Shown here one piece after another: positions 1 through 64,000 of a stretch of 64,000 nt of DNA; the first letter of the stretch is position 1; the number at the start of each line of letters is the position of its first letter. The notes beneath the pieces were generated by a model. That model did not search any database and had not been told where the DNA came from. It saw only the letters and a list, made by a program, of their open reading frames with translations. This DNA is from an uncultured Curvibacter sp. (lineage in GTDB: Bacteria; Pseudomonadota; Gammaproteobacteria; Burkholderiales; Burkholderiaceae_C). The DNA lies in the NCBI GenBank assembly GCA_903834975.1, contig CAILKX010000092.1:2384-66383 (forward strand), written 5' to 3'. The translations under genes and the position numbers were made by a program.

Positions 1-2
1 CC

Positions 3-545
3 CCGGCGATCACCCGTGAACGCGAACTGGCCACGCGTTGCGTGGGCTTGCCAGGTGACTTGCCGATGCGGACCGACGAGCGCGGCGCCCCTGTGAACCG
101 CGCCTTTGCCGACGTGCCACAAGATGCACCCGAGTTGCACCCAGAGCCTGGCTTTGAAAACGAAGTGCATGCCTTCAACCTCTTTGCATTCTTGAGCCGC
201 AGCCAAGTGACTTGGAATCCTTCTTTCACCAGCGTGGTGAAGTACAGCTACATGTGCCCGACCACCGAAGAACACATTCTGCCGATCCTGCACTCGAACG
301 ACCGCGTTGAGTGGTTCTTCCAGATGAGCGATGAAATCAGCTGGGATTGTTCACACCGCGACACCGGCGCGCCGCTGGCTCGTGTGATCATGAAGGCGGG
401 CGACATGGCGGCCATGCCCGCTTATTGCCGCCACCAAGGCTACAGCCCCAAGCGCTCGATGTTGCTCGTTTGGGAAAACGGATCGCCTTCATTGGTTTAC
501 GAAATTCAAAAGGGCGATGCCCCTGAAGTGCCCGTCCAGTTCTGA
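3..545 (+). CDS. hapD: Hydroquinone 1,2-dioxygenase large subunit (HapD/PnpD/HqdB-type cupin), 5'-truncated by window edge
   Basis: Frame is open from position 3. LHSNDRVEWF and RHQGYSPKRSMLLVWENG match the Fe(II) His/Glu/His ligands of HQ dioxygenase large subunits. Followed by ALDH and maleylacetate reductase as in hap/pnp clusters. Confidence 0.85.
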   Translation, partial: PAITRERELATRCVGLPGDLPMRTDERGAPVNRAFADVPQDAPELHPEPGFENEVHAFNLFAFLSRSQVTWNPSFTSVVKYSYMCPTTEEHILPILHSNDRVEWFFQMSDEISWDCSHRDTGAPLARVIMKAGDMAAMPAYCRHQGYSPKRSMLLVWENGSPSLVYEIQKGDAPEVPVQF

Positions 546-633
546 GCCTTTGCGGTTTTGAACCAATCAACCTGCAACCGAACCTTTACTCTTAAACAAG
601 GCCCGCATCCGTCAAAAGATGCAAGGAGTTTTC

Positions 634-2142
634 ATGGACCTGTCTGAAATCGCCAAGGCGGCTGGTTTGCGCACGCCTGTGCGGCACCAACTATTTATCA
701 ACGGCGAGTTTGTCGATGCGGCCTCTGGTGAGACCTTGCCGACACTCAACCCGCATGACAACAGCCTGATTGCGGAAGTGGCGATGGCGGGTGCAGCCGA
801 TGTGGAAAAAGCCGTCCAAGCGGCGGAGGCAGCCCTGCCCAAGTGGCAGCGCATGGCCGCCATGGACCGGGGTCGCATCTTGCTCAAGTTGGCCGATTTG
901 GTGGAAGAGAACGCCGAAGAATTGGCCCGTTTGGAGTCGTTGGACACGGGCCACCCGATTCGCGATTCGCGCATTTTGGATGTCCCCCGCACGGCGGTGA
1001 CCTACCGTTATTTCGGCGGCATGGCCGACAAGTTTCAAGGCGAGCAAATTCCGGTGGAAGCCGGATTTTTGAACTACACCTTGCGTGAACCCGTGGGGGT
1101 GGTCGGTCAGATCGTGCCTTGGAATTTTCCCTTGATGTTCACCAGCTGGAAAATGGCCCCTGCCTTGGCCGCGGGGAACTGCGTGGTGATGAAGCCCGCT
1201 GAAATCACCCCCTTGTCCTCGCTCAAAATTGCCGAGCTGATGGCCCAAGCAGGCATGCCCCCCGGCGTGGTCAACATCCTCCCGGGTTTGGGTCAAATTG
1301 CAGGTCAAGCCATTGCCGATCATGAACGCATTGCCAAAATTGCTTTCACGGGCAGCACCGCGACGGGGCGCCGCATTGTGCAAGCGAGCGCGGGCAATTT
1401 GAAGAAGGTCCAACTCGAACTGGGTGGTAAAGGGGCCAACATTGTTTTTGAAGACGCCAACCTGGTGGCCGCTGTCAACGGCGCCGCTTGGGCGATTTTC
1501 CACAACCAAGGTCAAGCTTGCATCGCGGGTTCGCGTTTGATGTTGCACGAAAAAATTGCCGACGCCTTCTTGGAAAAATTCATCCCTTTGGCCAACAGCA
1601 TTCGTCTGGGCAATCCCTTGGACCCCAACACCGAAATGGGCCCATTGACGAGTGCCCAACAACGCGACCGCGTGCTGGGTTATGTGCAGGTCGCCAAAGA
1701 CCAAGGCGGCGAGATTTTGGCCGGCGGTCAAGCACCTGGCGGTGAACTCGCGAAGGGTTGCTATGTCCAACCCACCATTGTGCGGGTCAAAAGTGCGCAA
1801 GACCGGGTCGCACAAGAAGAGGTTTTTGGCCCTTTTGTCACCGTTCTCACCTTCAAAGACGACGCCGAGGCTTTGCAGATCGCCAACAGCACCGACTACG
1901 GCCTGGGCAGCGGCTTGTGGACCAGCAACTTGCAACGGGCGCATCGATTTGCACGTGATCTCAAAGCGGGCATGGTTTGGATCAACTCGTACAAGCGGGT
2001 GAATCCAGGCTCGCCTTTTGGGGGCACTGGCTTGTCGGGATACGGTCGTGAAATGGGTTTTGACGCCATGCGCGAATACACCCAAGTGAAAAGCGTTTGG
2101 GTCAATGTGGACGCGCAAATCACCCCGCATTACGCGCGTTGA
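634..2142 (+). CDS. hapE: Aldehyde dehydrogenase, probable 4-hydroxymuconic semialdehyde dehydrogenase
   Basis: GSTATG, LELGGK (Glu) and NQGQACIAG (Cys) motifs. AAGGAG SD at 623-628 favours ATG 634. Substrate inferred from context. Confidence 0.82.
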   Translation: MDLSEIAKAAGLRTPVRHQLFINGEFVDAASGETLPTLNPHDNSLIAEVAMAGAADVEKAVQAAEAALPKWQRMAAMDRGRILLKLADLVEENAEELARLESLDTGHPIRDSRILDVPRTAVTYRYFGGMADKFQGEQIPVEAGFLNYTLREPVGVVGQIVPWNFPLMFTSWKMAPALAAGNCVVMKPAEITPLSSLKIAELMAQAGMPPGVVNILPGLGQIAGQAIADHERIAKIAFTGSTATGRRIVQASAGNLKKVQLELGGKGANIVFEDANLVAAVNGAAWAIFHNQGQACIAGSRLMLHEKIADAFLEKFIPLANSIRLGNPLDPNTEMGPLTSAQQRDRVLGYVQVAKDQGGEILAGGQAPGGELAKGCYVQPTIVRVKSAQDRVAQEEVFGPFVTVLTFKDDAEALQIANSTDYGLGSGLWTSNLQRAHRFARDLKAGMVWINSYKRVNPGSPFGGTGLSGYGREMGFDAMREYTQVKSVWVNVDAQITPHYAR

Positions 2143-2166
2143 AGCCGTCTTGAGTTCCTGCACGCC

Positions 2167-3267
2167 ATGAAATCATTTGCCTACTCCCCTTTGCCCGGCC
2201 GTGTCGTCTTCGGCGCTGGGCGCTTGCGCGAGGTGGCCAAGGAAGCGGCTGCCTTGGGGATCAGAAGGGCCTTGATTTTGTGCACCCCAGAGCAGCGTGC
2301 TTTGACCGAACAAGTGGTGTCGTTGTTGGCTGATTCTTCCTCTGTTGCGGTGGCGGGGATTTTTGACAAAGCGGTCATGCACGTCCCCATCGAAACGGTC
2401 CGAGAGGCCCGTGCTTTGGCGCAAGAATGGGGCGCCGACGGTGCCATCACCCTCGGTGGGGGGAGCACCACGGGTTTGGGCAAAGCCATTGCTTTGGCGT
2501 CCGGTCTGCCCATCTTGGCCATTCCAACCACTTATGCGGGCTCTGAAATGACGCCCATTTATGGCATCACCGAGGCGGGCCTCAAGACAACCGGCCGTGA
2601 TCCCAAAGTGCTGCCACGCACGGTGATCTACGACCCTGAACTCACGCTGACCTTGCCTGCGGGGCTTTCTATCACCAGTGGCATCAATGCCATCGCCCAC
2701 GCGGTGGAAGGGCTCTATGCTCCCGATGCGAATCCCGTCAACAGCCTGATGGCCGAAGAGGGAATTGCGGCCCTGGCCAAGGCCTTGCCGGTGTTGCGCA
2801 AGGACGTCAACGACCTGGAGGCCCGCAGTCAGGCGCTTTATGGCGCGTGGCTTTGCGGTTCTGTGTTGGGCCAAGTGGGCATGGGTTTGCACCACAAGCT
2901 ATGCCATACCTTGGGGGGAACTTTCAACTTGCCCCACGCCGAAACGCACACCATCGTCTTGCCGCATGCCGTGGCCTACAACCAAGCCTTTGCCCCTGAG
3001 GCGATGGCGCGTGTGGCGCGTGCCTTGGGTCCTGCAAAAACGCCGAACTCAATGAACGCGGCCAGTGCGGCACAAGGCCTGTTTGATTTGGCCGCCGACA
3101 ACGGCGCGCCGACTTCTCTCCAATCTTTGGGGCTGACCCAAGCTGATTTAGCGCATGCGCTCGATTTGGCTTTGCAGAACCAATACCCGAACCCACGCCC
3201 ATTGGAGCGTGAGGCCTTGCAGGCATTGCTGCAAGATGCTTTCGAGGGCACAAGGCCCACAGTTTGA
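2167..3267 (+). CDS. hapF: Maleylacetate reductase
   Basis: GGGSTTGLGKA, IPTTYAGSE and HHKLCHTLGG motifs of the Fe-ADH/maleylacetate reductase family; cluster context. Confidence 0.9.
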   Translation: MKSFAYSPLPGRVVFGAGRLREVAKEAAALGIRRALILCTPEQRALTEQVVSLLADSSSVAVAGIFDKAVMHVPIETVREARALAQEWGADGAITLGGGSTTGLGKAIALASGLPILAIPTTYAGSEMTPIYGITEAGLKTTGRDPKVLPRTVIYDPELTLTLPAGLSITSGINAIAHAVEGLYAPDANPVNSLMAEEGIAALAKALPVLRKDVNDLEARSQALYGAWLCGSVLGQVGMGLHHKLCHTLGGTFNLPHAETHTIVLPHAVAYNQAFAPEAMARVARALGPAKTPNSMNAASAAQGLFDLAADNGAPTSLQSLGLTQADLAHALDLALQNQYPNPRPLEREALQALLQDAFEGTRPTV

Positions 3268-3303
3268 ATGTGATTTTTTCGGTCAATACAAAAGGAGACT
3301 TTT

Positions 3304-4557
3304 ATGAGCATTTCACGTCGACAATTTACCCAAGGCTTGGCTGCGGCAGCCGCAGTGGGCGCGGTGCCTTTGGCCTGGGCGGCCGACACGGTGAAGATCG
3401 GTTTTGTATCGCCCCAAACAGGGCCCTTGGCCCCTTTCGGTGAAGCCGATAAATGGGTCATTGAACAAATGACTGGCGCCTTTAAAGACGGCATCGTCAT
3501 CGGGGGCAAAAAGCACGCGGTTCAAATCATTTTGAAAGACAGCCAATCCAACCCCAACCGGGCCGGAGAAGTGGCGAGTGATTTGGTGCTGAAAGACAAG
3601 GTGGCTTTGGTGCTCACTGCAGGCACACCCGAAACGGCCAACCCCGTCAGCGACGTTTGCGAACTCAATGAAGTGCCTTGCATTTCCAGCGTGGTGCCTT
3701 GGCAACCTTGGTTCTTCGGTCGTAAAGGCAACCCCGCAACCGGCTTCAAATACACGTACCACATCTTCTGGGGCCTGGAAGACGTGATTGCCAACTTCAC
3801 CAATGGCTGGAAATCGGTCAGCACCAATAAAAAAGTGGGCGGTCTGTTCCCCAATGACGGCGACGGCAACGCTTGGGGCGACAAAGAGTTGGGATTCCCC
3901 AAACCACTCGCTGGCATGGGTTTTTCATTGACCGACCCTGGTCGCTTCCAAACGGGCACACAAGATTTCTCAGCTCAAATTGCCGCCTTCAAAAAGGACA
4001 ATGTGGAAATCGTCACCGGCGTGGTCATTCCACCCGACGCCAAGACCTTCTTGACCCAAGCCAAACAACAAGGTTTCAAACCCAAGGTCATTACCTTGGG
4101 CAAGGCCTTGCTGTTCCCCGGTGCCATTGAGGCCTTGGGTGATTTGGGGGATGGCCTTTCAACCGAAGTGTGGTGGAGCCCTTCGCACCCCTTCAACTCC
4201 AGCCTGACCAAGCAAAGTGCCAAGGCCTTGGCCGAAGCCTACGAAACGACCACCAAAAAGCAGTGGACCCAGCCCATTGGTTTTGCCCATGCCTTGTTTG
4301 AAGTCGCCGCAGACGCCCTTCAACGCAGCAAGTCCAGCAAGGCCAATGATGTGCGCGACGCCGTGGTCGCCACCAAACTCGATACCGTGGTGGGTCCTGT
4401 GGCTTGGAATGGCCAAGGCCCTTTCAAGAACGTCAGCAAGACCCCCTTGGTTTTGGGCCAATGGCACAAGGGCAAAAAATACCCTTATGAACTGACCATC
4501 GTGAACGACGAAACTGCCAAGAACATCCCCGTCGGTGGCAGTTTGAAGTTGATGTAA
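3304..4557 (+). CDS. LIV-type ABC transporter substrate-binding protein with Tat-like signal
   Basis: SRRQF twin-arginine leader; KIGFVSPQTGPLAPFG type-I periplasmic binding fold; GGAG SD upstream. Confidence 0.88.
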   Translation: MSISRRQFTQGLAAAAAVGAVPLAWAADTVKIGFVSPQTGPLAPFGEADKWVIEQMTGAFKDGIVIGGKKHAVQIILKDSQSNPNRAGEVASDLVLKDKVALVLTAGTPETANPVSDVCELNEVPCISSVVPWQPWFFGRKGNPATGFKYTYHIFWGLEDVIANFTNGWKSVSTNKKVGGLFPNDGDGNAWGDKELGFPKPLAGMGFSLTDPGRFQTGTQDFSAQIAAFKKDNVEIVTGVVIPPDAKTFLTQAKQQGFKPKVITLGKALLFPGAIEALGDLGDGLSTEVWWSPSHPFNSSLTKQSAKALAEAYETTTKKQWTQPIGFAHALFEVAADALQRSKSSKANDVRDAVVATKLDTVVGPVAWNGQGPFKNVSKTPLVLGQWHKGKKYPYELTIVNDETAKNIPVGGSLKLM

Positions 4558-4585
4558 TTGAACTTCAGTGATCTTCTAAGCCCCC

Positions 4586-5353
4586 ATGTCGACCCTCGCA
4601 TCTACGCCAGCCGCTAACGCCTCTGATCAAGGCACTGCTTTGTTGAGGCTGGATTCAGTGAGCAAGTCGTATGGGGCTTTGAAGGTCACGGACCAAATCT
4701 CCTTCTCGGTTCATGCCGGTGAAACCTTGGGTATTTTGGGGCCCAATGGAGCGGGTAAGACGACCTTGTTCAACCTCATCACGGGAGACGTGGGGGTTGA
4801 CCAAGGCCGCATTGTTTATCAGGGCAAGGACATCACGGCCTTGGCACCCCATGCGCGTTGCCGCTTGGGCATTGGCCGCAGCTACCAAGTGCCACAACCC
4901 TTTGGCAACTTAACGGTGTTCGAAAACCTGGTGACCGCCGCGTGTTTTGGGGCAGAGGAAGCGGAAGAACAGGCTTGGGATACCGCTGCTCAGGTGTTGA
5001 TTCAAACCGGCTTGAAATCGTTTGCCAACCAACGTGCCGGAAGTTTGACCTTGTTGAACCGCAAGCGCTTGGAATTGGCCCGGGCCTTGGCAACCAGGCC
5101 TCAAATTTTGCTGCTCGATGAAATAGCCGGAGGCCTCACGGAGCACGAGGCGCAGGCCTTGGTGGACGAGCTCAAGCGCATCAAAGCCCAGGGCACGACG
5201 ATGATTTGGATAGAGCATGTGGTGCACGCTTTGCTGGCCGTTGCAGATCGGTTGTTTGTGATTAACTTTGGTCAAGCATTGGCAGAAGGTGAACCGCAAG
5301 CCGTTATGAACAACCCCGATGTCCAGCGGGTTTATATGGGTTTGGAAGTGTGA
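4586..5353 (+). CDS. LIV-type ABC ATP-binding protein (LivG-like)
   Basis: GPNGAGKT Walker A; LLLDE Walker B; EH switch. Confidence 0.9.
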   Translation: MSTLASTPAANASDQGTALLRLDSVSKSYGALKVTDQISFSVHAGETLGILGPNGAGKTTLFNLITGDVGVDQGRIVYQGKDITALAPHARCRLGIGRSYQVPQPFGNLTVFENLVTAACFGAEEAEEQAWDTAAQVLIQTGLKSFANQRAGSLTLLNRKRLELARALATRPQILLLDEIAGGLTEHEAQALVDELKRIKAQGTTMIWIEHVVHALLAVADRLFVINFGQALAEGEPQAVMNNPDVQRVYMGLEV

Positions 5354-6057
5354 TGACAACCCCCATTTTGAACACACAGGCACTGAAGGCGTTTTACGGC
5401 GATGCCCAATCCTTGTTTGGCATCGACTTTGAATTGGCCGAGTCCGAGGTGGTCGCCATCATCGGGGCCAATGGCGCCGGCAAGTCCACCTTTTTGAAGG
5501 CCTTGACCGGATTGGTGAAGGCCAGCCCAAATGAAGTTCTTTGGCGGGGCCAAGCCATTGGCGGTCAATCCGCCCATGAGATTGTGCGGTTGGGCTTGGC
5601 TTTGGTGCCAGAAGGCCGACGACTTTTTCCCTCGTTGTCCGTGGAAGAAAACCTCTTGCTGGGCGCTCAAGCGCAGCGCTCAGGGCCTTGGAATTTAGCG
5701 CGCGTGCAAGCGCTGTTTCCCATCCTCAAGGAGAAACGGCATTTACCCGCCACGTCTTTATCGGGCGGGCAACAGCAAATGGTGGCGATTGGCCGGGCCT
5801 TGATGAGCAACCCCGAGGTGTTGCTCTGTGACGAACTGTCACTCGGCTTGGCCCCGATTGTGATTCGCGAAATTTACCAGGCTTTGCCGCAAATTTGTGC
5901 CGAAGGCATGGGCGTGGTCATCGTGGAACAAGATGTGAGCTTGGCGCAAAAAATGTCGACCCGTCTTTATTGCTTTCAAGAGGGCCGAGTGACTTTGCAA
6001 GGGCCCTCTGCGGCCTTGACCCGCGATCAAATTAGCCAAGCCTATTTTGGAATTTAA
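5350..6057 (+). CDS. LIV-type ABC ATP-binding protein (LivF-like)
   Basis: GANGAGKS, PEGRRLF, LSGGQQQM motifs; overlaps the upstream stop. Confidence 0.9.
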   Translation: MMTTPILNTQALKAFYGDAQSLFGIDFELAESEVVAIIGANGAGKSTFLKALTGLVKASPNEVLWRGQAIGGQSAHEIVRLGLALVPEGRRLFPSLSVEENLLLGAQAQRSGPWNLARVQALFPILKEKRHLPATSLSGGQQQMVAIGRALMSNPEVLLCDELSLGLAPIVIREIYQALPQICAEGMGVVIVEQDVSLAQKMSTRLYCFQEGRVTLQGPSAALTRDQISQAYFGI

Positions 6058-6062
6058 GCCGC

Positions 6063-6914
6063 ATGGACATTCTCATTCAAGGCATTTTGTTGGGCTCCCT
6101 CTATGCCCTTTTTGCCCTCGGCCTCTCGCTCATGTTCGGGGTGATGCGCCTCACGAATACGGCGCATGGTGACTTCATCATTCTGGGTGCGTTTGGCGCC
6201 TTGGGCGCCATGGCTTGTGGCTTGAGCCCATGGCTATCGGCTCTCTTGGTGCTGCCGATGGCTTGGCTGGTGGGTTATGGCTTGCAAAAAACGGTCTTGA
6301 ACCAGACACTGGGAAAAGACCCCGTGCCTTCTTTGGTGGTGACTTTTGGTATTTCCATCGTCATTCAAAACGCGTTGCTCGAAATTTTCTCAGCCGATCC
6401 GCGTTCCATTGATTCGGGTGGTTTGAACACCCTGAGTTTGAATCTGGGGGGCGATTTGTCGGTCGGCGTTTTGCCCGTTCTGATCTTGGGGCTGGCCCTG
6501 TGTGCGACTTTGTTTTTGCAGTGGTTGTTCAGCAGCACGGCGATGGGGCGCGCCTTCAGAGCCGTTTCTGACGACCCGGAAATCGCTGCCTTGATGGGCC
6601 TGAATTCAAAAACCGTTTATGCCCAAGCCACGGGCTTGGCTTTTTTGCTCGTGGCGCTCGCCGGCGTGCTTCAAGGCATGCGCACCACCGTGTCGCCAGC
6701 GGATGGTCCGATGTTGTTGCTGTTCTCTTTTGAGGCCGTGATCATGGGCGGCATGGGCAGTTTCTGGGGAACCTTGGCTGGGGGCCTGTTGCTGGGGATG
6801 ACCCAACAATTGGGCTTTCGCTGGGATCCAGGCTGGGGCATTTGGTGCGGCCATGTGGTGTTTCTGACCTTGTTGGTGCTCAAGCCACAAGGCTTATTTC
6901 CTAAAACCAAATGA
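6063..6914 (+). CDS. LIV-type ABC permease (LivH-like)
   Basis: GLSLMFGVMRLTNTAHG; hydrophobic segments; MGGMGS motif. Confidence 0.9.
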   Translation: MDILIQGILLGSLYALFALGLSLMFGVMRLTNTAHGDFIILGAFGALGAMACGLSPWLSALLVLPMAWLVGYGLQKTVLNQTLGKDPVPSLVVTFGISIVIQNALLEIFSADPRSIDSGGLNTLSLNLGGDLSVGVLPVLILGLALCATLFLQWLFSSTAMGRAFRAVSDDPEIAALMGLNSKTVYAQATGLAFLLVALAGVLQGMRTTVSPADGPMLLLFSFEAVIMGGMGSFWGTLAGGLLLGMTQQLGFRWDPGWGIWCGHVVFLTLLVLKPQGLFPKTK

Positions 6915-7921
6915 CAAACCAATTCAGCGTCAAACGGGGTCAGTCGGGTGTGGGTTTTGCCTTGACTTGGTCGGGCATCGCCTTGTTGGTGATGGTGGCC
7001 ATCTCACTGCCCTTTTGGGGGGAGTCCAGCTGGTTGCATGACTTTGTAGAGATCGGTTGCCACTTCATTTTTGCCCTGATGTGGAACCTTTTGGCAGGCT
7101 ATGGTGGCATGGTTTCGATAGGTCAACAGGCCTTCTTGGGTTTGGGCGCTTACACCATGCTGAGCTTGGGGAATTTTTACGACTTCAACCCGTTTTGGGC
7201 CATTCCCCTCAGTGGTTTGGTGGCCGCTTTGGTGTCCGTGCCTGTTTCCAAAGTGGCGTTTCGCTTGCAAGGCGGCTACTTTGCGATCGGCACATGGGTG
7301 ATTGCAGAGGTTTTTCGTTTGACTTTGGCGAACATCCCCTCCGTGGGCGGTGGCTCGGGTACCACCTTGACCGCGTTGAGGGGCATTGACAAATTCACTC
7401 GAGAATCCACCACCTACTGGATTGCCTTGTTGTGCGTTGTGGGCTCCTTGGCTTTGGTGTATTTCTTTTTGCGCAGCAAAAGGGGCCTGGCTTTGCTGGC
7501 GATTCGGGACAACGAAGTCGCTGCTGAATCGCAAGGCATTGCGGTTGGGCGAATGAAGCTCGCGGTCTATGCGGTCGCTGCTTTCGGGGCGGGGGTTGCG
7601 GGAGCGCTTTATTTTGTGGGTAATTTGCGCATCAGCCCGGACGCTGCCTTTAGCGTGAACTGGACCGCCTTCGCAATCTTCATGGTGGTGATTGGGGGCA
7701 CAGGCACCCTGGAGGGCCCCCTGGTAGGCACCTTGATATTTTGGTTGTTGAGTAAAAGCTTCAGCGACTATGGCTCTTGGTATTTACTGGGTCTCGGCTT
7801 GTTGGCCATCGTCACCACCATCTATTTCAAACAAGGTTTATGGGGCTATGTTCAGCAACGATGGGGCTGGGCACTTTTCCCCACACAACGCAGGATTGAA
7901 TTCCATGATCAACCCCACTGA
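6911..7921 (+). CDS. LIV-type ABC permease (LivM-like)
   Basis: WNLLAGYGGMVSIGQQAF, GYFAIGT and AIRDNEVAAES motifs. Confidence 0.9.
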   Translation: MTNQFSVKRGQSGVGFALTWSGIALLVMVAISLPFWGESSWLHDFVEIGCHFIFALMWNLLAGYGGMVSIGQQAFLGLGAYTMLSLGNFYDFNPFWAIPLSGLVAALVSVPVSKVAFRLQGGYFAIGTWVIAEVFRLTLANIPSVGGGSGTTLTALRGIDKFTRESTTYWIALLCVVGSLALVYFFLRSKRGLALLAIRDNEVAAESQGIAVGRMKLAVYAVAAFGAGVAGALYFVGNLRISPDAAFSVNWTAFAIFMVVIGGTGTLEGPLVGTLIFWLLSKSFSDYGSWYLLGLGLLAIVTTIYFKQGLWGYVQQRWGWALFPTQRRIEFHDQPH

Positions 7922-8234
7922 AACTTCAGCTTGGATTCACTTGGTGATTTGGCAACTGAATGGCGCCAATGAGGACGAGAAGTCCGCCCAGGCCCAGGCC
8001 GTTTTGGCTGCCTTTCAGGGCTTGTTGGGCCAGGTGCCGGGACTGATCTCGATGTCAGTGGGGGCGAATCAATTAAAGTCTGAAGGTGCTTGGGACTTGG
8101 GCCTCTCCATGAAATTTGAGTCGCTTCAGGCTTTGGAAGCCTACAACCAAATGCCCGAACACATGGCCATCAAAGGCTTGATGGGCCCCCTACGCCAAGC
8201 CCGTGCCATGGTCGATTTTGCCGTTGACCCTTGA
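7905..8234 (+). CDS. Dabb-family (stress-responsive alpha/beta barrel) protein
   Basis: 109 aa from ATG 7905: HLVIW...VPGL..MSVG.N...WDLGL..KFES..AL..Y..MPEH...MVDF pattern. Overlaps the permease stop. Confidence 0.7.
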   Translation: MINPTETSAWIHLVIWQLNGANEDEKSAQAQAVLAAFQGLLGQVPGLISMSVGANQLKSEGAWDLGLSMKFESLQALEAYNQMPEHMAIKGLMGPLRQARAMVDFAVDP

Positions 8235-8256
8235 TCATCAAACTGGAACTGTCGTC

Positions 8257-9102
8257 ATGCGCAACTTGAACCAACACACCATCACGCAAGCCGTGTTGGA
8301 CCGCATTCACCCCGATACCAACCCCCGCCTGAAAGTGGTGCTGACCAGTTTGGTGAACCACCTGCACGATTTTGCCCGCGAGGTGGCGTTGACCGAGGTC
8401 GAGCTGATGCAGGCGATTCAATACCTGACCGCGGTCGGTCAAAAATGCGACGACAAACGCCAGGAATTTATTTTGCTCAGCGATGTGTTGGGCCTGTCCA
8501 TGTTGACCGTGGCCTTGAATAACGACAAACCGGCAGGTTGCACCGAAGCCACCGTGTTTGGTCCCTTTTATGTGGAGAACGAGCCTGAAATTGCGTTGGG
8601 TGGCGACGCGGCCAACGGCGCGCCCGGAGAACCTTGCTGGGTAGAAGGTCAGATCAAAGGCCCCTCAGGGGAGGTTATTCCCCATGCCCAAATCGAGGTT
8701 TGGCAAGCAGACGCCGACGGCTTTTACGACGTGCAAAAACCCGAACTTCAGCAAGCCCAAGCACGCGCCAAGATGAAGGCCGATGCACAAGGGCGTTATT
8801 ACTTCAAAACCATCGTGGCCGAGGCCTATCCGATACCGACCGATGGTCCGGTCGGTGACTTATTGCACGCCACGGGGCGCCACCCTTGGCGCCCTGCGCA
8901 TTTACACTTCATGATCAAAGCCCCTGGCTATGAAACGCTGATCACGCACGTGTTTCGCGATGGCGACACTTACCTCGATTCAGACGCGGTGTTTGGTGTG
9001 CGGCAATCGCTGGTGGCTGCTTGGGTCAAGCAAGAGGCCGATGCCAAGGAGGGCGGGGCCACCACGCATTTGCATTTTGATTTTGTCCTCAACCCCATTT
9101 GA
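8257..9102 (+). CDS. Hydroxyquinol 1,2-dioxygenase (intradiol)
   Basis: QEFILLSDVLG, TEATVFGPF, FYDVQ, YPIP and RPAHLHF (Tyr/Tyr/His/His Fe(III) ligands). Confidence 0.88.
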   Translation: MRNLNQHTITQAVLDRIHPDTNPRLKVVLTSLVNHLHDFAREVALTEVELMQAIQYLTAVGQKCDDKRQEFILLSDVLGLSMLTVALNNDKPAGCTEATVFGPFYVENEPEIALGGDAANGAPGEPCWVEGQIKGPSGEVIPHAQIEVWQADADGFYDVQKPELQQAQARAKMKADAQGRYYFKTIVAEAYPIPTDGPVGDLLHATGRHPWRPAHLHFMIKAPGYETLITHVFRDGDTYLDSDAVFGVRQSLVAAWVKQEADAKEGGATTHLHFDFVLNPI

Positions 9103-9148
9103 CCCCATTCATTCCCTCATTTTTGAACCGCGTCCCTGAGCATTACAA

Positions 9149-9838
9149 ATGATCAACAAAATTGCCAACTCAATCGCTGAATCATTGCAAAGCGTCAAAG
9201 ACGGCGACACCGTCATGATTGGGGGCTTCGGCACCGCAGGCATTCCTGAAGCTTTGATCGATGGGTTGTTGGCGCAGGGCGCCAAAGACCTCACGCTGGT
9301 CAACAACAACGCGGGCAACGCGGAGCACGGCGTCGCCGCCTTGCTCAAAGCGGGTCGGGTGCGCAAGGTCATCTGCAGTTACCCACGCCAAGCCGACAGC
9401 TATGTCTTCGATGCGCTTTACCGCAGTGGGCAGCTTGAACTGGAGTTGGTTCCACAAGGCAATTTGGTGGAGCGCATTCGGGCAGCCGGTGCGGGCATTG
9501 GGGCGTTTTTCTGCCCCACGGGTTACGGCACTGAGTTGGCCAAAGGCAAAGAGGTGCGGGAAATTAACGGCAAGATGTATGTGCTGGAGCAACCCATTCA
9601 GGGTGATGTGGCGCTCATCAAGGCGGAAAGCGGTGACCGCTGGGGTAACTTGACTTACAGAATGGCGGCGCGCAATTTTGGCCCCGCCATGGCAACCGCC
9701 TGCGCCTGGACCGTCGCCAGCGTGCACGAGGTCGTCGAGTTGGGTGCGCTGGATCCAGAGGCGATTGTGACTCCCGGCATCTATGTCAACCAAGTGGTTT
9801 TGGTGGACCGCGTCGCCACGGCCGCCGGCGGCATTTAA
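9149..9838 (+). CDS. pcaI: 3-oxoadipate CoA-transferase subunit A
   Basis: GGFGTAG, NNNAG and PQGNLVERIRAAGAGI motifs. Confidence 0.9.
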   Translation: MINKIANSIAESLQSVKDGDTVMIGGFGTAGIPEALIDGLLAQGAKDLTLVNNNAGNAEHGVAALLKAGRVRKVICSYPRQADSYVFDALYRSGQLELELVPQGNLVERIRAAGAGIGAFFCPTGYGTELAKGKEVREINGKMYVLEQPIQGDVALIKAESGDRWGNLTYRMAARNFGPAMATACAWTVASVHEVVELGALDPEAIVTPGIYVNQVVLVDRVATAAGGI

Positions 9839-9867
9839 CCAACACGTCCCCAAAAAAGAGCTTGTCC

Positions 9868-10551
9868 ATGACCACTGATGCCCACACCAAACCAAACGCC
9901 AACACCCTTTCCCAATACCCTCGCCGCAGCAAAGACCAAATGGCTCGGTTGGTGGCACTAGACATTCCTGATGGGGCTTACGTCAACCTAGGCATCGGCA
10001 TGCCCACAGCCGTGGCCAACCACATTCCGACGGACCGCGAGGTCATTCTGCAAAGCGAAAACGGCATATTGGGCATGGGCCCAGCGCCTGCCGAGGGGCA
10101 GGAGGACTACGACCTCATCAATGCGGGCAAACAAGCGGTGACGTTGCTATCGGGTGGCGCCTATTTCAACTCGGCAGAAAGCTTTGCCATGATGCGCGGT
10201 GGGCATTTGGACATTTGCGTATTGGGCGCCTTTCAGGTGTCGGTAGATGGCAATTTGGCGAATTGGCACACCGGTGAACCCACGGCCATTCCCGCAGTCG
10301 GTGGCGCGATGGATTTGGCCATTGGGGCCAAGCAAACCTGGGTCATGATGGACTTGTTCACCAAGAGCGGCGAATGCAAGTTGGTGACCCAATGCACCTA
10401 TCCCCTGACAGGGATTGGCTGTGTGAAGCGCATTTACACCGACTTGGCTACTCTGGAATGTGGTCCAGCCGGCTTGCGCTTGTTGGATGCGGTGGCCGGC
10501 TTGGATGCGGCCCGGTTGCAATCGCTCACGGGCCTCTTCATCCAAGGTTGA
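9868..10551 (+). CDS. pcaJ: 3-oxoadipate CoA-transferase subunit B
   Basis: NLGIGMPT, SENG (catalytic Glu), MMRGGHLD and GGAMDL motifs. Confidence 0.9.
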   Translation: MTTDAHTKPNANTLSQYPRRSKDQMARLVALDIPDGAYVNLGIGMPTAVANHIPTDREVILQSENGILGMGPAPAEGQEDYDLINAGKQAVTLLSGGAYFNSAESFAMMRGGHLDICVLGAFQVSVDGNLANWHTGEPTAIPAVGGAMDLAIGAKQTWVMMDLFTKSGECKLVTQCTYPLTGIGCVKRIYTDLATLECGPAGLRLLDAVAGLDAARLQSLTGLFIQG

Positions 10552-10573
10552 ACCCTGTTTGATTCAATTTTGA

Positions 10574-11044
10574 TTAGGGGCTCAAGGCGGCTTTGACGGC
10601 CGCCGACACTTGTCCCATGTCGGCTTTGCCGGCCAATTTGGTTTTCACGGCGCCCATGACCTTGCCCATGTCGCCAGGGCCTGCAGCGCCCAATTCGGTG
10701 ACGATGGCTTGCACCGCTGCAGTCACTTCGTCGGCACTCATGCGTTCTGGCAAATAGACCTGTAAGACGGCCATTTCAGACTTTTCTTTGTCGGCCAAAT
10801 CTTGTCGATTGGCTTGCTCAAAAGCAGCGATGGAGTCTTTGCGTTGTTTGATTAATTTGTCAACGATGGCGACCACGGCAACGTCATCGAGTTCAATGCG
10901 CTCGTCGACTTCCTTTTGCTTCAAGGCGGCTTGCAACAAACGAATCGCACCCAGGCGCTCGCTGTCTTTGGCGCGCATGGCGGTTTTCATGTCTTCGCTG
11001 ATGCGGGCTTTTAAGGGACTGACGATGGGGGGGGTGTCGGACAT
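10574..11044 (-). CDS. yqeY: GatB/YqeY domain protein
   Basis: MKTAMRAKDSERL, KQRKDSI and MGKVMG motifs; lies downstream of rpsU. Confidence 0.9.
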   Translation of the reverse strand: MSDTPPIVSPLKARISEDMKTAMRAKDSERLGAIRLLQAALKQKEVDERIELDDVAVVAIVDKLIKQRKDSIAAFEQANRQDLADKEKSEMAVLQVYLPERMSADEVTAAVQAIVTELGAAGPGDMGKVMGAVKTKLAGKADMGQVSAAVKAALSP

Positions 11045-11061
11045 GGCAGAACTCCGGAATT

Positions 11062-11108
11062 AAAAAAACAAAACCCGCGGTTAGGGGCAGGGCCCTAAAA
11101 CGCGGGTT
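11062..11108 (-). terminator. Rho-independent terminator between rpsU and yqeY
   Basis: AACCCGCG/CGCGGGTT outer stem plus TTAGGG/CCCTAA inner stem, followed on the minus strand by a T-tract (A7 at 11062-11068 on plus). Confidence 0.75.
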
Positions 11109-11145
11109 GTCGCAGCGGAAAGCCGCTGCGTACTGAATTAAAAAA

Positions 11146-11358
11146 TCAATACAGTTTTTTGGGCAATTGCATGCTGCGCACGCGCTTGTAGTGGCGCTTC
11201 ACGGCAGCAGACTTCTTGCGCTTGCGTTCGGTGGTGGGCTTTTCGTAAAACTCGCGGGCGCGCAGGTCGGTCAGCAGGCCCAGTTTTTCAATGGTGCGCT
11301 TGAAACGGCGCAGCGCCACGTCAAAGGGTTCGTTTTCTTTTACACGAATGGTCGTCAT
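11146..11358 (-). CDS. rpsU: 30S ribosomal protein S21
   Basis: [16 protein letters not shown]...REFYEKPT is canonical S21. Confidence 0.98.
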
Positions 11359-11484
11359 GAATTTCAGTTTTCCGAAATGTGCAAACAGAGGACTGAATGG
11401 AAGATCGGGCCAATTCAGTCATGCCTGCGAAATACCCAACAAAAAATGGATCCGGCAGTTGGGGTTTTGCCAGCAAAGATTGCG

Positions 11485-11513
11485 ATTATAGAACAGATTT
11501 ACCGGGCTGCCAA
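11485..11513 (-). promoter_or_regulatory. Sigma70 promoter for rpsU
   Basis: Minus strand TTGGCA (11513-11508), 17 nt spacer, TATAAT (11490-11485). Confidence 0.75.
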
Positions 11514-12776
11514 GCCTTGGGCACAGGCAAAGCCACTGGCCCAAGCCCACTGAAAGTTGTAGCCGCCCAGCCAACCCGTGACGTCCACCGCTTCGCCAAT
11601 GAAAAACAAGCCCGGTTGCTTGGACATCATGGTTTGTTGAGACAAGTCGCGGGTGTCGATGCCGCCCAGGGTGACTTCGGCTTTTGCATAGCCCTCGGTG
11701 CCAGTGGGCAACAACGCCCAGTGTTGCAGTCGTTCGGCGATTTTGGTCAAAGCCTTGTCGGGCACCTCGTTGATGGGGCGGGCGAGGCTGGGGGCCAACG
11801 TCGGGTCATGCTGGCACCAAGCTTCGGCCAACCGCGCCGGTACTTGGTGACTGAGTTCATTGGCGAACAGTTTTCGAGAACGCAATTTGGCTTGGGTCAG
11901 TTCGGCCGTTAAATCTTTTTGAGGGCTCAAATCAATTTGGATGGGCGTCCCGCTTTGCCAGTAGTTAGAGATCTGCAGCACCGCCGGACCCGAGAGCCCT
12001 CGGTGGGTGAAAAGCAGGTCTTCCAAAAACTCGCCTTGGCTTTTCTTGGTGCCCGTCGTGATGCGCACCGGCAGCGCCAGTCCTGCCAGTTCGGCATAGG
12101 GCTGCCAAGCTTGGCCATCAAAAGTCAAGGGCACCAGACCTGGCTTGGGCGTCACCACGCGCAAGCCAAATTGAAGCGCAACACGGTGACTGAAATCGGT
12201 GGCGCCAATTTTGGGAATCGACAAACCGCCGGTGGCCATGACCAAATTGGGGGTGCTGACCGAACCTTGGTCAGTCGCCAACAGGTAATGCCCTTGGCCA
12301 CCCGGGAGATCGGATTTGGCAGCGGCATTGTCAGGGGCCGCTGCGTCTGAATAGGCAATGCTCTGCACTTGGCAAGGTTGCCAGCGGGTGACCTCGCCAC
12401 CCATGGAACTCGCCGCAGCGCACTCGGCCAGCAACACGTTCACGATGTCGTTCGCGGAGCGGTCGCAAAACAATTGCCCTTTGTGCTTTTCATGAAAGGG
12501 CACGTCGTAGCGCTTCAGCAGGTCGATGAAATTCTGGGGCGTGTAGCGGCTCAGGGCGCTGCGGCAAAAAGGCGGGTTTTGGCTGAGGAACTGATTCGGA
12601 CTGGTTTCTAAGTTGGTGAAGTTACAACGACCCCCGCCAGAAATTCGAATTTTCTCAGCCACTTTGGGTGAGTGGTCGATCACCAAGACCTTCAGCCCCA
12701 GTTGCCCGGCCACCCCGGCGCAAAAAAGTCCAGCGGCACCTGCGCCGACAATGACCGCGTCAAATTCATCGGGCAT
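11499..12776 (-). CDS. HI0933/YhiN-family NAD(P)/FAD-dependent oxidoreductase
   Basis: GAGAAG, KIRISGGGRCNFTN, LFTHRGLSGPA and GGYNFQWAWASG motifs. Confidence 0.92.
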   Translation of the reverse strand: MPDEFDAVIVGAGAAGLFCAGVAGQLGLKVLVIDHSPKVAEKIRISGGGRCNFTNLETSPNQFLSQNPPFCRSALSRYTPQNFIDLLKRYDVPFHEKHKGQLFCDRSANDIVNVLLAECAAASSMGGEVTRWQPCQVQSIAYSDAAAPDNAAAKSDLPGGQGHYLLATDQGSVSTPNLVMATGGLSIPKIGATDFSHRVALQFGLRVVTPKPGLVPLTFDGQAWQPYAELAGLALPVRITTGTKKSQGEFLEDLLFTHRGLSGPAVLQISNYWQSGTPIQIDLSPQKDLTAELTQAKLRSRKLFANELSHQVPARLAEAWCQHDPTLAPSLARPINEVPDKALTKIAERLQHWALLPTGTEGYAKAEVTLGGIDTRDLSQQTMMSKQPGLFFIGEAVDVTGWLGGYNFQWAWASGFACAQGLAAR

Positions 12777-13734
12777 TGTGCTTTTCCATGAAGGGTGAAT
12801 GGGGTGACGAGAGCTGCGCGGGGTCGGTCATCTGGGCCAGTGCCACCAAACGCTGCACCTGACAGGCGATGGGTTCTGGCACGGGCAATTCACCTGCCAT
12901 CACGCGGTGGATGTAGCGCGCTGTGCTGGCCGCAGAAATGTCCAGGGGCAAGTCGGGCAGCTGGGCCAGTGGGCCCGTCTGTGCGGCTTGAAGGACGCCA
13001 CTTTGACCCTGCCAATACCCCGTCATCAGCGGCGTTCGTCGTGCATCGGCCACCGGCTCGCCCTCGGTGCCCCGCAGGAGCAGGGCGCGTTGCCCCGTCA
13101 GTTGCAGCGTGGCGGCCATCGACTCGGCGTACTCGGGGTGCGTGTAACTGCCCACCACCATAGCCTCGTTGGCGCAAGGGTTCATGAGTTTGACCAAACT
13201 GTGTGCCGAGTTTCGCAACCCCACCACACGGCGCACATCCAGCAGACGCTTGAGGCTGGGCAGCAGTTGCTCGGTGCGGACGAATACAAGAAGGGAGGGC
13301 AGGGCGCTGATGGTGTCCAATGACGCCAGAACGGCCTCGGTCAACACCCGGCGGCTGTCAACTTCGGTGGGAGTGCCGTGAATCAACACCGGCAAGCCTT
13401 GGCGAGCCAGCAGCAAGGCCAGCAATGGCGTCAGCACAGGTAATTTGCGAGCGCCGTTGTAGCTGGGTAAAACAACCGTGGGGAGCGCCGTCGCGGCTTG
13501 AACAGGGTCAACCGACAGGCGCTGCATCCGGGCGTGTGTGGCGTCCAAAAAACCCGCCATTTCTTCGGCGGTTTCACCTTTGACGCGCATGGCCAGACAA
13601 AACGCCCCGACTTCCAAATCGCTCACCGCACCATCGAGCACCTGGCCCATCAAGTCGGCAGCCTGTGCACGTTCCAGTGCCCGCGCGCCGTCCTTGCCGC
13701 GGCCAATTTCTTTGAGGTAAGGGGTAATGCTCAT
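12766..13734 (-). CDS. ybiB: DNA-binding protein YbiB (TrpD2-like)
   Basis: MSITPYLKEIGRGKDGAR, PSYNGARK, RNSAHSLVKL and LRGTEGE motifs. Start set at ATG 13734. Confidence 0.88.
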   Translation of the reverse strand: MSITPYLKEIGRGKDGARALERAQAADLMGQVLDGAVSDLEVGAFCLAMRVKGETAEEMAGFLDATHARMQRLSVDPVQAATALPTVVLPSYNGARKLPVLTPLLALLLARQGLPVLIHGTPTEVDSRRVLTEAVLASLDTISALPSLLVFVRTEQLLPSLKRLLDVRRVVGLRNSAHSLVKLMNPCANEAMVVGSYTHPEYAESMAATLQLTGQRALLLRGTEGEPVADARRTPLMTGYWQGQSGVLQAAQTGPLAQLPDLPLDISAASTARYIHRVMAGELPVPEPIACQVQRLVALAQMTDPAQLSSPHSPFMEKHNAR

Positions 13735-13814
13735 GGGATGGTGGCGTTGAAGTGAAGGATTGTCCTCGAACTTTTCCAATGCCTTGGTGATGTGACGATC
13801 GATAATGAAGCCCA

Positions 13815-14963
13815 GTGAACTTCGACCCGTCCGCTTTCTCCATGCTTCCTAAAACCGAAACTTCTCAAAATGAGGTCCCCCAAAAAACTTGGGTCCTGGG
13901 CATCGAGTCTTCTTGCGATGAAACGGGCGTGGCCTTGGTGCACATGGACACCCCATCAACGGCCTTGCCGAAATTGGCTGCGCATGCCCTGCACAGTCAA
14001 ATTGAAATGCACCAAGCCTATGGCGGTGTGGTGCCGGAGCTGGCCAGTCGCGATCACATTCGGCGTGTCATTCCGTTGACCCGCGAAGTGCTGCGGCGCG
14101 CTGGCGTTGGCTTGGCCGAGGTCGATGTGGTGGCCTATACCCAAGGCCCTGGGCTGGCGGGGGCGTTGTTGGTGGGCGCGGGGGTGGCTTGCGCTTTGGG
14201 CGCGGCCTTGGACAAGCCGGTGCTGGGTGTGCACCACTTGGAGGGGCATTTGTTGTCACCGTTTTTGAGTGCCGACGCCCCTGAATTTCCGTTTGTGGCG
14301 CTGCTGGTGTCGGGCGGCCACACACAATTGATGCAGGTCGATGGGGTCGGGCGCTATGCCTTGTTGGGCGAGACCATCGACGATGCGGCGGGCGAGGCTT
14401 TTGACAAGTCGGCCAAGCTGATGGGCCTGGGTTATCCGGGCGGGCCGGCCTTGTCGCTTTTGGCGCAAGACGGCGACCCCAAGGCCTTCAAATTGCCAAG
14501 GCCTTTGCTGCATTCGGGTGATCTGGATTTTTCTTTTGCGGGTTTAAAAACCGCGGTGTTGACGCAATGCCAAAAATTGGGAGACCAATTAACGGGTCGC
14601 AAGGCCGATTTGGCCGCCAGCACGCAGGAGGCGATTGTGGAAGTGCTTCTCAAAAAAAGCTTGATGGCTTTAAAGCAAACCGGCCTCAAGCGTTTGGTGG
14701 TCGCGGGTGGCGTTGGCGCCAACCGTGCTTTGCGCGAGCAACTGAATGCGGCCTGCGCCGCCTTGGGGGTGCGGGTGCATTACCCCGAACTCCATTTGTG
14801 CACCGACAACGGCGCCATGATTGCCATGGCCGCGGCCATGCGCTTACAAGCGGGACAGAGCGTGGCGCAAAAGGACTACGCCTTCCATGTGCACCCTCGA
14901 TGGGGTTTGGAAGACAGGGGCCAAGACAGCCAAGTTGTCACAAAGGCCACCTCGGAATTTTAG
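13815..14963 (+). CDS. tsaD: tRNA N6-threonylcarbamoyltransferase TsaD
   Basis: [27 protein letters not shown] and CTDNGAMIA motifs. Start uncertain (GTG 13815 or ATG 13842). Confidence 0.95.
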
Positions 14964-14973
14964 GAAGCTGTCA

Positions 14974-16212
14974 ATGCGTTCGATCGTTCGTGGTTTTAAA
15001 GGGTCGCTCATTCGGGCGGTGGCCAATGAGGGTTTGGGGTTGCCCGATGTGCTGGCCTTTTGGTTTGGGGAAGGCGACGAGGTCACGCCCGAAGCGGTGC
15101 GCCAAGCCGCGATGGATTCAATAGGACAGGGCGAAACCTTCTATTCTCACAACCTCGGCATGCCCGAGCTGCGCCAAGCCATCGCCGATTACACATTGGC
15201 GCTGCATCCCCAATCAGCCGTTGGCTTGGACAGAATTGCGGTCACTTCGGGTGGTGTGAGCGCGTTGATGGTGGCGTTCCAAGCCCTGGTGGACGCCGGT
15301 GATGAGGTGTTGTTGGTCACGCCCATCTGGCCGAATTTGATGTACCAGCCGACCTTGATGGGCGGCGTCGTGCGAACCGTCTCGCTGAAACCCAATGGGC
15401 CGCCCACCGGGGGCAGCCCAGACCCTCGCGGCGCTTGGCGACTGGATTTGGACGAACTGCTGCAAGCCATTACGCCCCAAACCAAAGTCTTGGTGCTGAA
15501 TTCGCCGAACAATCCCAGCGGTTGGACCCTGAGCCGGGACGAACAAGCGTCGATTTTGGCGCGATGCCGAGAGACAGGCACTTGGATTTTGGCCGACGAG
15601 GTCTACGAGCGGCTTTATTTTGAACCGAGTGAACACCCCACCGATCACCACCAAGCCAAATTCAACTCAACAGCCTGTGCCCCCAGTTTTCTTGACCTGG
15701 CTGGCCCCGAGGACCGGCTGATGGTGGCGCACAGTTTTTCCAAAAGCTTCATGATGACGGGCTGGCGCTTGGGCTGGTTGGTCTTGCCCAAAGGCTGCAG
15801 CGAGGCTGTGGGGAAATTGATTGAGTTCAACACCATTTGCGCGCCGGTGTTTGTGCAGCGCGCGGGCCGGGTCGCGCTGGCGCAAGCGGAGCACATCACG
15901 CCCCAAGTGGTGGCGCATTTGCAGCGCTGCCGTGACCGCTTGGTGACCCAATTGCAGGCTTTGCCGCGTGTGCATGTCAGCCCAGCCCCGGGGGGTTTGT
16001 ATGCTTTTTTCCGTTTGGACGGTGAAACCGACTCTTTGGCCTTGGCCAAAAAATTGGTAGGCGAAGCGCGTTTGGGCTTGGCCCCGGGCAGCGCGTTTTT
16101 CCCAACAGACCAAACTGAAACAGCGGCTTGGCTGCGCTGGTGTTTTGCCTCGCAAGACCTGAGCCGATTGGATGCGGGGGTGGAGCGACTCTCGAATTGG
16201 CTGAAACGGTGA
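14974..16212 (+). CDS. PLP-dependent aminotransferase, class I/II
   Basis: NSPNNPSG, DEVY and SFSKSFMMTGWRLG (PLP lysine) motifs; ATG 14974 after GGAAG. Confidence 0.9.
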   Translation: MRSIVRGFKGSLIRAVANEGLGLPDVLAFWFGEGDEVTPEAVRQAAMDSIGQGETFYSHNLGMPELRQAIADYTLALHPQSAVGLDRIAVTSGGVSALMVAFQALVDAGDEVLLVTPIWPNLMYQPTLMGGVVRTVSLKPNGPPTGGSPDPRGAWRLDLDELLQAITPQTKVLVLNSPNNPSGWTLSRDEQASILARCRETGTWILADEVYERLYFEPSEHPTDHHQAKFNSTACAPSFLDLAGPEDRLMVAHSFSKSFMMTGWRLGWLVLPKGCSEAVGKLIEFNTICAPVFVQRAGRVALAQAEHITPQVVAHLQRCRDRLVTQLQALPRVHVSPAPGGLYAFFRLDGETDSLALAKKLVGEARLGLAPGSAFFPTDQTETAAWLRWCFASQDLSRLDAGVERLSNWLKR

Positions 16213-16222
16213 CTTTTTGCGA

Positions 16223-16327
16223 CGCTGTCATTGAGTCCCGCTGTCATTGACCGTGGCTGTAAGGTTGCCTGTCAGCAAGTCGTCCTAATATAGAGACTGA
16301 CAGGTCAAATAGAGACTTTTAGGTCAA
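16223..16327. repeat. Cluster of direct and inverted repeats upstream of bktB
   Basis: CGCTGTCATTGA x2 (16223-16234, 16239-16250); CCTGTCAG (16268-16275)/CTGACAGG (16297-16304) inverted pair; 19-bp tandem ATAGAGACT-N3-AGGTCAA x2 (16290-16327). Confidence 0.8.
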
Positions 16328-16364
16328 CCCATCTTTCAAATTAAACGAACCCAAGGAGATTTTC

Positions 16365-17546
16365 ATGGCAAAAGAAGTGGTGGTTTTGAGCGCAGCGCGC
16401 TCCGCGATTGGTACCTTCGGCGGCTCGCTGTCCACTTTGGAGCCGGCCGAGTTGGCCGGTCAAGTCATGAAGGAAACCGTCGCGCGGTCGGGCGTGCCGT
16501 CTGACCAAATTGGCAATGTGGTGGTGGGCCATGTGATTCCCACCGACGCCCGCTTTGCCTATGTGTCCCGGGTGGCCGCCATTCAAGCTGGCTTGCCCAT
16601 GGATTCGATCGCCATGCAGCTGAACCGCCTGTGTTCATCGGGTTTGCAAGCCATCGTCACCGCCTCGCAAAGCATCATGTTAGGCGATTTTGATTACAGC
16701 TTGGGCGGCGGCGTGGAAGTCATGTCGCGCGGTGGCTATATGTTGCCCGCATTGCGCTCCGGCGCTCGCATGGGCGACACCAAGGCGGTCGACATGATGG
16801 TTTCGACCCTGACCGACCCCTTTGGCGTGGGTCACATGGGCATTACCGCTGAGAATTTGGCCACCAAATGGAACATCACCCGCGAAGAGCAAGACGCTTT
16901 TGCGGTGGAGTCGCACCGCCGCGCGGCGGCGGCCATTGCGGAAGGGCGCTTTAAATCGCAAATTGTCCCCATCGTGTTGCAAACCCGAAAAGGCGACGTC
17001 GTTTTTGATACCGACGAGCACGTCAAAGCCAGCACCACCTTGGAAACGCTGGGCAAAATGAAACCCGCCTTCAAGAAGGACGGCTCAGTGACCGCAGGCA
17101 ACGCCTCCGGCATCAACGACGGCGCGGCCTTCATGGTGCTGGCCAGCGCCGACGCTGCGGCCAAGGCCGGTCAAAAGCCCATGGCGCGTTTGGTGTCCTA
17201 TGCGGTGGCGGGTGTCTCCAACGACATCATGGGCGAAGGCCCCATCCCGGCCTCCAAGTTGGCCTTGAAAAAAGCCGGCCTGAGCCTGGATCAGATTGAC
17301 GTGATCGAATCCAACGAGGCTTTTGCCGCGCAAGCCTTGACCGTGGCCAAGGTGCTCGGCTTTGACCTCGCCAAGACCAACCCCAATGGCGGCGCCATTG
17401 CGTTGGGTCACCCCGTGGGTTGCTCTGGTGCTTTCCTGGCGACCAAAGCGCTGTATGAATTGCAGCGCACGGGCGGGCGTTACGCCTTGGTGACGATGTG
17501 CATTGGCGGCGGTCAAGGCATCGCGACGGTGTTCGAGCGACTTTGA
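16365..17546 (+). CDS. bktB: Beta-ketothiolase (acetyl-CoA C-acyltransferase), BktB-like
   Basis: NRLCSSG, NASGINDGAA, NEAFA, GHPVG and MCIGGGQG motifs; AAGGAG SD. Confidence 0.85.
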   Translation: MAKEVVVLSAARSAIGTFGGSLSTLEPAELAGQVMKETVARSGVPSDQIGNVVVGHVIPTDARFAYVSRVAAIQAGLPMDSIAMQLNRLCSSGLQAIVTASQSIMLGDFDYSLGGGVEVMSRGGYMLPALRSGARMGDTKAVDMMVSTLTDPFGVGHMGITAENLATKWNITREEQDAFAVESHRRAAAAIAEGRFKSQIVPIVLQTRKGDVVFDTDEHVKASTTLETLGKMKPAFKKDGSVTAGNASGINDGAAFMVLASADAAAKAGQKPMARLVSYAVAGVSNDIMGEGPIPASKLALKKAGLSLDQIDVIESNEAFAAQALTVAKVLGFDLAKTNPNGGAIALGHPVGCSGAFLATKALYELQRTGGRYALVTMCIGGGQGIATVFERL

Positions 17547-17551
17547 TCGGC

Positions 17552-17660
17552 TATAATCCAAAAGCTTTGCTGGCGGCTGCCCTCAATTAAATGAAGACAG
17601 CCCTTGCGAAGTCGCACGCAGGCCACCTTCCACGGCCTTGCGCAAGTTCTCATAATTTTA
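17552..17660 (+). promoter_or_regulatory. rpsO -10 box and structured 5' leader
   Basis: TATAAT at 17552-17557; leader pairings GGCTG/CAGCC, CTTGCG/CGCAAG and GGCC/GGCC. Confidence 0.55.
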
Positions 17661-17670
17661 AGGAAATGAA

Positions 17671-17937
17671 ATGATCGCCGCTTCTATCAAAGCAGAAGTT
17701 GTCAAAGACAACGCCCGTTCCGCTGGTGACACCGGTAGCCCAGAAGTCCAAGTGGCCTTGCTGACTGCCCGCATCAACGAGTTGACCCCCCACTTCAAAA
17801 CACACGCCAAAGACCACCATGGTCGTCGCGGTTTGTTGCGCATGGTGAGCCGTCGCCGCAAGCTGTTGGACTATTTGAAGGCCAAGGACGCGGACCGTTA
17901 CACCGCTTTGATCGCGAAGCTGGGTCTGCGTAAGTAA
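17671..17937 (+). CDS. rpsO: 30S ribosomal protein S15
   Basis: [13 protein letters not shown]...[13 protein letters not shown]...RRKLLDYL. Confidence 0.98.
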
Positions 17938-17969
17938 GCAGCCCTTTTGCCAAGGCCAAGATAAAAAGA

Positions 17970-18007
17970 GCCTGAGTTAGATCCCTAGCTCAGGCCTTTG
18001 TTTTTTT
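17970..18007 (+). terminator. Rho-independent terminator after rpsO
   Basis: GCCTGAGTTAG-atcc-CTAGCTCAGGC stem followed by CTTTGTTTTTTT. Confidence 0.85.
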
Positions 18008-18023
18008 CAGATAGGACGAAACA

Positions 18024-18099
18024 GGAATGCGCGCTGTGTCATTCCAAAAGAAACCCGGTTGACAGAGACCCGGTTTTTTCTGGAATGGCATCGTGTTCC
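18024..18099 (+). promoter_or_regulatory. Long imperfect hairpin in the pnp leader (candidate RNase III site)
   Basis: GGAATGCG/CGTGTTCC, TGTCATTCCA/TGGAATGGCA and GAAA-C-CCGG/CCGG-TTTT pairings. Confidence 0.6.
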
Positions 18100-18162
18100 A
18101 AATAGGCCCATCTGACCCACCGCCGCTCGGGTAGAGCGGTTTGTCATGAATAGGAAATTGAC

Positions 18163-20289
18163 ATGAGCATTTTTAACAAAGTCACCAAGACCTTCCAATG
18201 GGGTCAACACACCGTCACCATGGAAACCGGCGAAATCGCCCGCCAAGCCACGGGTGCCGTGCTGGTGAACATCGACGACACCGTGGTTTTGGCCACCGTG
18301 GTGGCTTCCAAGTCCGCCAAGCCCGGTCAAGACTTCTTCCCCTTGACCGTCGATTACATCGAGAAAACCTACGCCGCAGGCAAGATCCCCGGCAGCTTTT
18401 TCAAGCGTGAAGCCAAGCCCAGCGAACTCGAAACCCTGACCAGCCGTCTGATCGACCGCCCCATTCGCCCCTTGTTCCCCGAGGGTTTTTTGAACGAAGT
18501 GCATGTGGTCATTCACACCGTGTCGTTGAACCCCGAAGTGGACGCCGACATCGCCGCCATGGTGGCCACCTCGGCCGCTTTGGCGGTGTCGGGTGTGCCC
18601 TTCAATGGCCCCATTGGTGCTGCCCGCGTGGGTTACATCAACGGTCAATACGTTTTGAACCCCGGCCAAACCCAGCGCAAAGACAGCGAAATGGAATTGG
18701 TTGTCGCTGGCACCGAAGCCGCCGTGCTGATGGTTGAATCCGAAGCCAAGCAATTGTCGGAAGACATCATGTTGGGCGCGGTTGTGTTCGGTCACGAACA
18801 AGGCGTGATTGCCATCAACGCCATTCACGACCTGGTGCGTGAAGCCGGCAAACCCGCCTGGGATTGGGCGCCTGCGGCGAAGAACGAGCCCCTGATTGCT
18901 CAGGTCAACGCCTTGGCCGAAGAAAAGCTGCGCGCCGCCTACCAAATCCGCAACAAGCAAGCCCGCACCCAAGCTTGCCGTGCAGCCTATGCCGAAGTCA
19001 TGGAAGGCTTGAAGGCCGCTGGCGCTGAGTTTGACTCGGCTTCCGTGGAAACCTTGTTGTTCGACATTGAGGCCCGCATCGTGCGCGGCCAAATCTTGGC
19101 GGGCGAGCCCCGCATCGATGGCCGCGACACCCGCACCGTGCGCCCCATTGAAATTCGCAATTCGGTCTTGCCCCGCACCCATGGCTCGGCCTTGTTCACG
19201 CGCGGCGAAACCCAAGCCTTGGTCATTGCCACCCTCGGCACCGAGCGCGATGCCCAGCGCATCGATGCCTTGGCCGGTGAGTTTGAAGACCGCTTCATGC
19301 TGCACTACAACATGCCTCCCTTTGCCACCGGCGAGGTCGGCCGCATGGGCAGCACCAAGCGCCGTGAAATTGGCCACGGCCGTTTGGCCAAGCGTGCACT
19401 GGCTGCCGTCTTGCCGAGCAAAGAAGAGTTCCCTTACACCATGCGCGTGGTGTCTGAGATCACCGAATCGAATGGTTCCTCATCGATGGCTTCGGTCTGC
19501 GGCGGCTGCTTGTCGCTGATGGACGCTGGCGTGCCTTTGAAGGCCCATGTGGCCGGTATCGCCATGGGCTTGATCAAGGACGGCAACCGTTTTGCCGTCT
19601 TGACCGACATCTTGGGCGACGAAGACCACCTGGGTGACATGGACTTCAAGGTGGCCGGTACCACCAACGGCATTACGGCCTTGCAAATGGACATCAAAAT
19701 CCAAGGCATTACCAAAGAAATCATGCAGGTCGCTTTGGCTCAAGCCAAGGAAGCCCGTTTGCACATTTTGGGCAAGATGCAAGAGGCCATGGGCGAAGCG
19801 AAAACCGAAGTCTCCAACTTCGCTCCCAAGCTGTTCACCATGAAGATCAACCCCGAAAAGATCCGTGACGTGATCGGCAAGGGCGGCGCCACCATCCGTG
19901 CGTTGACCGAAGAAACCGGCACCCAGATCAACATCGACGAAGACGGCACCATCACCATCGCCGCCACCGACGGCGCCAAGGCCGAAGAAGCCAAGCGCCG
20001 CATCGAGCAAATTACCGCCGAAGTGGAAATTGGCAAAATTTACGAAGGCCCCGTGACCAAGATCTTGGACTTCGGTGCCCTGATTAACTTGCTGCCAGGT
20101 AAAGACGGCTTGTTGCACATCAGCCAAATTGCCCACCAACGCGTTGAAAAGGTCAGCGACTACCTGAGCGAAGGCCAGATCGTCAAGGTCAAGGTCATGG
20201 AAACCGATGAAAAGGGCCGCGTCAAGCTGTCCATGAAGGCCCTGATGGAGCGTCCCGAACAAGGCGCCCCCGAAGGCGGTCAAGCCTGA
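18163..20289 (+). CDS. pnp: Polyribonucleotide nucleotidyltransferase
   Basis: [26 protein letters not shown] and GDMDFKVAG motifs; KH and S1 domains. Confidence 0.98.
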
Positions 20290-20354
20290 TCACTTCGCGC
20301 TTCAACCACCGCTTGAAATCATCGCTTTAATTCATCACGTCAAGGAGGCGCGCC

Positions 20355-21341
20355 ATGAAAGCAGTCGAACTCAAGGGCTTTGGAGGCCCCGAAGTCTTGC
20401 AACTCGGCACCCGTCCCGACCCCATCCCGGGCGAGGGCGAGCTGCTGATTCGTGTGGGCGCGAGTGGCATCAACCGCCCCGACGTGTTGCAGCGCTTGGG
20501 GTATTACGCCCCGCCGCCCGGCGTATCGGATCTGCCCGGACTTGAAGTGGCTGGCACGGTGATCGCGGGTGATCTTCAGGCCATGGCCCAGGCCGGTTTT
20601 GCGGTCGGTGACCGGGTTTGCGCCTTGGTCGCGGGCGGTGGCTACGCCGAGCTTTGCGTGGCGCCGGTGGCGCAATGTTTGCCCATTCCAGCCGGTTGGA
20701 GCGATGTCGAAGCGGCTTCTCTGCCCGAAACTTTCTTCACCGTTTGGAGCAACGTTTTTGACCGTGGCCGTTTGCAAAAAGGCGAAACCTTGTTGATTCA
20801 GGGCGGCACCAGCGGCATTGGCGTGACCGCCATCCAATTGGCCAAAGCCTTTGGCGCCAAAGTCTTCGTGACCGCTGGCAGCGATGAAAAATGCGCGGCG
20901 GCTTTAAGCGTGGGCGCCGACCAAGCCATCAATTACAAAACCACCGACTTTGTGCAGGCCGTTAAAGACCTGACCCAAGGCCACGGGGTTGATGTGATCT
21001 TGGACATGGTGGCTGGGCCTTATGTGGCGCGTGAAATTGATTGTTTGGCCGAAGACGGCCGTTTGGTCATCATCGCCGTGCAAGGCGGGGTAGAGGCTGG
21101 CTTCAACGCCGGCGCTTTGTTGCGCAAGCGTTTGACCGTCACCGGCTCCACGTTGCGTCCCCGTTCGGTGGCCTTCAAGGCCGATATTGCCCAATCATTG
21201 AAAACCAAGGTCTGGCCGCTTTTGAGTCAAGGTCAAATCAAGCCCCAAGTCCACTCGACGTTCCCGGCAGCGCAGGCCAACGCCTCGCATGCCTTGATGG
21301 AGTCGGGTCAGCATGTGGGCAAAATTGTCCTAACTTGGTAA
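20355..21341 (+). CDS. NAD(P)H-quinone oxidoreductase (zeta-crystallin/PIG3-like)
   Basis: GINRPD, PGLEVAG, QGGTSGIG and GSTLRPR motifs. Confidence 0.9.
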   Translation: MKAVELKGFGGPEVLQLGTRPDPIPGEGELLIRVGASGINRPDVLQRLGYYAPPPGVSDLPGLEVAGTVIAGDLQAMAQAGFAVGDRVCALVAGGGYAELCVAPVAQCLPIPAGWSDVEAASLPETFFTVWSNVFDRGRLQKGETLLIQGGTSGIGVTAIQLAKAFGAKVFVTAGSDEKCAAALSVGADQAINYKTTDFVQAVKDLTQGHGVDVILDMVAGPYVAREIDCLAEDGRLVIIAVQGGVEAGFNAGALLRKRLTVTGSTLRPRSVAFKADIAQSLKTKVWPLLSQGQIKPQVHSTFPAAQANASHALMESGQHVGKIVLTW

Positions 21342-21389
21342 TCCCAGAGACCTGATGCCGCTTGAAGCTTCGAAGAAGAGGGCCTACAA

Positions 21390-22154
21390 ATGACCAAAAA
21401 ACTCATTGCCGGTAATTGGAAGATGAATGGCAACTTGGCCGACAACGCGGCCTTGATGGGCGCGGTCGTGGCGGGCTTGCCTTCGGCTGAGGCGCTGGAG
21501 GCCGCGCAAGTGTCGGTGCTGGTTTGCGTGCCTGCGCCTTACTTGGCTCAGGTGGCTGCTTTGCGTGGCCCGGTGGATTTGGGGGCGCAAGACGTTTCTC
21601 CCCAAAAAGGCGGGGCATACACCGGTGAGGTGTCCCCCGCGATGTTGAAAGACTTTGGCACTCGGTTTGTCATCGTCGGCCATTCAGAACGGCGTCAGAA
21701 CCACTTTGAAACCAACGAACTGGTGGCTTTGAAAGCCCAAAACTCGTTGGCCCATGGCCTCACCCCCATTGTTTGTGTGGGCGAAACCTTGGCCCAGCGT
21801 GAAGCGGGTGAAACCGAGGCGGTGGTGAAGCGCCAATTGGCGGCGGTGATCCATGTGAATGGCCACTGCCTGACCGAGTTGGTGGTGGCGTATGAGCCCG
21901 TTTGGGCCATAGGCACCGGCAAAACCGCAACGCCCGAACAGGCGCAAGCGGTGCATGCCGTCATTCGGACTCAGCTGCAGGCGGCCAGTTCGAACGCCAA
22001 GCGCATCCCTATTTTGTATGGCGGCAGCATGAATGCCAGCAACGCTGCGGCCTTGTTGGCTCAGCCTGACATTGACGGTGGCCTGATTGGTGGCGCCGCT
22101 TTGAAGGCCGCTGATTTTTTACAAATCGTCGCTGCAGCCCAGGCTGTGGCTTGA
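21390..22154 (+). CDS. tpiA: Triosephosphate isomerase
   Basis: [30 protein letters not shown] and YGGS motifs. Confidence 0.98.
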
Positions 22155-22173
22155 AATTTTCTGGAGTGAGAGT

Positions 22174-22569
22174 ATGAGCATCGTTGTGACATTGATTTTG
22201 ACGGCCCAAATGTTGTCGGCCTTGGGCATGATTGGCCTGATTTTGGTACAGCACGGCAAAGGTGCCGACATGGGCGCCGCCTTTGGCAGTGGCGGCTCCG
22301 GGAGCCTGTTCGGGGCCAGTGGCAGCGCCAACTTTTTGTCGCGCACCACGGCGGTGCTGGCGGCAGTCTTTTTCACGACCACTTTGGCCTTGGCTTACTT
22401 TGGCAACCTGCGCGCAGAAGCCCCCGCCAGCACGGGTTCTGTCTTGGAAACGGCAGCCGGCGTGGGTTCTGCTTTGGAGGGCGCTAAAACAGCCGCGCCC
22501 GCGCCTGCAATCCCCCCCGCTGAACCCGCTCAGCCTGCAAAAGGTTCGGCGGCCATTCCCACCAAATAA
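22174..22569 (+). CDS. secG: Preprotein translocase subunit SecG
   Basis: LILVQHGKGADMGAAFG...SANFLSRTT; conserved position after tpiA. Confidence 0.95.
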   Translation: MSIVVTLILTAQMLSALGMIGLILVQHGKGADMGAAFGSGGSGSLFGASGSANFLSRTTAVLAAVFFTTTLALAYFGNLRAEAPASTGSVLETAAGVGSALEGAKTAAPAPAIPPAEPAQPAKGSAAIPTK

Positions 22570-22605
22570 TGGGCTGAATGAGTTGTTCGATTACTGCGGG
22601 TTTAT

Positions 22606-22636
22606 CCGTAAAAGCCAGCTCTTTTACGGGTAGAAT
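22606..22636 (+). promoter_or_regulatory. Perfect inverted repeat directly upstream of the tRNA -10 box
   Basis: CCGTAAAAG-N6-CTTTTACGG (22606-22629), then TAGAAT (22631-22636) and a GC-rich discriminator CCGCGC. Confidence 0.55.
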
Positions 22637-22691
22637 CCGCGCTGGTTTGTAGCGCTGTTTGACTGTCCTCAAGCGCTTCAACGCAAACTGT

Positions 22692-22776
22692 GCCGTCGTG
22701 GTGAAATTGGTAGACACGCTATCTTGAGGGGGTAGTGGCGAAAGCTGTGCGAGTTCGAGTCTCGCCGACGGCACCA
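22692..22776 (+). tRNA. tRNA-Leu (anticodon GAG)
   Basis: 85 nt; GCCGTCG/CGACGGC acceptor stem; CTATC-TTGAGGG-GGTAG anticodon arm; long variable arm; GTTCGA T-loop; encoded CCA. Confidence 0.97.
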
Positions 22777-22799
22777 CCAGACATGAATTGATAATCGCG

Positions 22800-23159
22800 A
22801 TGAATCTCGACCAATATTTGCCCATTTTGTTGTTCATCGGCGTTGGCGTTTTGGTGGGCATCGTGCCCCAAGCGCTGGCCTATGTCCTGGGCCCCAATCG
22901 CCCCTATGCGGCCAAAGACTCCCCTTACGAATGCGGCTTTGAGGCCTTCGAAGACGCGCGCATGAAATTTGACGTTCGCTACTACTTGGTGGCGATTTTG
23001 TTCATCTTGTTTGACCTCGAAATCGCCTTCTTGTTCCCTTGGGCGGTGTCGCTCAAAGAAGTGGGCATGACAGGCTTTGTCGCCGTCTTGATTTTCTTGG
23101 CCATTTTGGTGGTTGGCTTTGCTTACGAGTGGAAAAAAGGCGCCTTGGACTGGGAATAA
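22800..23159 (+). CDS. nuoA: NADH-quinone oxidoreductase subunit A
   Basis: [23 protein letters not shown]. Confidence 0.97.
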
Positions 23160-23232
23160 ACCCGCCTCATGGCTTTCGACGACATTCCATTCATCCCAGA
23201 TTTAATCAGATTCAATTTCAGGAACGGGCACC

Positions 23233-23712
23233 ATGATTGAAGGCGTATTCAAAGAAGGCTTTGTCACGACGAGTTACGACTCGGTGGTGAACTGGGCCAA
23301 AACCGGTTCTCTCTGGCCCATGACGTTTGGCTTGGCTTGCTGCGCCGTCGAAATGATGCACGCGGCTGCGGCCCGTTACGACTTGGGGCGCTTCGGTGCT
23401 GAGGTGTTCCGCGCCAGCCCCCGTCAAAGCGATTTGATGATCGTCGCCGGCACGTTGTGCAACAAAATGGCCCCTGCCTTGCGCAAGGTCTATGACCAAA
23501 TGAGCGAGCCCCGCTGGGTCATTTCAATGGGTTCTTGCGCCAACGGCGGTGGTTATTACCACTACAGCTACTCTGTGGTTCGCGGCTGTGACCGCATTGT
23601 GCCGGTGGATGTTTATGTGCCGGGCTGCCCGCCCACGGCTGAAGCCTTGATCTACGGCATCATCCAGCTGCAGCAAAAAATCCGCCGCACGCAAACCATT
23701 GCGCGTGTTTGA
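23233..23712 (+). CDS. nuoB: NADH-quinone oxidoreductase subunit B
   Basis: [22 protein letters not shown]. Confidence 0.97.
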
Positions 23713-23743
23713 TGGTGCTTCAGGACTCAACCAGGACTCAAGC

Positions 23744-24349
23744 ATGACATTGCAAGCCATCCACCCCGAAACCCTGAAAGCGACGGTGTTGTCGGTTTTG
23801 GGCGAAAAAGCCAAATCTGTAGAAATTGCCCTCGGCGAAGTGACGCTCGATGTCACCCCGGCCCATTACTTGGAAGTCATGACCCTGTTGCGCCAAGCGC
23901 CCGGTTGTGCCTTTGAGCAATTGGTGGATTTGTGCGGCCTCGATTTTTCCACCTACGCCGACGGCACGTATGAAGGCCCCCGTTTTGCGGTGGTCTCCCA
24001 TTTGTTGTCGGTCAGCTTGAACCAACGACTGCGCGTGCGGGTTTTCTGCACTGACGACGTCATGCCCTTGCTGGACTCGGTTCACCAAGTCTGGAATTCA
24101 GCGTTGTGGTACGAGCGGGAAGCCTTTGATTTGTACGGCATCGTGTTTGATGGCCACCCCGATTTGCGTCGCATTTTGACCGACTACGGTTTCATTGGGC
24201 ACCCCTTCCGCAAGGACTTCCCCATCTCGGGTCATGTCGAAATGCGTTACGACCCCGACTTGAAGCGCGTGGTCTACCAACCCGTCTCCATTGAGCCGCG
24301 TGAAATTACCCCGCGCATCATCCGCGAAGCCCATTACGGGGGTCTGTGA
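23744..24349 (+). CDS. nuoC: NADH-quinone oxidoreductase subunit C
   Basis: [30 protein letters not shown]. Confidence 0.96.
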
Positions 24350-24350
24350 C

Positions 24351-25604
24351 ATGGCTGAAATTAAAAACTACACCCTCAACTTTGGTCCCCAACACCCGGC
24401 CGCTCACGGTGTTTTGCGTTTGGTGTTGGAGCTGGACGGCGAAGTGGTTCAACGCGCCGATCCGCACATTGGCTTGTTGCACCGCGCCACTGAAAAGCTG
24501 GCCGAAACCAAAACCTACATCCAGTCCTTGCCTTACATGGACCGCCTCGACTATGTGTCGATGATGTGCAACGAGCACGCCTATTGCTTGGCGCTCGAAA
24601 AAATGTTGGGCATTGAAGTGCCGATTCGCGCGCAATACATCCGCGTGATGTTTGCCGAAATCACCCGCTTGCTGAACCATTTGATGTGGCTGGGTTCGCA
24701 CGGCAATGACATTGGCAGTTCGACCATCCTGATCTACACCTTCCGCGAGCGTGAAGCGCTGTTTGACATTTACGAAGCAGTCTCTGGCGCGCGCATGCAC
24801 GCCGCCTATTTCCGTCCTGGCGGCGTTTACCGCGACCTGCCTGAGACCATGGCGCAGTTCAAGGTCAACAAGATCCAGAATCAAAAGGCAGTCAACGAAC
24901 TCAACTTCAACCGCCAAGGGTCGCTGCTTGATTTCATTGAATTCTTTGTCAAAGAATTCCCCACGCGCGTGGACGAATACGAAACGCTGCTCACCGAAAA
25001 CCGCATCTGGAAACAGCGCACGGTGGGCATTGGGGTCGTGACCCCAGAGCGGGCCTTGAACATGGGCCTCACCGGTCCGATGTTGCGTGGTTCGGGCATT
25101 CCCTGGGATTTGCGCAAGACCCAACCTTACGACGTCTACGATCAAATGGATTTTGAAGTGCCCGTCGGCAAAACCGGTGACAGCTACGACCGCTATTTGG
25201 TGCGTGTGGCCGAAATGCGCGAGTCCAACAAAATCATTCAGCAGTGCGTCAATTGGCTGCGCGCCAATCCGGGCCCCGTCATCACCGACAACCACAAAAT
25301 CGCACCGCCCTCGCGCGAAGGCATGAAGTCAAGCATGGAAGACTTGATTCACCACTTCAAGCTCTTCACCGAAGGCTTCCATGTACCCGAAGGCCAAGCC
25401 TACGCCGCCGTGGAACACCCCAAGGGGGAGTTCGGTATTTACTGCGTCAGCGACGGCGCCAACAAGCCCTATCGCTTGAAAATCCGCGCCCCTGGTTTTG
25501 CCCACTTGGCGGCCTTGGACGAAATGGCGCGTGGCCACATGCTGGCCGACGCGGTGGCCATCATTGGCACCATGGACATTGTGTTTGGAGAGATTGACCG
25601 ATGA
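24351..25604 (+). CDS. nuoD: NADH-quinone oxidoreductase subunit D
   Basis: [37 protein letters not shown]. Confidence 0.97.
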
Positions 25605-26089
25605 TCACCGAAGCCACCCGCGCTCGCTTTGAGCGCGAAATTGCCAAGTACCCGGCCGATCAAAAACAGTCTGCCGTCATGGCCTGTTTGTCGATTGTTC
25701 AGCAAGAACAGGGCTGGGTCAGTGAAGAAAGTGAAGCCGTGATTGCTTCGATTTTGGGCATGCCCGAAATCGCGGTGCACGAAGTCACCACTTTCTACAA
25801 CATGTACAACCAAAAGCCTTTGGGCAAGTTCAAACTGAACGTGTGCACCAACTTGCCCTGCCAATTGCGAGACGGCAGCAAGGCCTTGCAGCATTTGGCG
25901 CAAAAACTGGGCATTGAAATGGGCCAAACGACGCCCGACGGCTTGTTCACTTTGCAGCAATCCGAGTGCTTGGGGGCCTGCGCCGATTCACCCGTGATGT
26001 TGGTGAATGACCGCCACATGTGCAGCTTCATGAGCAATGAAAAGCTCGATCAATTGGTCGACGGCCTGCGCGCCTCGGTCAGCAAATAA
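25601..26089 (+). CDS. nuoE: NADH-quinone oxidoreductase subunit E
   Basis: CTNLPC and ECLGAC [2Fe-2S] ligands. Confidence 0.96.
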
Positions 26090-26102
26090 GGGGCGGACAG
26101 AC

Positions 26103-27464
26103 ATGAACGTTGACCAAATCCTTGACCAATTCGAAGCCACCGGAACGCAGACTTGCTTCCATGGTCGCCACATTGAGCCCCAAATTTACAAAGACTTGGA
26201 CGGCACCAACTGGCGCTTGAAAGACTACGTGGCCCGCGGCGGCTACGCGGCTTTGCGCAAAATTTTGGGCAAAGAAGAGGGCGCTGAAACCGAGCCCTTG
26301 ACACAAGACCAAGTCATCGCCACCGTCAAAGAGTCGGTGCTGCGCGGGCGCGGCGGTGCGGGTTTCCCCACCGGCTTGAAGTGGAGCTTCATGCCCCGCC
26401 AATTCCCTGGCCAAAAATACCTGGTTTGCAATTCTGACGAAGGCGAACCCGGTACCTGCAAAGACCGCGACATCTTGATGTACAACCCGCACATCGTGAT
26501 TGAGGGCATGATCATCGCGGCCTATGCCATGGGCATCAGCGTGGGTTACAACTACATCCACGGCGAAATTTTCCAGGTCTACGATCGCTTTGAAGAAGCC
26601 TTGCAAGAAGCGCGTGACGCGGGCATGCTCGGACAAAACATTTTGGGCAGCGCCTTCAGCTTCCAACTGCACGCCGCGCACGGTTTCGGCGCTTACATTT
26701 GCGGCGAAGAAACCGCCTTGCTCGAATCGTTGGAAGGCAAAAAAGGCCAACCCCGCTTCAAGCCGCCATTCCCCGCCAGCTTTGGTTTGTACGGCAAGCC
26801 CACGACCATCAACAACACCGAAACCTTTGCGGCGGTGCCTTGGGTCATTCGCCATGGCGGCCAAGCCTACCTCGACATCGGCAAGCCCAACAACGGGGGC
26901 ACCAAAATTTTCTCGGTCAGCGGCGACGTCGAGTTGCCTGGCAACTATGAAGTGCCGATGGGCACGCCATTTGCCAAGTTGCTCGAATTGGCTGGCGGGG
27001 TGCGCAAAGGCCGCACCTTGAAGGCGGTCATTCCCGGCGGTTCTTCATCGCCCGTCATTCCTGCTGCGCAAATGATGGAACTCACCATGGATTACGACGC
27101 CATCGCCAAGGCCGGCTCCATGCTGGGCTCGGGCGCGGTGATTGTCATGGACGACTCGCGCAACATGGTTGAAAGCCTGTTGCGTTTGTCTTACTTCTAC
27201 TCGCACGAATCCTGCGGACAATGCACGCCTTGCCGCGAAGGCACGGGATGGATGTGGCGCGTGGTCGACCGCATCTGGCACGGCCACGGTCGGCGCGAAG
27301 ATTTGGATTTGTTGAACTCGGTCGCCGACAACATTCAAGGCCGCACGATTTGCGCCTTGGGTGATGCAGCGGCGATGCCCGTGCGCGCCATGATCAAGCA
27401 TTTCCGCCCCGAATTTGAGGCCTTGATTGAGCAAGCAGCCCAACGTGGCGCGGCCCACGCTTGA
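26103..27464 (+). CDS. nuoF: NADH-quinone oxidoreductase subunit F
   Basis: [37 protein letters not shown]. Confidence 0.97.
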
Positions 27465-27495
27465 CCCCTTGACCTCTTGAACCCTGAGAATACCT

Positions 27496-29610
27496 ATGGT
27501 TGAAATCGAACTCGACGGTCAAAAAATAGAAATAGTGCCCGGCAGCATGATCATGCATGCGGCCGAAAAAGCCGGCAGCTACATTCCTCACTTTTGCTAT
27601 CACAAGAAGCTGAGCATTGCGGCCAATTGCCGCATGTGTTTGGTGGATGTGGAAAAAGCCCCCAAACCGCTGCCCGCTTGCGCCACGCCCGTGACGCAAG
27701 GCATGGTCGTTCACACCAAGAGCGACAAGGCCGTCAAGGCCCAAAAGTCGGTGATGGAGTTTTTGCTCATCAACCACCCGCTCGATTGCCCCATCTGTGA
27801 CCAAGGCGGCGAATGCCAGTTGCAAGATTTGGCGGTGGGTTATGGCGACAGCTACTCGCGTTACGACGAAGAAAAACGCGTGGTGTTCCACAAAGACGTG
27901 GGCCCGCTGATTTCCATGGAAGAAATGAGCCGTTGCATCCACTGCACCCGCTGCGTGCGCTTTGGCCAAGAAGTGGCCGGCGTGATGGAGCTCGGCATGA
28001 TCAACCGCGGTGAACACTCTGAGATCACCACCGTGGTTGGCGAAACCGTCGACTCCGAATTGTCCGGCAACATGATCGATTTGTGCCCCGTGGGGGCCTT
28101 GACCAGCAAGCCCTTCCGTTACAGCGCCCGCACTTGGGAGTTGTCGCGTCGCAAGAGCATTGCCGCTCACGACTCCAGCGGTGCCAACCTGATTGTTCAA
28201 GTCAAGAACCAGCAAGTCATGCGTGTGGTCCCCTGGGAAAACGAGGCCGTTAATGAATGCTGGATTGCCGACCGCGAGCGCTTCTCTTATGAGGCCGTGA
28301 ATGCGCCCGACCGCCTGACCAAGCCCATGCTCAAGCAGGGCGGCGAGTGGAAAGAAGTCGACTGGACCACTGCCCTTGAATACGTGGCCAACGGCCTGCG
28401 CCAGGTCAAGTCAGACCACGGTGCAGCCCGCATTGGCGCCTTGGTCAGCCCCCAAAGCACAGTTGAAGAACTGTTCTTGGCCAGCCATTTGGTGCGTGGT
28501 TTGGGCAGCGACAACATCGACTACCGCTTGCGCAATGCCCAGTTTGCTGCCTTTGAAGGCGTGCGTTGGTTGGGCACCTCGATCGCTTCTTTGAGCCAAT
28601 TGCAACGTGTCTTGGTCGTGGGCTCCAATCTGCGCAAGGACCATCCTTTGTTTGCGGCTCGAATTCGCCAGGCAACCCGCCAAGGTGCGCAAGTGCACGC
28701 CATCCATTCGGTACAAACCGATTGGGCTTTGCCGGTGGCTTCATTCCAGGTCAGTGCGGCTTACCAATGGGAAACCTTGCTGTCGAACGTGGCCGCGGCC
28801 TTGGCGCAAGAATTGAAGATTGACTCGCCTTTTGTGGGCCAAGTGACCCCCGCGGCCACTCAGGTGGCCAAGGCCTTGATCAGCGGCGAGAAAAAAGCCG
28901 TGCTCTTGGGCAACGCCGCAGCGCACCATGCCAACGCCGCCAGCCTGTTGGCCTTGGCCAACTGGATTGGCCAACAAACCAACGCCAGCGTGGGTTACCT
29001 GACCGAAGCCGCCAACACGGTGGGCGCCCAACTGGTGGGTGCTCAGCCCCAAGCCCAAGGCTTGAACGCCTTGGAAATGCTCCAAGGTGGGCTGAAAGCC
29101 GCCTTGTTGCTGAACTTGGAGCCCCAACACGACACGGTCTTGTCGGGCGAAGCGGCGCTGAGCGGTTTGGCCAAGGCCGACATGGTCGTGACCTTAAGCC
29201 CCTTCAAAACCAATATGGACATCAGCGATGTGCTGTTGCCCATTGCGCCTTTCACCGAAACCTCGGGCACTTTTGTTAACGCGGAAGGACGCGCGCAAAG
29301 CTTCCACGCCGTGGTCAAGCCCTTGGCTGACACCCGTCCGGCTTGGAAGGTCTTGCGGGTCTTGGGCAATTTGCTCGATCTCGACGGCTTTGACTTTGAG
29401 GCCTCGACCGATGTGCTTCAGAAAGCGAACCTCAGCGCCGATCGCTTGAGCAACGCCACGGCCGCCTTGGTACGTTACTCAGATGCCAATGAGCCCGCAC
29501 CGGTGGTGGCCAGCATCTACCAATTGGATGGCTTGGTCCGCCGTGCCCCTTCTTTGCAAATGACGGCCGATGGACGCGCCGCCCATGAACTTCAAGGAGC
29601 GCAGGCATGA
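27496..29610 (+). CDS. nuoG: NADH-quinone oxidoreductase subunit G
   Basis: [37 protein letters not shown]. Confidence 0.97.
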
Positions 29611-30689
29611 TTGACGCGCTGTACAACGCGGGCTTGCACGCCTGCGATTCGAGCTGGTGGGCCACCTTGGTTTGGCCGGTGCTGTGGATTCTCATCAAAA
29701 TCGTGGCGGTGTTGCTGCCCTTGATGGGGGCGGTGGCTTACCTCACCTTGTGGGAGCGCAAACTGTTGGGCTTCATGCAAGTGCGCTTTGGCCCCAACCG
29801 CGTCGGCCCTTTTGGTTTGTTGCAACCCATAGCCGACGCCTTGAAGCTGCTCACCAAAGAGTTGATCAACCCTTCAGCCGCTAATTTGGGTCTGTTCCGC
29901 TTGGGTCCCATCATGGCCATCATGCCCGCGCTGGCGGCCTGGGTGGCCATTCCTTTTGGCCCCGATGTGGTTTTGACGAACATCAACGCGGGCGTGTTGT
30001 TGGTCATGGCGATCACTTCGATTGAGGTTTATGGCGTCATCATCGCGGGTTGGTCATCCAACTCACGCTACCCCTTCTTGGGGGCCTTGCGTGCATCCGC
30101 CCAAATGGTCAGCTACGAAATCGCCATGGGCTTTTGCTTCTTGGTGGTCATCATGGTCTCGGGCAGCATGAACTTGACGGCCATCGTGGCCGGCCAAACC
30201 AAGGGCACGATGGCGGCCATGGGCCTGAACTTCTTGTCATGGAACTGGTTGCCTTTGTTCCCGATTTTCATGGTGTACCTGATTTCCGCAGTGGCCGAAA
30301 CCAATCGCCACCCCTTCGACGTGGTCGAAGGCGAAGCTGAAATCGTCGCCGGACACATGGTGGAATATTCCGGCATGGGCTTTGCCATCTTCTTCCTGGC
30401 TGAATACGCCAGCATGTGGTTGGTGTCGCTGTTGGCGGTCTTGATGTTTTTGGGCGGCTGGGCTTCGCCGCTCGACAACGCCCTGTTCAACGCCGTACCC
30501 GGTTGGATTTGGTTGGGCATCAAAACCTTCTTGGTGGTCTCGATGTTCATCTGGATTCGCGCCACTTTCCCTCGCTATCGCTATGACCAGATCATGCGTT
30601 TGGGCTGGAAAATCTTCATTCCACTGACGCTGTTCTGGTTGTTGGTGGTCGGTTTCTGGATGCAGACTTCTTGGAACATTTGGAATTGA
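29607..30689 (+). CDS. nuoH: NADH-quinone oxidoreductase subunit H
   Basis: [36 protein letters not shown]. Confidence 0.97.
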
Positions 30690-30690
30690 T

Positions 30691-31200
30691 ATGAACACCG
30701 CCGTCGTTGCCCCGTTTTCTCTCAAGGACTTCTTGAAAAGCTTCATGCTTTACGAGTTGTTCAAAGGCATGGCCTTGACCGGTAGCTATACCTTCAAGCG
30801 CAAGTTCACGATCCAGTTCCCTGAAGAAAAAACACCGCTGTCGCCGCGCTTCCGTGGCCTGCATGCGCTTCGTCGATACGAAAATGGCGAAGAGCGTTGC
30901 ATCGCCTGCAAATTGTGCGAAGCGGTTTGTCCCGCGATGGCCATCACCATCGAATCGGAAGTGCGCGAGGACGGATCGCGCCGCACCAAGCGCTACGACA
31001 TCGACTTGACCAAATGCATTTACTGCGGCTTCTGCGAAGAAAGCTGCCCAGTGGATTCCATTGTTGAAACCTCGATCTTTGAGTACGTCGGCGAAAAGCG
31101 GGGCGACCTGTACTTCACCAAAGAAATGCTCTTGGCCGTCGGTGACCGCTACGAGCCCGAAATTGCTGCGGCCAAGGCGGCTGACGCCCCTTACCGCTAA
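30691..31200 (+). CDS. nuoI: NADH-quinone oxidoreductase subunit I
   Basis: Two CxxCxxCxxxCP ferredoxin motifs. Confidence 0.97.
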
Positions 31201-31227
31201 CCGCAGATCGATTGGAAAGACTAGTCT

Positions 31228-31884
31228 ATGGACGCCAAAACAGGTTTCTTCTACCTCTTCTCGCTGGTGCTGCTGTTTGCTGCCTTTCGGGTGGTGACCG
31301 CACGCAACCCCGTGCACGCGGTGCTTTATTTGATGCTTGCTTTTTCGCAGGCTTCGGCCGTTTGGTTCTTGCTGAACGCCGAATTCTTGGCCATCACCTT
31401 GGTGCTGGTTTACTTGGGCGCCGTGATGGTGCTGTTCTTGTTCGTGGTGATGATGCTCGACATCGACATTGAAAAAATCCGCCATGGTTTTTGGAAGAAC
31501 TTCCCGCTCGCGGCCCTCATGGGTTGCGTGGTGGCCTTGGAAATGGCGGGTGTTTTGTTGGGCGGTTTCCGCATCTCTGACACCCCGGAACTGCCCGCGG
31601 CCGCCGAAGCGGTTCAAGCCGGTGTGCAGTACTCCAACACCCAGGTTTTGGGTAAATTGCTTTACACCGAGTACCTGTACCCCATTGAAATTGCCGCCGT
31701 CATTTTGCTGGTGGCCATGATTGCCGCCATTGCGCTGACTTTGCGTGGTCGCAAAGACAGCAAGGCCATTTCAGCCAGCGAAGCGGTTCGAGTCCGACCT
31801 GCTGATCGCTTGGTGATGGTGTCGGTCCCCGTGACGCAAAAAGCGGTGGCACCGGTGGTCGCCACCGAGGAGGAAAAAGCATGA
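31228..31884 (+). CDS. nuoJ: NADH-quinone oxidoreductase subunit J
   Basis: [23 protein letters not shown]. Confidence 0.96.
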
Positions 31885-32189
31885 CTTTGACTTTGGGCCA
31901 TTACCTCTCGCTGGGTGCGATTTTGTTCGCGCTGTCAGTCATTGGCATCTTCATGAACCGCAAAAACTTGATCGTCTTGTTGATGGCCATTGAGTTGATG
32001 CTGCTCTCCGTCAACATGAACTTTGTGGCGTTCTCACGCTACTTGGGTGACATGCACGGGCAGGTCTTTGTGTTCTTTATTTTGACGGTGGCAGCCGCTG
32101 AATCGGCCATTGGTTTGGCCATTTTGGTGCTGCTGTTCCGCAACCGCTCGACCATCGAAGTCGATCAACTCCACTCGCTCAAAGGCTAA
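31881..32189 (+). CDS. nuoK: NADH-quinone oxidoreductase subunit K
   Basis: [19 protein letters not shown]. Confidence 0.97.
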
Positions 32190-32214
32190 GCCGAGACCAA
32201 CCCGAGATATGACC

Positions 32215-34239
32215 ATGAGCGCAACGCTTTCTGCTCCTTTGTTGCTGGCTGTGCCCCTCGCGCCTTTGGCGGGATCGGCGCTGGCTGGTATTTTTGGTAC
32301 CCGCTTCGGCGGTAACTTGATGGGTCGACTGGCCAGTCAAACACTGACCATTCTGGGCGTCTTCATTGCCTTTGTGTTGTCGGCCCTCACTTTGAGTGAC
32401 GTCATCGCGGGCGCCACTTTCAACGAAACCCTCTACACTTGGATGAATGTCGGCGGCTTGAAGATGGAAGTCGGCTTCTTGATCGACAGCCTGACCGCCA
32501 TGATGATGGTGGTGGTGACCTTTGTCTCCTTGATGGTCCACATCTACACCATCGGCTACATGCAGGAAGACGAAGGCTACGACCGCTTCTTCTCTTACAT
32601 CTCGTTGTTCACCTTCGCCATGCTGATGCTGGTCATGAGCAACAACCTGCTGCAACTGTTCTTCGGCTGGGAAGGCGTGGGCCTGGTTTCTTACTTGTTG
32701 ATTGGTTTCTACTTCAACCGGCCCACAGCGGTGTTTGCCAACATGAAGGCCTTCTTGGTGAACCGCGTGGGCGACTTTGGCTTCATCTTGGGCATTGGCC
32801 TCATTGCCGCTTACACCGGCTCCTTGAACTACACCGAAATTTTTGCCAAAGCCCCCGAGTTGGCGAATTTGTTGTTGCCTGGCACTTCTTGGTTGCTGGT
32901 CACGGTCATCGCGATTTGCTTGTTTGTCGGTGCCATGGGCAAGAGCGCGCAATTCCCGTTGCACGTTTGGTTGCCTGATTCGATGGAAGGCCCGACGCCC
33001 ATCTCCGCTTTAATTCACGCGGCGACGATGGTGACAGCCGGTATCTTCATGGTCAGCCGCATGTCGCCGATTTTCGAAATGAGCGACACCGCCTTGAATT
33101 TGGTCATGACGCTGGGCGCCATCACCGCCTTGTTCATGGGCTTTTTGGGCATCATTCAAAACGACATCAAACGCGTCATTGCTTACTCGACTTTGTCGCA
33201 ATTGGGCTACATGACCGTGGCTTTGGGCGCATCGGCCTACAGCGTCGGCGTCTTCCACTTGATGACCCACGCCTTCTTCAAAGCCTTGCTGTTCTTGGGC
33301 GCGGGTTCGGTCATCATGGGCATGCACCACAACCAAGACATCCGTTGGATGGGGGGCGTGCGCAAGTACATGCCCATCACTTGGATCACTTTCTTGCTGG
33401 GCAACTTGGCCTTGATCGGCACGCCGTTTTTCTCTGGCTTTTACTCCAAAGACAGCATCATTGAGGCCGTCGCTGAAAGCCATTTGCCCGCGTCGGGTTT
33501 CGCCTACTTTGCGGTCTTGGCGGGTGTGTTCGTGACGGCGTTTTATTCTTTCCGTCTGTACTTCTTGGTCTTCCATGGTCAAGCGCGTTACGACCAAAAC
33601 CCCGAGGCGCACCACGACGACCATGGCCACGACGACCATGCGCACCACGATGATTTCACGCCCCATGAATCACCCTGGGTCGTGACCTTGCCTCTGGTGC
33701 TGCTGGCCATTCCTTCGGTGCTCATTGGTTTTTACACCATCGAACCCATGCTGTTTGGGGGCTTCTTCAAGAACGTGATTTTCGTCAACAACGAAGCCCA
33801 CCCCGTGATGGAAGAGTTGGCGCACGGATTTGAAGGCCCCGTCAACATGGCCTTGCACGCTTTCACCAGCTTGCCTTTTGCTTTGGCCTTGGCCGGTGTG
33901 GCGTTGTCCTATTACATGTACATGGTCAATCCCGCGTTGCCCACGGCCATCAAACGCGTCTTCAACCCGATTTATGTGTTGCTTGAAAACAAGTATTTCT
34001 TGGACTGGTTCAACGAACACATTCTGGCCCGTGGCGCTCGCTTGCTGGGCAAAGAGTTGTGGGTGGTGGGCGATGAAACCATCATCGATGGCTGGATCGT
34101 GAATGGCTCCTGGAAAACGGTGGGCCGCGTCTCTGAGTGGGTGCGCGGTTTGCAATCGGGCTACATCTACAACTATGCGCTGATCATGCTCTTGGGTGTG
34201 TTTGGTTTGATGTCGTATTTTGTTTGGTTCAACAAGTAA
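32215..34239 (+). CDS. nuoL: NADH-quinone oxidoreductase subunit L
   Basis: GWEGVG, AFLVNRVGD, KSAQFPLHVWLPDSMEGPTP, HAFFKALLF. Start 32209 or 32215. Confidence 0.97.
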   Translation: MSATLSAPLLLAVPLAPLAGSALAGIFGTRFGGNLMGRLASQTLTILGVFIAFVLSALTLSDVIAGATFNETLYTWMNVGGLKMEVGFLIDSLTAMMMVVVTFVSLMVHIYTIGYMQEDEGYDRFFSYISLFTFAMLMLVMSNNLLQLFFGWEGVGLVSYLLIGFYFNRPTAVFANMKAFLVNRVGDFGFILGIGLIAAYTGSLNYTEIFAKAPELANLLLPGTSWLLVTVIAICLFVGAMGKSAQFPLHVWLPDSMEGPTPISALIHAATMVTAGIFMVSRMSPIFEMSDTALNLVMTLGAITALFMGFLGIIQNDIKRVIAYSTLSQLGYMTVALGASAYSVGVFHLMTHAFFKALLFLGAGSVIMGMHHNQDIRWMGGVRKYMPITWITFLLGNLALIGTPFFSGFYSKDSIIEAVAESHLPASGFAYFAVLAGVFVTAFYSFRLYFLVFHGQARYDQNPEAHHDDHGHDDHAHHDDFTPHESPWVVTLPLVLLAIPSVLIGFYTIEPMLFGGFFKNVIFVNNEAHPVMEELAHGFEGPVNMALHAFTSLPFALALAGVALSYYMYMVNPALPTAIKRVFNPIYVLLENKYFLDWFNEHILARGARLLGKELWVVGDETIIDGWIVNGSWKTVGRVSEWVRGLQSGYIYNYALIMLLGVFGLMSYFVWFNK

Positions 34240-34251
34240 GGGAAGAACGAA

Positions 34252-35733
34252 ATGGGCTTGTTGAGTCTTGCAATTTGGTTGCCAATCGCATTTGGCGTGG
34301 TCTTGTTGGCGTTCGGGCGCGATGCCCACGCCGATGCCGTTCGAAAGATCGCTTTCGTTGGCGCTTTGGCCAGTTTTCTGGTCACCATTCCGCTCTACAC
34401 CGGGTTTCACCTCGGCACCGCGGACATGCAATTTGTTGAAAACTTCAGCTGGATCGAGCGTTTCAATGTGAACTACCACATTGGCTTGGACGGCCTGTCT
34501 TTCTGGTTCGTGCCTTTGACGGCCTTCATTACCTTGATCGTGGTGATCTCGGCTTGGGAAGTCATCACCGAGCGCGTGAACCAATACATGGGTGCCTTCC
34601 TGATTTTGAGCGGTCTCATGATTGGGGTGTTTGCCGCTTTGGACGGCATGTTGTTTTATGTGTTTTTTGAAGCGACCTTGATCCCGATGTATTTGATCAT
34701 CGGCATTTGGGGCGGTCCGAACCGCATTTACGCCGCCTTCAAGTTCTTCTTGTACACCTTGCTCGGCTCCTTGCTGACCTTGATCGCGCTGATCTATTTG
34801 TACAGCGTGTCCAACGGCAGCTTTGAAATTTTAGAGTGGCACAAACTGCCCTTGAGCATGGGCGAGCAAACCGCTTTGTTCTTTGCCTTCTTGGCGGCTT
34901 TTGCGGTCAAGGTCCCGATGTGGCCGGTGCACACGTGGTTGCCCGACGTGCACGTCCAAGCGCCCACTGGCGGCTCGGCCGTGTTGGCGGCCATCATGCT
35001 GAAACTCGGTGCTTATGGCTTCTTGCGGTTCTCCCTGCCCATCGCACCCGATGCGGCCCACGCCTATGCCAGCTTGATGATTGGCCTGTCACTCGTGGCC
35101 GTGATTTATGTGGGCTTGGTGGCGATGGTTCAAACCGACATGAAGAAGCTGGTGGCTTACTCCTCAGTGGCGCACATGGGTTTTGTGACTTTGGGCTTTT
35201 TCCTCTTCAACGACTTGGGCGTTGAAGGCGGCCTCGTTCAAATGATTGCCCACGGCTTTGTGTCCGGTGCCATGTTCTTGTCCATCGGTGTTTTGTACGA
35301 CCGTGTTCACTCGCGTGACATTGCGGCCTACGGCGGCGTGGTCAACACCATGCCCAAGTTTGCGGCCTTGGCGGTTTTGTTCGCGATGGCCAACTGCGGG
35401 CTGCCCGGAACCGCCGGTTTTGTTGGCGAGTGGATGGTGATTCTGGGCGCGGTTCAGGCCAACTTCTGGTTGGGTTTTGGCGCCGCCACAGCCCTGATTT
35501 TTGGCGCTGCCTACACCTTGTGGATGGTCAAGCGCGTTTACTTTGGCCCCATGACCAATGACCACGTGCGTGAATTGAGTGACATTGGCCTTCGTGAATT
35601 CATGATGCTGGGTTTGCTGGCTGTGGCGGTTTTGGCCATGGGCATTGACCCCAAACCCTTCACCGATGTGATGGATGCCTCGGTCACCGAGTTGCTGAAA
35701 CACGTTGCGGTTTCCAAATTGTCTTTGAATTGA
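34252..35733 (+). CDS. nuoM: NADH-quinone oxidoreductase subunit M
   Basis: FFEATLIP, KVPMWPVHTWLP, KKLVAYSSVAH. Confidence 0.97.
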   Translation: MGLLSLAIWLPIAFGVVLLAFGRDAHADAVRKIAFVGALASFLVTIPLYTGFHLGTADMQFVENFSWIERFNVNYHIGLDGLSFWFVPLTAFITLIVVISAWEVITERVNQYMGAFLILSGLMIGVFAALDGMLFYVFFEATLIPMYLIIGIWGGPNRIYAAFKFFLYTLLGSLLTLIALIYLYSVSNGSFEILEWHKLPLSMGEQTALFFAFLAAFAVKVPMWPVHTWLPDVHVQAPTGGSAVLAAIMLKLGAYGFLRFSLPIAPDAAHAYASLMIGLSLVAVIYVGLVAMVQTDMKKLVAYSSVAHMGFVTLGFFLFNDLGVEGGLVQMIAHGFVSGAMFLSIGVLYDRVHSRDIAAYGGVVNTMPKFAALAVLFAMANCGLPGTAGFVGEWMVILGAVQANFWLGFGAATALIFGAAYTLWMVKRVYFGPMTNDHVRELSDIGLREFMMLGLLAVAVLAMGIDPKPFTDVMDASVTELLKHVAVSKLSLN

Positions 35734-35757
35734 CCCGCCTGACCAGAGAGAAACAAG

Positions 35758-37245
35758 ATGATTGACCAACTCAGCTGGATCGCGATTTATCCGGAAATTT
35801 TGTTGCTGGTGATGGCTTGCGTCATTGCCCTTTGGGACCTGGGAGTGATGTCGCCTCGCCGGGGCCTCACCTTCGCCCTGACCTTGGTGACCTTGGTCGT
35901 GGTAGCCGGCATGGAGATGTTGTACGCCACGGGTGAGCTCTCCATTTACGGCTTCAACGGCCTGGTCGTGAGTGACCCCTTGGGCAACTGGCTCAAGTGC
36001 TTTGCCGCCATCGCCACGGCCGTGACCTTGGTTTATGCCCGACCTTATTCTGCCGACCGCGGCATGCTGCGCGGGGGTGAGTTATTCACCCTCAGCCTGT
36101 TTGCCTTGCTCGGCATGTTTGTGATGATCTCGGGCAACAACTTCTTGATCATTTATTTGGGTCTGGAATTGCTCACCCTTTCGAGCTACGCGTTGGTGGC
36201 CTTGCGCCGTGACAATGGCATCGCCACGGAAGCGGCCATCAAGTACTTTGTGTTGGGCGCGATGGCCAGCGGCTTCTTGCTGTATGGCATGTCGATGCTA
36301 TACGGAGCCACCGGCTCATTGGATCTGGGCAATGTGTTCAAGGCGGTATCAACCGGTCAAGTGAACCACCAAGTCCTGATTTTTGGTTTGGTTTTTGTGG
36401 TCTCCGGTTTGGGCTTCAAGCTCGGCGTCGTGCCTTTCCACTTGTGGGTTCCCGATGTTTACCAAGGCGCCCCTACCTCCGTCACCTTGATGTTGGCGGG
36501 TGCCCCCAAATTCGCTGCCTTTGCGATCGTCATCCGTCTCTTGGTGGAAGGCCTCTTGCCCTTGGCCATCGATTGGCAACAAATGTTGACGGTGTTGTCG
36601 GTGGGCTCCTTGCTCATCGGCAGTTTGGGTGGCGTGATGCAAAAGAACGTCAAGCGCATGCTGGCCTACTCGACCATCTCGCAGATGGGTTTTGTGCTGC
36701 TGGGTTTGATTCCTGGTGTGGTGGAGGGTTCTACTTTGCCCGCGGCCAACGGCTACAGCTCGGCTTTGTTCTACGTCGTGACCTATGTGCTGACGACACT
36801 CGCCACCTTCGGTGTTTTGTTGGTCTTGGCCCGAGACGGCTTTGAGAGTGAAGAAATCTCTGACTTGGCTGGCTTGAACCAACGCAGTCCGCTCTACGCG
36901 GGCATCTTGTCTCTGTGCTTGTTCTCGCTGGCGGGCATCCCTCCCTTGGTGGGCTTCTATGCCAAGCTGTCGGTCTTGCAAGCCCTGATCACCACGGGCG
37001 TGAATGGTTACCTGGCTTTGGCGGTTTACGCCGTGGTCATGTCCCTGATCGGTGCTTTCTATTATTTGCGTGTCGTCAAGGTGATGTACTTTGACGAACC
37101 CATCACCGCCTCCACGGTTTCAGCCCCCAAAGACGTGCGCGTGGTGCTGGGCGTGAATGCCTTGTTGCTTTTGGTGGTTGGCTTGTTCCCAGGCGGTTTG
37201 ATGGCTTTGTGCGCCAAAGCCATCGTGCTGACTTTAGGGGCTTGA
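35758..37245 (+). CDS. nuoN: NADH-quinone oxidoreductase subunit N
   Basis: GLELL, EAAIKY, FKLGVVPFHLWVPD, KRMLAYS. Confidence 0.97.
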   Translation: MIDQLSWIAIYPEILLLVMACVIALWDLGVMSPRRGLTFALTLVTLVVVAGMEMLYATGELSIYGFNGLVVSDPLGNWLKCFAAIATAVTLVYARPYSADRGMLRGGELFTLSLFALLGMFVMISGNNFLIIYLGLELLTLSSYALVALRRDNGIATEAAIKYFVLGAMASGFLLYGMSMLYGATGSLDLGNVFKAVSTGQVNHQVLIFGLVFVVSGLGFKLGVVPFHLWVPDVYQGAPTSVTLMLAGAPKFAAFAIVIRLLVEGLLPLAIDWQQMLTVLSVGSLLIGSLGGVMQKNVKRMLAYSTISQMGFVLLGLIPGVVEGSTLPAANGYSSALFYVVTYVLTTLATFGVLLVLARDGFESEEISDLAGLNQRSPLYAGILSLCLFSLAGIPPLVGFYAKLSVLQALITTGVNGYLALAVYAVVMSLIGAFYYLRVVKVMYFDEPITASTVSAPKDVRVVLGVNALLLLVVGLFPGGLMALCAKAIVLTLGA

Positions 37246-37253
37246 ACGCTTGA

Positions 37254-37940
37254 ATGAAGGTTCTTGACCTGCAATGCCAAGACCAGCACTTGTTTGAAGG
37301 CTGGTTTGGCTCGGAAGACGACTTTCAAAGGCAGCTGGGGCAGGGGCTCATTGAGTGCCCTTTGTGCGGCAGCAAGCAAGTGCACAAAATGCTGTCGGCC
37401 CCGCGCTTGAACCTGCGGGCACAGCACCGTGCAGAACCCCATTCGCCTTCGGAGGGCACGCTGTCGGAATCCGCCAGTTCTTCTGGGGCTTCTGGTGCTT
37501 CTGGTGATAAGGGCGGGTCGCTGAGCCCCCCTTTTTCGCGGCCCCTTGAAAATCCATCAGCGACCCCAGGGCAGAGACTGGATGCGCAGAGAATCGAAAG
37601 CAACACCCCAGGCGATAGGCTGGGTGATCGTCAAAGGGAGGGTCTGGGCGCGGGTCTTAGCGGGGGTCTGAGCGGGGGTTTGAGGGAAGGTGCGCTCACT
37701 TTGCAGGCCCTCAAAGCCATGCAAGACCAATGGCTAAAAGTATCCCGAGAGATCATGGCCAACACCGAAGATGTGGGCGACCACTTTGCCGCCGAGGCGC
37801 GTCGTATTCACGAGGGCCGATCAGCAGAGCGCGGCATCCGGGGCCATGCCAGCCTCGAAGAAGCCGTCGAATTGATAGAAGACGGCATTGGGGTCATGCC
37901 GCTGCTGCTGCCTGAAGCGGTCAAAAAAACCTTGCAATGA
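37254..37940 (+). CDS. DUF1178-family protein with central low-complexity insertion
   Basis: DLQC...HLFEGWF...CPLCGS N-terminus and TEDVGDHFAAEARRIHEG...RGIRG C-terminus; position after nuoN. Confidence 0.85.
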   Translation: MKVLDLQCQDQHLFEGWFGSEDDFQRQLGQGLIECPLCGSKQVHKMLSAPRLNLRAQHRAEPHSPSEGTLSESASSSGASGASGDKGGSLSPPFSRPLENPSATPGQRLDAQRIESNTPGDRLGDRQREGLGAGLSGGLSGGLREGALTLQALKAMQDQWLKVSREIMANTEDVGDHFAAEARRIHEGRSAERGIRGHASLEEAVELIEDGIGVMPLLLPEAVKKTLQ

Positions 37941-37981
37941 ACTGCCCCTTTCCTAGAGGCGAGGGGAATTAGGTCGGTGTT

Positions 37982-39892
37982 TCAAGAATCCAGCAACTGC
38001 ATGCTGGCAAAGTGGGCATAGGTGCCGTTTTGCGCCATCAGCGATTCGTGGGTGCCTTGCTCGACAATGCGGCCTTGCTCCAGCACCACAATCCGGTCCG
38101 ACTTTTGAATGGTCGCCAAACGGTGTGCAATGACCAAGGTGGTTCGGTGGCGCTTTTGGTCGGTCATCGCGGCGTCCAGCGCGGCTTGCACCATGCGTTC
38201 GCTTTCCGCATCGAGGGCGCTGGTGGCTTCATCCAACAACAACAAGCGGGGCTGGCGCAGCAACGCACGGGCAATGGAGATCCGCTGTTTTTGGCCGCCG
38301 CTGATGCGCACGCCGCGCTCGCCCAAAAAAGTGGCGTAGCCTTGGGGCAGGGCACGAATAAAGTCGTCGGCAAAGGCCTCGCGAGCGGCGGCATAAACTT
38401 CTTCGTCTGTGGCGTCGGGTCGGCCGTAGCGGATGTTTTCCAACGCATTCGTCGAGAAAATCACCGCGTCTTGCGGCACCACGGCCATTTGTAGTCGCAG
38501 GGCGTTGAGTTCCCAGTCTTTAATGGGCAGGCCGTCGATCCAGAGGCTGCCGCCGCCCTCCGCAGTCGGGGGCAAGTCGTAAAGGCGCTGCAACACTTGA
38601 AAAACAGTTGATTTGCCCGCGCCACTGCTGCCGACCAAGGCCACTGTTTCGCCGGGGGCAATGTTCAAGGTGAAGTCAACCAGTGCGGGGCTTTGGGGGC
38701 GTGAGGGGTAGTGAAAGTTCACCTGGTCCATTTGAATCGTTACCCCCGGCAAGTTTTCAGGGGGTGAATTTTTTGATTCATGCGCCGCACCTTGCAAAAT
38801 CAAGGCGGGCAGTTTGTCGCCACTTTGAATGCTGGGCGGGGTGTGCAGCAGCTCCATTAAGCGCTCGGTGGCGCCAGCGGCGCGCAACAGGTCACCGTAA
38901 ACCTCACCCAAAACACCGGCCGAGCCCGCCAGGATGATGACGTAGACGACCGTTTGGCCCAATTGCCCGGCGCTCATGTGCCCTTGAATGACCGCTTGGG
39001 TGCCTTCAAACAAACCCCACAGCAAAGCGGCGCTGGTGGCCAAGATGATGAAACCGACCAGAAGGGAGCGGGCGCGGGCGCGTCGCGCGGCTGTTTTGAA
39101 GGCCTCGTTGGTGGCATTTGCAAAACGCGCAGATTCGCGTCCAATGGCGTTGTTGGCTTGTACTGCCGTGACCGCGTTCAGCACTTCAGAAGCCACCGCG
39201 CTGGCGTCGGCCACGCGGTCTTGGCTGGCCCGCGACAGTTTGCGCACGCGGCGACCAAAACTCACCGCCGGCAAGACAATCAGAAAAATGCCCAATGCGA
39301 CTTGCCCCATCACCAAGGGGTTGGTCCAAACCAAAATGCCCAAGGCGCCCAATCCCATCACCGCGTTGCGCAGACCCATGCTCAAAGACGAGCCCACCAC
39401 CGTTTGCACCAAGGTCGTGTCGGCCGTCAAACGAGACAGCACTTCGCCGGTTTGGGTCGACTCAAAAAAGCCGGGGCTTTGCTCAATCACATGGGCATAA
39501 ACGGCGTTGCGAATGTCGGCGGTGATGCGCTCACCCAGCCAAGTGACGGTGTAAAAGCGCGCGGCTGAGAAAAAGGCCAAGGCCACCGCCACGCCAAATA
39601 AAGCCAAAAAGTGTTGCCCCAAGCGCATGGCTTGGTCGCTGCGGTCGGCGGGCACCAAGCCGCCGTCGATCAGGGCGCGCAAGGCGATCGGAAAGACCAA
39701 AGTGGCCCCTGCAGCCAGCACCAAAAAAAGCAACGCCAGGCCGATTTGCACGCGGTAAGGCTTGAGAAATGGGGTTAACCCTGACAAGGAGCGCGGATTG
39801 CCAGGGGCGCGTTGAGCAGCACTTGAAGACGCCGAGGCGGTCACTTGGGGGGGGGTGCTTGCTGTGGTTTCGGTGGTGTTGGGTGAGGCCAT
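37982..39892 (-). CDS. ABC exporter, fused TMD and ATPase (MsbA-like)
   Basis: Six TM segments; GSSGAGKS, ISGGQKQR, LLLDEATSALD. Start ATG 39892. Confidence 0.92.
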   Translation of the reverse strand: MASPNTTETTASTPPQVTASASSSAAQRAPGNPRSLSGLTPFLKPYRVQIGLALLFLVLAAGATLVFPIALRALIDGGLVPADRSDQAMRLGQHFLALFGVAVALAFFSAARFYTVTWLGERITADIRNAVYAHVIEQSPGFFESTQTGEVLSRLTADTTLVQTVVGSSLSMGLRNAVMGLGALGILVWTNPLVMGQVALGIFLIVLPAVSFGRRVRKLSRASQDRVADASAVASEVLNAVTAVQANNAIGRESARFANATNEAFKTAARRARARSLLVGFIILATSAALLWGLFEGTQAVIQGHMSAGQLGQTVVYVIILAGSAGVLGEVYGDLLRAAGATERLMELLHTPPSIQSGDKLPALILQGAAHESKNSPPENLPGVTIQMDQVNFHYPSRPQSPALVDFTLNIAPGETVALVGSSGAGKSTVFQVLQRLYDLPPTAEGGGSLWIDGLPIKDWELNALRLQMAVVPQDAVIFSTNALENIRYGRPDATDEEVYAAAREAFADDFIRALPQGYATFLGERGVRISGGQKQRISIARALLRQPRLLLLDEATSALDAESERMVQAALDAAMTDQKRHRTTLVIAHRLATIQKSDRIVVLEQGRIVEQGTHESLMAQNGTYAHFASMQLLDS

Positions 39893-39953
39893 GGGCAAAC
39901 TGTAACGCAAAGCCCTGACGTGAGTCGTCCACATGATCAGTCCATCATGGATA

Positions 39954-39981
39954 TTGCAATGATTGCATAGGCATCTATAAT
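39954..39981 (+). promoter_or_regulatory. marR promoter with overlapping palindromic operator
   Basis: TTGCAA (39954-39959)-N16-TATAAT (39976-39981); perfect palindrome TGCAAT-G-ATTGCA (39955-39967). Confidence 0.7.
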
Positions 39982-39988
39982 TCTGGAC

Positions 39989-40510
39989 ATGTCGATTGAG
40001 TTTTACAAAGCGCCCGAATATGCCTCGCAGGTCAGCGTGGGCTACCTCATCCGGCGCATCTTCAATTTGATGTCCCATGAGCTCGACCAAGCCATGGAAC
40101 CGCATGGCTTGACGAATGCGCAATGGCTCCCCCTCATGAAGCTGAGTGCCGGCCAGGCCCACACCGCCGCCGAGTTGTCTCGTTGCTGCGAACTCGATGC
40201 CAGCGCCATTACCCGTTTGTTGGACCGCCTTGAGGACAAGGCCTTGTGCCAACGTGTGCGCTCAAGCGAAGACCGGCGCGTGGTGAACTTGGCCCTCACA
40301 CCGGAGGGACACCAAGCCGCTACAGTCATTCCCGAGGTGCTTTGCCAAGTGCAAAACCGACTCTTGAGCGGTTTCAGCGAGGCCGAGTGGGCGCAACTCA
40401 AAAGCCTTTTGCAACGTTTGGTGGACAACGCCCAACGCGAATTCTCCGCGCCCCCCTTGGAGCATGAAAACCACTTAAAAAATTCCAAAGATTCCAAAGT
40501 AAAGAAATGA
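39989..40510 (+). CDS. MarR-family regulator (EmrR-like)
   Basis: LTNAQW, ITRLLDRLEDK, RSSEDRRVV wHTH motifs; heads the efflux operon. Confidence 0.92.
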   Translation: MSIEFYKAPEYASQVSVGYLIRRIFNLMSHELDQAMEPHGLTNAQWLPLMKLSAGQAHTAAELSRCCELDASAITRLLDRLEDKALCQRVRSSEDRRVVNLALTPEGHQAATVIPEVLCQVQNRLLSGFSEAEWAQLKSLLQRLVDNAQREFSAPPLEHENHLKNSKDSKVKK

Positions 40511-41961
40511 CCTCTCACTTCACTCAACCCTTGTTTGCCCGGCGATCCAACCGCTGGGCCTGCGCTTTTTCGCTCAGTAGCGCGGCTCTGGCGCTGCTCC
40601 TCTTGGGGGGCTGCGCCAACCCCGCCGGTATCGAGCCCAAAGCCACCGTGCACGATCCCGCACATGGTTTGACGCCCGCCGTGACGACCGGGGCCCCCGA
40701 ATGGGCCCGAACCGACGTTTGGTTGGATTTTGGCGATGCGCAATTGGCCCATCTGATTCAACAGGCCCGTGACAACAACCCCAGCTTGGCCGTGGCCCAA
40801 ACCCGCCTCGAGAAGGCCAAAGCCTACGTGGGATTGGCCGATGCCGCCTTGCAGCCCAAGGTCAATGGCAAGTTTGAGATGGACCGCAACACCCTGAGCA
40901 AGAACCCGGTTTTCTTTGGCTTGGGCGGTAAAACCTACGACGCCGATTTGGCCATTTTGGGGGCTTCATGGGAGCTTGATTTTTTTGGAAAAAATGAAGC
41001 CACCCTGAAAGCCGCTTTGGGTCAAACCAAGGCCTCTGAGGCCGACTGGCAAGCCGCCCGCACCTTGTTGTCCAGCCAAGTGGCCCGTGGATATTGGCAA
41101 TGGGTTCGTGTGCAAGCCCAAATCAAGCTGGCCCAGGCACTGTTGCAAGAGCGTGAAACCCAGCTCAAGTTGATTCGCCAGCGCCTGGCCGAGGGTTTGG
41201 ATACCCAATTGGAATTGCGTCAAGCCCAAGCGGGTTTGCCCGAAATTCGCGGTGCCATTGAAGCACTCATCGAGCAGCGCGACAACCTTCAGCATGCCTT
41301 GGGGGCTTTGGTGGGAAGCATGAGCGCCACCGCCGACTTGAAAGTGCCGGCCATTGATTGGACCCAATGGAAAATCGAGGCCGTGCCCGACGAGGTGCCA
41401 TTGGATTTGATTGGCCGTCGCCCCGATGTGTTGGCCTCCAAATGGCGGGTGGAAGCCACCACCCAAGACCGCGCCACCGCCAAAGCGGCTTTTTACCCCA
41501 ACATCAATTTGTCCTTCAATGCCGTGGCACTCAGCGCCGGCTTTGACAGAATCTTCAACTCGCCCGGGCAATTGCTGGGCGGCGGCCCCGCCATCAGTCT
41601 GCCCTTGTTTGACGGTGGCCGCTTGCGGGCCAATTTAGGGGCCAAAACGGCCGATGTGGATGCGGCCGTCAACAGTTACAACAGCGTCGTGCTCGACGCC
41701 GTTCGCGAGGTGGCCGACTTGGTCAGCACCGGGCAATCGTTGGTGAAACAACAAGCCGAGCAAAAACTGGCCTTGCAAACGGCAATCGATGCGCACCACA
41801 TTGCCCAACAACGTTTTGAAGCGGGCTTGATCACGGCCTTTCCGGTGCTGATGGCCAAGAGCAATGTGCTGAATCAAGAGCGCTTGACCATCGATCTGCA
41901 GGCCCGGGTGTTGGACAACCGAGCAGCCCTTTGGCGTGCCCTCGGATCGGGCATGCCTTAA
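40507..41961 (+). CDS. Efflux outer-membrane lipoprotein (NodT/OMF family)
   Basis: Lipobox LLGGC; ASWELDFFG, RRPDV and AFYPNI motifs. Confidence 0.9.
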   Translation: MTSHFTQPLFARRSNRWACAFSLSSAALALLLLGGCANPAGIEPKATVHDPAHGLTPAVTTGAPEWARTDVWLDFGDAQLAHLIQQARDNNPSLAVAQTRLEKAKAYVGLADAALQPKVNGKFEMDRNTLSKNPVFFGLGGKTYDADLAILGASWELDFFGKNEATLKAALGQTKASEADWQAARTLLSSQVARGYWQWVRVQAQIKLAQALLQERETQLKLIRQRLAEGLDTQLELRQAQAGLPEIRGAIEALIEQRDNLQHALGALVGSMSATADLKVPAIDWTQWKIEAVPDEVPLDLIGRRPDVLASKWRVEATTQDRATAKAAFYPNINLSFNAVALSAGFDRIFNSPGQLLGGGPAISLPLFDGGRLRANLGAKTADVDAAVNSYNSVVLDAVREVADLVSTGQSLVKQQAEQKLALQTAIDAHHIAQQRFEAGLITAFPVLMAKSNVLNQERLTIDLQARVLDNRAALWRALGSGMP

Positions 41962-42055
41962 GGCCCTGCTGTTATTCAACGACTGCTATTTCCCGATTGT
42001 TAAAAAACCCTCAAACACCCGCCGTCTTTTACCCATTGACCCCTCAGGATTTGCC

Positions 42056-43300
42056 ATGAATGCTCCCACTTCCACCCCTACCAACAACAATCGCCGCAAA
42101 GGCCTGACCACCGTCGCGGTGCTGGTGCTCTTGGCTGGCGCGGCTTGGGGTGTCTATGAATACGTCGTCAGCAGCCACTTTGAAACCACGGACAACGCCT
42201 ACGTCCAAGGCAATTTGATCCAGATAACCCCGCAAATTTCGGGCACGGTCAAAGAGATTTATGCCGACGATACCGACCGCGTTCAAGCCGGTCAGCCCCT
42301 CATCAAACTGGACGGCACCGATGCCCAATTGGCCTTGCAACAAGCGAGCGCCAATTTGGGCGCTGTGGTTCGTCAAGTGCGCACGGTTTTCGCTAACAAT
42401 GACACATTGAGTGCACAAATCAGCTTGCGTGAAGCCGACGTGGCCCGAGTCCAAGTCGATTTAGAGCGCGCCACCGACGACTTGGCACGCCGTCAAAAAT
42501 TGACAGGTTCTGGTGCGGTTTCAAAAGAAGAACTGCAACACGCCCAGTCGCAGGCGGCGGCGGCCAAAAGCCAATTGAACGCCGCGCAAGCCGCCGTGGT
42601 CGCCGCGCGTGAACAACTCGCCAGCAACCAGGCGCAAACGCAGGGCGTGAACGTGCAATCGCATCCCTCGGTCTTGGCGGCCGCCGACAAAGTCCGCGAA
42701 GCCTATGTGGCCGCACACCGTCTGGTGTTGCCCGCACCGGTCGACGGCTATGTCGCCAAACGGGTGGTTCAATTGGGCCAACGCGTCGCCCCTGGGGCCA
42801 ATTTGATGAACATCGTCCCCTTGCAGCAGGTTTGGGTGGATGCCAACTTCAAAGAAGTTCAACTGCGCAACTTGCGTTTGGGACAGCCCGTTAAATTGAC
42901 CGCCGACTATTACGGCAGCAAGGTGGAATTTGACGGCAAAGTGGCCGGTTTGGGCATGGGCACCGGCGCCGCCTTCGCTTTGTTGCCTGCACAAAACGCC
43001 ACCGGGAACTGGATCAAAGTGGTGCAACGCGTGCCCGTGCGAGTTGCCTTGAACGCAGAGCAAATCGCCAAACACCCCTTGCGCGTGGGCTTGTCGATGG
43101 AAGTTTCAGTCGACATCACCAATCAAGAAGGCGGCTCTCTGGCCGAAGCCACCCGCACCCAGCCTTATGGCATGACCGATGTGCTGGAAATCTCCCAGCA
43201 AGGCGCCGACGAGTTGGTCAACCAAGTGGTGTCGGCCAATTTGGGTCAAAAAGTGAAGATGGCGCACAGCGTCGCCCAACCTGTCGCCAATAAGCAATAA
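42056..43300 (+). CDS. emrA: EmrA-like membrane fusion protein
   Basis: TDNAYV, WVDANFKE, NATGNWIKVVQRVPV. Confidence 0.9.
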   Translation: MNAPTSTPTNNNRRKGLTTVAVLVLLAGAAWGVYEYVVSSHFETTDNAYVQGNLIQITPQISGTVKEIYADDTDRVQAGQPLIKLDGTDAQLALQQASANLGAVVRQVRTVFANNDTLSAQISLREADVARVQVDLERATDDLARRQKLTGSGAVSKEELQHAQSQAAAAKSQLNAAQAAVVAAREQLASNQAQTQGVNVQSHPSVLAAADKVREAYVAAHRLVLPAPVDGYVAKRVVQLGQRVAPGANLMNIVPLQQVWVDANFKEVQLRNLRLGQPVKLTADYYGSKVEFDGKVAGLGMGTGAAFALLPAQNATGNWIKVVQRVPVRVALNAEQIAKHPLRVGLSMEVSVDITNQEGGSLAEATRTQPYGMTDVLEISQQGADELVNQVVSANLGQKVKMAHSVAQPVANKQ

Positions 43301-43320
43301 GTAATAAGTAACAAGTAAAG
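43291..43320 (+). repeat. Imperfect 7-bp tandem repeat over the emrA stop
   Basis: TAAGCAA TAAGTAA TAAGTAA CAAGTAA. Confidence 0.8.
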
Positions 43321-43326
43321 GCCGAC

Positions 43327-44895
43327 ATGTCTGCTCCTGCCAACGCCGCTCCGCCGATGCCGCCTTTGACCGGGTCCGCCCGTGTCTTGGGCACTTTGGC
43401 CTTGTCGGCGGCGACTTTCATGAATGTGCTGGACACCTCGATTGCCAACGTGTCCCTGCCGGCGATCGCGGGTGATTTGGGCGTCAGTCCGAATCAAGGC
43501 ACTTGGGTCATCACCAGTTTTGCGGTGGCCAATGCGATTGCGGTGCCTTTGACGGGGTGGTTGTCGCAACGCTTTGGACAGGTGCGTTTGTTCACGCTGA
43601 GCGTGTTGTTGTTTGTGCTGACTTCTTGGTTGTGCGGATTGGCGCCGAACATGCCGATCTTGATCGCCCTGCGTGCACTGCAAGGTTTTGTGGCCGGCCC
43701 CATGATTCCCCTGTCTCAGGGGTTGTTGCTGTCCAGCTACCCCAAAGCGTTGGCGGGGTTGGCCATGGCCTTGTGGTCGATGACGACCTTGGTGGCCCCG
43801 GTCATGGGTCCTTTGCTCGGGGGCTGGATTACCGACAACATGAGTTGGCCTTGGATCTTCTTTATCAACATTCCCGTGGGGTTGTTGGCCGCGGGCGTGA
43901 CTTGGCAGATTTATAAAACCCGCGAAAGCGTGGTGCGCAAACTGCCGATCGATTCGATGGGTTTGGCCCTTTTGGTCATTTGGGTCGGCAGTTTGCAAAT
44001 TGCCTTGGACATCGGTAAAGAAAACGATTGGTTCCATTCCTCTCTGGTGGTTGGCTTGTTCATCACGGCGGCCATTGGGTTCATGGTGTTTTTGATTTGG
44101 GAGTTGACCGAGGCCCATCCTGTGGTGGACTTGCAGTTGTTCAAACGGCGCAATTTCTGGGCAGGGACGGTGTCCATCTCGATTGGCTATGCGCTGTTTT
44201 TTGGCAACATTGTGATTTTGCCGCTGTGGTTACAACAGTACATGGGCTACACCTCGACGCAAGCTGGCATGGTGATGGCCCCCGTGGGCGCATTGGCCAT
44301 TTTGTTGTCTCCTTGGGTGGGTAAAAACATGGGGCGATTTGATCCCCGTGCATTTGCCACGATTGCCTTTGTGGTGTTCGCCGTCGTCTTGTGGATGCGG
44401 TCGCACTTCAACACCGAAGCGCCGATGCAAACCATCATGATCCCCACCATCGTGCAGGGCATTGCCATGGCTTTTTTCTTTGTGCCCTTGGTCACTTTGA
44501 TCATGAGCGGCTTGCCGCCCGATCGCATACCGGCTGCGTCGGGTTTGTCCAACTTCTTGCGCATTTTGGGCGGTGCCTTTGGCACCTCCATCGCCACCAC
44601 GGTCTGGGAAGACCGGGCCGCCATGCACCACGCCCAACTGAGCGAGCAGATCAACCAAGGGCGTGAAGTGGCCATGTCCACCCTACAAGGCTTGGGTTCT
44701 GCGGGGCTGTCGCCGACATCGTCCTTGGCTTTGGTGAACCGACTGATAGACCAGCAGGCCTTTATGCTCGCCGCCAACGACGTTTTTATGGCGTCAGCGG
44801 GTATTTTTATCTTGCTGATCCCCTTGGTTTGGCTGGCCAGAAAACAACCCACGGCCGGTTCGGGCGCCTCGGATGCGGCAGCAGGCGCGCATTAA
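43327..44895 (+). CDS. emrB: EmrB-like DHA2 MFS efflux permease
   Basis: MNVLDTSIANV, QRFGQVRLF, GPLLGGWITDN; about 14 TM segments. Confidence 0.92.
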   Translation: MSAPANAAPPMPPLTGSARVLGTLALSAATFMNVLDTSIANVSLPAIAGDLGVSPNQGTWVITSFAVANAIAVPLTGWLSQRFGQVRLFTLSVLLFVLTSWLCGLAPNMPILIALRALQGFVAGPMIPLSQGLLLSSYPKALAGLAMALWSMTTLVAPVMGPLLGGWITDNMSWPWIFFINIPVGLLAAGVTWQIYKTRESVVRKLPIDSMGLALLVIWVGSLQIALDIGKENDWFHSSLVVGLFITAAIGFMVFLIWELTEAHPVVDLQLFKRRNFWAGTVSISIGYALFFGNIVILPLWLQQYMGYTSTQAGMVMAPVGALAILLSPWVGKNMGRFDPRAFATIAFVVFAVVLWMRSHFNTEAPMQTIMIPTIVQGIAMAFFFVPLVTLIMSGLPPDRIPAASGLSNFLRILGGAFGTSIATTVWEDRAAMHHAQLSEQINQGREVAMSTLQGLGSAGLSPTSSLALVNRLIDQQAFMLAANDVFMASAGIFILLIPLVWLARKQPTAGSGASDAAAGAH

Positions 44896-45039
44896 TCTGT
44901 CACCCACTGGTCAGTTTTTTGTAAGAACTAAGTATTTCTCCCAATGGGCTGACGACCCAAATCGGTCTTTCACGTCTTAACATCCGCGCAACAACCAATA
45001 GACTTGAGCAACCCGCTCAAAGACTTTGCCCGGATAACT

Positions 45040-45810
45040 ATGAGAGACACGATTTTGCAAACCCAAGGGCTCACCAAAGAGTTCAAAGGGTTCACGGCGG
45101 TTAACTCGGTGGACTTAGCGGTTCAACGCGGGCACATCCATGCGCTGATTGGACCCAACGGCGCGGGCAAAACCACGTTTTTCAACCTGCTGACCAAGTT
45201 CTTGCCGCCCACCCGAGGCAGCATTGTTTACAACGGCATCGACATCACCCGCGAACAACCGGCCCAAACGGCCCGCCGTGGCTTGGTGCGGTCTTTTCAA
45301 ATTTCAGCGGTTTTTCCGCACTTGACCGTGCTCGAAAACGTGCGCGCCGCCCTGCAACGCAACTTGGGAACCTCTTTCCATTTTTGGAAATCAGAAAGCA
45401 CCCTTTACCCCTTGCATGACCGTGTGCATGAATTGTTGGCGCAAGTCGATCTGCAAGACTTTGCCGATGAATTGACCGTCAACCTGCCTTACGGCCGCAA
45501 GCGTGCCCTCGAGTTGGCCACCACCCTGGCCCTCGAGCCCGAACTGATGCTGCTGGATGAACCCACCCAAGGCATGGGCCACGAAGACGTGGACCGCGTC
45601 ACACAACTGATTAAGAAAGTGGCCATTGGCCGCACGGTGCTGATGGTTGAACACAATATGAATGTGATTTCCAGCATTGCTGACCGCATCACGGTGCTGC
45701 AACGCGGCGCCATCATCGCCGATGGGCCTTATGACGAAGTGTCAAAGAATCCCTTGGTGATCGAGGCCTACATGGGTTCTGCCGACACCCCTTTGCAAGG
45801 GGCACACTGA
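45040..45810 (+). CDS. LIV-type ABC ATP-binding protein (LivG-like)
   Basis: GPNGAGKTT, RSFQIS, LPYGRKRALE. Confidence 0.9.
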   Translation: MRDTILQTQGLTKEFKGFTAVNSVDLAVQRGHIHALIGPNGAGKTTFFNLLTKFLPPTRGSIVYNGIDITREQPAQTARRGLVRSFQISAVFPHLTVLENVRAALQRNLGTSFHFWKSESTLYPLHDRVHELLAQVDLQDFADELTVNLPYGRKRALELATTLALEPELMLLDEPTQGMGHEDVDRVTQLIKKVAIGRTVLMVEHNMNVISSIADRITVLQRGAIIADGPYDEVSKNPLVIEAYMGSADTPLQGAH

Positions 45811-45811
45811 C

Positions 45812-46537
45812 ATGGTTTCACCCTCCCATCCCTCCCATCTGTTGAACATTGACAACCTGCAAGCTTGGTATGGCGAGTCCCACATCCTTCACGGCGTGAA
45901 CCTCCACGTGAAAGAAGGGGAGGTGGTGACGATCTTGGGCCGCAATGGTTCGGGCCGCACCACCACCTTGCGTGCCATCATGGGTTTGACGGGCCGTCGC
46001 CAAGGCAGCATTCAGGTGAAGGGCCAAGAAACAATTGGCATGTCGACCCACAACATCGCGCGTTTGGGTGTGGGCTACTGCCCTGAAGAGCGCGCCATCT
46101 TTTCCTCGCTCTCCACCGAAGAAAACCTGATGTTGCCGCCCAAGCTCAAGGGCACCGATGGGGGCATGGCGGTCGAACAAATCTACGAGATGTTCCCCAA
46201 TTTGCTGGAGCGCAAATCGAGCCCCGGGACGCGCCTCTCGGGAGGTGAACAGCAAATGTTGGCGGTGGCGCGGATCCTGCGCACCGGTGCCAAGTTGCTT
46301 TTGTTGGACGAAATTTCTGAAGGCTTGGCGCCCGTCATCGTGCAAAAGTTGGCCGCCATGATTTTGGACTTGAAGCAAAAAGGCTTCACCATTGTGTTGG
46401 TTGAGCAGAACTTCCGTTTTGCCGCCCCCTTGGCCGATCGTTTCTACGTCATGGAGCACGGCCAAATGGTGCAGGAATTCCCGCAGAGCGAACTGGCCTC
46501 CAAGATGGCGCTGCTGCATGAGTTTTTAGGTGTTTGA
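45812..46537 (+). CDS. LIV-type ABC ATP-binding protein (LivF-like)
   Basis: GRNGSGRT, LSGGEQQM, DEISEGLAP. Confidence 0.9.
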   Translation: MVSPSHPSHLLNIDNLQAWYGESHILHGVNLHVKEGEVVTILGRNGSGRTTTLRAIMGLTGRRQGSIQVKGQETIGMSTHNIARLGVGYCPEERAIFSSLSTEENLMLPPKLKGTDGGMAVEQIYEMFPNLLERKSSPGTRLSGGEQQMLAVARILRTGAKLLLLDEISEGLAPVIVQKLAAMILDLKQKGFTIVLVEQNFRFAAPLADRFYVMEHGQMVQEFPQSELASKMALLHEFLGV

Positions 46538-46568
46538 GGTTTTGAAGTTATCAAATCAGGAGATGAAA

Positions 46569-47786
46569 ATGAAACGTTTTTCTTTGACCGCAGTGTCCTT
46601 GGCCATGATGGCCGCCTTGGCCTCGGTGGCTGTCGCCCCGGTGGCCCACGCGGCTGACAACGAGGTGGTGATTGGCGACATTGACGATTTATCCGGCCCT
46701 TACTCTGACGTGATCGGCAAGGGCGGCATTGAAGCGCTGAACATGGCCATCGCCGATTTCGGTGGCAAAGTCTTGGGCAAAAAGATCACCGTCTTGACTG
46801 CTGACCATCAAAGCAAGCCCGATATTGGATCCGCGAAATTCCGCGAGTGGGCGGACCAAAATGGTCTGAACATGTTGTTGGGCGGCTCCAACACCGGCGT
46901 GAGCATTGCCATGTCCAAAGTGGCTGCGCAAAAGAAAGTGCCTTTCATCGCGATCGGTGCCGCAGGCGCTTCATTGACCAATGCCGACTGCACGCCTTAC
47001 ACCGTGCACTATGCCTATGACACCAACGCCTTGGCCAATGGCACCGCGACGGTGATGACCCAAAACGGCGGCAAAACTTGGTATTTCTTGACGGCAGACT
47101 ATGCCTTCGGCACCCAGTTGCAGGACGCCGCCACCAAGGTGGTCTTGGCCAACGGCGGCAAGTCACTGGGCGCGGTCCGGGTGCCTTTGGCTGCCTCTGA
47201 CTTCTCCTCTTTCTTGTTGCAAGCCCAAGGCTCCAAGGCCCAAGTACTGGGCTTGGCCAACGCGGGTGCGGACACCATCAACTCGATCAAGGCCGCGCAA
47301 GAATTCGGTTTGAACAACACCATGCAGCTGGCCTCTTTGCTGGCCTTCATCAGCGACATCCACAGCCTGGGTCTGAAAGCCGCCCAAGGCCTGTACCTGA
47401 CCACCAGCTGGTATTGGGATGCTGACGAAAAAACCCGTGCCTTTGGCAAGCGTTTCTTCGAGAAAATGAAGAAAGAACCGACAGACGTGCAAGCCGCTTA
47501 CTACTCGGCCACGCTGACCTACTTGAACGCCGTCAAGGCCGCGGGCACCACCGACCCCGACAAGGTCATGGCTGAATTGAAGAAAGCCAAGATCAACGAC
47601 ATGTACACCCAGGGCGGCTACATCCGTGAAGACGGTTTGATGGTTCACCCCATGTACGTGATGCAAGTCAAGGCGCCTGCTGATTCCAAATACCCTTGGG
47701 ATTACTTCAAGCTGGTCAAGAAAATGTCCGGCGAAGAGGCTTATGGCCCCTTGTCTGCCAGCACCTGCCCCTTGTTGAAGAAGTAA
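46569..47786 (+). CDS. LIV-type ABC substrate-binding protein
   Basis: Sec signal; DLSGPYSD, DHQSKPD and ADYAFG motifs; CAGGAG SD. Confidence 0.9.
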   Translation: MKRFSLTAVSLAMMAALASVAVAPVAHAADNEVVIGDIDDLSGPYSDVIGKGGIEALNMAIADFGGKVLGKKITVLTADHQSKPDIGSAKFREWADQNGLNMLLGGSNTGVSIAMSKVAAQKKVPFIAIGAAGASLTNADCTPYTVHYAYDTNALANGTATVMTQNGGKTWYFLTADYAFGTQLQDAATKVVLANGGKSLGAVRVPLAASDFSSFLLQAQGSKAQVLGLANAGADTINSIKAAQEFGLNNTMQLASLLAFISDIHSLGLKAAQGLYLTTSWYWDADEKTRAFGKRFFEKMKKEPTDVQAAYYSATLTYLNAVKAAGTTDPDKVMAELKKAKINDMYTQGGYIREDGLMVHPMYVMQVKAPADSKYPWDYFKLVKKMSGEEAYGPLSASTCPLLKK

Positions 47787-47811
47787 AGACTGACCCCGAC
47801 CCCAATTCCCT

Positions 47812-48696
47812 ATGACTGACATCTTCGGTTTTCCCCTGCCCGTGGTTCTCGGGCAGCTCATGCTTGGGCTGGTGAATGGCTCTTTTTATGCCCTGCTGAG
47901 CTTGGGGTTGGCCGTGATCTTTGGTCTTTTGGGCGTGGTCAATTTTGCCCACGGTGCCTTTTACATGCTGGGGGCGTACGCCGCCTGGCTGGGCATGTCG
48001 TATTTTGAAATCAACTACTGGGTCGCCCTGGTCATGTCGCCCTTGGTGGTCGGGGCCTTGGGTGTGGTGGTGGAGCGGTCTGCGCTGCGCCACCTCTACC
48101 AAATCGATCCTTTGTACGGGCTCTTGCTGACCTTTGGTTTGGCACTGATCGCCGAAGGCTTGCTGCGTGAGATGTTCGGTTCTTCGGGACAGTCATACCC
48201 GGTGCCCGAACTGCTCCGTGGCGCGACCAACCTGGGCTTCATGATCATCCCCATTTACCGTTTGTGGGTGATTGTGGCTTCGGTGTTGGTGTGCTTCACC
48301 ACTTGGTTTGTCTTGGAGCGTACCTCCTTGGGCGCCACCCTGCGGGCCGCCACAGAGAACCCCAAAATTGTTCAATCGTTTGGCATCAATGTGCCCGTGA
48401 TTGTGACGCTCACCTACGGCGCAGGCGTTGGCTTGGCGGCCTTGGCGGGGGTCTTGTCAGCGCCGGTGATTCAAATCACCCCCCTGATGGGATCGTCCTT
48501 GGTCACCGTGGTTTTTGCCGTGGTGGTGATTGGCGGCATGGGCTCGATTTTGGGTGCCATCGTGAGTGGATTGATGCTGGGGGTGATTGAGGGCTTTACC
48601 AAAGTCATTTACCCAGAAGCTTCGAATATTGTGGTGTTTGTGATCATGGCGATTGTGTTGTTCTTCCGCCCTGCGGGTTTGTTTGGCAAGGAATGA
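47812..48696 (+). CDS. LIV-type ABC permease (LivH-like)
   Basis: NFAHGAFYM, LRAATEN, VIGGMGS. Confidence 0.9.
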   Translation: MTDIFGFPLPVVLGQLMLGLVNGSFYALLSLGLAVIFGLLGVVNFAHGAFYMLGAYAAWLGMSYFEINYWVALVMSPLVVGALGVVVERSALRHLYQIDPLYGLLLTFGLALIAEGLLREMFGSSGQSYPVPELLRGATNLGFMIIPIYRLWVIVASVLVCFTTWFVLERTSLGATLRAATENPKIVQSFGINVPVIVTLTYGAGVGLAALAGVLSAPVIQITPLMGSSLVTVVFAVVVIGGMGSILGAIVSGLMLGVIEGFTKVIYPEASNIVVFVIMAIVLFFRPAGLFGKE

Positions 48697-49658
48697 GCAC
48701 CATGACTTCCTCCTTCAAAACCGCGACCACGGTGTTTTATTCGGTGTTATTGGCGCTGGCCATCGCCGCGCCTTGGCTGAACATTTACCCGGTCTATTTA
48801 ATGACCTTGTATTGTTTCGGCATCTTCGCTTGTGCCTTCAACTTGCTGTTGGGCTTTGGCGGCATGTTGTCGTTCGGCCATGCGGCTTTTTTTGGCACGG
48901 CCGCCTACGTCACGGGTTGGCTCGTGACGGACCAAGCTTGGTCCACTTTGTCGGCCATTTTGGCGGGCATGTTCAGTGCGGCGGCTTTGGGCTTGTTGTT
49001 TGGTGTCATCGCCATTCGACGCTCGGGCATTTACTTCGCCATGATCACCATGGCCTTGGCCCAACTGGTTTACTTTGTCATGCTGCAAGCGCCTTTCACA
49101 GGCGGCGAAAACGGCTTACAAGGCATTCCCCGGGGCGATTTGTTGGGCCTCATTTCGCTCAAGCCTGACAACAACATGTACTACTTCGTTTTGCTGATTT
49201 TGGTGGCGGTGTTCTTGGGCATCAAGCGCATTGTGGCGTCGCCCTTCGGCCAAGTGTTGAAGGCCATTCGAGAGAACGAACCCCGAGCCATTTCCTTGGG
49301 TTATGACGTGAACCGCTACAAACTCTTGGTTTTTGTCCTGTCGGCCACCTTGGCGGGCTTGGGCGGTGCATTGAAGGCCTTGGTGCTTAACTTTGCGGCC
49401 CTGACCGATGTGCTGCAATCCACCTCGGGCGAGGTCATCTTGATGACCCTGGTGGGCGGGGTGGGCACCTTCTTTGGCCCCTTGTTGGGCGCCGGTGTGG
49501 TGGTGACCTTACAAGACGTGTTGTCTGACCGCGTCGGCTCTTGGGTCACGGTCATCATCGGCTGCATTTTCGTGATTTGCGTCTTGTCGTTCCGCAAAGG
49601 CATTGTGGGCGAGTGGCTGGCCTTTTTGCAACGCCGTCGGGAAGCGAAAAAGGCCTGA
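48693..49658 (+). CDS. LIV-type ABC permease (LivM-like)
   Basis: LSFGHAAFFG, IYFAMIT, AIRENEPRA. Confidence 0.9.
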   Translation: MSTMTSSFKTATTVFYSVLLALAIAAPWLNIYPVYLMTLYCFGIFACAFNLLLGFGGMLSFGHAAFFGTAAYVTGWLVTDQAWSTLSAILAGMFSAAALGLLFGVIAIRRSGIYFAMITMALAQLVYFVMLQAPFTGGENGLQGIPRGDLLGLISLKPDNNMYYFVLLILVAVFLGIKRIVASPFGQVLKAIRENEPRAISLGYDVNRYKLLVFVLSATLAGLGGALKALVLNFAALTDVLQSTSGEVILMTLVGGVGTFFGPLLGAGVVVTLQDVLSDRVGSWVTVIIGCIFVICVLSFRKGIVGEWLAFLQRRREAKKA

Positions 49659-49713
49659 GCCTTTTTCGTCTTGGTCTAACAGACCCAGTAGAACCAAGCC
49701 GAGATCAGCTTCG

Positions 49714-50706
49714 TTAAGCCGAGCCCCAATCATCGGCCAAGGCCAATAATTGGGGCAGGGCGTTGGGCCCGTCGCAAGCAATCACCTGTCGCTCTGGCAT
49801 GCTGCGCAGCCAGGTGATTTGTCTTTTGGCCAATTGGCGTGTGGCAAAAATACCCTTGTCTCTCAGGTCTTTCCGGTCAACGGGCTGGCCTGAGCGCTCA
49901 CTCAAATCCAAGGCTTCCCAAGCTTGTCGGTAGCCCACACAGCGCATGGCGGGCAGGTCGGGATTCAAGTCGCCTCGGGCCCGCAATGCTTGGACCTCCT
50001 GCAAAAAATTTTGAGCCAACATGGCGTCAAATCGTTGTGCAATCCGATCGTGTAACCACTGTCGATTTTGTGGCTCTAAACTCAAAAGACGCAAAGGCAC
50101 GGGGGGCGTGGTCGTACCAGGATGGGCGTGCCAATCGGTGAGTGTTCTGCCCGAAATTCGGTAGACCTCCAAGGCGCGCTGCAAGCGCTGTGAATCGTTG
50201 GGGGCCAGGCGTTTGGCGCTGTCGGGGTCCACCTGCACCAGCGCCGCGTGAATGGCTGGCCACCCCTCCAGGCGGGCCTGGGCCTCAATGTCGGCGCGCA
50301 CTTGTGCATCGGCCGGCGGCATTGGGGCCAGGCCTTGTTGCAAGGCTTTTAAGTACAGCATGGTGCCCCCGACCAAGAGCGGCACTGCACCCCGGCCCCG
50401 AACATCTTCAATCAACACCGAGGCATCTTGCACAAATTCGGCAGCGCTGTAGGTTTGCGAGGGGTCGCGAATGTCAATCAAATGATGGCGCACTTGGGCC
50501 AATTCGCTGGCGCTGGGTTTGGCCGTGCCAATGTCCATGCCGCGGTAAACCAAGGCGGAGTCGACGCTGATGACCTCGACCTTTTGGGGGCCGTTGCCGG
50601 CGTGGCCATGCCGAGTTCGGCCTGTTGACAAGTGTTCGGCCAATGCCAATGCCGCTGCGGTTTTGCCACTGGCGGTCGGGCCGACCAAGGCCCAAACGGG
50701 ATTCAA
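49714..50706 (-). CDS. miaA: tRNA dimethylallyltransferase
   Basis: [45 protein letters not shown] start overlaps the P450 stop. Confidence 0.96.
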
Positions 50707-52709
50707 GTGGCAGCCCCTTCAACGGGTGCAGGGCTGGTTTGAATGACCCGGTCGAGCGACGCCAAAGCGGGCCACAGCCCTGGCAACCAGGCTTCAAAAT
50801 CAGCCACCAAGTCGACATTGGCATCTGCTTCCCCGCGTGCCAGAAGTCGGGTGGCCCCTGCTTGCGAGAGGGCTTGATCGATGTGGGTCGGCACCGCTTG
50901 GTATGTGCGCGCCCACTGTCGGTTGCCACAGCCCATCACCGCGTAGTGCAAGCCCTTCAGGCTGTCCTCACTTTGCAAGGAGAGCCAATCCATGAATTCT
51001 TTGGCGTTGTCGGTGGGCTGGCCTTCATAGGAGGCCGTGACGATGATGACGGGTTGATTCGCTGCTTGAGGCGGTCCATCAAAGGCCCAATCGACGCTGG
51101 CCTCGTCCAGAGTGCGGACTTGGGTGGAATGGCCGCGGGCCAAGGCTTGGCTCGCAATTTGTTCGGCAAACGCTTTGCAAGAACCGGCGTTAGAACCATA
51201 CAAAACCGTTAACGAAGCACGAAGGGAAAGGGATTGCCCTTCGGTGGGCGTTTCTGCTGCGGGGTTTGCAGCGCTGGTGGGGCGGCCCTGTGTCGCGTTC
51301 CCCTGTGTCGCGTTCACTTGATGGGTGGGTCTGGCTTTGGCCCGAATCATCAGGCCCGTGGGCTTGAGCGTCAGGGTTTCGGCCACTTCGAGTTGGTAAT
51401 TGGGATCGACCGCTTCGATGTCAAACTGCTGAATCATTTTGGCCAACACCAACGTCGCTTCTTGCAAGGCGAAGGGGCGGCCAATGCAGGCGCGGGCGCC
51501 GTTGCCAAAAGGCTTCCAAGCGTTGGGCGGGATCTTTTTCATCCCCACGGGCGTAAAACGCTCGGGCTTGAAGCTCAGCACGTCGTCGCCCCAGGCCTTC
51601 GGATCTCGGTGCAAGCTGGGCAGCAGGACGAAGATCACGTCATCGGGTTCCAAGGCATAGCGCCCCCCCAAGCGGGTCGGGGTTTCTGTTTTTAAGGTGT
51701 AAGCGGGTGCCGTGGGCCACAGACGCAGCGTTTCAAACAGCACTTGCTCGGTGTAACGCAGTTGCGCCAAATGGCCAACCTGCAAAGGCTGGTCGCCCAC
51801 CACCGAGTCAATTTCGGCGCGCAGCTTGGCCATCACCTCCGGGTGCTTCAACAGCAAGTGGGTGGCGAACGAAAGCAAACCGCTGGTGGTTTCGTGGCCA
51901 GCGATCAAGAAGGTCACCATTTGGTAGCCCACGTTTTCATCGCTCAAACGCTCGCCCGTGACGCTGTCGATGCCCTGCAACATCAAGTCGAGCAGGTCTT
52001 TGGATTCGGCATTGGGCTGTTGGCGGCGCTCGTTCACCAATTGCTCGGAGATCTTTTTCAGGAAGGCAATGTCTTTGGCAAATTGCTTTTTCTGTTTGAC
52101 CATGAGTTTGTTGACCAAAGGCAGGCGCCGGCTCATGGCGCCAGACTCACTCAAGGCGCCCACCATGGCGTCTACAAAAGGGTGTAACTCCGGTTGGTAA
52201 AAGCTGTTGAAGCGGTAGTTGAAGCCGCACAAGGCAATGGTGTCCAAGGTCAGCCGGGTCATGTTGTCGGCCACATCGATCACGGCTTGGTCGCCAAAGC
52301 GCCGCCACTTGGTGAACATTTGGTCGGCGATGTCGGTCATGCCATCGAACATTTGGCGCACGCCCAAAGGACCAAAAGCAGGCATCAACAAGCGGTGGGC
52401 TTTGCCCCAGTTGGGCTCGTCGTTGTAGGCTGTGAAAAGACCGTCCCCTGCCAAGGCGCGGATGTTTTTGAGCGCCATGCTCAAGCGCTTGCTGAAGCGA
52501 CTGTCATCACTGAGCTCATTCACGAGTTCCTGCGAGCTCACCATGACCAAACGCCGACCCATGATTTCAAGCTGGTAGATGGGGCCCAATTGCGCCGCCA
52601 GCCGCATGAAGCCTTGAATCGGTTGATGGGGGTCAATTTGGTTCAGATGCCCGAACAACAGGCCAGCTTCAGGCTGGGGAATCGGAATCAGCGCAGGCGT
52701 GTTGGACAT
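50703..52709 (-). CDS. CYP102/BM3-like cytochrome P450 fused to an FMN (flavodoxin) domain; no FAD/NADPH domain
   Basis: [25 protein letters not shown] and [10 protein letters not shown] (Cys408); then [18 protein letters not shown] and GCGNRQW FMN motifs; ends at 668 aa. Confidence 0.92.
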
Positions 52710-52752
52710 GGTGTACTTTGGAAAAAATAAAGGGAACTGTGAAAAATGACTT

Positions 52753-52788
52753 GAATGAGGAATGAGGAATGAGGAATGAGGAATGAGG
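52753..52788. repeat. Heptanucleotide microsatellite (GAATGAG)x5
   Basis: Five perfect copies at 52753-52787, 44-78 nt upstream of the P450 start on the minus strand. Confidence 0.95.
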
Positions 52789-52818
52789 TGGGCTATTTTG
52801 TTTTTTAACGGTTTGAAG

Positions 52819-52858
52819 GCGCTATCCGGCGGTATCCGGCGCTATCCGTCGCTATCGC
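52819..52858. repeat. Imperfect 10-bp tandem repeat over the mutL stop
   Basis: GCGCTATCCG GCGGTATCCG GCGCTATCCG TCGCTATCGC. Confidence 0.85.
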
Positions 52859-54897
52859 CCGCGCATAAAGAAGGCATCCAAATCGCGCAATGAGAGTTGT
52901 CGCCAGGTCGGGCGACCATGGTTGCATTGGTCGGCACGTTCGGTGGCTTCCATTTGGCGCAACAGGGCATTCATTTCGTCCAAGGTCAAACGCCGGTTGG
53001 CCCGCACAGCGCCGTGGCAGGCCATGGTCGCCAAGAGTTCATTTTGGGCCCGCTCCAGCACCGGGTTTGACGCGCCAGTGGACGTTTCAGTGGTCAGATC
53101 GATTTCGGCCAAGTCAGCCAGCACGTGGCGTGCCAAAGCCACGGGATCGCCCTGTGCCAAGGGGGTCGGTACCGCCCGCACCGCCAGTGTTTGGGGCGAA
53201 AAAGGCAGCACTTCCAAACCCAGTTGAGACAAGGTGGCGGCATGGGCTTCGGCCGTACTGACCTCGATGGGGGTGGCGGCAAAAGTGGCTGGAATCAGCA
53301 AGGGTTGGCTGCTCAAGCGCATGGGGGGGTGGCGCTGGGGTTCGACGCCGCTGGAGACCTCGACCGGCGCTGACGCTGCTGATTGAAACTGCACTTTGAG
53401 GCGTTCATAAACAATCCGCTCATGGGCGGCGTGCATGTCCACAATCACCAAGCCCAGGGCATTTTCAGCCAATACATAAACGCCTTGAATTTGCGCAATG
53501 GCGCGCCCCAAAGGCCATTCGTCCTGCGTTTCGGGCAAGGGCTCGAAGGCACGGCTCGGGTGCCACAATGCCCCCAACTCCTTGACCTCGTGGCCAACTG
53601 AACCAGCAGGGTCATATGAACCCAATGAACCATATGAAACCGATGAACCCGATGTAGGCAAAGGCGGGGGCGCCTGAAACAAACCGGGGCTTTGACGCCA
53701 AGAGGGGGGCGCTCCCAAGCCAGATCCGATGGCGTCCATGCGCGATCCGTCTCCCATTTCATGGGGCGTCGGCGCGGGGGGTGTGGATGTGGGGTTCGTG
53801 CGTGGAATGGCCAACGCGTTTTCGACGGCATGGCGAATGGCTTGGTGCACTTCTCGACCGTCTCGAAAGCGCACTTCAATTTTGGTGGGGTGCACATTCA
53901 CATCCACCCGTTGAGGATCGATGGTCAGGTAGACCGCATAAACGGGCTGGCGCTGGCCATGCAAGACGTCTTCATAGGCGCTGCGTGCGGCGTGGTTGAT
54001 GACTTTGTCTTTGACAAACCGTCCGTTCACATACGCAAACTGCTGGTCGGCGCGTGAGCGGGCTGCGTCGGGAATACCGGCCCGCCCCACCACGCTGATC
54101 GCGCCGCTCTGGCTCAGATATTCCACCTTCACCGAGGACGCTAAAAAACCATCTCCCAACACATCGGCCAGGCGCCGATCTAAGGAATCCTCGCCGCTGT
54201 AAGCGCGCCATTGTTCAACCAATTTGCCTTCGTGCCAAATGGCAAAACCCACCTTGGGTCGACTCAAAGCGTGGCGACGCACCGCCTCGATGCAATGGGC
54301 CAATTCGGTGGCGTCGGTCTTCAAAAATTTACGCCTTGCGGGGGTCGAAAAAAACAGCTCTTTCACCTCGACCGTGGTACCCACGCTGCGCGCGGCGGGC
54401 TTGATCTCGCCGGTGCGGGCGTCCAACAGAAAACCGTGTTCTTGGTGGGCTGTGCGCGACAACAGCGACAACTCCGAAACCGAGGCCACGGCGGCCAGCG
54501 CTTCGCCCCGAAAACCCATGGTCGAGACGGTTTCTAAATCATGCAGATTTTGAATCTTGCTGGTGGCGTGGCGCTTCAGGGCGATTGGCAGCTCGTGGCT
54601 GGGGATGCCGGTGCCGTCGTCCTCGACTGCAATCAAACGCACCCCGCCGGCCAGCAACCGCACGGTGATTTGCGTGGCACCCGCGTCCAGCGCGTTGTCC
54701 ACCAGCTCGCGCACCACCGAAGCGGGGCGCTCCACCACTTCGCCAGCCGCGATCTGGCTGATTAATTCGTCGGGCAACTCGCGAATTTGGCGACGTTCCG
54801 CCGTGGACCCCAGCGGGGATGCCGCCCCAGCAGAGCCCGTCATGGGGGCCGTGGGACTTGAATGTTGACTTGGATATTGACTTGGACTTGGATTCAC
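52852..54897 (-). CDS. mutL: DNA mismatch repair endonuclease MutL
   Basis: IAAGEVVERP, ELVDNALDAGA, GFRGEAL, DMHAAHERI, ACHGA, CNHGRPT. GTG start 54897 preferred. Confidence 0.97.
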   Translation of the reverse strand: MNPSPSQYPSQHSSPTAPMTGSAGAASPLGSTAERRQIRELPDELISQIAAGEVVERPASVVRELVDNALDAGATQITVRLLAGGVRLIAVEDDGTGIPSHELPIALKRHATSKIQNLHDLETVSTMGFRGEALAAVASVSELSLLSRTAHQEHGFLLDARTGEIKPAARSVGTTVEVKELFFSTPARRKFLKTDATELAHCIEAVRRHALSRPKVGFAIWHEGKLVEQWRAYSGEDSLDRRLADVLGDGFLASSVKVEYLSQSGAISVVGRAGIPDAARSRADQQFAYVNGRFVKDKVINHAARSAYEDVLHGQRQPVYAVYLTIDPQRVDVNVHPTKIEVRFRDGREVHQAIRHAVENALAIPRTNPTSTPPAPTPHEMGDGSRMDAIGSGLGAPPSWRQSPGLFQAPPPLPTSGSSVSYGSLGSYDPAGSVGHEVKELGALWHPSRAFEPLPETQDEWPLGRAIAQIQGVYVLAENALGLVIVDMHAAHERIVYERLKVQFQSAASAPVEVSSGVEPQRHPPMRLSSQPLLIPATFAATPIEVSTAEAHAATLSQLGLEVLPFSPQTLAVRAVPTPLAQGDPVALARHVLADLAEIDLTTETSTGASNPVLERAQNELLATMACHGAVRANRRLTLDEMNALLRQMEATERADQCNHGRPTWRQLSLRDLDAFFMRGR

Positions 54898-54938
54898 CAA
54901 AGCATTTTAATGAGCAGGGGCTGGGATAATCTGTCGCC

Positions 54939-55589
54939 ATGGACAACCTCTTCGCCTTCATCGCCCCTTTGCTCGATTTGATACTTCATGTGGACAAGCA
55001 CCTGGCCGCCTTTGTGCAGGCCCAAGGTTCGTGGGTCTATGCGCTGTTGTTTGTGGTGGTGTTTGTCGAAACGGGCTTGGTCGTTATGCCTTTCTTGCCA
55101 GGCGATTCCTTGTTGTTTGTGGTCGGTGCCATGGGCGGCAGCGGTTTGTTGGACCTTTGGACCGCGCTCCCCGTGTTGTTGGCCGCCGCTTTTTTGGGCG
55201 ACCAATGCAACTTCAGCATCGGCCGATGGATCGGCCCCAAGGTGTTTCAATGGCCGCAGTCGCGCTGGTTCAACCGCCAGGCGTTTGACCAAGCCCATGA
55301 TTTCTACGAAAAATGGGGTTCCTGGACTTTGGTCGCAGCCCGCTTTCTGCCTTTCATTCGAACCTTTGCGCCCTTTGTGGCCGGTGTCGCCGACATGGGC
55401 CGTGCCCGCTTCGTCGCTTTCAATTTACTCGGCGCCGTGCTCTGGGTGTTGGGCGTGGGTGCATTGGGTGCGGTGTTCGGCAACGTGCCCTGGGTTCAGG
55501 CCAATTTTGAAAAATTCATCTGGGCCTTGATCCTGGTGCCAAGTGCCGCGGCCTTGTTGGGCTTGATGCGCCGGCGTAGGGTGCACTGA
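54939..55589 (+). CDS. dedA: DedA/VTT-domain membrane protein
   Basis: FVETGLVVMPFLPGDSLLF, ARFLPFIRTFAPFVAG. Confidence 0.92.
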   Translation: MDNLFAFIAPLLDLILHVDKHLAAFVQAQGSWVYALLFVVVFVETGLVVMPFLPGDSLLFVVGAMGGSGLLDLWTALPVLLAAAFLGDQCNFSIGRWIGPKVFQWPQSRWFNRQAFDQAHDFYEKWGSWTLVAARFLPFIRTFAPFVAGVADMGRARFVAFNLLGAVLWVLGVGALGAVFGNVPWVQANFEKFIWALILVPSAAALLGLMRRRRVH

Positions 55590-55659
55590 CTTTGGGGTAT
55601 TCCCTGTGGCTTGAAGCGCGTTTGGGTTCTAGAGTGGCCTCTACAACATGAGACATTCA

Positions 55660-56994
55660 ATGACCAAAAGAAACCTTTCTCTCTCCCCGTTGCTGGTGGC
55701 CGCCTCCTTGTGCTGGTCTGCACCCGCCATCACAAACGCCCAAACCCCGGCGCCACCCACCTTGCCCACCGCAGAGCAAACCGACCCCGTCAAACTGGGT
55801 TGGATGATGGGCTCGCCCCCGCCGCCCGACAAAGTGATTCGCTGGGCCGACGGCTCCTTCTACACTTTTCCTAAGTTTCGTTGGACCTTCTCACATGGCC
55901 GGGAGTTGGGTCCGACCAGCAATGTGTCTCGTGGGCTAGGAGCCCCTTCGTTGTTGCCCCGCGCAGAACGTCAAGACCTGGACGCCGTCACGTTTGTGCC
56001 ACTCGGCAAAACCGAACCCATGACTTGGGCGCAGTCCTTGTCGGCCAATTACACCGACGGCATTGTGGTGCTGCACAAAGGCAAAATTGTTTATGAGCGT
56101 TACTTCGGCGCCTTGCGGCCGAATGGCCAACACGCGGGTCAGTCGGTTACCAAGTCGTTTTTTGGGACGATCGGCGCGATGTTGGTCGCTGAAGGTCAAC
56201 TGGACCCCAACGCCAAAGTCGAGCAATACATTCCTGAGCTCAAAGACAGCGGCTTTGGCAGCGCCACCGTTCGCCAAGTGTTGGACATGACCACCAGCAT
56301 CAAGTACAGCGAAAACTACGCCGACCCGAAGGCTGAAATTTGGGACCATGTCCGAGCGGGCAATGTGTTGCCGCGCCCACCGGGTTATCAAGGCCCCAAG
56401 TCCTTTTACGACTTCCTGAAAACGGTGGGTCCTGAGGGAGAGCATGGCCAAGCCTTTGCCTATAAAACAGTCAACAGCGATGTGCTGGGGTGGCTGATTC
56501 GGCGCGTCACCAACAAGTCGGTGGGTGAGAATTTATCCGAGCGCATTTGGTCGAAGTTGGGCATGGAACAAGACGCCTACATTGCGATTGACACCGAGGG
56601 CACCGAATTCGCTGGGGGCGGCCTGTACACCGGCCTGCGTGATCTGGCGCGTTTTGGTGAAATGATGCGCAACGACGGTCAATTCAACGGCCAACAAGTG
56701 GTGCCCAAGGCCGTCGTCGACGATGTTCGCCAAGGCGGTGACAAGCAACACTTTGCCAAGGCCGGCTACGCCACTTTGCCCGGTGGCAGCTACCGCAATA
56801 TGTGGTGGAAATTGAACAACGCCGACGGCGCTTATTCGGCGCGTGGCATCCACGGGCAGGCCCTTTACATCGACCCCAAAGCTGAAATGGTGATTGCCCG
56901 CTACGCCTCATTCCCCATGGCGGCGAATGCGTTCAACGACCCCACTTCGTTGCCAGCCTATCAGGCCCTGGCGGACAAGTTGATGGGCAAGTGA
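55660..56994 (+). CDS. Secreted serine hydrolase, beta-lactamase class C/NylB-like
   Basis: Signal peptide; SVTK (SxxK), FAYKT.NSDVLG, LRDLARFG and GIHGQ..YIDP motifs. Confidence 0.85.
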   Translation: MTKRNLSLSPLLVAASLCWSAPAITNAQTPAPPTLPTAEQTDPVKLGWMMGSPPPPDKVIRWADGSFYTFPKFRWTFSHGRELGPTSNVSRGLGAPSLLPRAERQDLDAVTFVPLGKTEPMTWAQSLSANYTDGIVVLHKGKIVYERYFGALRPNGQHAGQSVTKSFFGTIGAMLVAEGQLDPNAKVEQYIPELKDSGFGSATVRQVLDMTTSIKYSENYADPKAEIWDHVRAGNVLPRPPGYQGPKSFYDFLKTVGPEGEHGQAFAYKTVNSDVLGWLIRRVTNKSVGENLSERIWSKLGMEQDAYIAIDTEGTEFAGGGLYTGLRDLARFGEMMRNDGQFNGQQVVPKAVVDDVRQGGDKQHFAKAGYATLPGGSYRNMWWKLNNADGAYSARGIHGQALYIDPKAEMVIARYASFPMAANAFNDPTSLPAYQALADKLMGK

Positions 56995-57041
56995 GCCGCT
57001 AAAGGGCGGTTCCGTGTTCGTCTTCGGGTTCGGGTTCGGGC

Positions 57042-58436
57042 CTAAATGGCCCGGTTTCGTGCCAACGGCGGGTTTTTAGAAAAATAACGCTCGATGCCGC
57101 GCATCACGGCATCGACGAGTTGGTTTTGGTAATCCGAACTGCGCAGTCGCTGCTCTTCCTCTGGGTTGCTGATGAAGGCGGTTTCTAGCAAGACACTCGG
57201 AATGTCGGGGGCTTTGAGCACCGCAAAGGCCGCTTGCTCCACTTGCCCTTTGTGCAGCTTGGCGACCGCACCCACTTCGCTGAGCAAGGCGTTGCCCAGC
57301 TTCAGGCTGTCTTTGATTTGGGCGCTGGTGCTCATGTCGAGCAAGGCCATTCGCAAGCTGGCGTCCTGCACTTTGAAGTTCAGCCCGCCGACGGCGTCGG
57401 CGCGATTTTCTTTATCGGCCATCCAGCGTGCCGCCACGCTCGATGCACCGTGTTCGCTCAAAGCAAAAACGCTGGCGCCACGCGCCGTGGGCGTCATGAA
57501 AGCATCGGCGTGGAGGCTGATCATCAGGTCTGCCTGGACTTGTTGGGCTTTCAAAACGCGCACGCCCAAGGGAACAAAGAAGTCGGCGTCGCGTGTCAGG
57601 TAGGCCCGCAATGGGTTGCCGTTGACGTTGGCGGCGTTGATGCGTTCGCGCAGCAATTGGGCAATGCTCAAGACAATGTCTTTTTCCTTCGTGCCATTGG
57701 GTCCGATGGCGCCGGGGTCCTCTCCGCCGTGGCCGGGGTCCAGGGCAATCACGATCAGGCGAGAAGCCGCCATCTTGGGCTCTCCCACGGCGCTGGGAGG
57801 GCTTTGGACTTTGTTCTGCTCACTTCGCTCGGCCGTTGGGGGCGCGTTGAGGGTGTTGGGTTTGACCTTGGGCGTGCTTTGCTGTGACAACCAATGGTCC
57901 AGGGCATCGTCAGGCGCGTGTTTGTTTTGGGCCCGTGCTCTTTCTTGTAGGAAGGCCTCCAGCGGGTCAATCGGGTGGCTGGGATACAAGTCGAGCAACA
58001 AGCGATTTTGGTAATTGGCCACAGGCGGCAGGTTGAATACCTGAGGCAAGATTTCTTGCTTCAAATCCAACACCAGACGCACCACCCCGGGGGCAAATTG
58101 GCCCACCCGGATCCCGGCGATGTAGGGGTCGTCGGTTTTCACCTGAGCCACCAACGACTTTAGTTCGGGGCTGAGTTCAAGGCCTTCAATGTCCACCGCC
58201 AAGCGGGGTGGGTTGTTGATCAAGGTTTGTTGGGTCGGTAGCTTGGCATCCGACTCGATGGTGACGCGTGTGTAGTCGGCAGCAGGCCAGACCCGGACCG
58301 CCAAAATGGTGGCCCCCCAAACGATTTGTGGCCATCCCACGCTGAGCACCAAGCCCCCCCGTTTCAAGAGTTCACGGCGGCTCAAACTGGCTTTGCCGCT
58401 GCTTTTCAGATCGCTTGAAGGATCAGCAAGCATCAT
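57042..58436 (-). CDS. amiC: N-acetylmuramoyl-L-alanine amidase with AMIN domain
   Basis: Tat signal SRRELL; VRVWPAADYTRVTIE AMIN domain; DPGHGGEDPGA, SLHADA, LETAFISN. Confidence 0.93.
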   Translation of the reverse strand: MMLADPSSDLKSSGKASLSRRELLKRGGLVLSVGWPQIVWGATILAVRVWPAADYTRVTIESDAKLPTQQTLINNPPRLAVDIEGLELSPELKSLVAQVKTDDPYIAGIRVGQFAPGVVRLVLDLKQEILPQVFNLPPVANYQNRLLLDLYPSHPIDPLEAFLQERARAQNKHAPDDALDHWLSQQSTPKVKPNTLNAPPTAERSEQNKVQSPPSAVGEPKMAASRLIVIALDPGHGGEDPGAIGPNGTKEKDIVLSIAQLLRERINAANVNGNPLRAYLTRDADFFVPLGVRVLKAQQVQADLMISLHADAFMTPTARGASVFALSEHGASSVAARWMADKENRADAVGGLNFKVQDASLRMALLDMSTSAQIKDSLKLGNALLSEVGAVAKLHKGQVEQAAFAVLKAPDIPSVLLETAFISNPEEEQRLRSSDYQNQLVDAVMRGIERYFSKNPPLARNRAI

Positions 58437-59059
58437 GAGCGCTCTGATACGGAGGCCAGCACGGAGGCCAGCAGCGCCAGTCCGCGCGGTGTGGCGGCCG
58501 TGACGCGAACCCTTCTGGGCGGCGCTTGTGGCGGGTCAAAGTCTTGCAAAGGGTCGTGGGTTTCGGGGCCAATCAAAGGCAGGCTGATTTGCATCACCCA
58601 ATCCGGCGTGGGCAGCACCCCTTGGGCCTGCTCAGGCCACTCGGCCAGTTTCAGTCCGGGGCTGGCAAACAAATCCCGCAAGCCCGCGTCGGCCCATTCG
58701 CGCGGGTCGTTGAAACGGTAAAAATCAAAATGCCAGATGGACAAAGGGGACGCCTTCGATGATCCCGGCGCTTGGTGCGGTTCGACCACGGCGTAGCTGG
58801 GACTTTTGATGCGGCCTGCGACGCCCAAGGCGCGCAGCAAGTGGCGGGTGAAGGTGGTTTTTCCCGCCCCTAAATCGCCACGCAGTTCAATGAAGACGTC
58901 CGACAATTCGGGTTCCGCCCGCATGCCGGCGGCCATGCGTTGTGCAAAGGCTTCGGTGTCGGACTCGCTGCCCCAAGCAAACAAAACATCTGCAGGGCCC
59001 GTTCCCGTGTGGGAGGGCTCGGGTCTTTTTACAATGGGCGCGTGAAACTCAGCAGTCAA
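58433..59059 (-). CDS. tsaE: tRNA threonylcarbamoyladenosine biosynthesis ATPase TsaE
   Basis: GDLGAGKTT, IKSPSY, HFDFYR, LAEWP. Start uncertain; TTG 59059 has a GGAG SD. Confidence 0.9.
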   Translation of the reverse strand: MTAEFHAPIVKRPEPSHTGTGPADVLFAWGSESDTEAFAQRMAAGMRAEPELSDVFIELRGDLGAGKTTFTRHLLRALGVAGRIKSPSYAVVEPHQAPGSSKASPLSIWHFDFYRFNDPREWADAGLRDLFASPGLKLAEWPEQAQGVLPTPDWVMQISLPLIGPETHDPLQDFDPPQAPPRRVRVTAATPRGLALLASVLASVSERS

Positions 59060-60118
59060 CTCATCTCCAATATTCAGACTTGGGCCTGTGAATTGGGATT
59101 TTCGCAAATTGGCGTGAGTGGTGTGGATTTATCGTCCGCCGAGCCCGGCCTGTTGGCTTGGTTGGCCGCGGGCCATCACGGCCAGATGGACTACATGGCG
59201 CGTCACGGCTTGAAGCGCGCTCGTCCCGCCGAATTGGAGCCCGGCACGCTCAGCGTCATCACGGCCCGCATGCCTTACCTGCCTTTGAACACCCCGGTCG
59301 ATTGGCCCGAGCAAGAACAGGCGCGCTTGACGCGTCCCGGTGAAGCCGTCATTTCAATGTACGCCCGTGGCCGCGATTACCACAAGGTGCTGCGCGCGAG
59401 GCTGCAGCAACTTCAAAGCCGCATCGCTGAGGCCATTGGGCCTTTTGGACACCGCGTTTTCACCGATTCGGCGCCGGTGATGGAGGCCGAACTGGCGGTG
59501 CGAAGCGGCCTGGGCTGGCGCGGTAAAAACACCTTGGTGCTCAGCCGAGAGGCGGGCTCGATGTTTTTTTTAGGCGAAATTTATGTGGACTTGGCCTTGC
59601 CTGAAACCCCGGCCGTGACCGATCACTGCGGCAGCTGTCAAGCCTGCCTGGACATCTGTCCGACACAAGCCTTGCTGGGACCGCAAAAGCTGGATGCTCG
59701 GCGCTGTATTTCTTACCTGACCATCGAACTCGATGGCCCCATCCCCGAGGAATTTCGACGTCCGATGGGCAACCGAATTTACGGCTGTGACGATTGTCAA
59801 TGGGTCTGCCCATGGAACAAGTTTGCCCAACGATCCACCTTGCCAGATTTTGAAATCCGCCCCCACACCAGCGGTGCCGATGTGGTCCGTCTGCTGGCTT
59901 GGACCGAAGAAACGTTTTTGCGGCGCACCGAAGGCAGCGCCATTCGCCGCATTGGCCACGCCCGTTGGTTGCGCAACTTGAGTGTGGCGGCGGGCAATGT
60001 AGAAAAAACCAAAGCCTTGAATACCGAATTAATTCAGGCCTTGACCTCTTGGCTCCATCACCCGGTTCCTTGGGTGCGCGAGCACATGGCCTGGGCTTTG
60101 GCGCAGCAAGGCGCTTGA
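59042..60118 (+). CDS. queG: Epoxyqueuosine reductase
   Basis: YARGRDYH, DSAP, CGSCQACLDICPT, CISYLTIE, GCDDCQWVCPWN. GTG start. Confidence 0.95.
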   Translation: MKLSSQLISNIQTWACELGFSQIGVSGVDLSSAEPGLLAWLAAGHHGQMDYMARHGLKRARPAELEPGTLSVITARMPYLPLNTPVDWPEQEQARLTRPGEAVISMYARGRDYHKVLRARLQQLQSRIAEAIGPFGHRVFTDSAPVMEAELAVRSGLGWRGKNTLVLSREAGSMFFLGEIYVDLALPETPAVTDHCGSCQACLDICPTQALLGPQKLDARRCISYLTIELDGPIPEEFRRPMGNRIYGCDDCQWVCPWNKFAQRSTLPDFEIRPHTSGADVVRLLAWTEETFLRRTEGSAIRRIGHARWLRNLSVAAGNVEKTKALNTELIQALTSWLHHPVPWVREHMAWALAQQGA

Positions 60119-60144
60119 ACCAAAACAACCCAAGAAACCCAACC

Positions 60145-61065
60145 TTAAAAACGCCCGATGTATTCAAAAATGGCCAAAGTGAGTGGGATGCTGACCATTC
60201 CCAGCAAGGTCGAGAGCGTCACCAGGCCCGCCACGTAAGCGCCATTGAAACCCATGCGCGAGGCCAGCACATAGCAACTGGACGCCGTGGGCATGGCCGC
60301 AAATGCCATTAAGACCAAGGCTTGTGTGGGTTCCAACGCCAGCCACTGCACCAAAAAGCCGGCCAGCACGGGGGTCAGGACGTGACGAATGCCCAGCAGT
60401 GAACTGCTCAAAACCCGGTTGCCTTTGAGCGCGTGAAAGTCCAGGCCAGCGCCCGCCGCCATCAATCCCAAAGCCAAGGCCGCACTGCTCATGCGCGTCA
60501 AGGGGACTTCGAATAAAGCAGGAATCCGAAAGCCCATCAAGTTCAGGGTCAAGGCCGCGCTGGTGGTGATGACCAAGGGGTTGCGCCCGAGGGCCCTCAA
60601 AAAATGGTGCTCGCCATGGCGCGCCATGGGCCAAACCGCCGCGATGTTCATCAGGGGCACCAAAAAGCCAATTAAAACCGCCACCAAGACCACCCCTTGG
60701 TGCCCCGCCAAGCGCTCAGAAACCGCCAGGGCTATGAAGGAATTGAACCGAAACGCCACTTGGGCGCTGGCGGCAAAGTCGGCACGGGGCATGAACCTGG
60801 CCAGTCCGGGCAAGTAGGGCAGGGTGTAGGTGAAGGCAATCGACAAGCCCCCCATCAGGAGGCCCGCCGCGATCAGCCGAGCGTCACTTTGGAAGTCCAG
60901 TGGGCTGCGCAATATGGCTTGAAACAGCATCACGGGGAACAGGCAAAAGTAGACCAAACGTTCCACCGGTTCCCAAACGCTTCGGTTCAACGGGGTGAAT
61001 CGGCACAGCAAACAGCCGCACAAAATCAAAGAAAAATCCGGCCATAACAACATTGCGTGGGTCAC
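60145..61065 (-). CDS. AEC-family (auxin efflux carrier-like) transporter
   Basis: RLVYFCLFPVMLF, FRFNS, NPLV, MPTASSCY motifs. Start GTG 61065 or ATG 61053. Confidence 0.88.
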   Translation of the reverse strand: MTHAMLLWPDFSLILCGCLLCRFTPLNRSVWEPVERLVYFCLFPVMLFQAILRSPLDFQSDARLIAAGLLMGGLSIAFTYTLPYLPGLARFMPRADFAASAQVAFRFNSFIALAVSERLAGHQGVVLVAVLIGFLVPLMNIAAVWPMARHGEHHFLRALGRNPLVITTSAALTLNLMGFRIPALFEVPLTRMSSAALALGLMAAGAGLDFHALKGNRVLSSSLLGIRHVLTPVLAGFLVQWLALEPTQALVLMAFAAMPTASSCYVLASRMGFNGAYVAGLVTLSTLLGMVSIPLTLAIFEYIGRF

Positions 61066-61161
61066 GCCGACAGAATAACAGCGTCTCAGCAAGCCGAGCC
61101 CTTGCAAGCGTCGCGTCAGTTCCAAACGATTCCCAAGGTTAACATCGTCAGCAGTTTTTTG

Positions 61162-62172
61162 ATGATGTTGTTTGTGTTGTCCCTCTTTCGTTTCTTTTCT
61201 TCTGGATTGGTGTTTCTCGCCGTCGTGGGAGCCTCTTTTTTGAGCGGCGGGGCGCAAGCGGCGCCGACAGACGCTTACCCACAAAAACCCATCCAGCTCT
61301 TGGTGTCCTTTGCGCCTGGCGGCACCACCGATTTCATGGCCCGCACCTTGGCCGACTCTTTGGGAAAGGCCCTGGGCCAATCTGTGAATGTGGTGAACAA
61401 AGCGGGCGGCGGCGGGGTGATCGGCACGGCCGAGTTGGCCCACGCAGCCCCCGATGGCTACAGCTTGGGCATTGCCACGGTGTCGACCTTGGCGGCCAAT
61501 CCGGCCATCAACCCCAAGGTGCCTTACAACCCCCTCACCGATTTCACACCCATCGTGAATGTGGCCGCGTCCCCGAATTTGATCGCCGTCAACCCGCGTT
61601 TCCCGGCTAAAAATTACAAAGCGTTTTTGGCCGAGTTAAAAAATTCACCGGACCAATATAACTATGCCACCTCGGGCGCGGGCGGCATTGGGCACTTGCA
61701 AATGGAGCTCTACAAAAGCCTGACGGGCGTGAAGATCAACCACGTGCCCTTCCGCGGCGCGGGCCCGGCTCTGAACGACACCGTCACGGGCCAAGTGGCC
61801 ATGGTGTTTGACAATTTGCCGTCGGCCATGCCCTACATTCGCGATGGCCGCTTGATTCCGATCGTCGTCGCCGCGCCCGAGCGTTTGCCGAGCTTGCCGA
61901 ACGTGCCCACCTTCAAAGAGGTCGGTTTGGAGAGTGTGAATCGCATGGCTTTTTATGGTCTGTATGGGCCCAAAGGCTTACCGACCGACGTCGTGGCCAA
62001 AATCAACGCAGCGGTTCGCAAGGTGGTGGAAGACCCCACCGTGCGCCGCCGCATCGAAGACTCGGGCTCGATCGTGGTGGCCAACAGCCCCGAGCAATTT
62101 GCGGCTCAGATTCGCACCGAGTTTGAAGTCTATAAACGCGTGGTGGCGCAGCAAAAACTTTTGCTGAATTGA
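61162..62172 (+). CDS. Tripartite tricarboxylate transporter substrate-binding protein (Bug/TctC)
   Basis: FAPGGTTD, NKAGGGG, APDGY, HVPFRGAGP, PNVPT motifs. Confidence 0.92.
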   Translation: MMLFVLSLFRFFSSGLVFLAVVGASFLSGGAQAAPTDAYPQKPIQLLVSFAPGGTTDFMARTLADSLGKALGQSVNVVNKAGGGGVIGTAELAHAAPDGYSLGIATVSTLAANPAINPKVPYNPLTDFTPIVNVAASPNLIAVNPRFPAKNYKAFLAELKNSPDQYNYATSGAGGIGHLQMELYKSLTGVKINHVPFRGAGPALNDTVTGQVAMVFDNLPSAMPYIRDGRLIPIVVAAPERLPSLPNVPTFKEVGLESVNRMAFYGLYGPKGLPTDVVAKINAAVRKVVEDPTVRRRIEDSGSIVVANSPEQFAAQIRTEFEVYKRVVAQQKLLLN

Positions 62173-62194
62173 AAACCCAGGAAGCGCTATGCTG

Positions 62195-62222
62195 CTTCAA
62201 AGCCCGCCATCTTTGAAGTTTT
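62195..62222 (+). terminator. Possible terminator after the Bug gene
   Basis: CTTCAAAG-N8-CTTTGAAG followed by TTTT; AT-rich stem. Confidence 0.45.
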
Positions 62223-62269
62223 AAAGCCCCTAAGCACCTAAGCATGCAAGCCCTGAAGCGCCAGTTGAG

Positions 62270-63166
62270 ATGAATCCCCCGCCCGAACTAGACGCTTTTA
62301 TTGAAGCCCTTTGGCTGGAGGAGGGCTTGTCGGCCAACACCCAAGCGGCTTACAGAAAAGACCTGACCCTGTTTTCTGAGTGGCTCGCCCCCCAAGGGGT
62401 GGCCCTTTTACAGGCCAATGAAATGCACATCCAAGCCTACTTTGCCGAACGCCATGCCCTTACCCGGACCGCCACAGCCAACCGTCGTTTGTCGGCTTTC
62501 AAGCGGTTTTTTCGGTGGGCCTTGCGCGAACAAGCCACAACCGGCTTGCGAGCCGACCCCACCGCCCGCTTGAGTGCTGCCAGGGCTTCCTTGCGCTCGG
62601 TGCACAGTTTGAATGAGGCCCAGGTCGAAGCCTTGTTGGCCGCTCCCCGCTTGGAAGACCCCTTGGGCTTGCGCGACCGGGCCATGTTGGAATTGCTCTA
62701 CGCCAGTGGTCTGCGTGTGTCTGAGTTGGTGGGGTTGCGCTTGTTTGAATTGGGTCTGAACGAAGGGGTTTTGCGTGTGGTGGGCAAAGGCCAAAAAGAA
62801 CGCTTGGTGCCCTTTGGCGATGTGGCGCGTGACTGGCTGAGCCGCTACTTGAACGAGGCACGACCGATCATTTTGGCGGGCCAAGTCTCAGATGATTTGT
62901 TTGTGACCCAGCGTGGCGCGCGCATGACGCGCCACATGTTTTGGGTCATTGTGAAGAAAAACGCTTTGATCGCGGGCATTCAAGCGCATTTGTCGCCCCA
63001 CACCTTGCGCCATGCCTTTGCCACCCACTTGATTAACCACGGCGCAGACCTGCGCGCGGTTCAGTTGTTGCTGGGTCACGCCGACATTTCAACGACGACC
63101 CTTTACACCCACGTGGCGCGTGAGCGTTTGCGCGCCTTGCATGCGCAGCACCATCCTCGGGGATAG
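62270..63166 (+). CDS. xerD: Site-specific tyrosine recombinase XerD
   Basis: LEEGLSANT, RDRAMLELLYASGLRVSEL, GKGQKERLVP, HTLRHAFATHL, LLGHADISTT..YTH. Confidence 0.95.
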   Translation: MNPPPELDAFIEALWLEEGLSANTQAAYRKDLTLFSEWLAPQGVALLQANEMHIQAYFAERHALTRTATANRRLSAFKRFFRWALREQATTGLRADPTARLSAARASLRSVHSLNEAQVEALLAAPRLEDPLGLRDRAMLELLYASGLRVSELVGLRLFELGLNEGVLRVVGKGQKERLVPFGDVARDWLSRYLNEARPIILAGQVSDDLFVTQRGARMTRHMFWVIVKKNALIAGIQAHLSPHTLRHAFATHLINHGADLRAVQLLLGHADISTTTLYTHVARERLRALHAQHHPRG

Positions 63167-63177
63167 ACCGGTTGCTC

Positions 63178-64000
63178 TCAGGCTTGGGCGTCCAACCACG
63201 CCATTTCGGCTTCGCTAAAGCCAGCGTCAAAGCGGGCCGTGCGGTTAAAGGGCGGCTTCATTCGGGGTGCTTCGTGGCGCTGGGTCAACACGGCGTAGTG
63301 CGCCACGGGGTCCAGTCCTTCGCGCTCGCAAGTCCAGGCGTACCAACGGTTGCCAATCGCCACATGGCCGATTTCGTCGCGCAAAATAATGTCCAAAATG
63401 CCACAGGCGGCCAAGGCATCGGCCGTTCCAATTTGGCGCAGCTTGGCTTGAATCAACGGCGTGGCATCCAAGCCCCTTGCTTCCATGGTGCGGGGCACCA
63501 AGGCCATCCGGGCCACCACGTCTTGTGACGTGCGTTCGCACATCTGCCACAAGCCGCCGTGCGCCGGAAAGTCCCCATAGTCCCAGCCTTGCGGCGGCAC
63601 GTCTTCGGCGCTCGGTGCCAAGCGGTGCATGGATTGCAAATGGGCACGCAACAAACTGAAATGCAGGGCTTCCTCCACCGCGACTTGGAGCCAATCGACG
63701 TAATAGCGGCGCGGCATGTTCGCAAAGCGCCAAATGGCATCCAACGCCAAGTTGACGGCGTTGAATTCGATGTGGGCAATGGCGTGGATCAAGGCGGCAC
63801 GACCCACCCAGGTTTTGGGGGACCGGCGCGCCACTTGGGTGTGGTTCACCCAGGTGGGTCGCTCGGGTCGCGCAGGCAGGATGACCCCTTGGGGGGCGCT
63901 CAGCTCGGCTTGCGGATCGACCTCGATTTCGAACCCGATCAAGGCGTCCTTCATCGCCAGCGTGTGGGCGATTTTGTCGTCCAAATGCGGCAGGCACAAA
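63178..64000 (-). CDS. DUF455 ferritin-like di-iron protein, 5'-truncated by window edge
   Basis: HAIAHIEFNA, EEALHF, EARGLDA, DEIGHV motifs. Confidence 0.85.
   Translation of the reverse strand, partial: LCLPHLDDKIAHTLAMKDALIGFEIEVDPQAELSAPQGVILPARPERPTWVNHTQVARRSPKTWVGRAALIHAIAHIEFNAVNLALDAIWRFANMPRRYYVDWLQVAVEEALHFSLLRAHLQSMHRLAPSAEDVPPQGWDYGDFPAHGGLWQMCERTSQDVVARMALVPRTMEARGLDATPLIQAKLRQIGTADALAACGILDIILRDEIGHVAIGNRWYAWTCEREGLDPVAHYAVLTQRHEAPRMKPPFNRTARFDAGFSEAEMAWLDAQA

Follow-up and report, generated by a model that had tools for sequence, protein, structure and literature searches.

Cytochrome P450 BM3 (CYP102A1; 1049 aa in the wild type), in which a heme domain, an FMN domain and an FAD/NADPH domain follow one another in a single polypeptide, is the standard textbook illustration of what a P450 gains from being fused to a complete reductase. 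The full-length BM3 protein dimerises via its reductase part (PMC7261786). Not all members of the family are built in this way: CYP102B1 of Streptomyces coelicolor and CYP102H1 of Nocardia farcinica are heme-only, with no fused heme and reductase domains (PMC9728198). An engineered BM3 heme-FMN truncation (PDB 1BVY), a laboratory construct with no physiological donor, has been used for decades in studies of FMN-to-heme electron transfer. XplA (CYP177A1) of Rhodococcus joins a P450 to one flavodoxin domain and is served by a separate reductase, XplB (PMC8081977). The gene described here shows, in nature, the reverse of the fusion step that BM3 exemplifies.

The gene lies in a 64-kb stretch of DNA, analysed whole and termed the window; coordinates are window positions, and all features of the locus given below are on the reverse strand. 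The ORF list, Pfam, matches to PDB structures and an AF2 model together define a complete two-domain CYP102-like P450-FMN gene at 50703–52709. Its ORF starts with ATG, has no internal stops and encodes 668 aa, in which Pfam finds p450 (aa 11–451, E 5e-85) and Flavodoxin_1 (aa 502–641, E 1.6e-25) and no match to FAD_binding_1 or NAD_binding_1. Among solved structures the best matches come from full-length CYP102s, BM3 being one of them, and these alignments end at about aa 647–651 of the window protein. Both domains are predicted to be folded in the AF2 model (mean pLDDT 86.4).

Compared with BM3 and the full-length CYP102s, including those of betaproteobacteria (∼1060 aa), the protein has the same catalytic residues, the same type of FMN domain with the same FMN-binding loops, and the same domain order, but it lacks the whole FAD/NADPH (ferredoxin-reductase-like) part of ∼400 aa, its linker is longer and fast-evolving, and its FMN domain carries a 7-aa insertion. 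Thus the C-terminal flavodoxin-like FMN domain of a BM3-type fusion is present, while PF00667 and PF00175 are absent from the polypeptide. CYP102B1 and CYP102H1 likewise belong to the family without being self-sufficient, but they lack both flavin domains; since the window protein keeps the FMN domain and has lost the FAD/NADPH part, its architecture is intermediate between the heme-only and the full-length CYP102s. The protein also resembles the BM3 heme-FMN truncation, as the initial annotation had noted: domains, order and practically the end boundary coincide, although here the gene is natural, has become fixed in a clade and evolves under purifying selection.

The heme domain (aa 1–460; 51330–52709) was delimited by Pfam, structure matches and alignment. 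CYP families are named by a rule of >40% amino-acid identity in the P450 domain, and the modelled heme domain is 47–48% identical to BM3 heme domains over ∼452 residues in Foldseek (TM 0.95, rmsd 1.7–2.0 Å; phmmer E ∼1e-131), placing it in CYP102 by sequence. Its motifs are GDGLFT (88–93), the I-helix AGHETT (270–275) and FGNGARAC (401–408), the last within a Cys-ligand loop FxxGxRxCxG at 401–410. Cys408 (codon 51486–51488) is the heme ligand, E273/T274 form the acid-alcohol pair and F401 is also kept, so that E267/T268, F393 and C400 of BM3 all have aligned equivalents; F92 corresponds to BM3 F87. The Glu-Thr pair, Phe401 and the Cys loop are intact here as in 115/115 full-length relatives. 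The pair that binds carboxylate in BM3, R47/Y51, had been aligned by eye to R/M, and alignment gives R52 and M56. Channel residues S77, M78, L86 and F360 differ from those of close full-length relatives.

An interdomain linker (aa 461–497; 51219–51329) follows, of low complexity, predicted to be disordered (pLDDT <50 at aa 465–486 in the AF2 model) and fast-evolving; it is 31% identical to that of the L001 ortholog, with dN/dS ∼1.4 over 29 aligned codons only. Direct reading of the sequence confirmed a perfect 15-bp tandem duplication in it (NATQG ×2), two copies of GAACGCGACACAGGG spanning exactly 51286–51315. This duplication is specific to the window sublineage and missing from the 663-aa and 653-aa orthologs introduced below.

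Pfam, alignment and the AF2 model, in which strands alternate with helices, define the flavodoxin-like FMN domain at aa 498–658 (50736–51218). We checked its motifs directly rather than through BM3 numbering taken from PDB 8dmg, which is unreliable: that chain has 1037 aa, apparently fewer than wild-type BM3, the difference probably lying in the linker. All three FMN-binding loops are present (YGSNAGS, 504–510; 560–569; GCGNRQW, 593–599), containing the YGSN (504–507), ASYEG (559–563) and GCGN..W (593–599) motifs. The initial annotation, which had read the gene as an intact 668-aa ORF joining a CYP102-type heme domain to a complete BM3-type FMN domain, thus holds on these points, and every motif it named sits at the residues it gave. 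The insertion PPQAANQ (aa 546–552, placement ambiguous; 51054–51074) sits between one of the domain's helices and a strand; the alignment shows it in three of three sublineages of the clade and in neither the full-length relatives nor the other two-domain lineages. The window clade departs from the full-length relatives at about 40 positions that are ≥90% conserved among the latter, several of them in the FMN domain; such changes could mean that the protein has adapted to a new partner or that its function is partly altered. By sequence, alignment and AF2 model, the protein ends with a short tail (aa 659–668 plus the TGA stop; 50703–50735), a few residues past the last FMN-domain helix.

One clade of freshwater Comamonadaceae (Curvibacter-like) has the same two-domain gene at the same place, flanked by mutL and miaA, in three of its sublineages, which answers the call for a search of that family for heme- and FMN-only homologs. 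The L086/L087 orthologs (663 aa) are 95% and the L001/L003 orthologs (653 aa) 78% identical in amino acids to the window protein, and all share the end point, the gene order and a 4-bp overlap with miaA. The proteins fall in two clusters of 26 and 11 members (37), on contigs of up to 867 kb from many samples and dozens of independent assemblies, and the gene of the clade was seen in ∼20 metagenome runs. Values of dN/dS are 0.086–0.10 for the heme domain and 0.14–0.18 for the FMN domain, with 0.13–0.19 for miaA and 0.09–0.16 for mutL; dS is ∼1.1 in all three genes. These figures, which had also been called for, give no sign of relaxed selection and show strong purifying selection on both domains, at the level of mutL and miaA.

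It had been a fair concern that the gene might be a recent deletion allele, decaying as selection relaxed, or an artefact of assembly or frameshift at ∼50700, given that all homologs at <60% identity are full-length and that artefactual two-domain entries do exist in databases: P0065 (791 aa) and P0138 (641 aa) were each rejected as two-domain forms, being pieces of frameshift-split full-length genes. For the window gene this reading is already refuted and its probability is negligible. The same end point with miaA downstream recurs in independent assemblies of three sublineages separated by dS ∼0.17 and ∼1.1, which also disposes of an assembly join at ∼50700; dN/dS (0.09–0.18) equals that of housekeeping neighbours; the clusters hold 37 members from many independent assemblies and ∼20 runs; and no FAD-domain remnant follows the stop codon. 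The architecture is maintained rather than freshly truncated, as had been proposed.

Homologs outside the clade are at most 59% identical to the window protein, the closest at 54–59%, and are full-length (∼1060 aa) with FAD_binding_1 and NAD_binding_1. In an NJ tree rooted on full-length BM3 the clade is nested among full-length proteobacterial CYP102s; its sister there (P0085, P0081, P0089) is weakly resolved and may reflect a long-branch effect, and we use the tree only for derivation from full-length forms, not for the exact sister. Because the relatives below 60% identity are all full-length, the two-domain form arose by domain loss, in which a heme-FMN-FAD/NADPH ancestor gave up its FAD/NADPH domain. 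In at least four more CYP102-like lineages the protein likewise stops, independently, after the FMN domain. P0154, P0155, P0130 and P0273 were verified on the DNA; their end boundary is the same and their heme and FMN motifs are retained. This recurrence makes the architecture less exceptional than it was first rated. No description of a natural heme- and FMN-only CYP102 was found in the literature searched, whose coverage stops short of subscription-only papers.

We looked for the missing module with a profile HMM of the FAD/NADPH domain built from 115 full-length homologs, which scored 573 bits on a positive control (the P0065 locus). It detected no remnant of the domain in any frame of the window, including the DNA 3′ of the P450-FMN stop codon, nor in any frame of L001, L003 and L083–L087. 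Pfam scans of 40 other window ORFs found no FNR/Fpr-type reductase, and no stand-alone FAD/NADPH or reductase gene lies within 6–10 kb of the five two-domain lineages examined; nor was a separate XplB-like reductase found in the window or the flanks of related loci. An HI0933-like flavoprotein (11499–12776) and the nuo genes of the window were considered as donors and rejected, neither being of FNR/CPR type. The statements of the initial annotation that the protein has no FAD/NADPH domain and that the window has no reductase therefore agree with both the Pfam scans and the six-frame HMM search.

Without its FAD/NADPH part the protein cannot be self-sufficient, and as the residues for O2 activation and FMN binding are nevertheless kept, we infer that electrons are supplied in trans. 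Our best explanation, which taken as a whole we consider rather probable, is that the gene encodes a functional two-domain flavocytochrome, with a CYP102 heme domain, a flexible linker and a cognate flavodoxin-like FMN domain, and that this would act as an O2-dependent monooxygenase. In the proposed mechanism an NAD(P)H-dependent flavoprotein reductase specified by another gene, most likely a housekeeping ferredoxin/flavodoxin-NADP+ reductase (Fpr/FNR type) encoded outside the window, would reduce the FMN domain, which would then, like its BM3 counterpart, hand electrons one at a time to the heme; the substrate is probably a fatty-acid-like or other amphipathic molecule. XplA/XplB is probably the best functional analogy, since in XplA too a P450 carries one fused flavodoxin and depends on a separate flavodoxin reductase. 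The heme-only CYP102B1 and CYP102H1 are a further precedent for reduction in trans. XplA and the window protein differ in other respects: the XplA flavodoxin is N-terminal whereas that of the window protein is C-terminal and BM3-derived, and XplA has lost the Asp/Glu-Thr motif (PMC8081977) whereas the window protein keeps its Glu-Thr pair.

Diflavin reductases whose FMN and FAD domains have been separated recover electron transfer poorly on reconstitution (∼2% for human CPR; PMC3509625, review), so efficient reduction of a BM3-type FMN domain by a free reductase is not guaranteed. Loss of the reductase part, through which BM3 dimerises, may also have altered the organisation of FMN-to-heme transfer. 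Poor reconstitution likewise weighs against a split CYP102, in which another site in the genome would encode a CPR-like protein (FAD_binding_1 plus NAD_binding_1) that stands alone, is dedicated to this P450 and docks non-covalently on its FMN domain. An FMN domain of BM3/CPR type would naturally suit such a module, and the 7-aa insertion and the FMN-domain substitutions of the clade could reflect adaptation to a non-covalent partner. We nonetheless regard a split CYP102 as unlikely: the window and the 6–10 kb around the five two-domain lineages contain no such gene, and the lone case of an adjacent ‘split’ (L002) is a full-length gene broken by a frameshift, on a long-read contig of 3× coverage.

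The initial annotation had also floated a peroxide shunt or photoreduced flavin, and one might add some other role for the FMN domain, such as regulation or a different acceptor, in place of an NAD(P)H relay. The lack of a reductase in cis or nearby is compatible with these ideas, and the host lives in sunlit fresh water. Engineered BM3 heme-FMN constructs are photoreducible in vitro, which speaks for light as a source of electrons. Yet we found no support for these ideas and hold them improbable. Conservation of the Glu-Thr pair and of the FMN-binding loops points to O2 activation by the usual reductive route, of which Phe401 and the intact Cys loop are typical as well; a peroxygenase would not need FMN-binding loops, which are under purifying selection; and it is XplA, specialised for reductive chemistry, that lost the Asp/Glu-Thr motif (PMC8081977). 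Reduction of the FMN domain in trans remains our preferred reading.

The genomic setting invites another thought. Upstream, mutL (52852–54900 as listed; ORF list and synteny, true start possibly further in) is separated from the P450-FMN gene by a 142-bp spacer (52710–52851). Downstream, miaA, for tRNA dimethylallyltransferase (49714–50706; ORF list, protein search and synteny), starts where the P450-FMN protein stops, as first described: by ORF list and sequence read, the TGA stop (50703–50705) and the TTG start (50704–50706) overlap in the sequence TTGA (50703–50706), a 4-bp overlap that is identical in L001 and L086/L087 and would permit translational coupling to miaA. No terminator-like site was found between mutL, the P450-FMN gene and miaA, and a promoter and terminator scan gave no signal above chance. 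A link to MiaA, in which the P450 would hydroxylate the isopentenyl group on tRNA (i6A37) or on free isopentenyladenine, would make it the bacterial equivalent, based on heme, of MiaE or of CYP735A in plants, and the overlap in three of three sublineages with no intervening terminator-like site fits it. We think such a link very improbable. The mutL-miaA pair forms a housekeeping operon whose genes have unrelated functions; where the nearest relatives lack the P450, the interval carries unrelated genes (gdhA, ferredoxin, beta-lactamase-like and MFS), and thus behaves as an insertion-tolerant site; the other two-domain lineages do not adjoin miaA; and the substrate channel has residues typical of fatty-acid hydroxylases of the CYP102 family, among them the Arg that corresponds to BM3 R47. 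A weaker and hypothetical version would have heme-FMN CYP102s as a recurrent natural class with a dedicated electron-donor system of its own.

As a natural version of the engineered heme-FMN construct, the window gene belongs to a pattern in which the FAD/NADPH module has repeatedly been lost while selection preserved the FMN module. By implication, heme and FMN domains together form a viable functional unit that can draw on the general reductase pool of a cell, and such proteins could give biocatalysis a compact scaffold, to be driven by cheap reductases, by electrodes or by light. Four freshwater runs yielded metatranscriptome contigs that map onto the gene, some with zero mismatches, at contig level and low depth with DNA carry-over possible. 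Where sources give these proteins a name at all, they call them ‘cytochrome P450/NADPH-cytochrome P450 reductase’, a label that wrongly implies self-sufficiency.

The gene called here cyp (50703–52709, minus strand) is an uninterrupted ORF of 668 aa, in which Pfam finds a P450 domain (aa 11–451, E 5e-85), a Flavodoxin_1 domain (aa 502–641, E 1.6e-25) and no other substantial match. Its best PDB matches are full-length CYP102 enzymes, BM3 among them, where query residues 10 to ∼647–651 align with only the first ∼615–640 residues of chains of ∼1035–1067 aa. The heme and FMN motifs listed in the initial annotation were each found in place: GDGLFT (aa 88–93, F92 being the equivalent of BM3 F87), AGHETT (aa 270–275), FGNGARAC (aa 401–408), YGSN (aa 504–507), ASYEG (aa 559–563) and GCGN..W (aa 593–599). 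Its by-eye pairing of BM3 R47 and Y51 with Arg and Met corresponds to R52 and M56, and the perfect 15-bp tandem repeat that it placed in the linker lies at exactly 51286–51315. The gene follows mutL on the same strand and, as also read at first, stops where miaA begins, its TGA overlapping the TTG start of miaA (TTGA); no terminator-like site lies between mutL, cyp and miaA. An AF2 model built on a 52-sequence alignment (mean pLDDT 86.4, pTM 0.83) has confident P450 and flavodoxin folds, a disordered linker (aa 465–486) and a long terminal helix (634–658) followed by a short floppy tail. With this model Foldseek ranks CYP102A1 at the top, and the modelled heme domain superposes on BM3 with a TM of 0.95 and an rmsd of 1.7–2.0 Å.

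Homologs were sought among 5.8 billion proteins. Among the matches listed, the two-domain architecture occurs at high identity only in the protein clusters P0001 (99%, 668 aa) and P0002 (77–78%, 653 aa). All remaining matches listed are at most 59% identical and, apart from three that are shorter (one a frameshift piece, two partial or from short contigs), are ∼1045–1100 aa long with FAD_binding_1 and NAD_binding_1. On a 613-kb metagenomic contig, the P0002 gene stands between mutL and miaA, with liv permeases after miaA, and it too overlaps miaA by 4 bp; the same gene, 98.9% identical in DNA to L001 (a locus of the 653-aa protein), is found in a GTDB representative MAG (‘uncultured Curvibacter sp.’). 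A third sublineage (loci L086/L087), found through a MiaA search, has a 95% identical P450 of 663 aa that is without the 15-bp duplication, in identical gene order and with the identical overlap. Exact-sequence look-up gave one cluster of 26 members (668 or 663 aa, plus a single 586-aa entry from a 2-kb contig) and another of 11 (653 aa in most cases, plus a few shorter fragments), drawn from NCBI, ENA, JGI and Logan assemblies with contigs reaching 867 kb; the window sequence is moreover present in ∼20 metagenome runs from ponds, lakes and fresh water. An assembly join at ∼50700, which the initial annotation had considered, is therefore excluded. Upstream of mutL, L001 carries a type I-F CRISPR-Cas module (Cas3/Cas2 fusion, Csy1-3) at 1–6722, ∼1.4 kb from mutL, with a small ORF and a DedA-like gene between; in its place the window (55648–58436) encodes a beta-lactamase-like protein and an AmiC-type amidase.

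Nei–Gojobori dN/dS, for the window against L001 and against L086 respectively, is 0.086 and 0.086 for the heme domain, 0.184 and 0.14 for the FMN domain, 0.142 and 0.188 for miaA, and 0.100 and 0.163 for mutL; values for L086 against L001 are comparable. The heme and FMN domains are therefore as constrained as their housekeeping neighbours, with no relaxed selection, and free evolution is confined to the linker. Since dS between the window and L001 is equal across cyp, miaA and mutL (∼1.10–1.14), the three genes diverged together; the truncation is older than the split of the window, L001 and L086 lineages. The same two-domain gene and miaA overlap in three sublineages, with both domains constrained, bear out the maintained architecture proposed at the outset.

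The nearest MiaA relatives outside this clade, another Curvibacter MAG among them, are 65–67% identical, and their mutL-miaA interval (loci L088 and L089, ∼1180–6000) holds gdhA, a ferredoxin, a beta-lactamase-like gene and an MFS transporter and no P450. The interval is thus variable and the P450 gene specific to the small window clade; the classical mutL-miaA junction is an insertion-tolerant site in these Comamonadaceae. The GC3 of cyp (0.71) is like that of its neighbours. An NJ tree with full-length BM3 as root places the clade among full-length proteobacterial CYP102s, so that the two-domain form is a derived one that has lost its FAD/NADPH part. Features that mark the clade are a 7-aa insertion within the FMN domain, ∼40 substitutions at positions at least 90% conserved in 115 full-length relatives, and a few substrate-channel differences (S77, M78, L86, F360).

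A profile HMM of the last ∼410 residues, prepared from 115 full-length homologs, scored 573 bits on its positive control, the true FAD/NADPH domain in L002 (the locus of a split CYP102), and across all frames of the window, L001 and its ortholog L003 it matched nothing (best E > 1). Pfam annotation of 40 further window ORFs gave no FNR/Fpr- or CPR-type reductase. The first reading, that the window encodes no flavodoxin or ferredoxin reductase, thus holds, and no electron donor was found in the 64 kb by HMM or Pfam. The 40 ORFs are ordinary chromosomal genes, among them pnp, tpiA, secG, nuo genes and queG, and those for aldehyde and alcohol dehydrogenases, liv-type ABC transporters, efflux components, a catechol dioxygenase, an amidase and a XerD-like recombinase.

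The two-domain form proved less singular than first supposed. Several CYP102-like proteins of ∼635–660 aa came out of 1.84 billion cluster representatives scanned exhaustively with HMMER. With frameshift pieces (P0138) left out, checks on DNA showed four lineages to have complete genes with unrelated genes after them: P0154 (two assemblies), P0155 (adjoining a large PKS gene), P0130 (adjoining a divergent TetR regulator) and P0273/P0174 (adjoining Fur and a TonB-dependent receptor). The genes lie at 6001–7947 in L083/L084, 6001–7983 in L085, 808–2781 in L091, 3996–5942 in L092 and 930–2876 in L093, and in L083–L085, the three loci that were scanned with the HMM, it found no FAD/NADPH remnant. 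All four have the Cys loop, AGHET(T/S) and the three FMN loops, and end straight after the last FMN-domain helix; in the sample compared, the closest proteins to each are full-length (48–51% identity) rather than two-domain. The same domain loss has therefore been repeated, and heme+FMN appears to be a viable unit. The unrelated contexts (type III PKS-like gene, 2950-aa modular PKS, TetR, Fur with TonB-dependent receptor) suggest different physiological roles for one truncated architecture. A further, seemingly two-domain candidate, a 791-aa P450 followed by a 282-aa FAD/NAD protein (L002 8001–11221), was rejected: it is a full-length CYP102 split by a frameshift, on a long-read contig of 3x coverage. 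The case cautions that artefacts are among the P450+flavodoxin architectures counted in databases.

Sequence places the protein in the CYP102 family, but it lacks the fused FAD/NADPH domain that defines the self-sufficient class. CYP102 members without a fused reductase exist, namely the heme-only CYP102B1 and CYP102H1 (PMC9728198). XplA, a flavodoxin-fused P450, is served by a separate reductase, XplB (PMC8081977); domain order and P450 family differ, so the protein is not of XplA type. The likeness noted earlier to the engineered BM3 heme-FMN truncation holds (1BVY structure; PMC7261786), although here the gene is natural and selected. Full-text literature searching found no description of natural heme+FMN-only CYP102 proteins, and where sources name them, it is as ‘cytochrome P450/NADPH-cytochrome P450 reductase’. 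The protein is conceptually close to known systems, and of interest for P450 redox-partner evolution and biocatalysis.

Retention of the acid-alcohol pair, Phe401 and the Cys ligand, with a constrained FMN domain, points to normal reductive O2 activation, in which FMN would be the one-electron donor to the heme, as in BM3. Because no NADPH/FAD module is present in cis, FMN would have to be reduced in trans, for which XplA/XplB is the best analogy. The donor would most likely be a housekeeping Fpr/FNR-type reductase; a dedicated stand-alone CPR-like FAD module is a less likely source. Caveats are that diflavin reductases reconstitute poorly from isolated FMN and FAD domains (PMC3509625) and that BM3 dimerises via its reductase part (PMC7261786). 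The R47-equivalent Arg and BM3-like channel suggest fatty-acid-like amphiphiles as candidate substrates.

Contigs of four freshwater metatranscriptome runs span parts of cyp at low depth; this is compatible with its expression but weak evidence. In mutL one such contig skips 140 bases (54009–54150) and another has a 6-base insertion at 54105, indicating length polymorphism of this part among related strains. Elsewhere in the window, 14 co-oriented ORFs (22788–37245) resemble a nuoA-N NADH dehydrogenase I operon, three being confirmed by Pfam as 49-kDa, 51-kDa and NuoG-like subunits. An aldehyde dehydrogenase, an Fe-alcohol dehydrogenase and a liv-type ABC transporter set (619–7921), with a catechol 1,2-dioxygenase-type gene downstream (8203–9102, plus strand), may form a small aromatic or alcohol catabolic island. 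A XerC/D-type tyrosine recombinase gene (62270–63166, plus strand) adjoins that of a DUF455 protein (63178–63999, minus strand, as listed), which ends one base short of the window edge.
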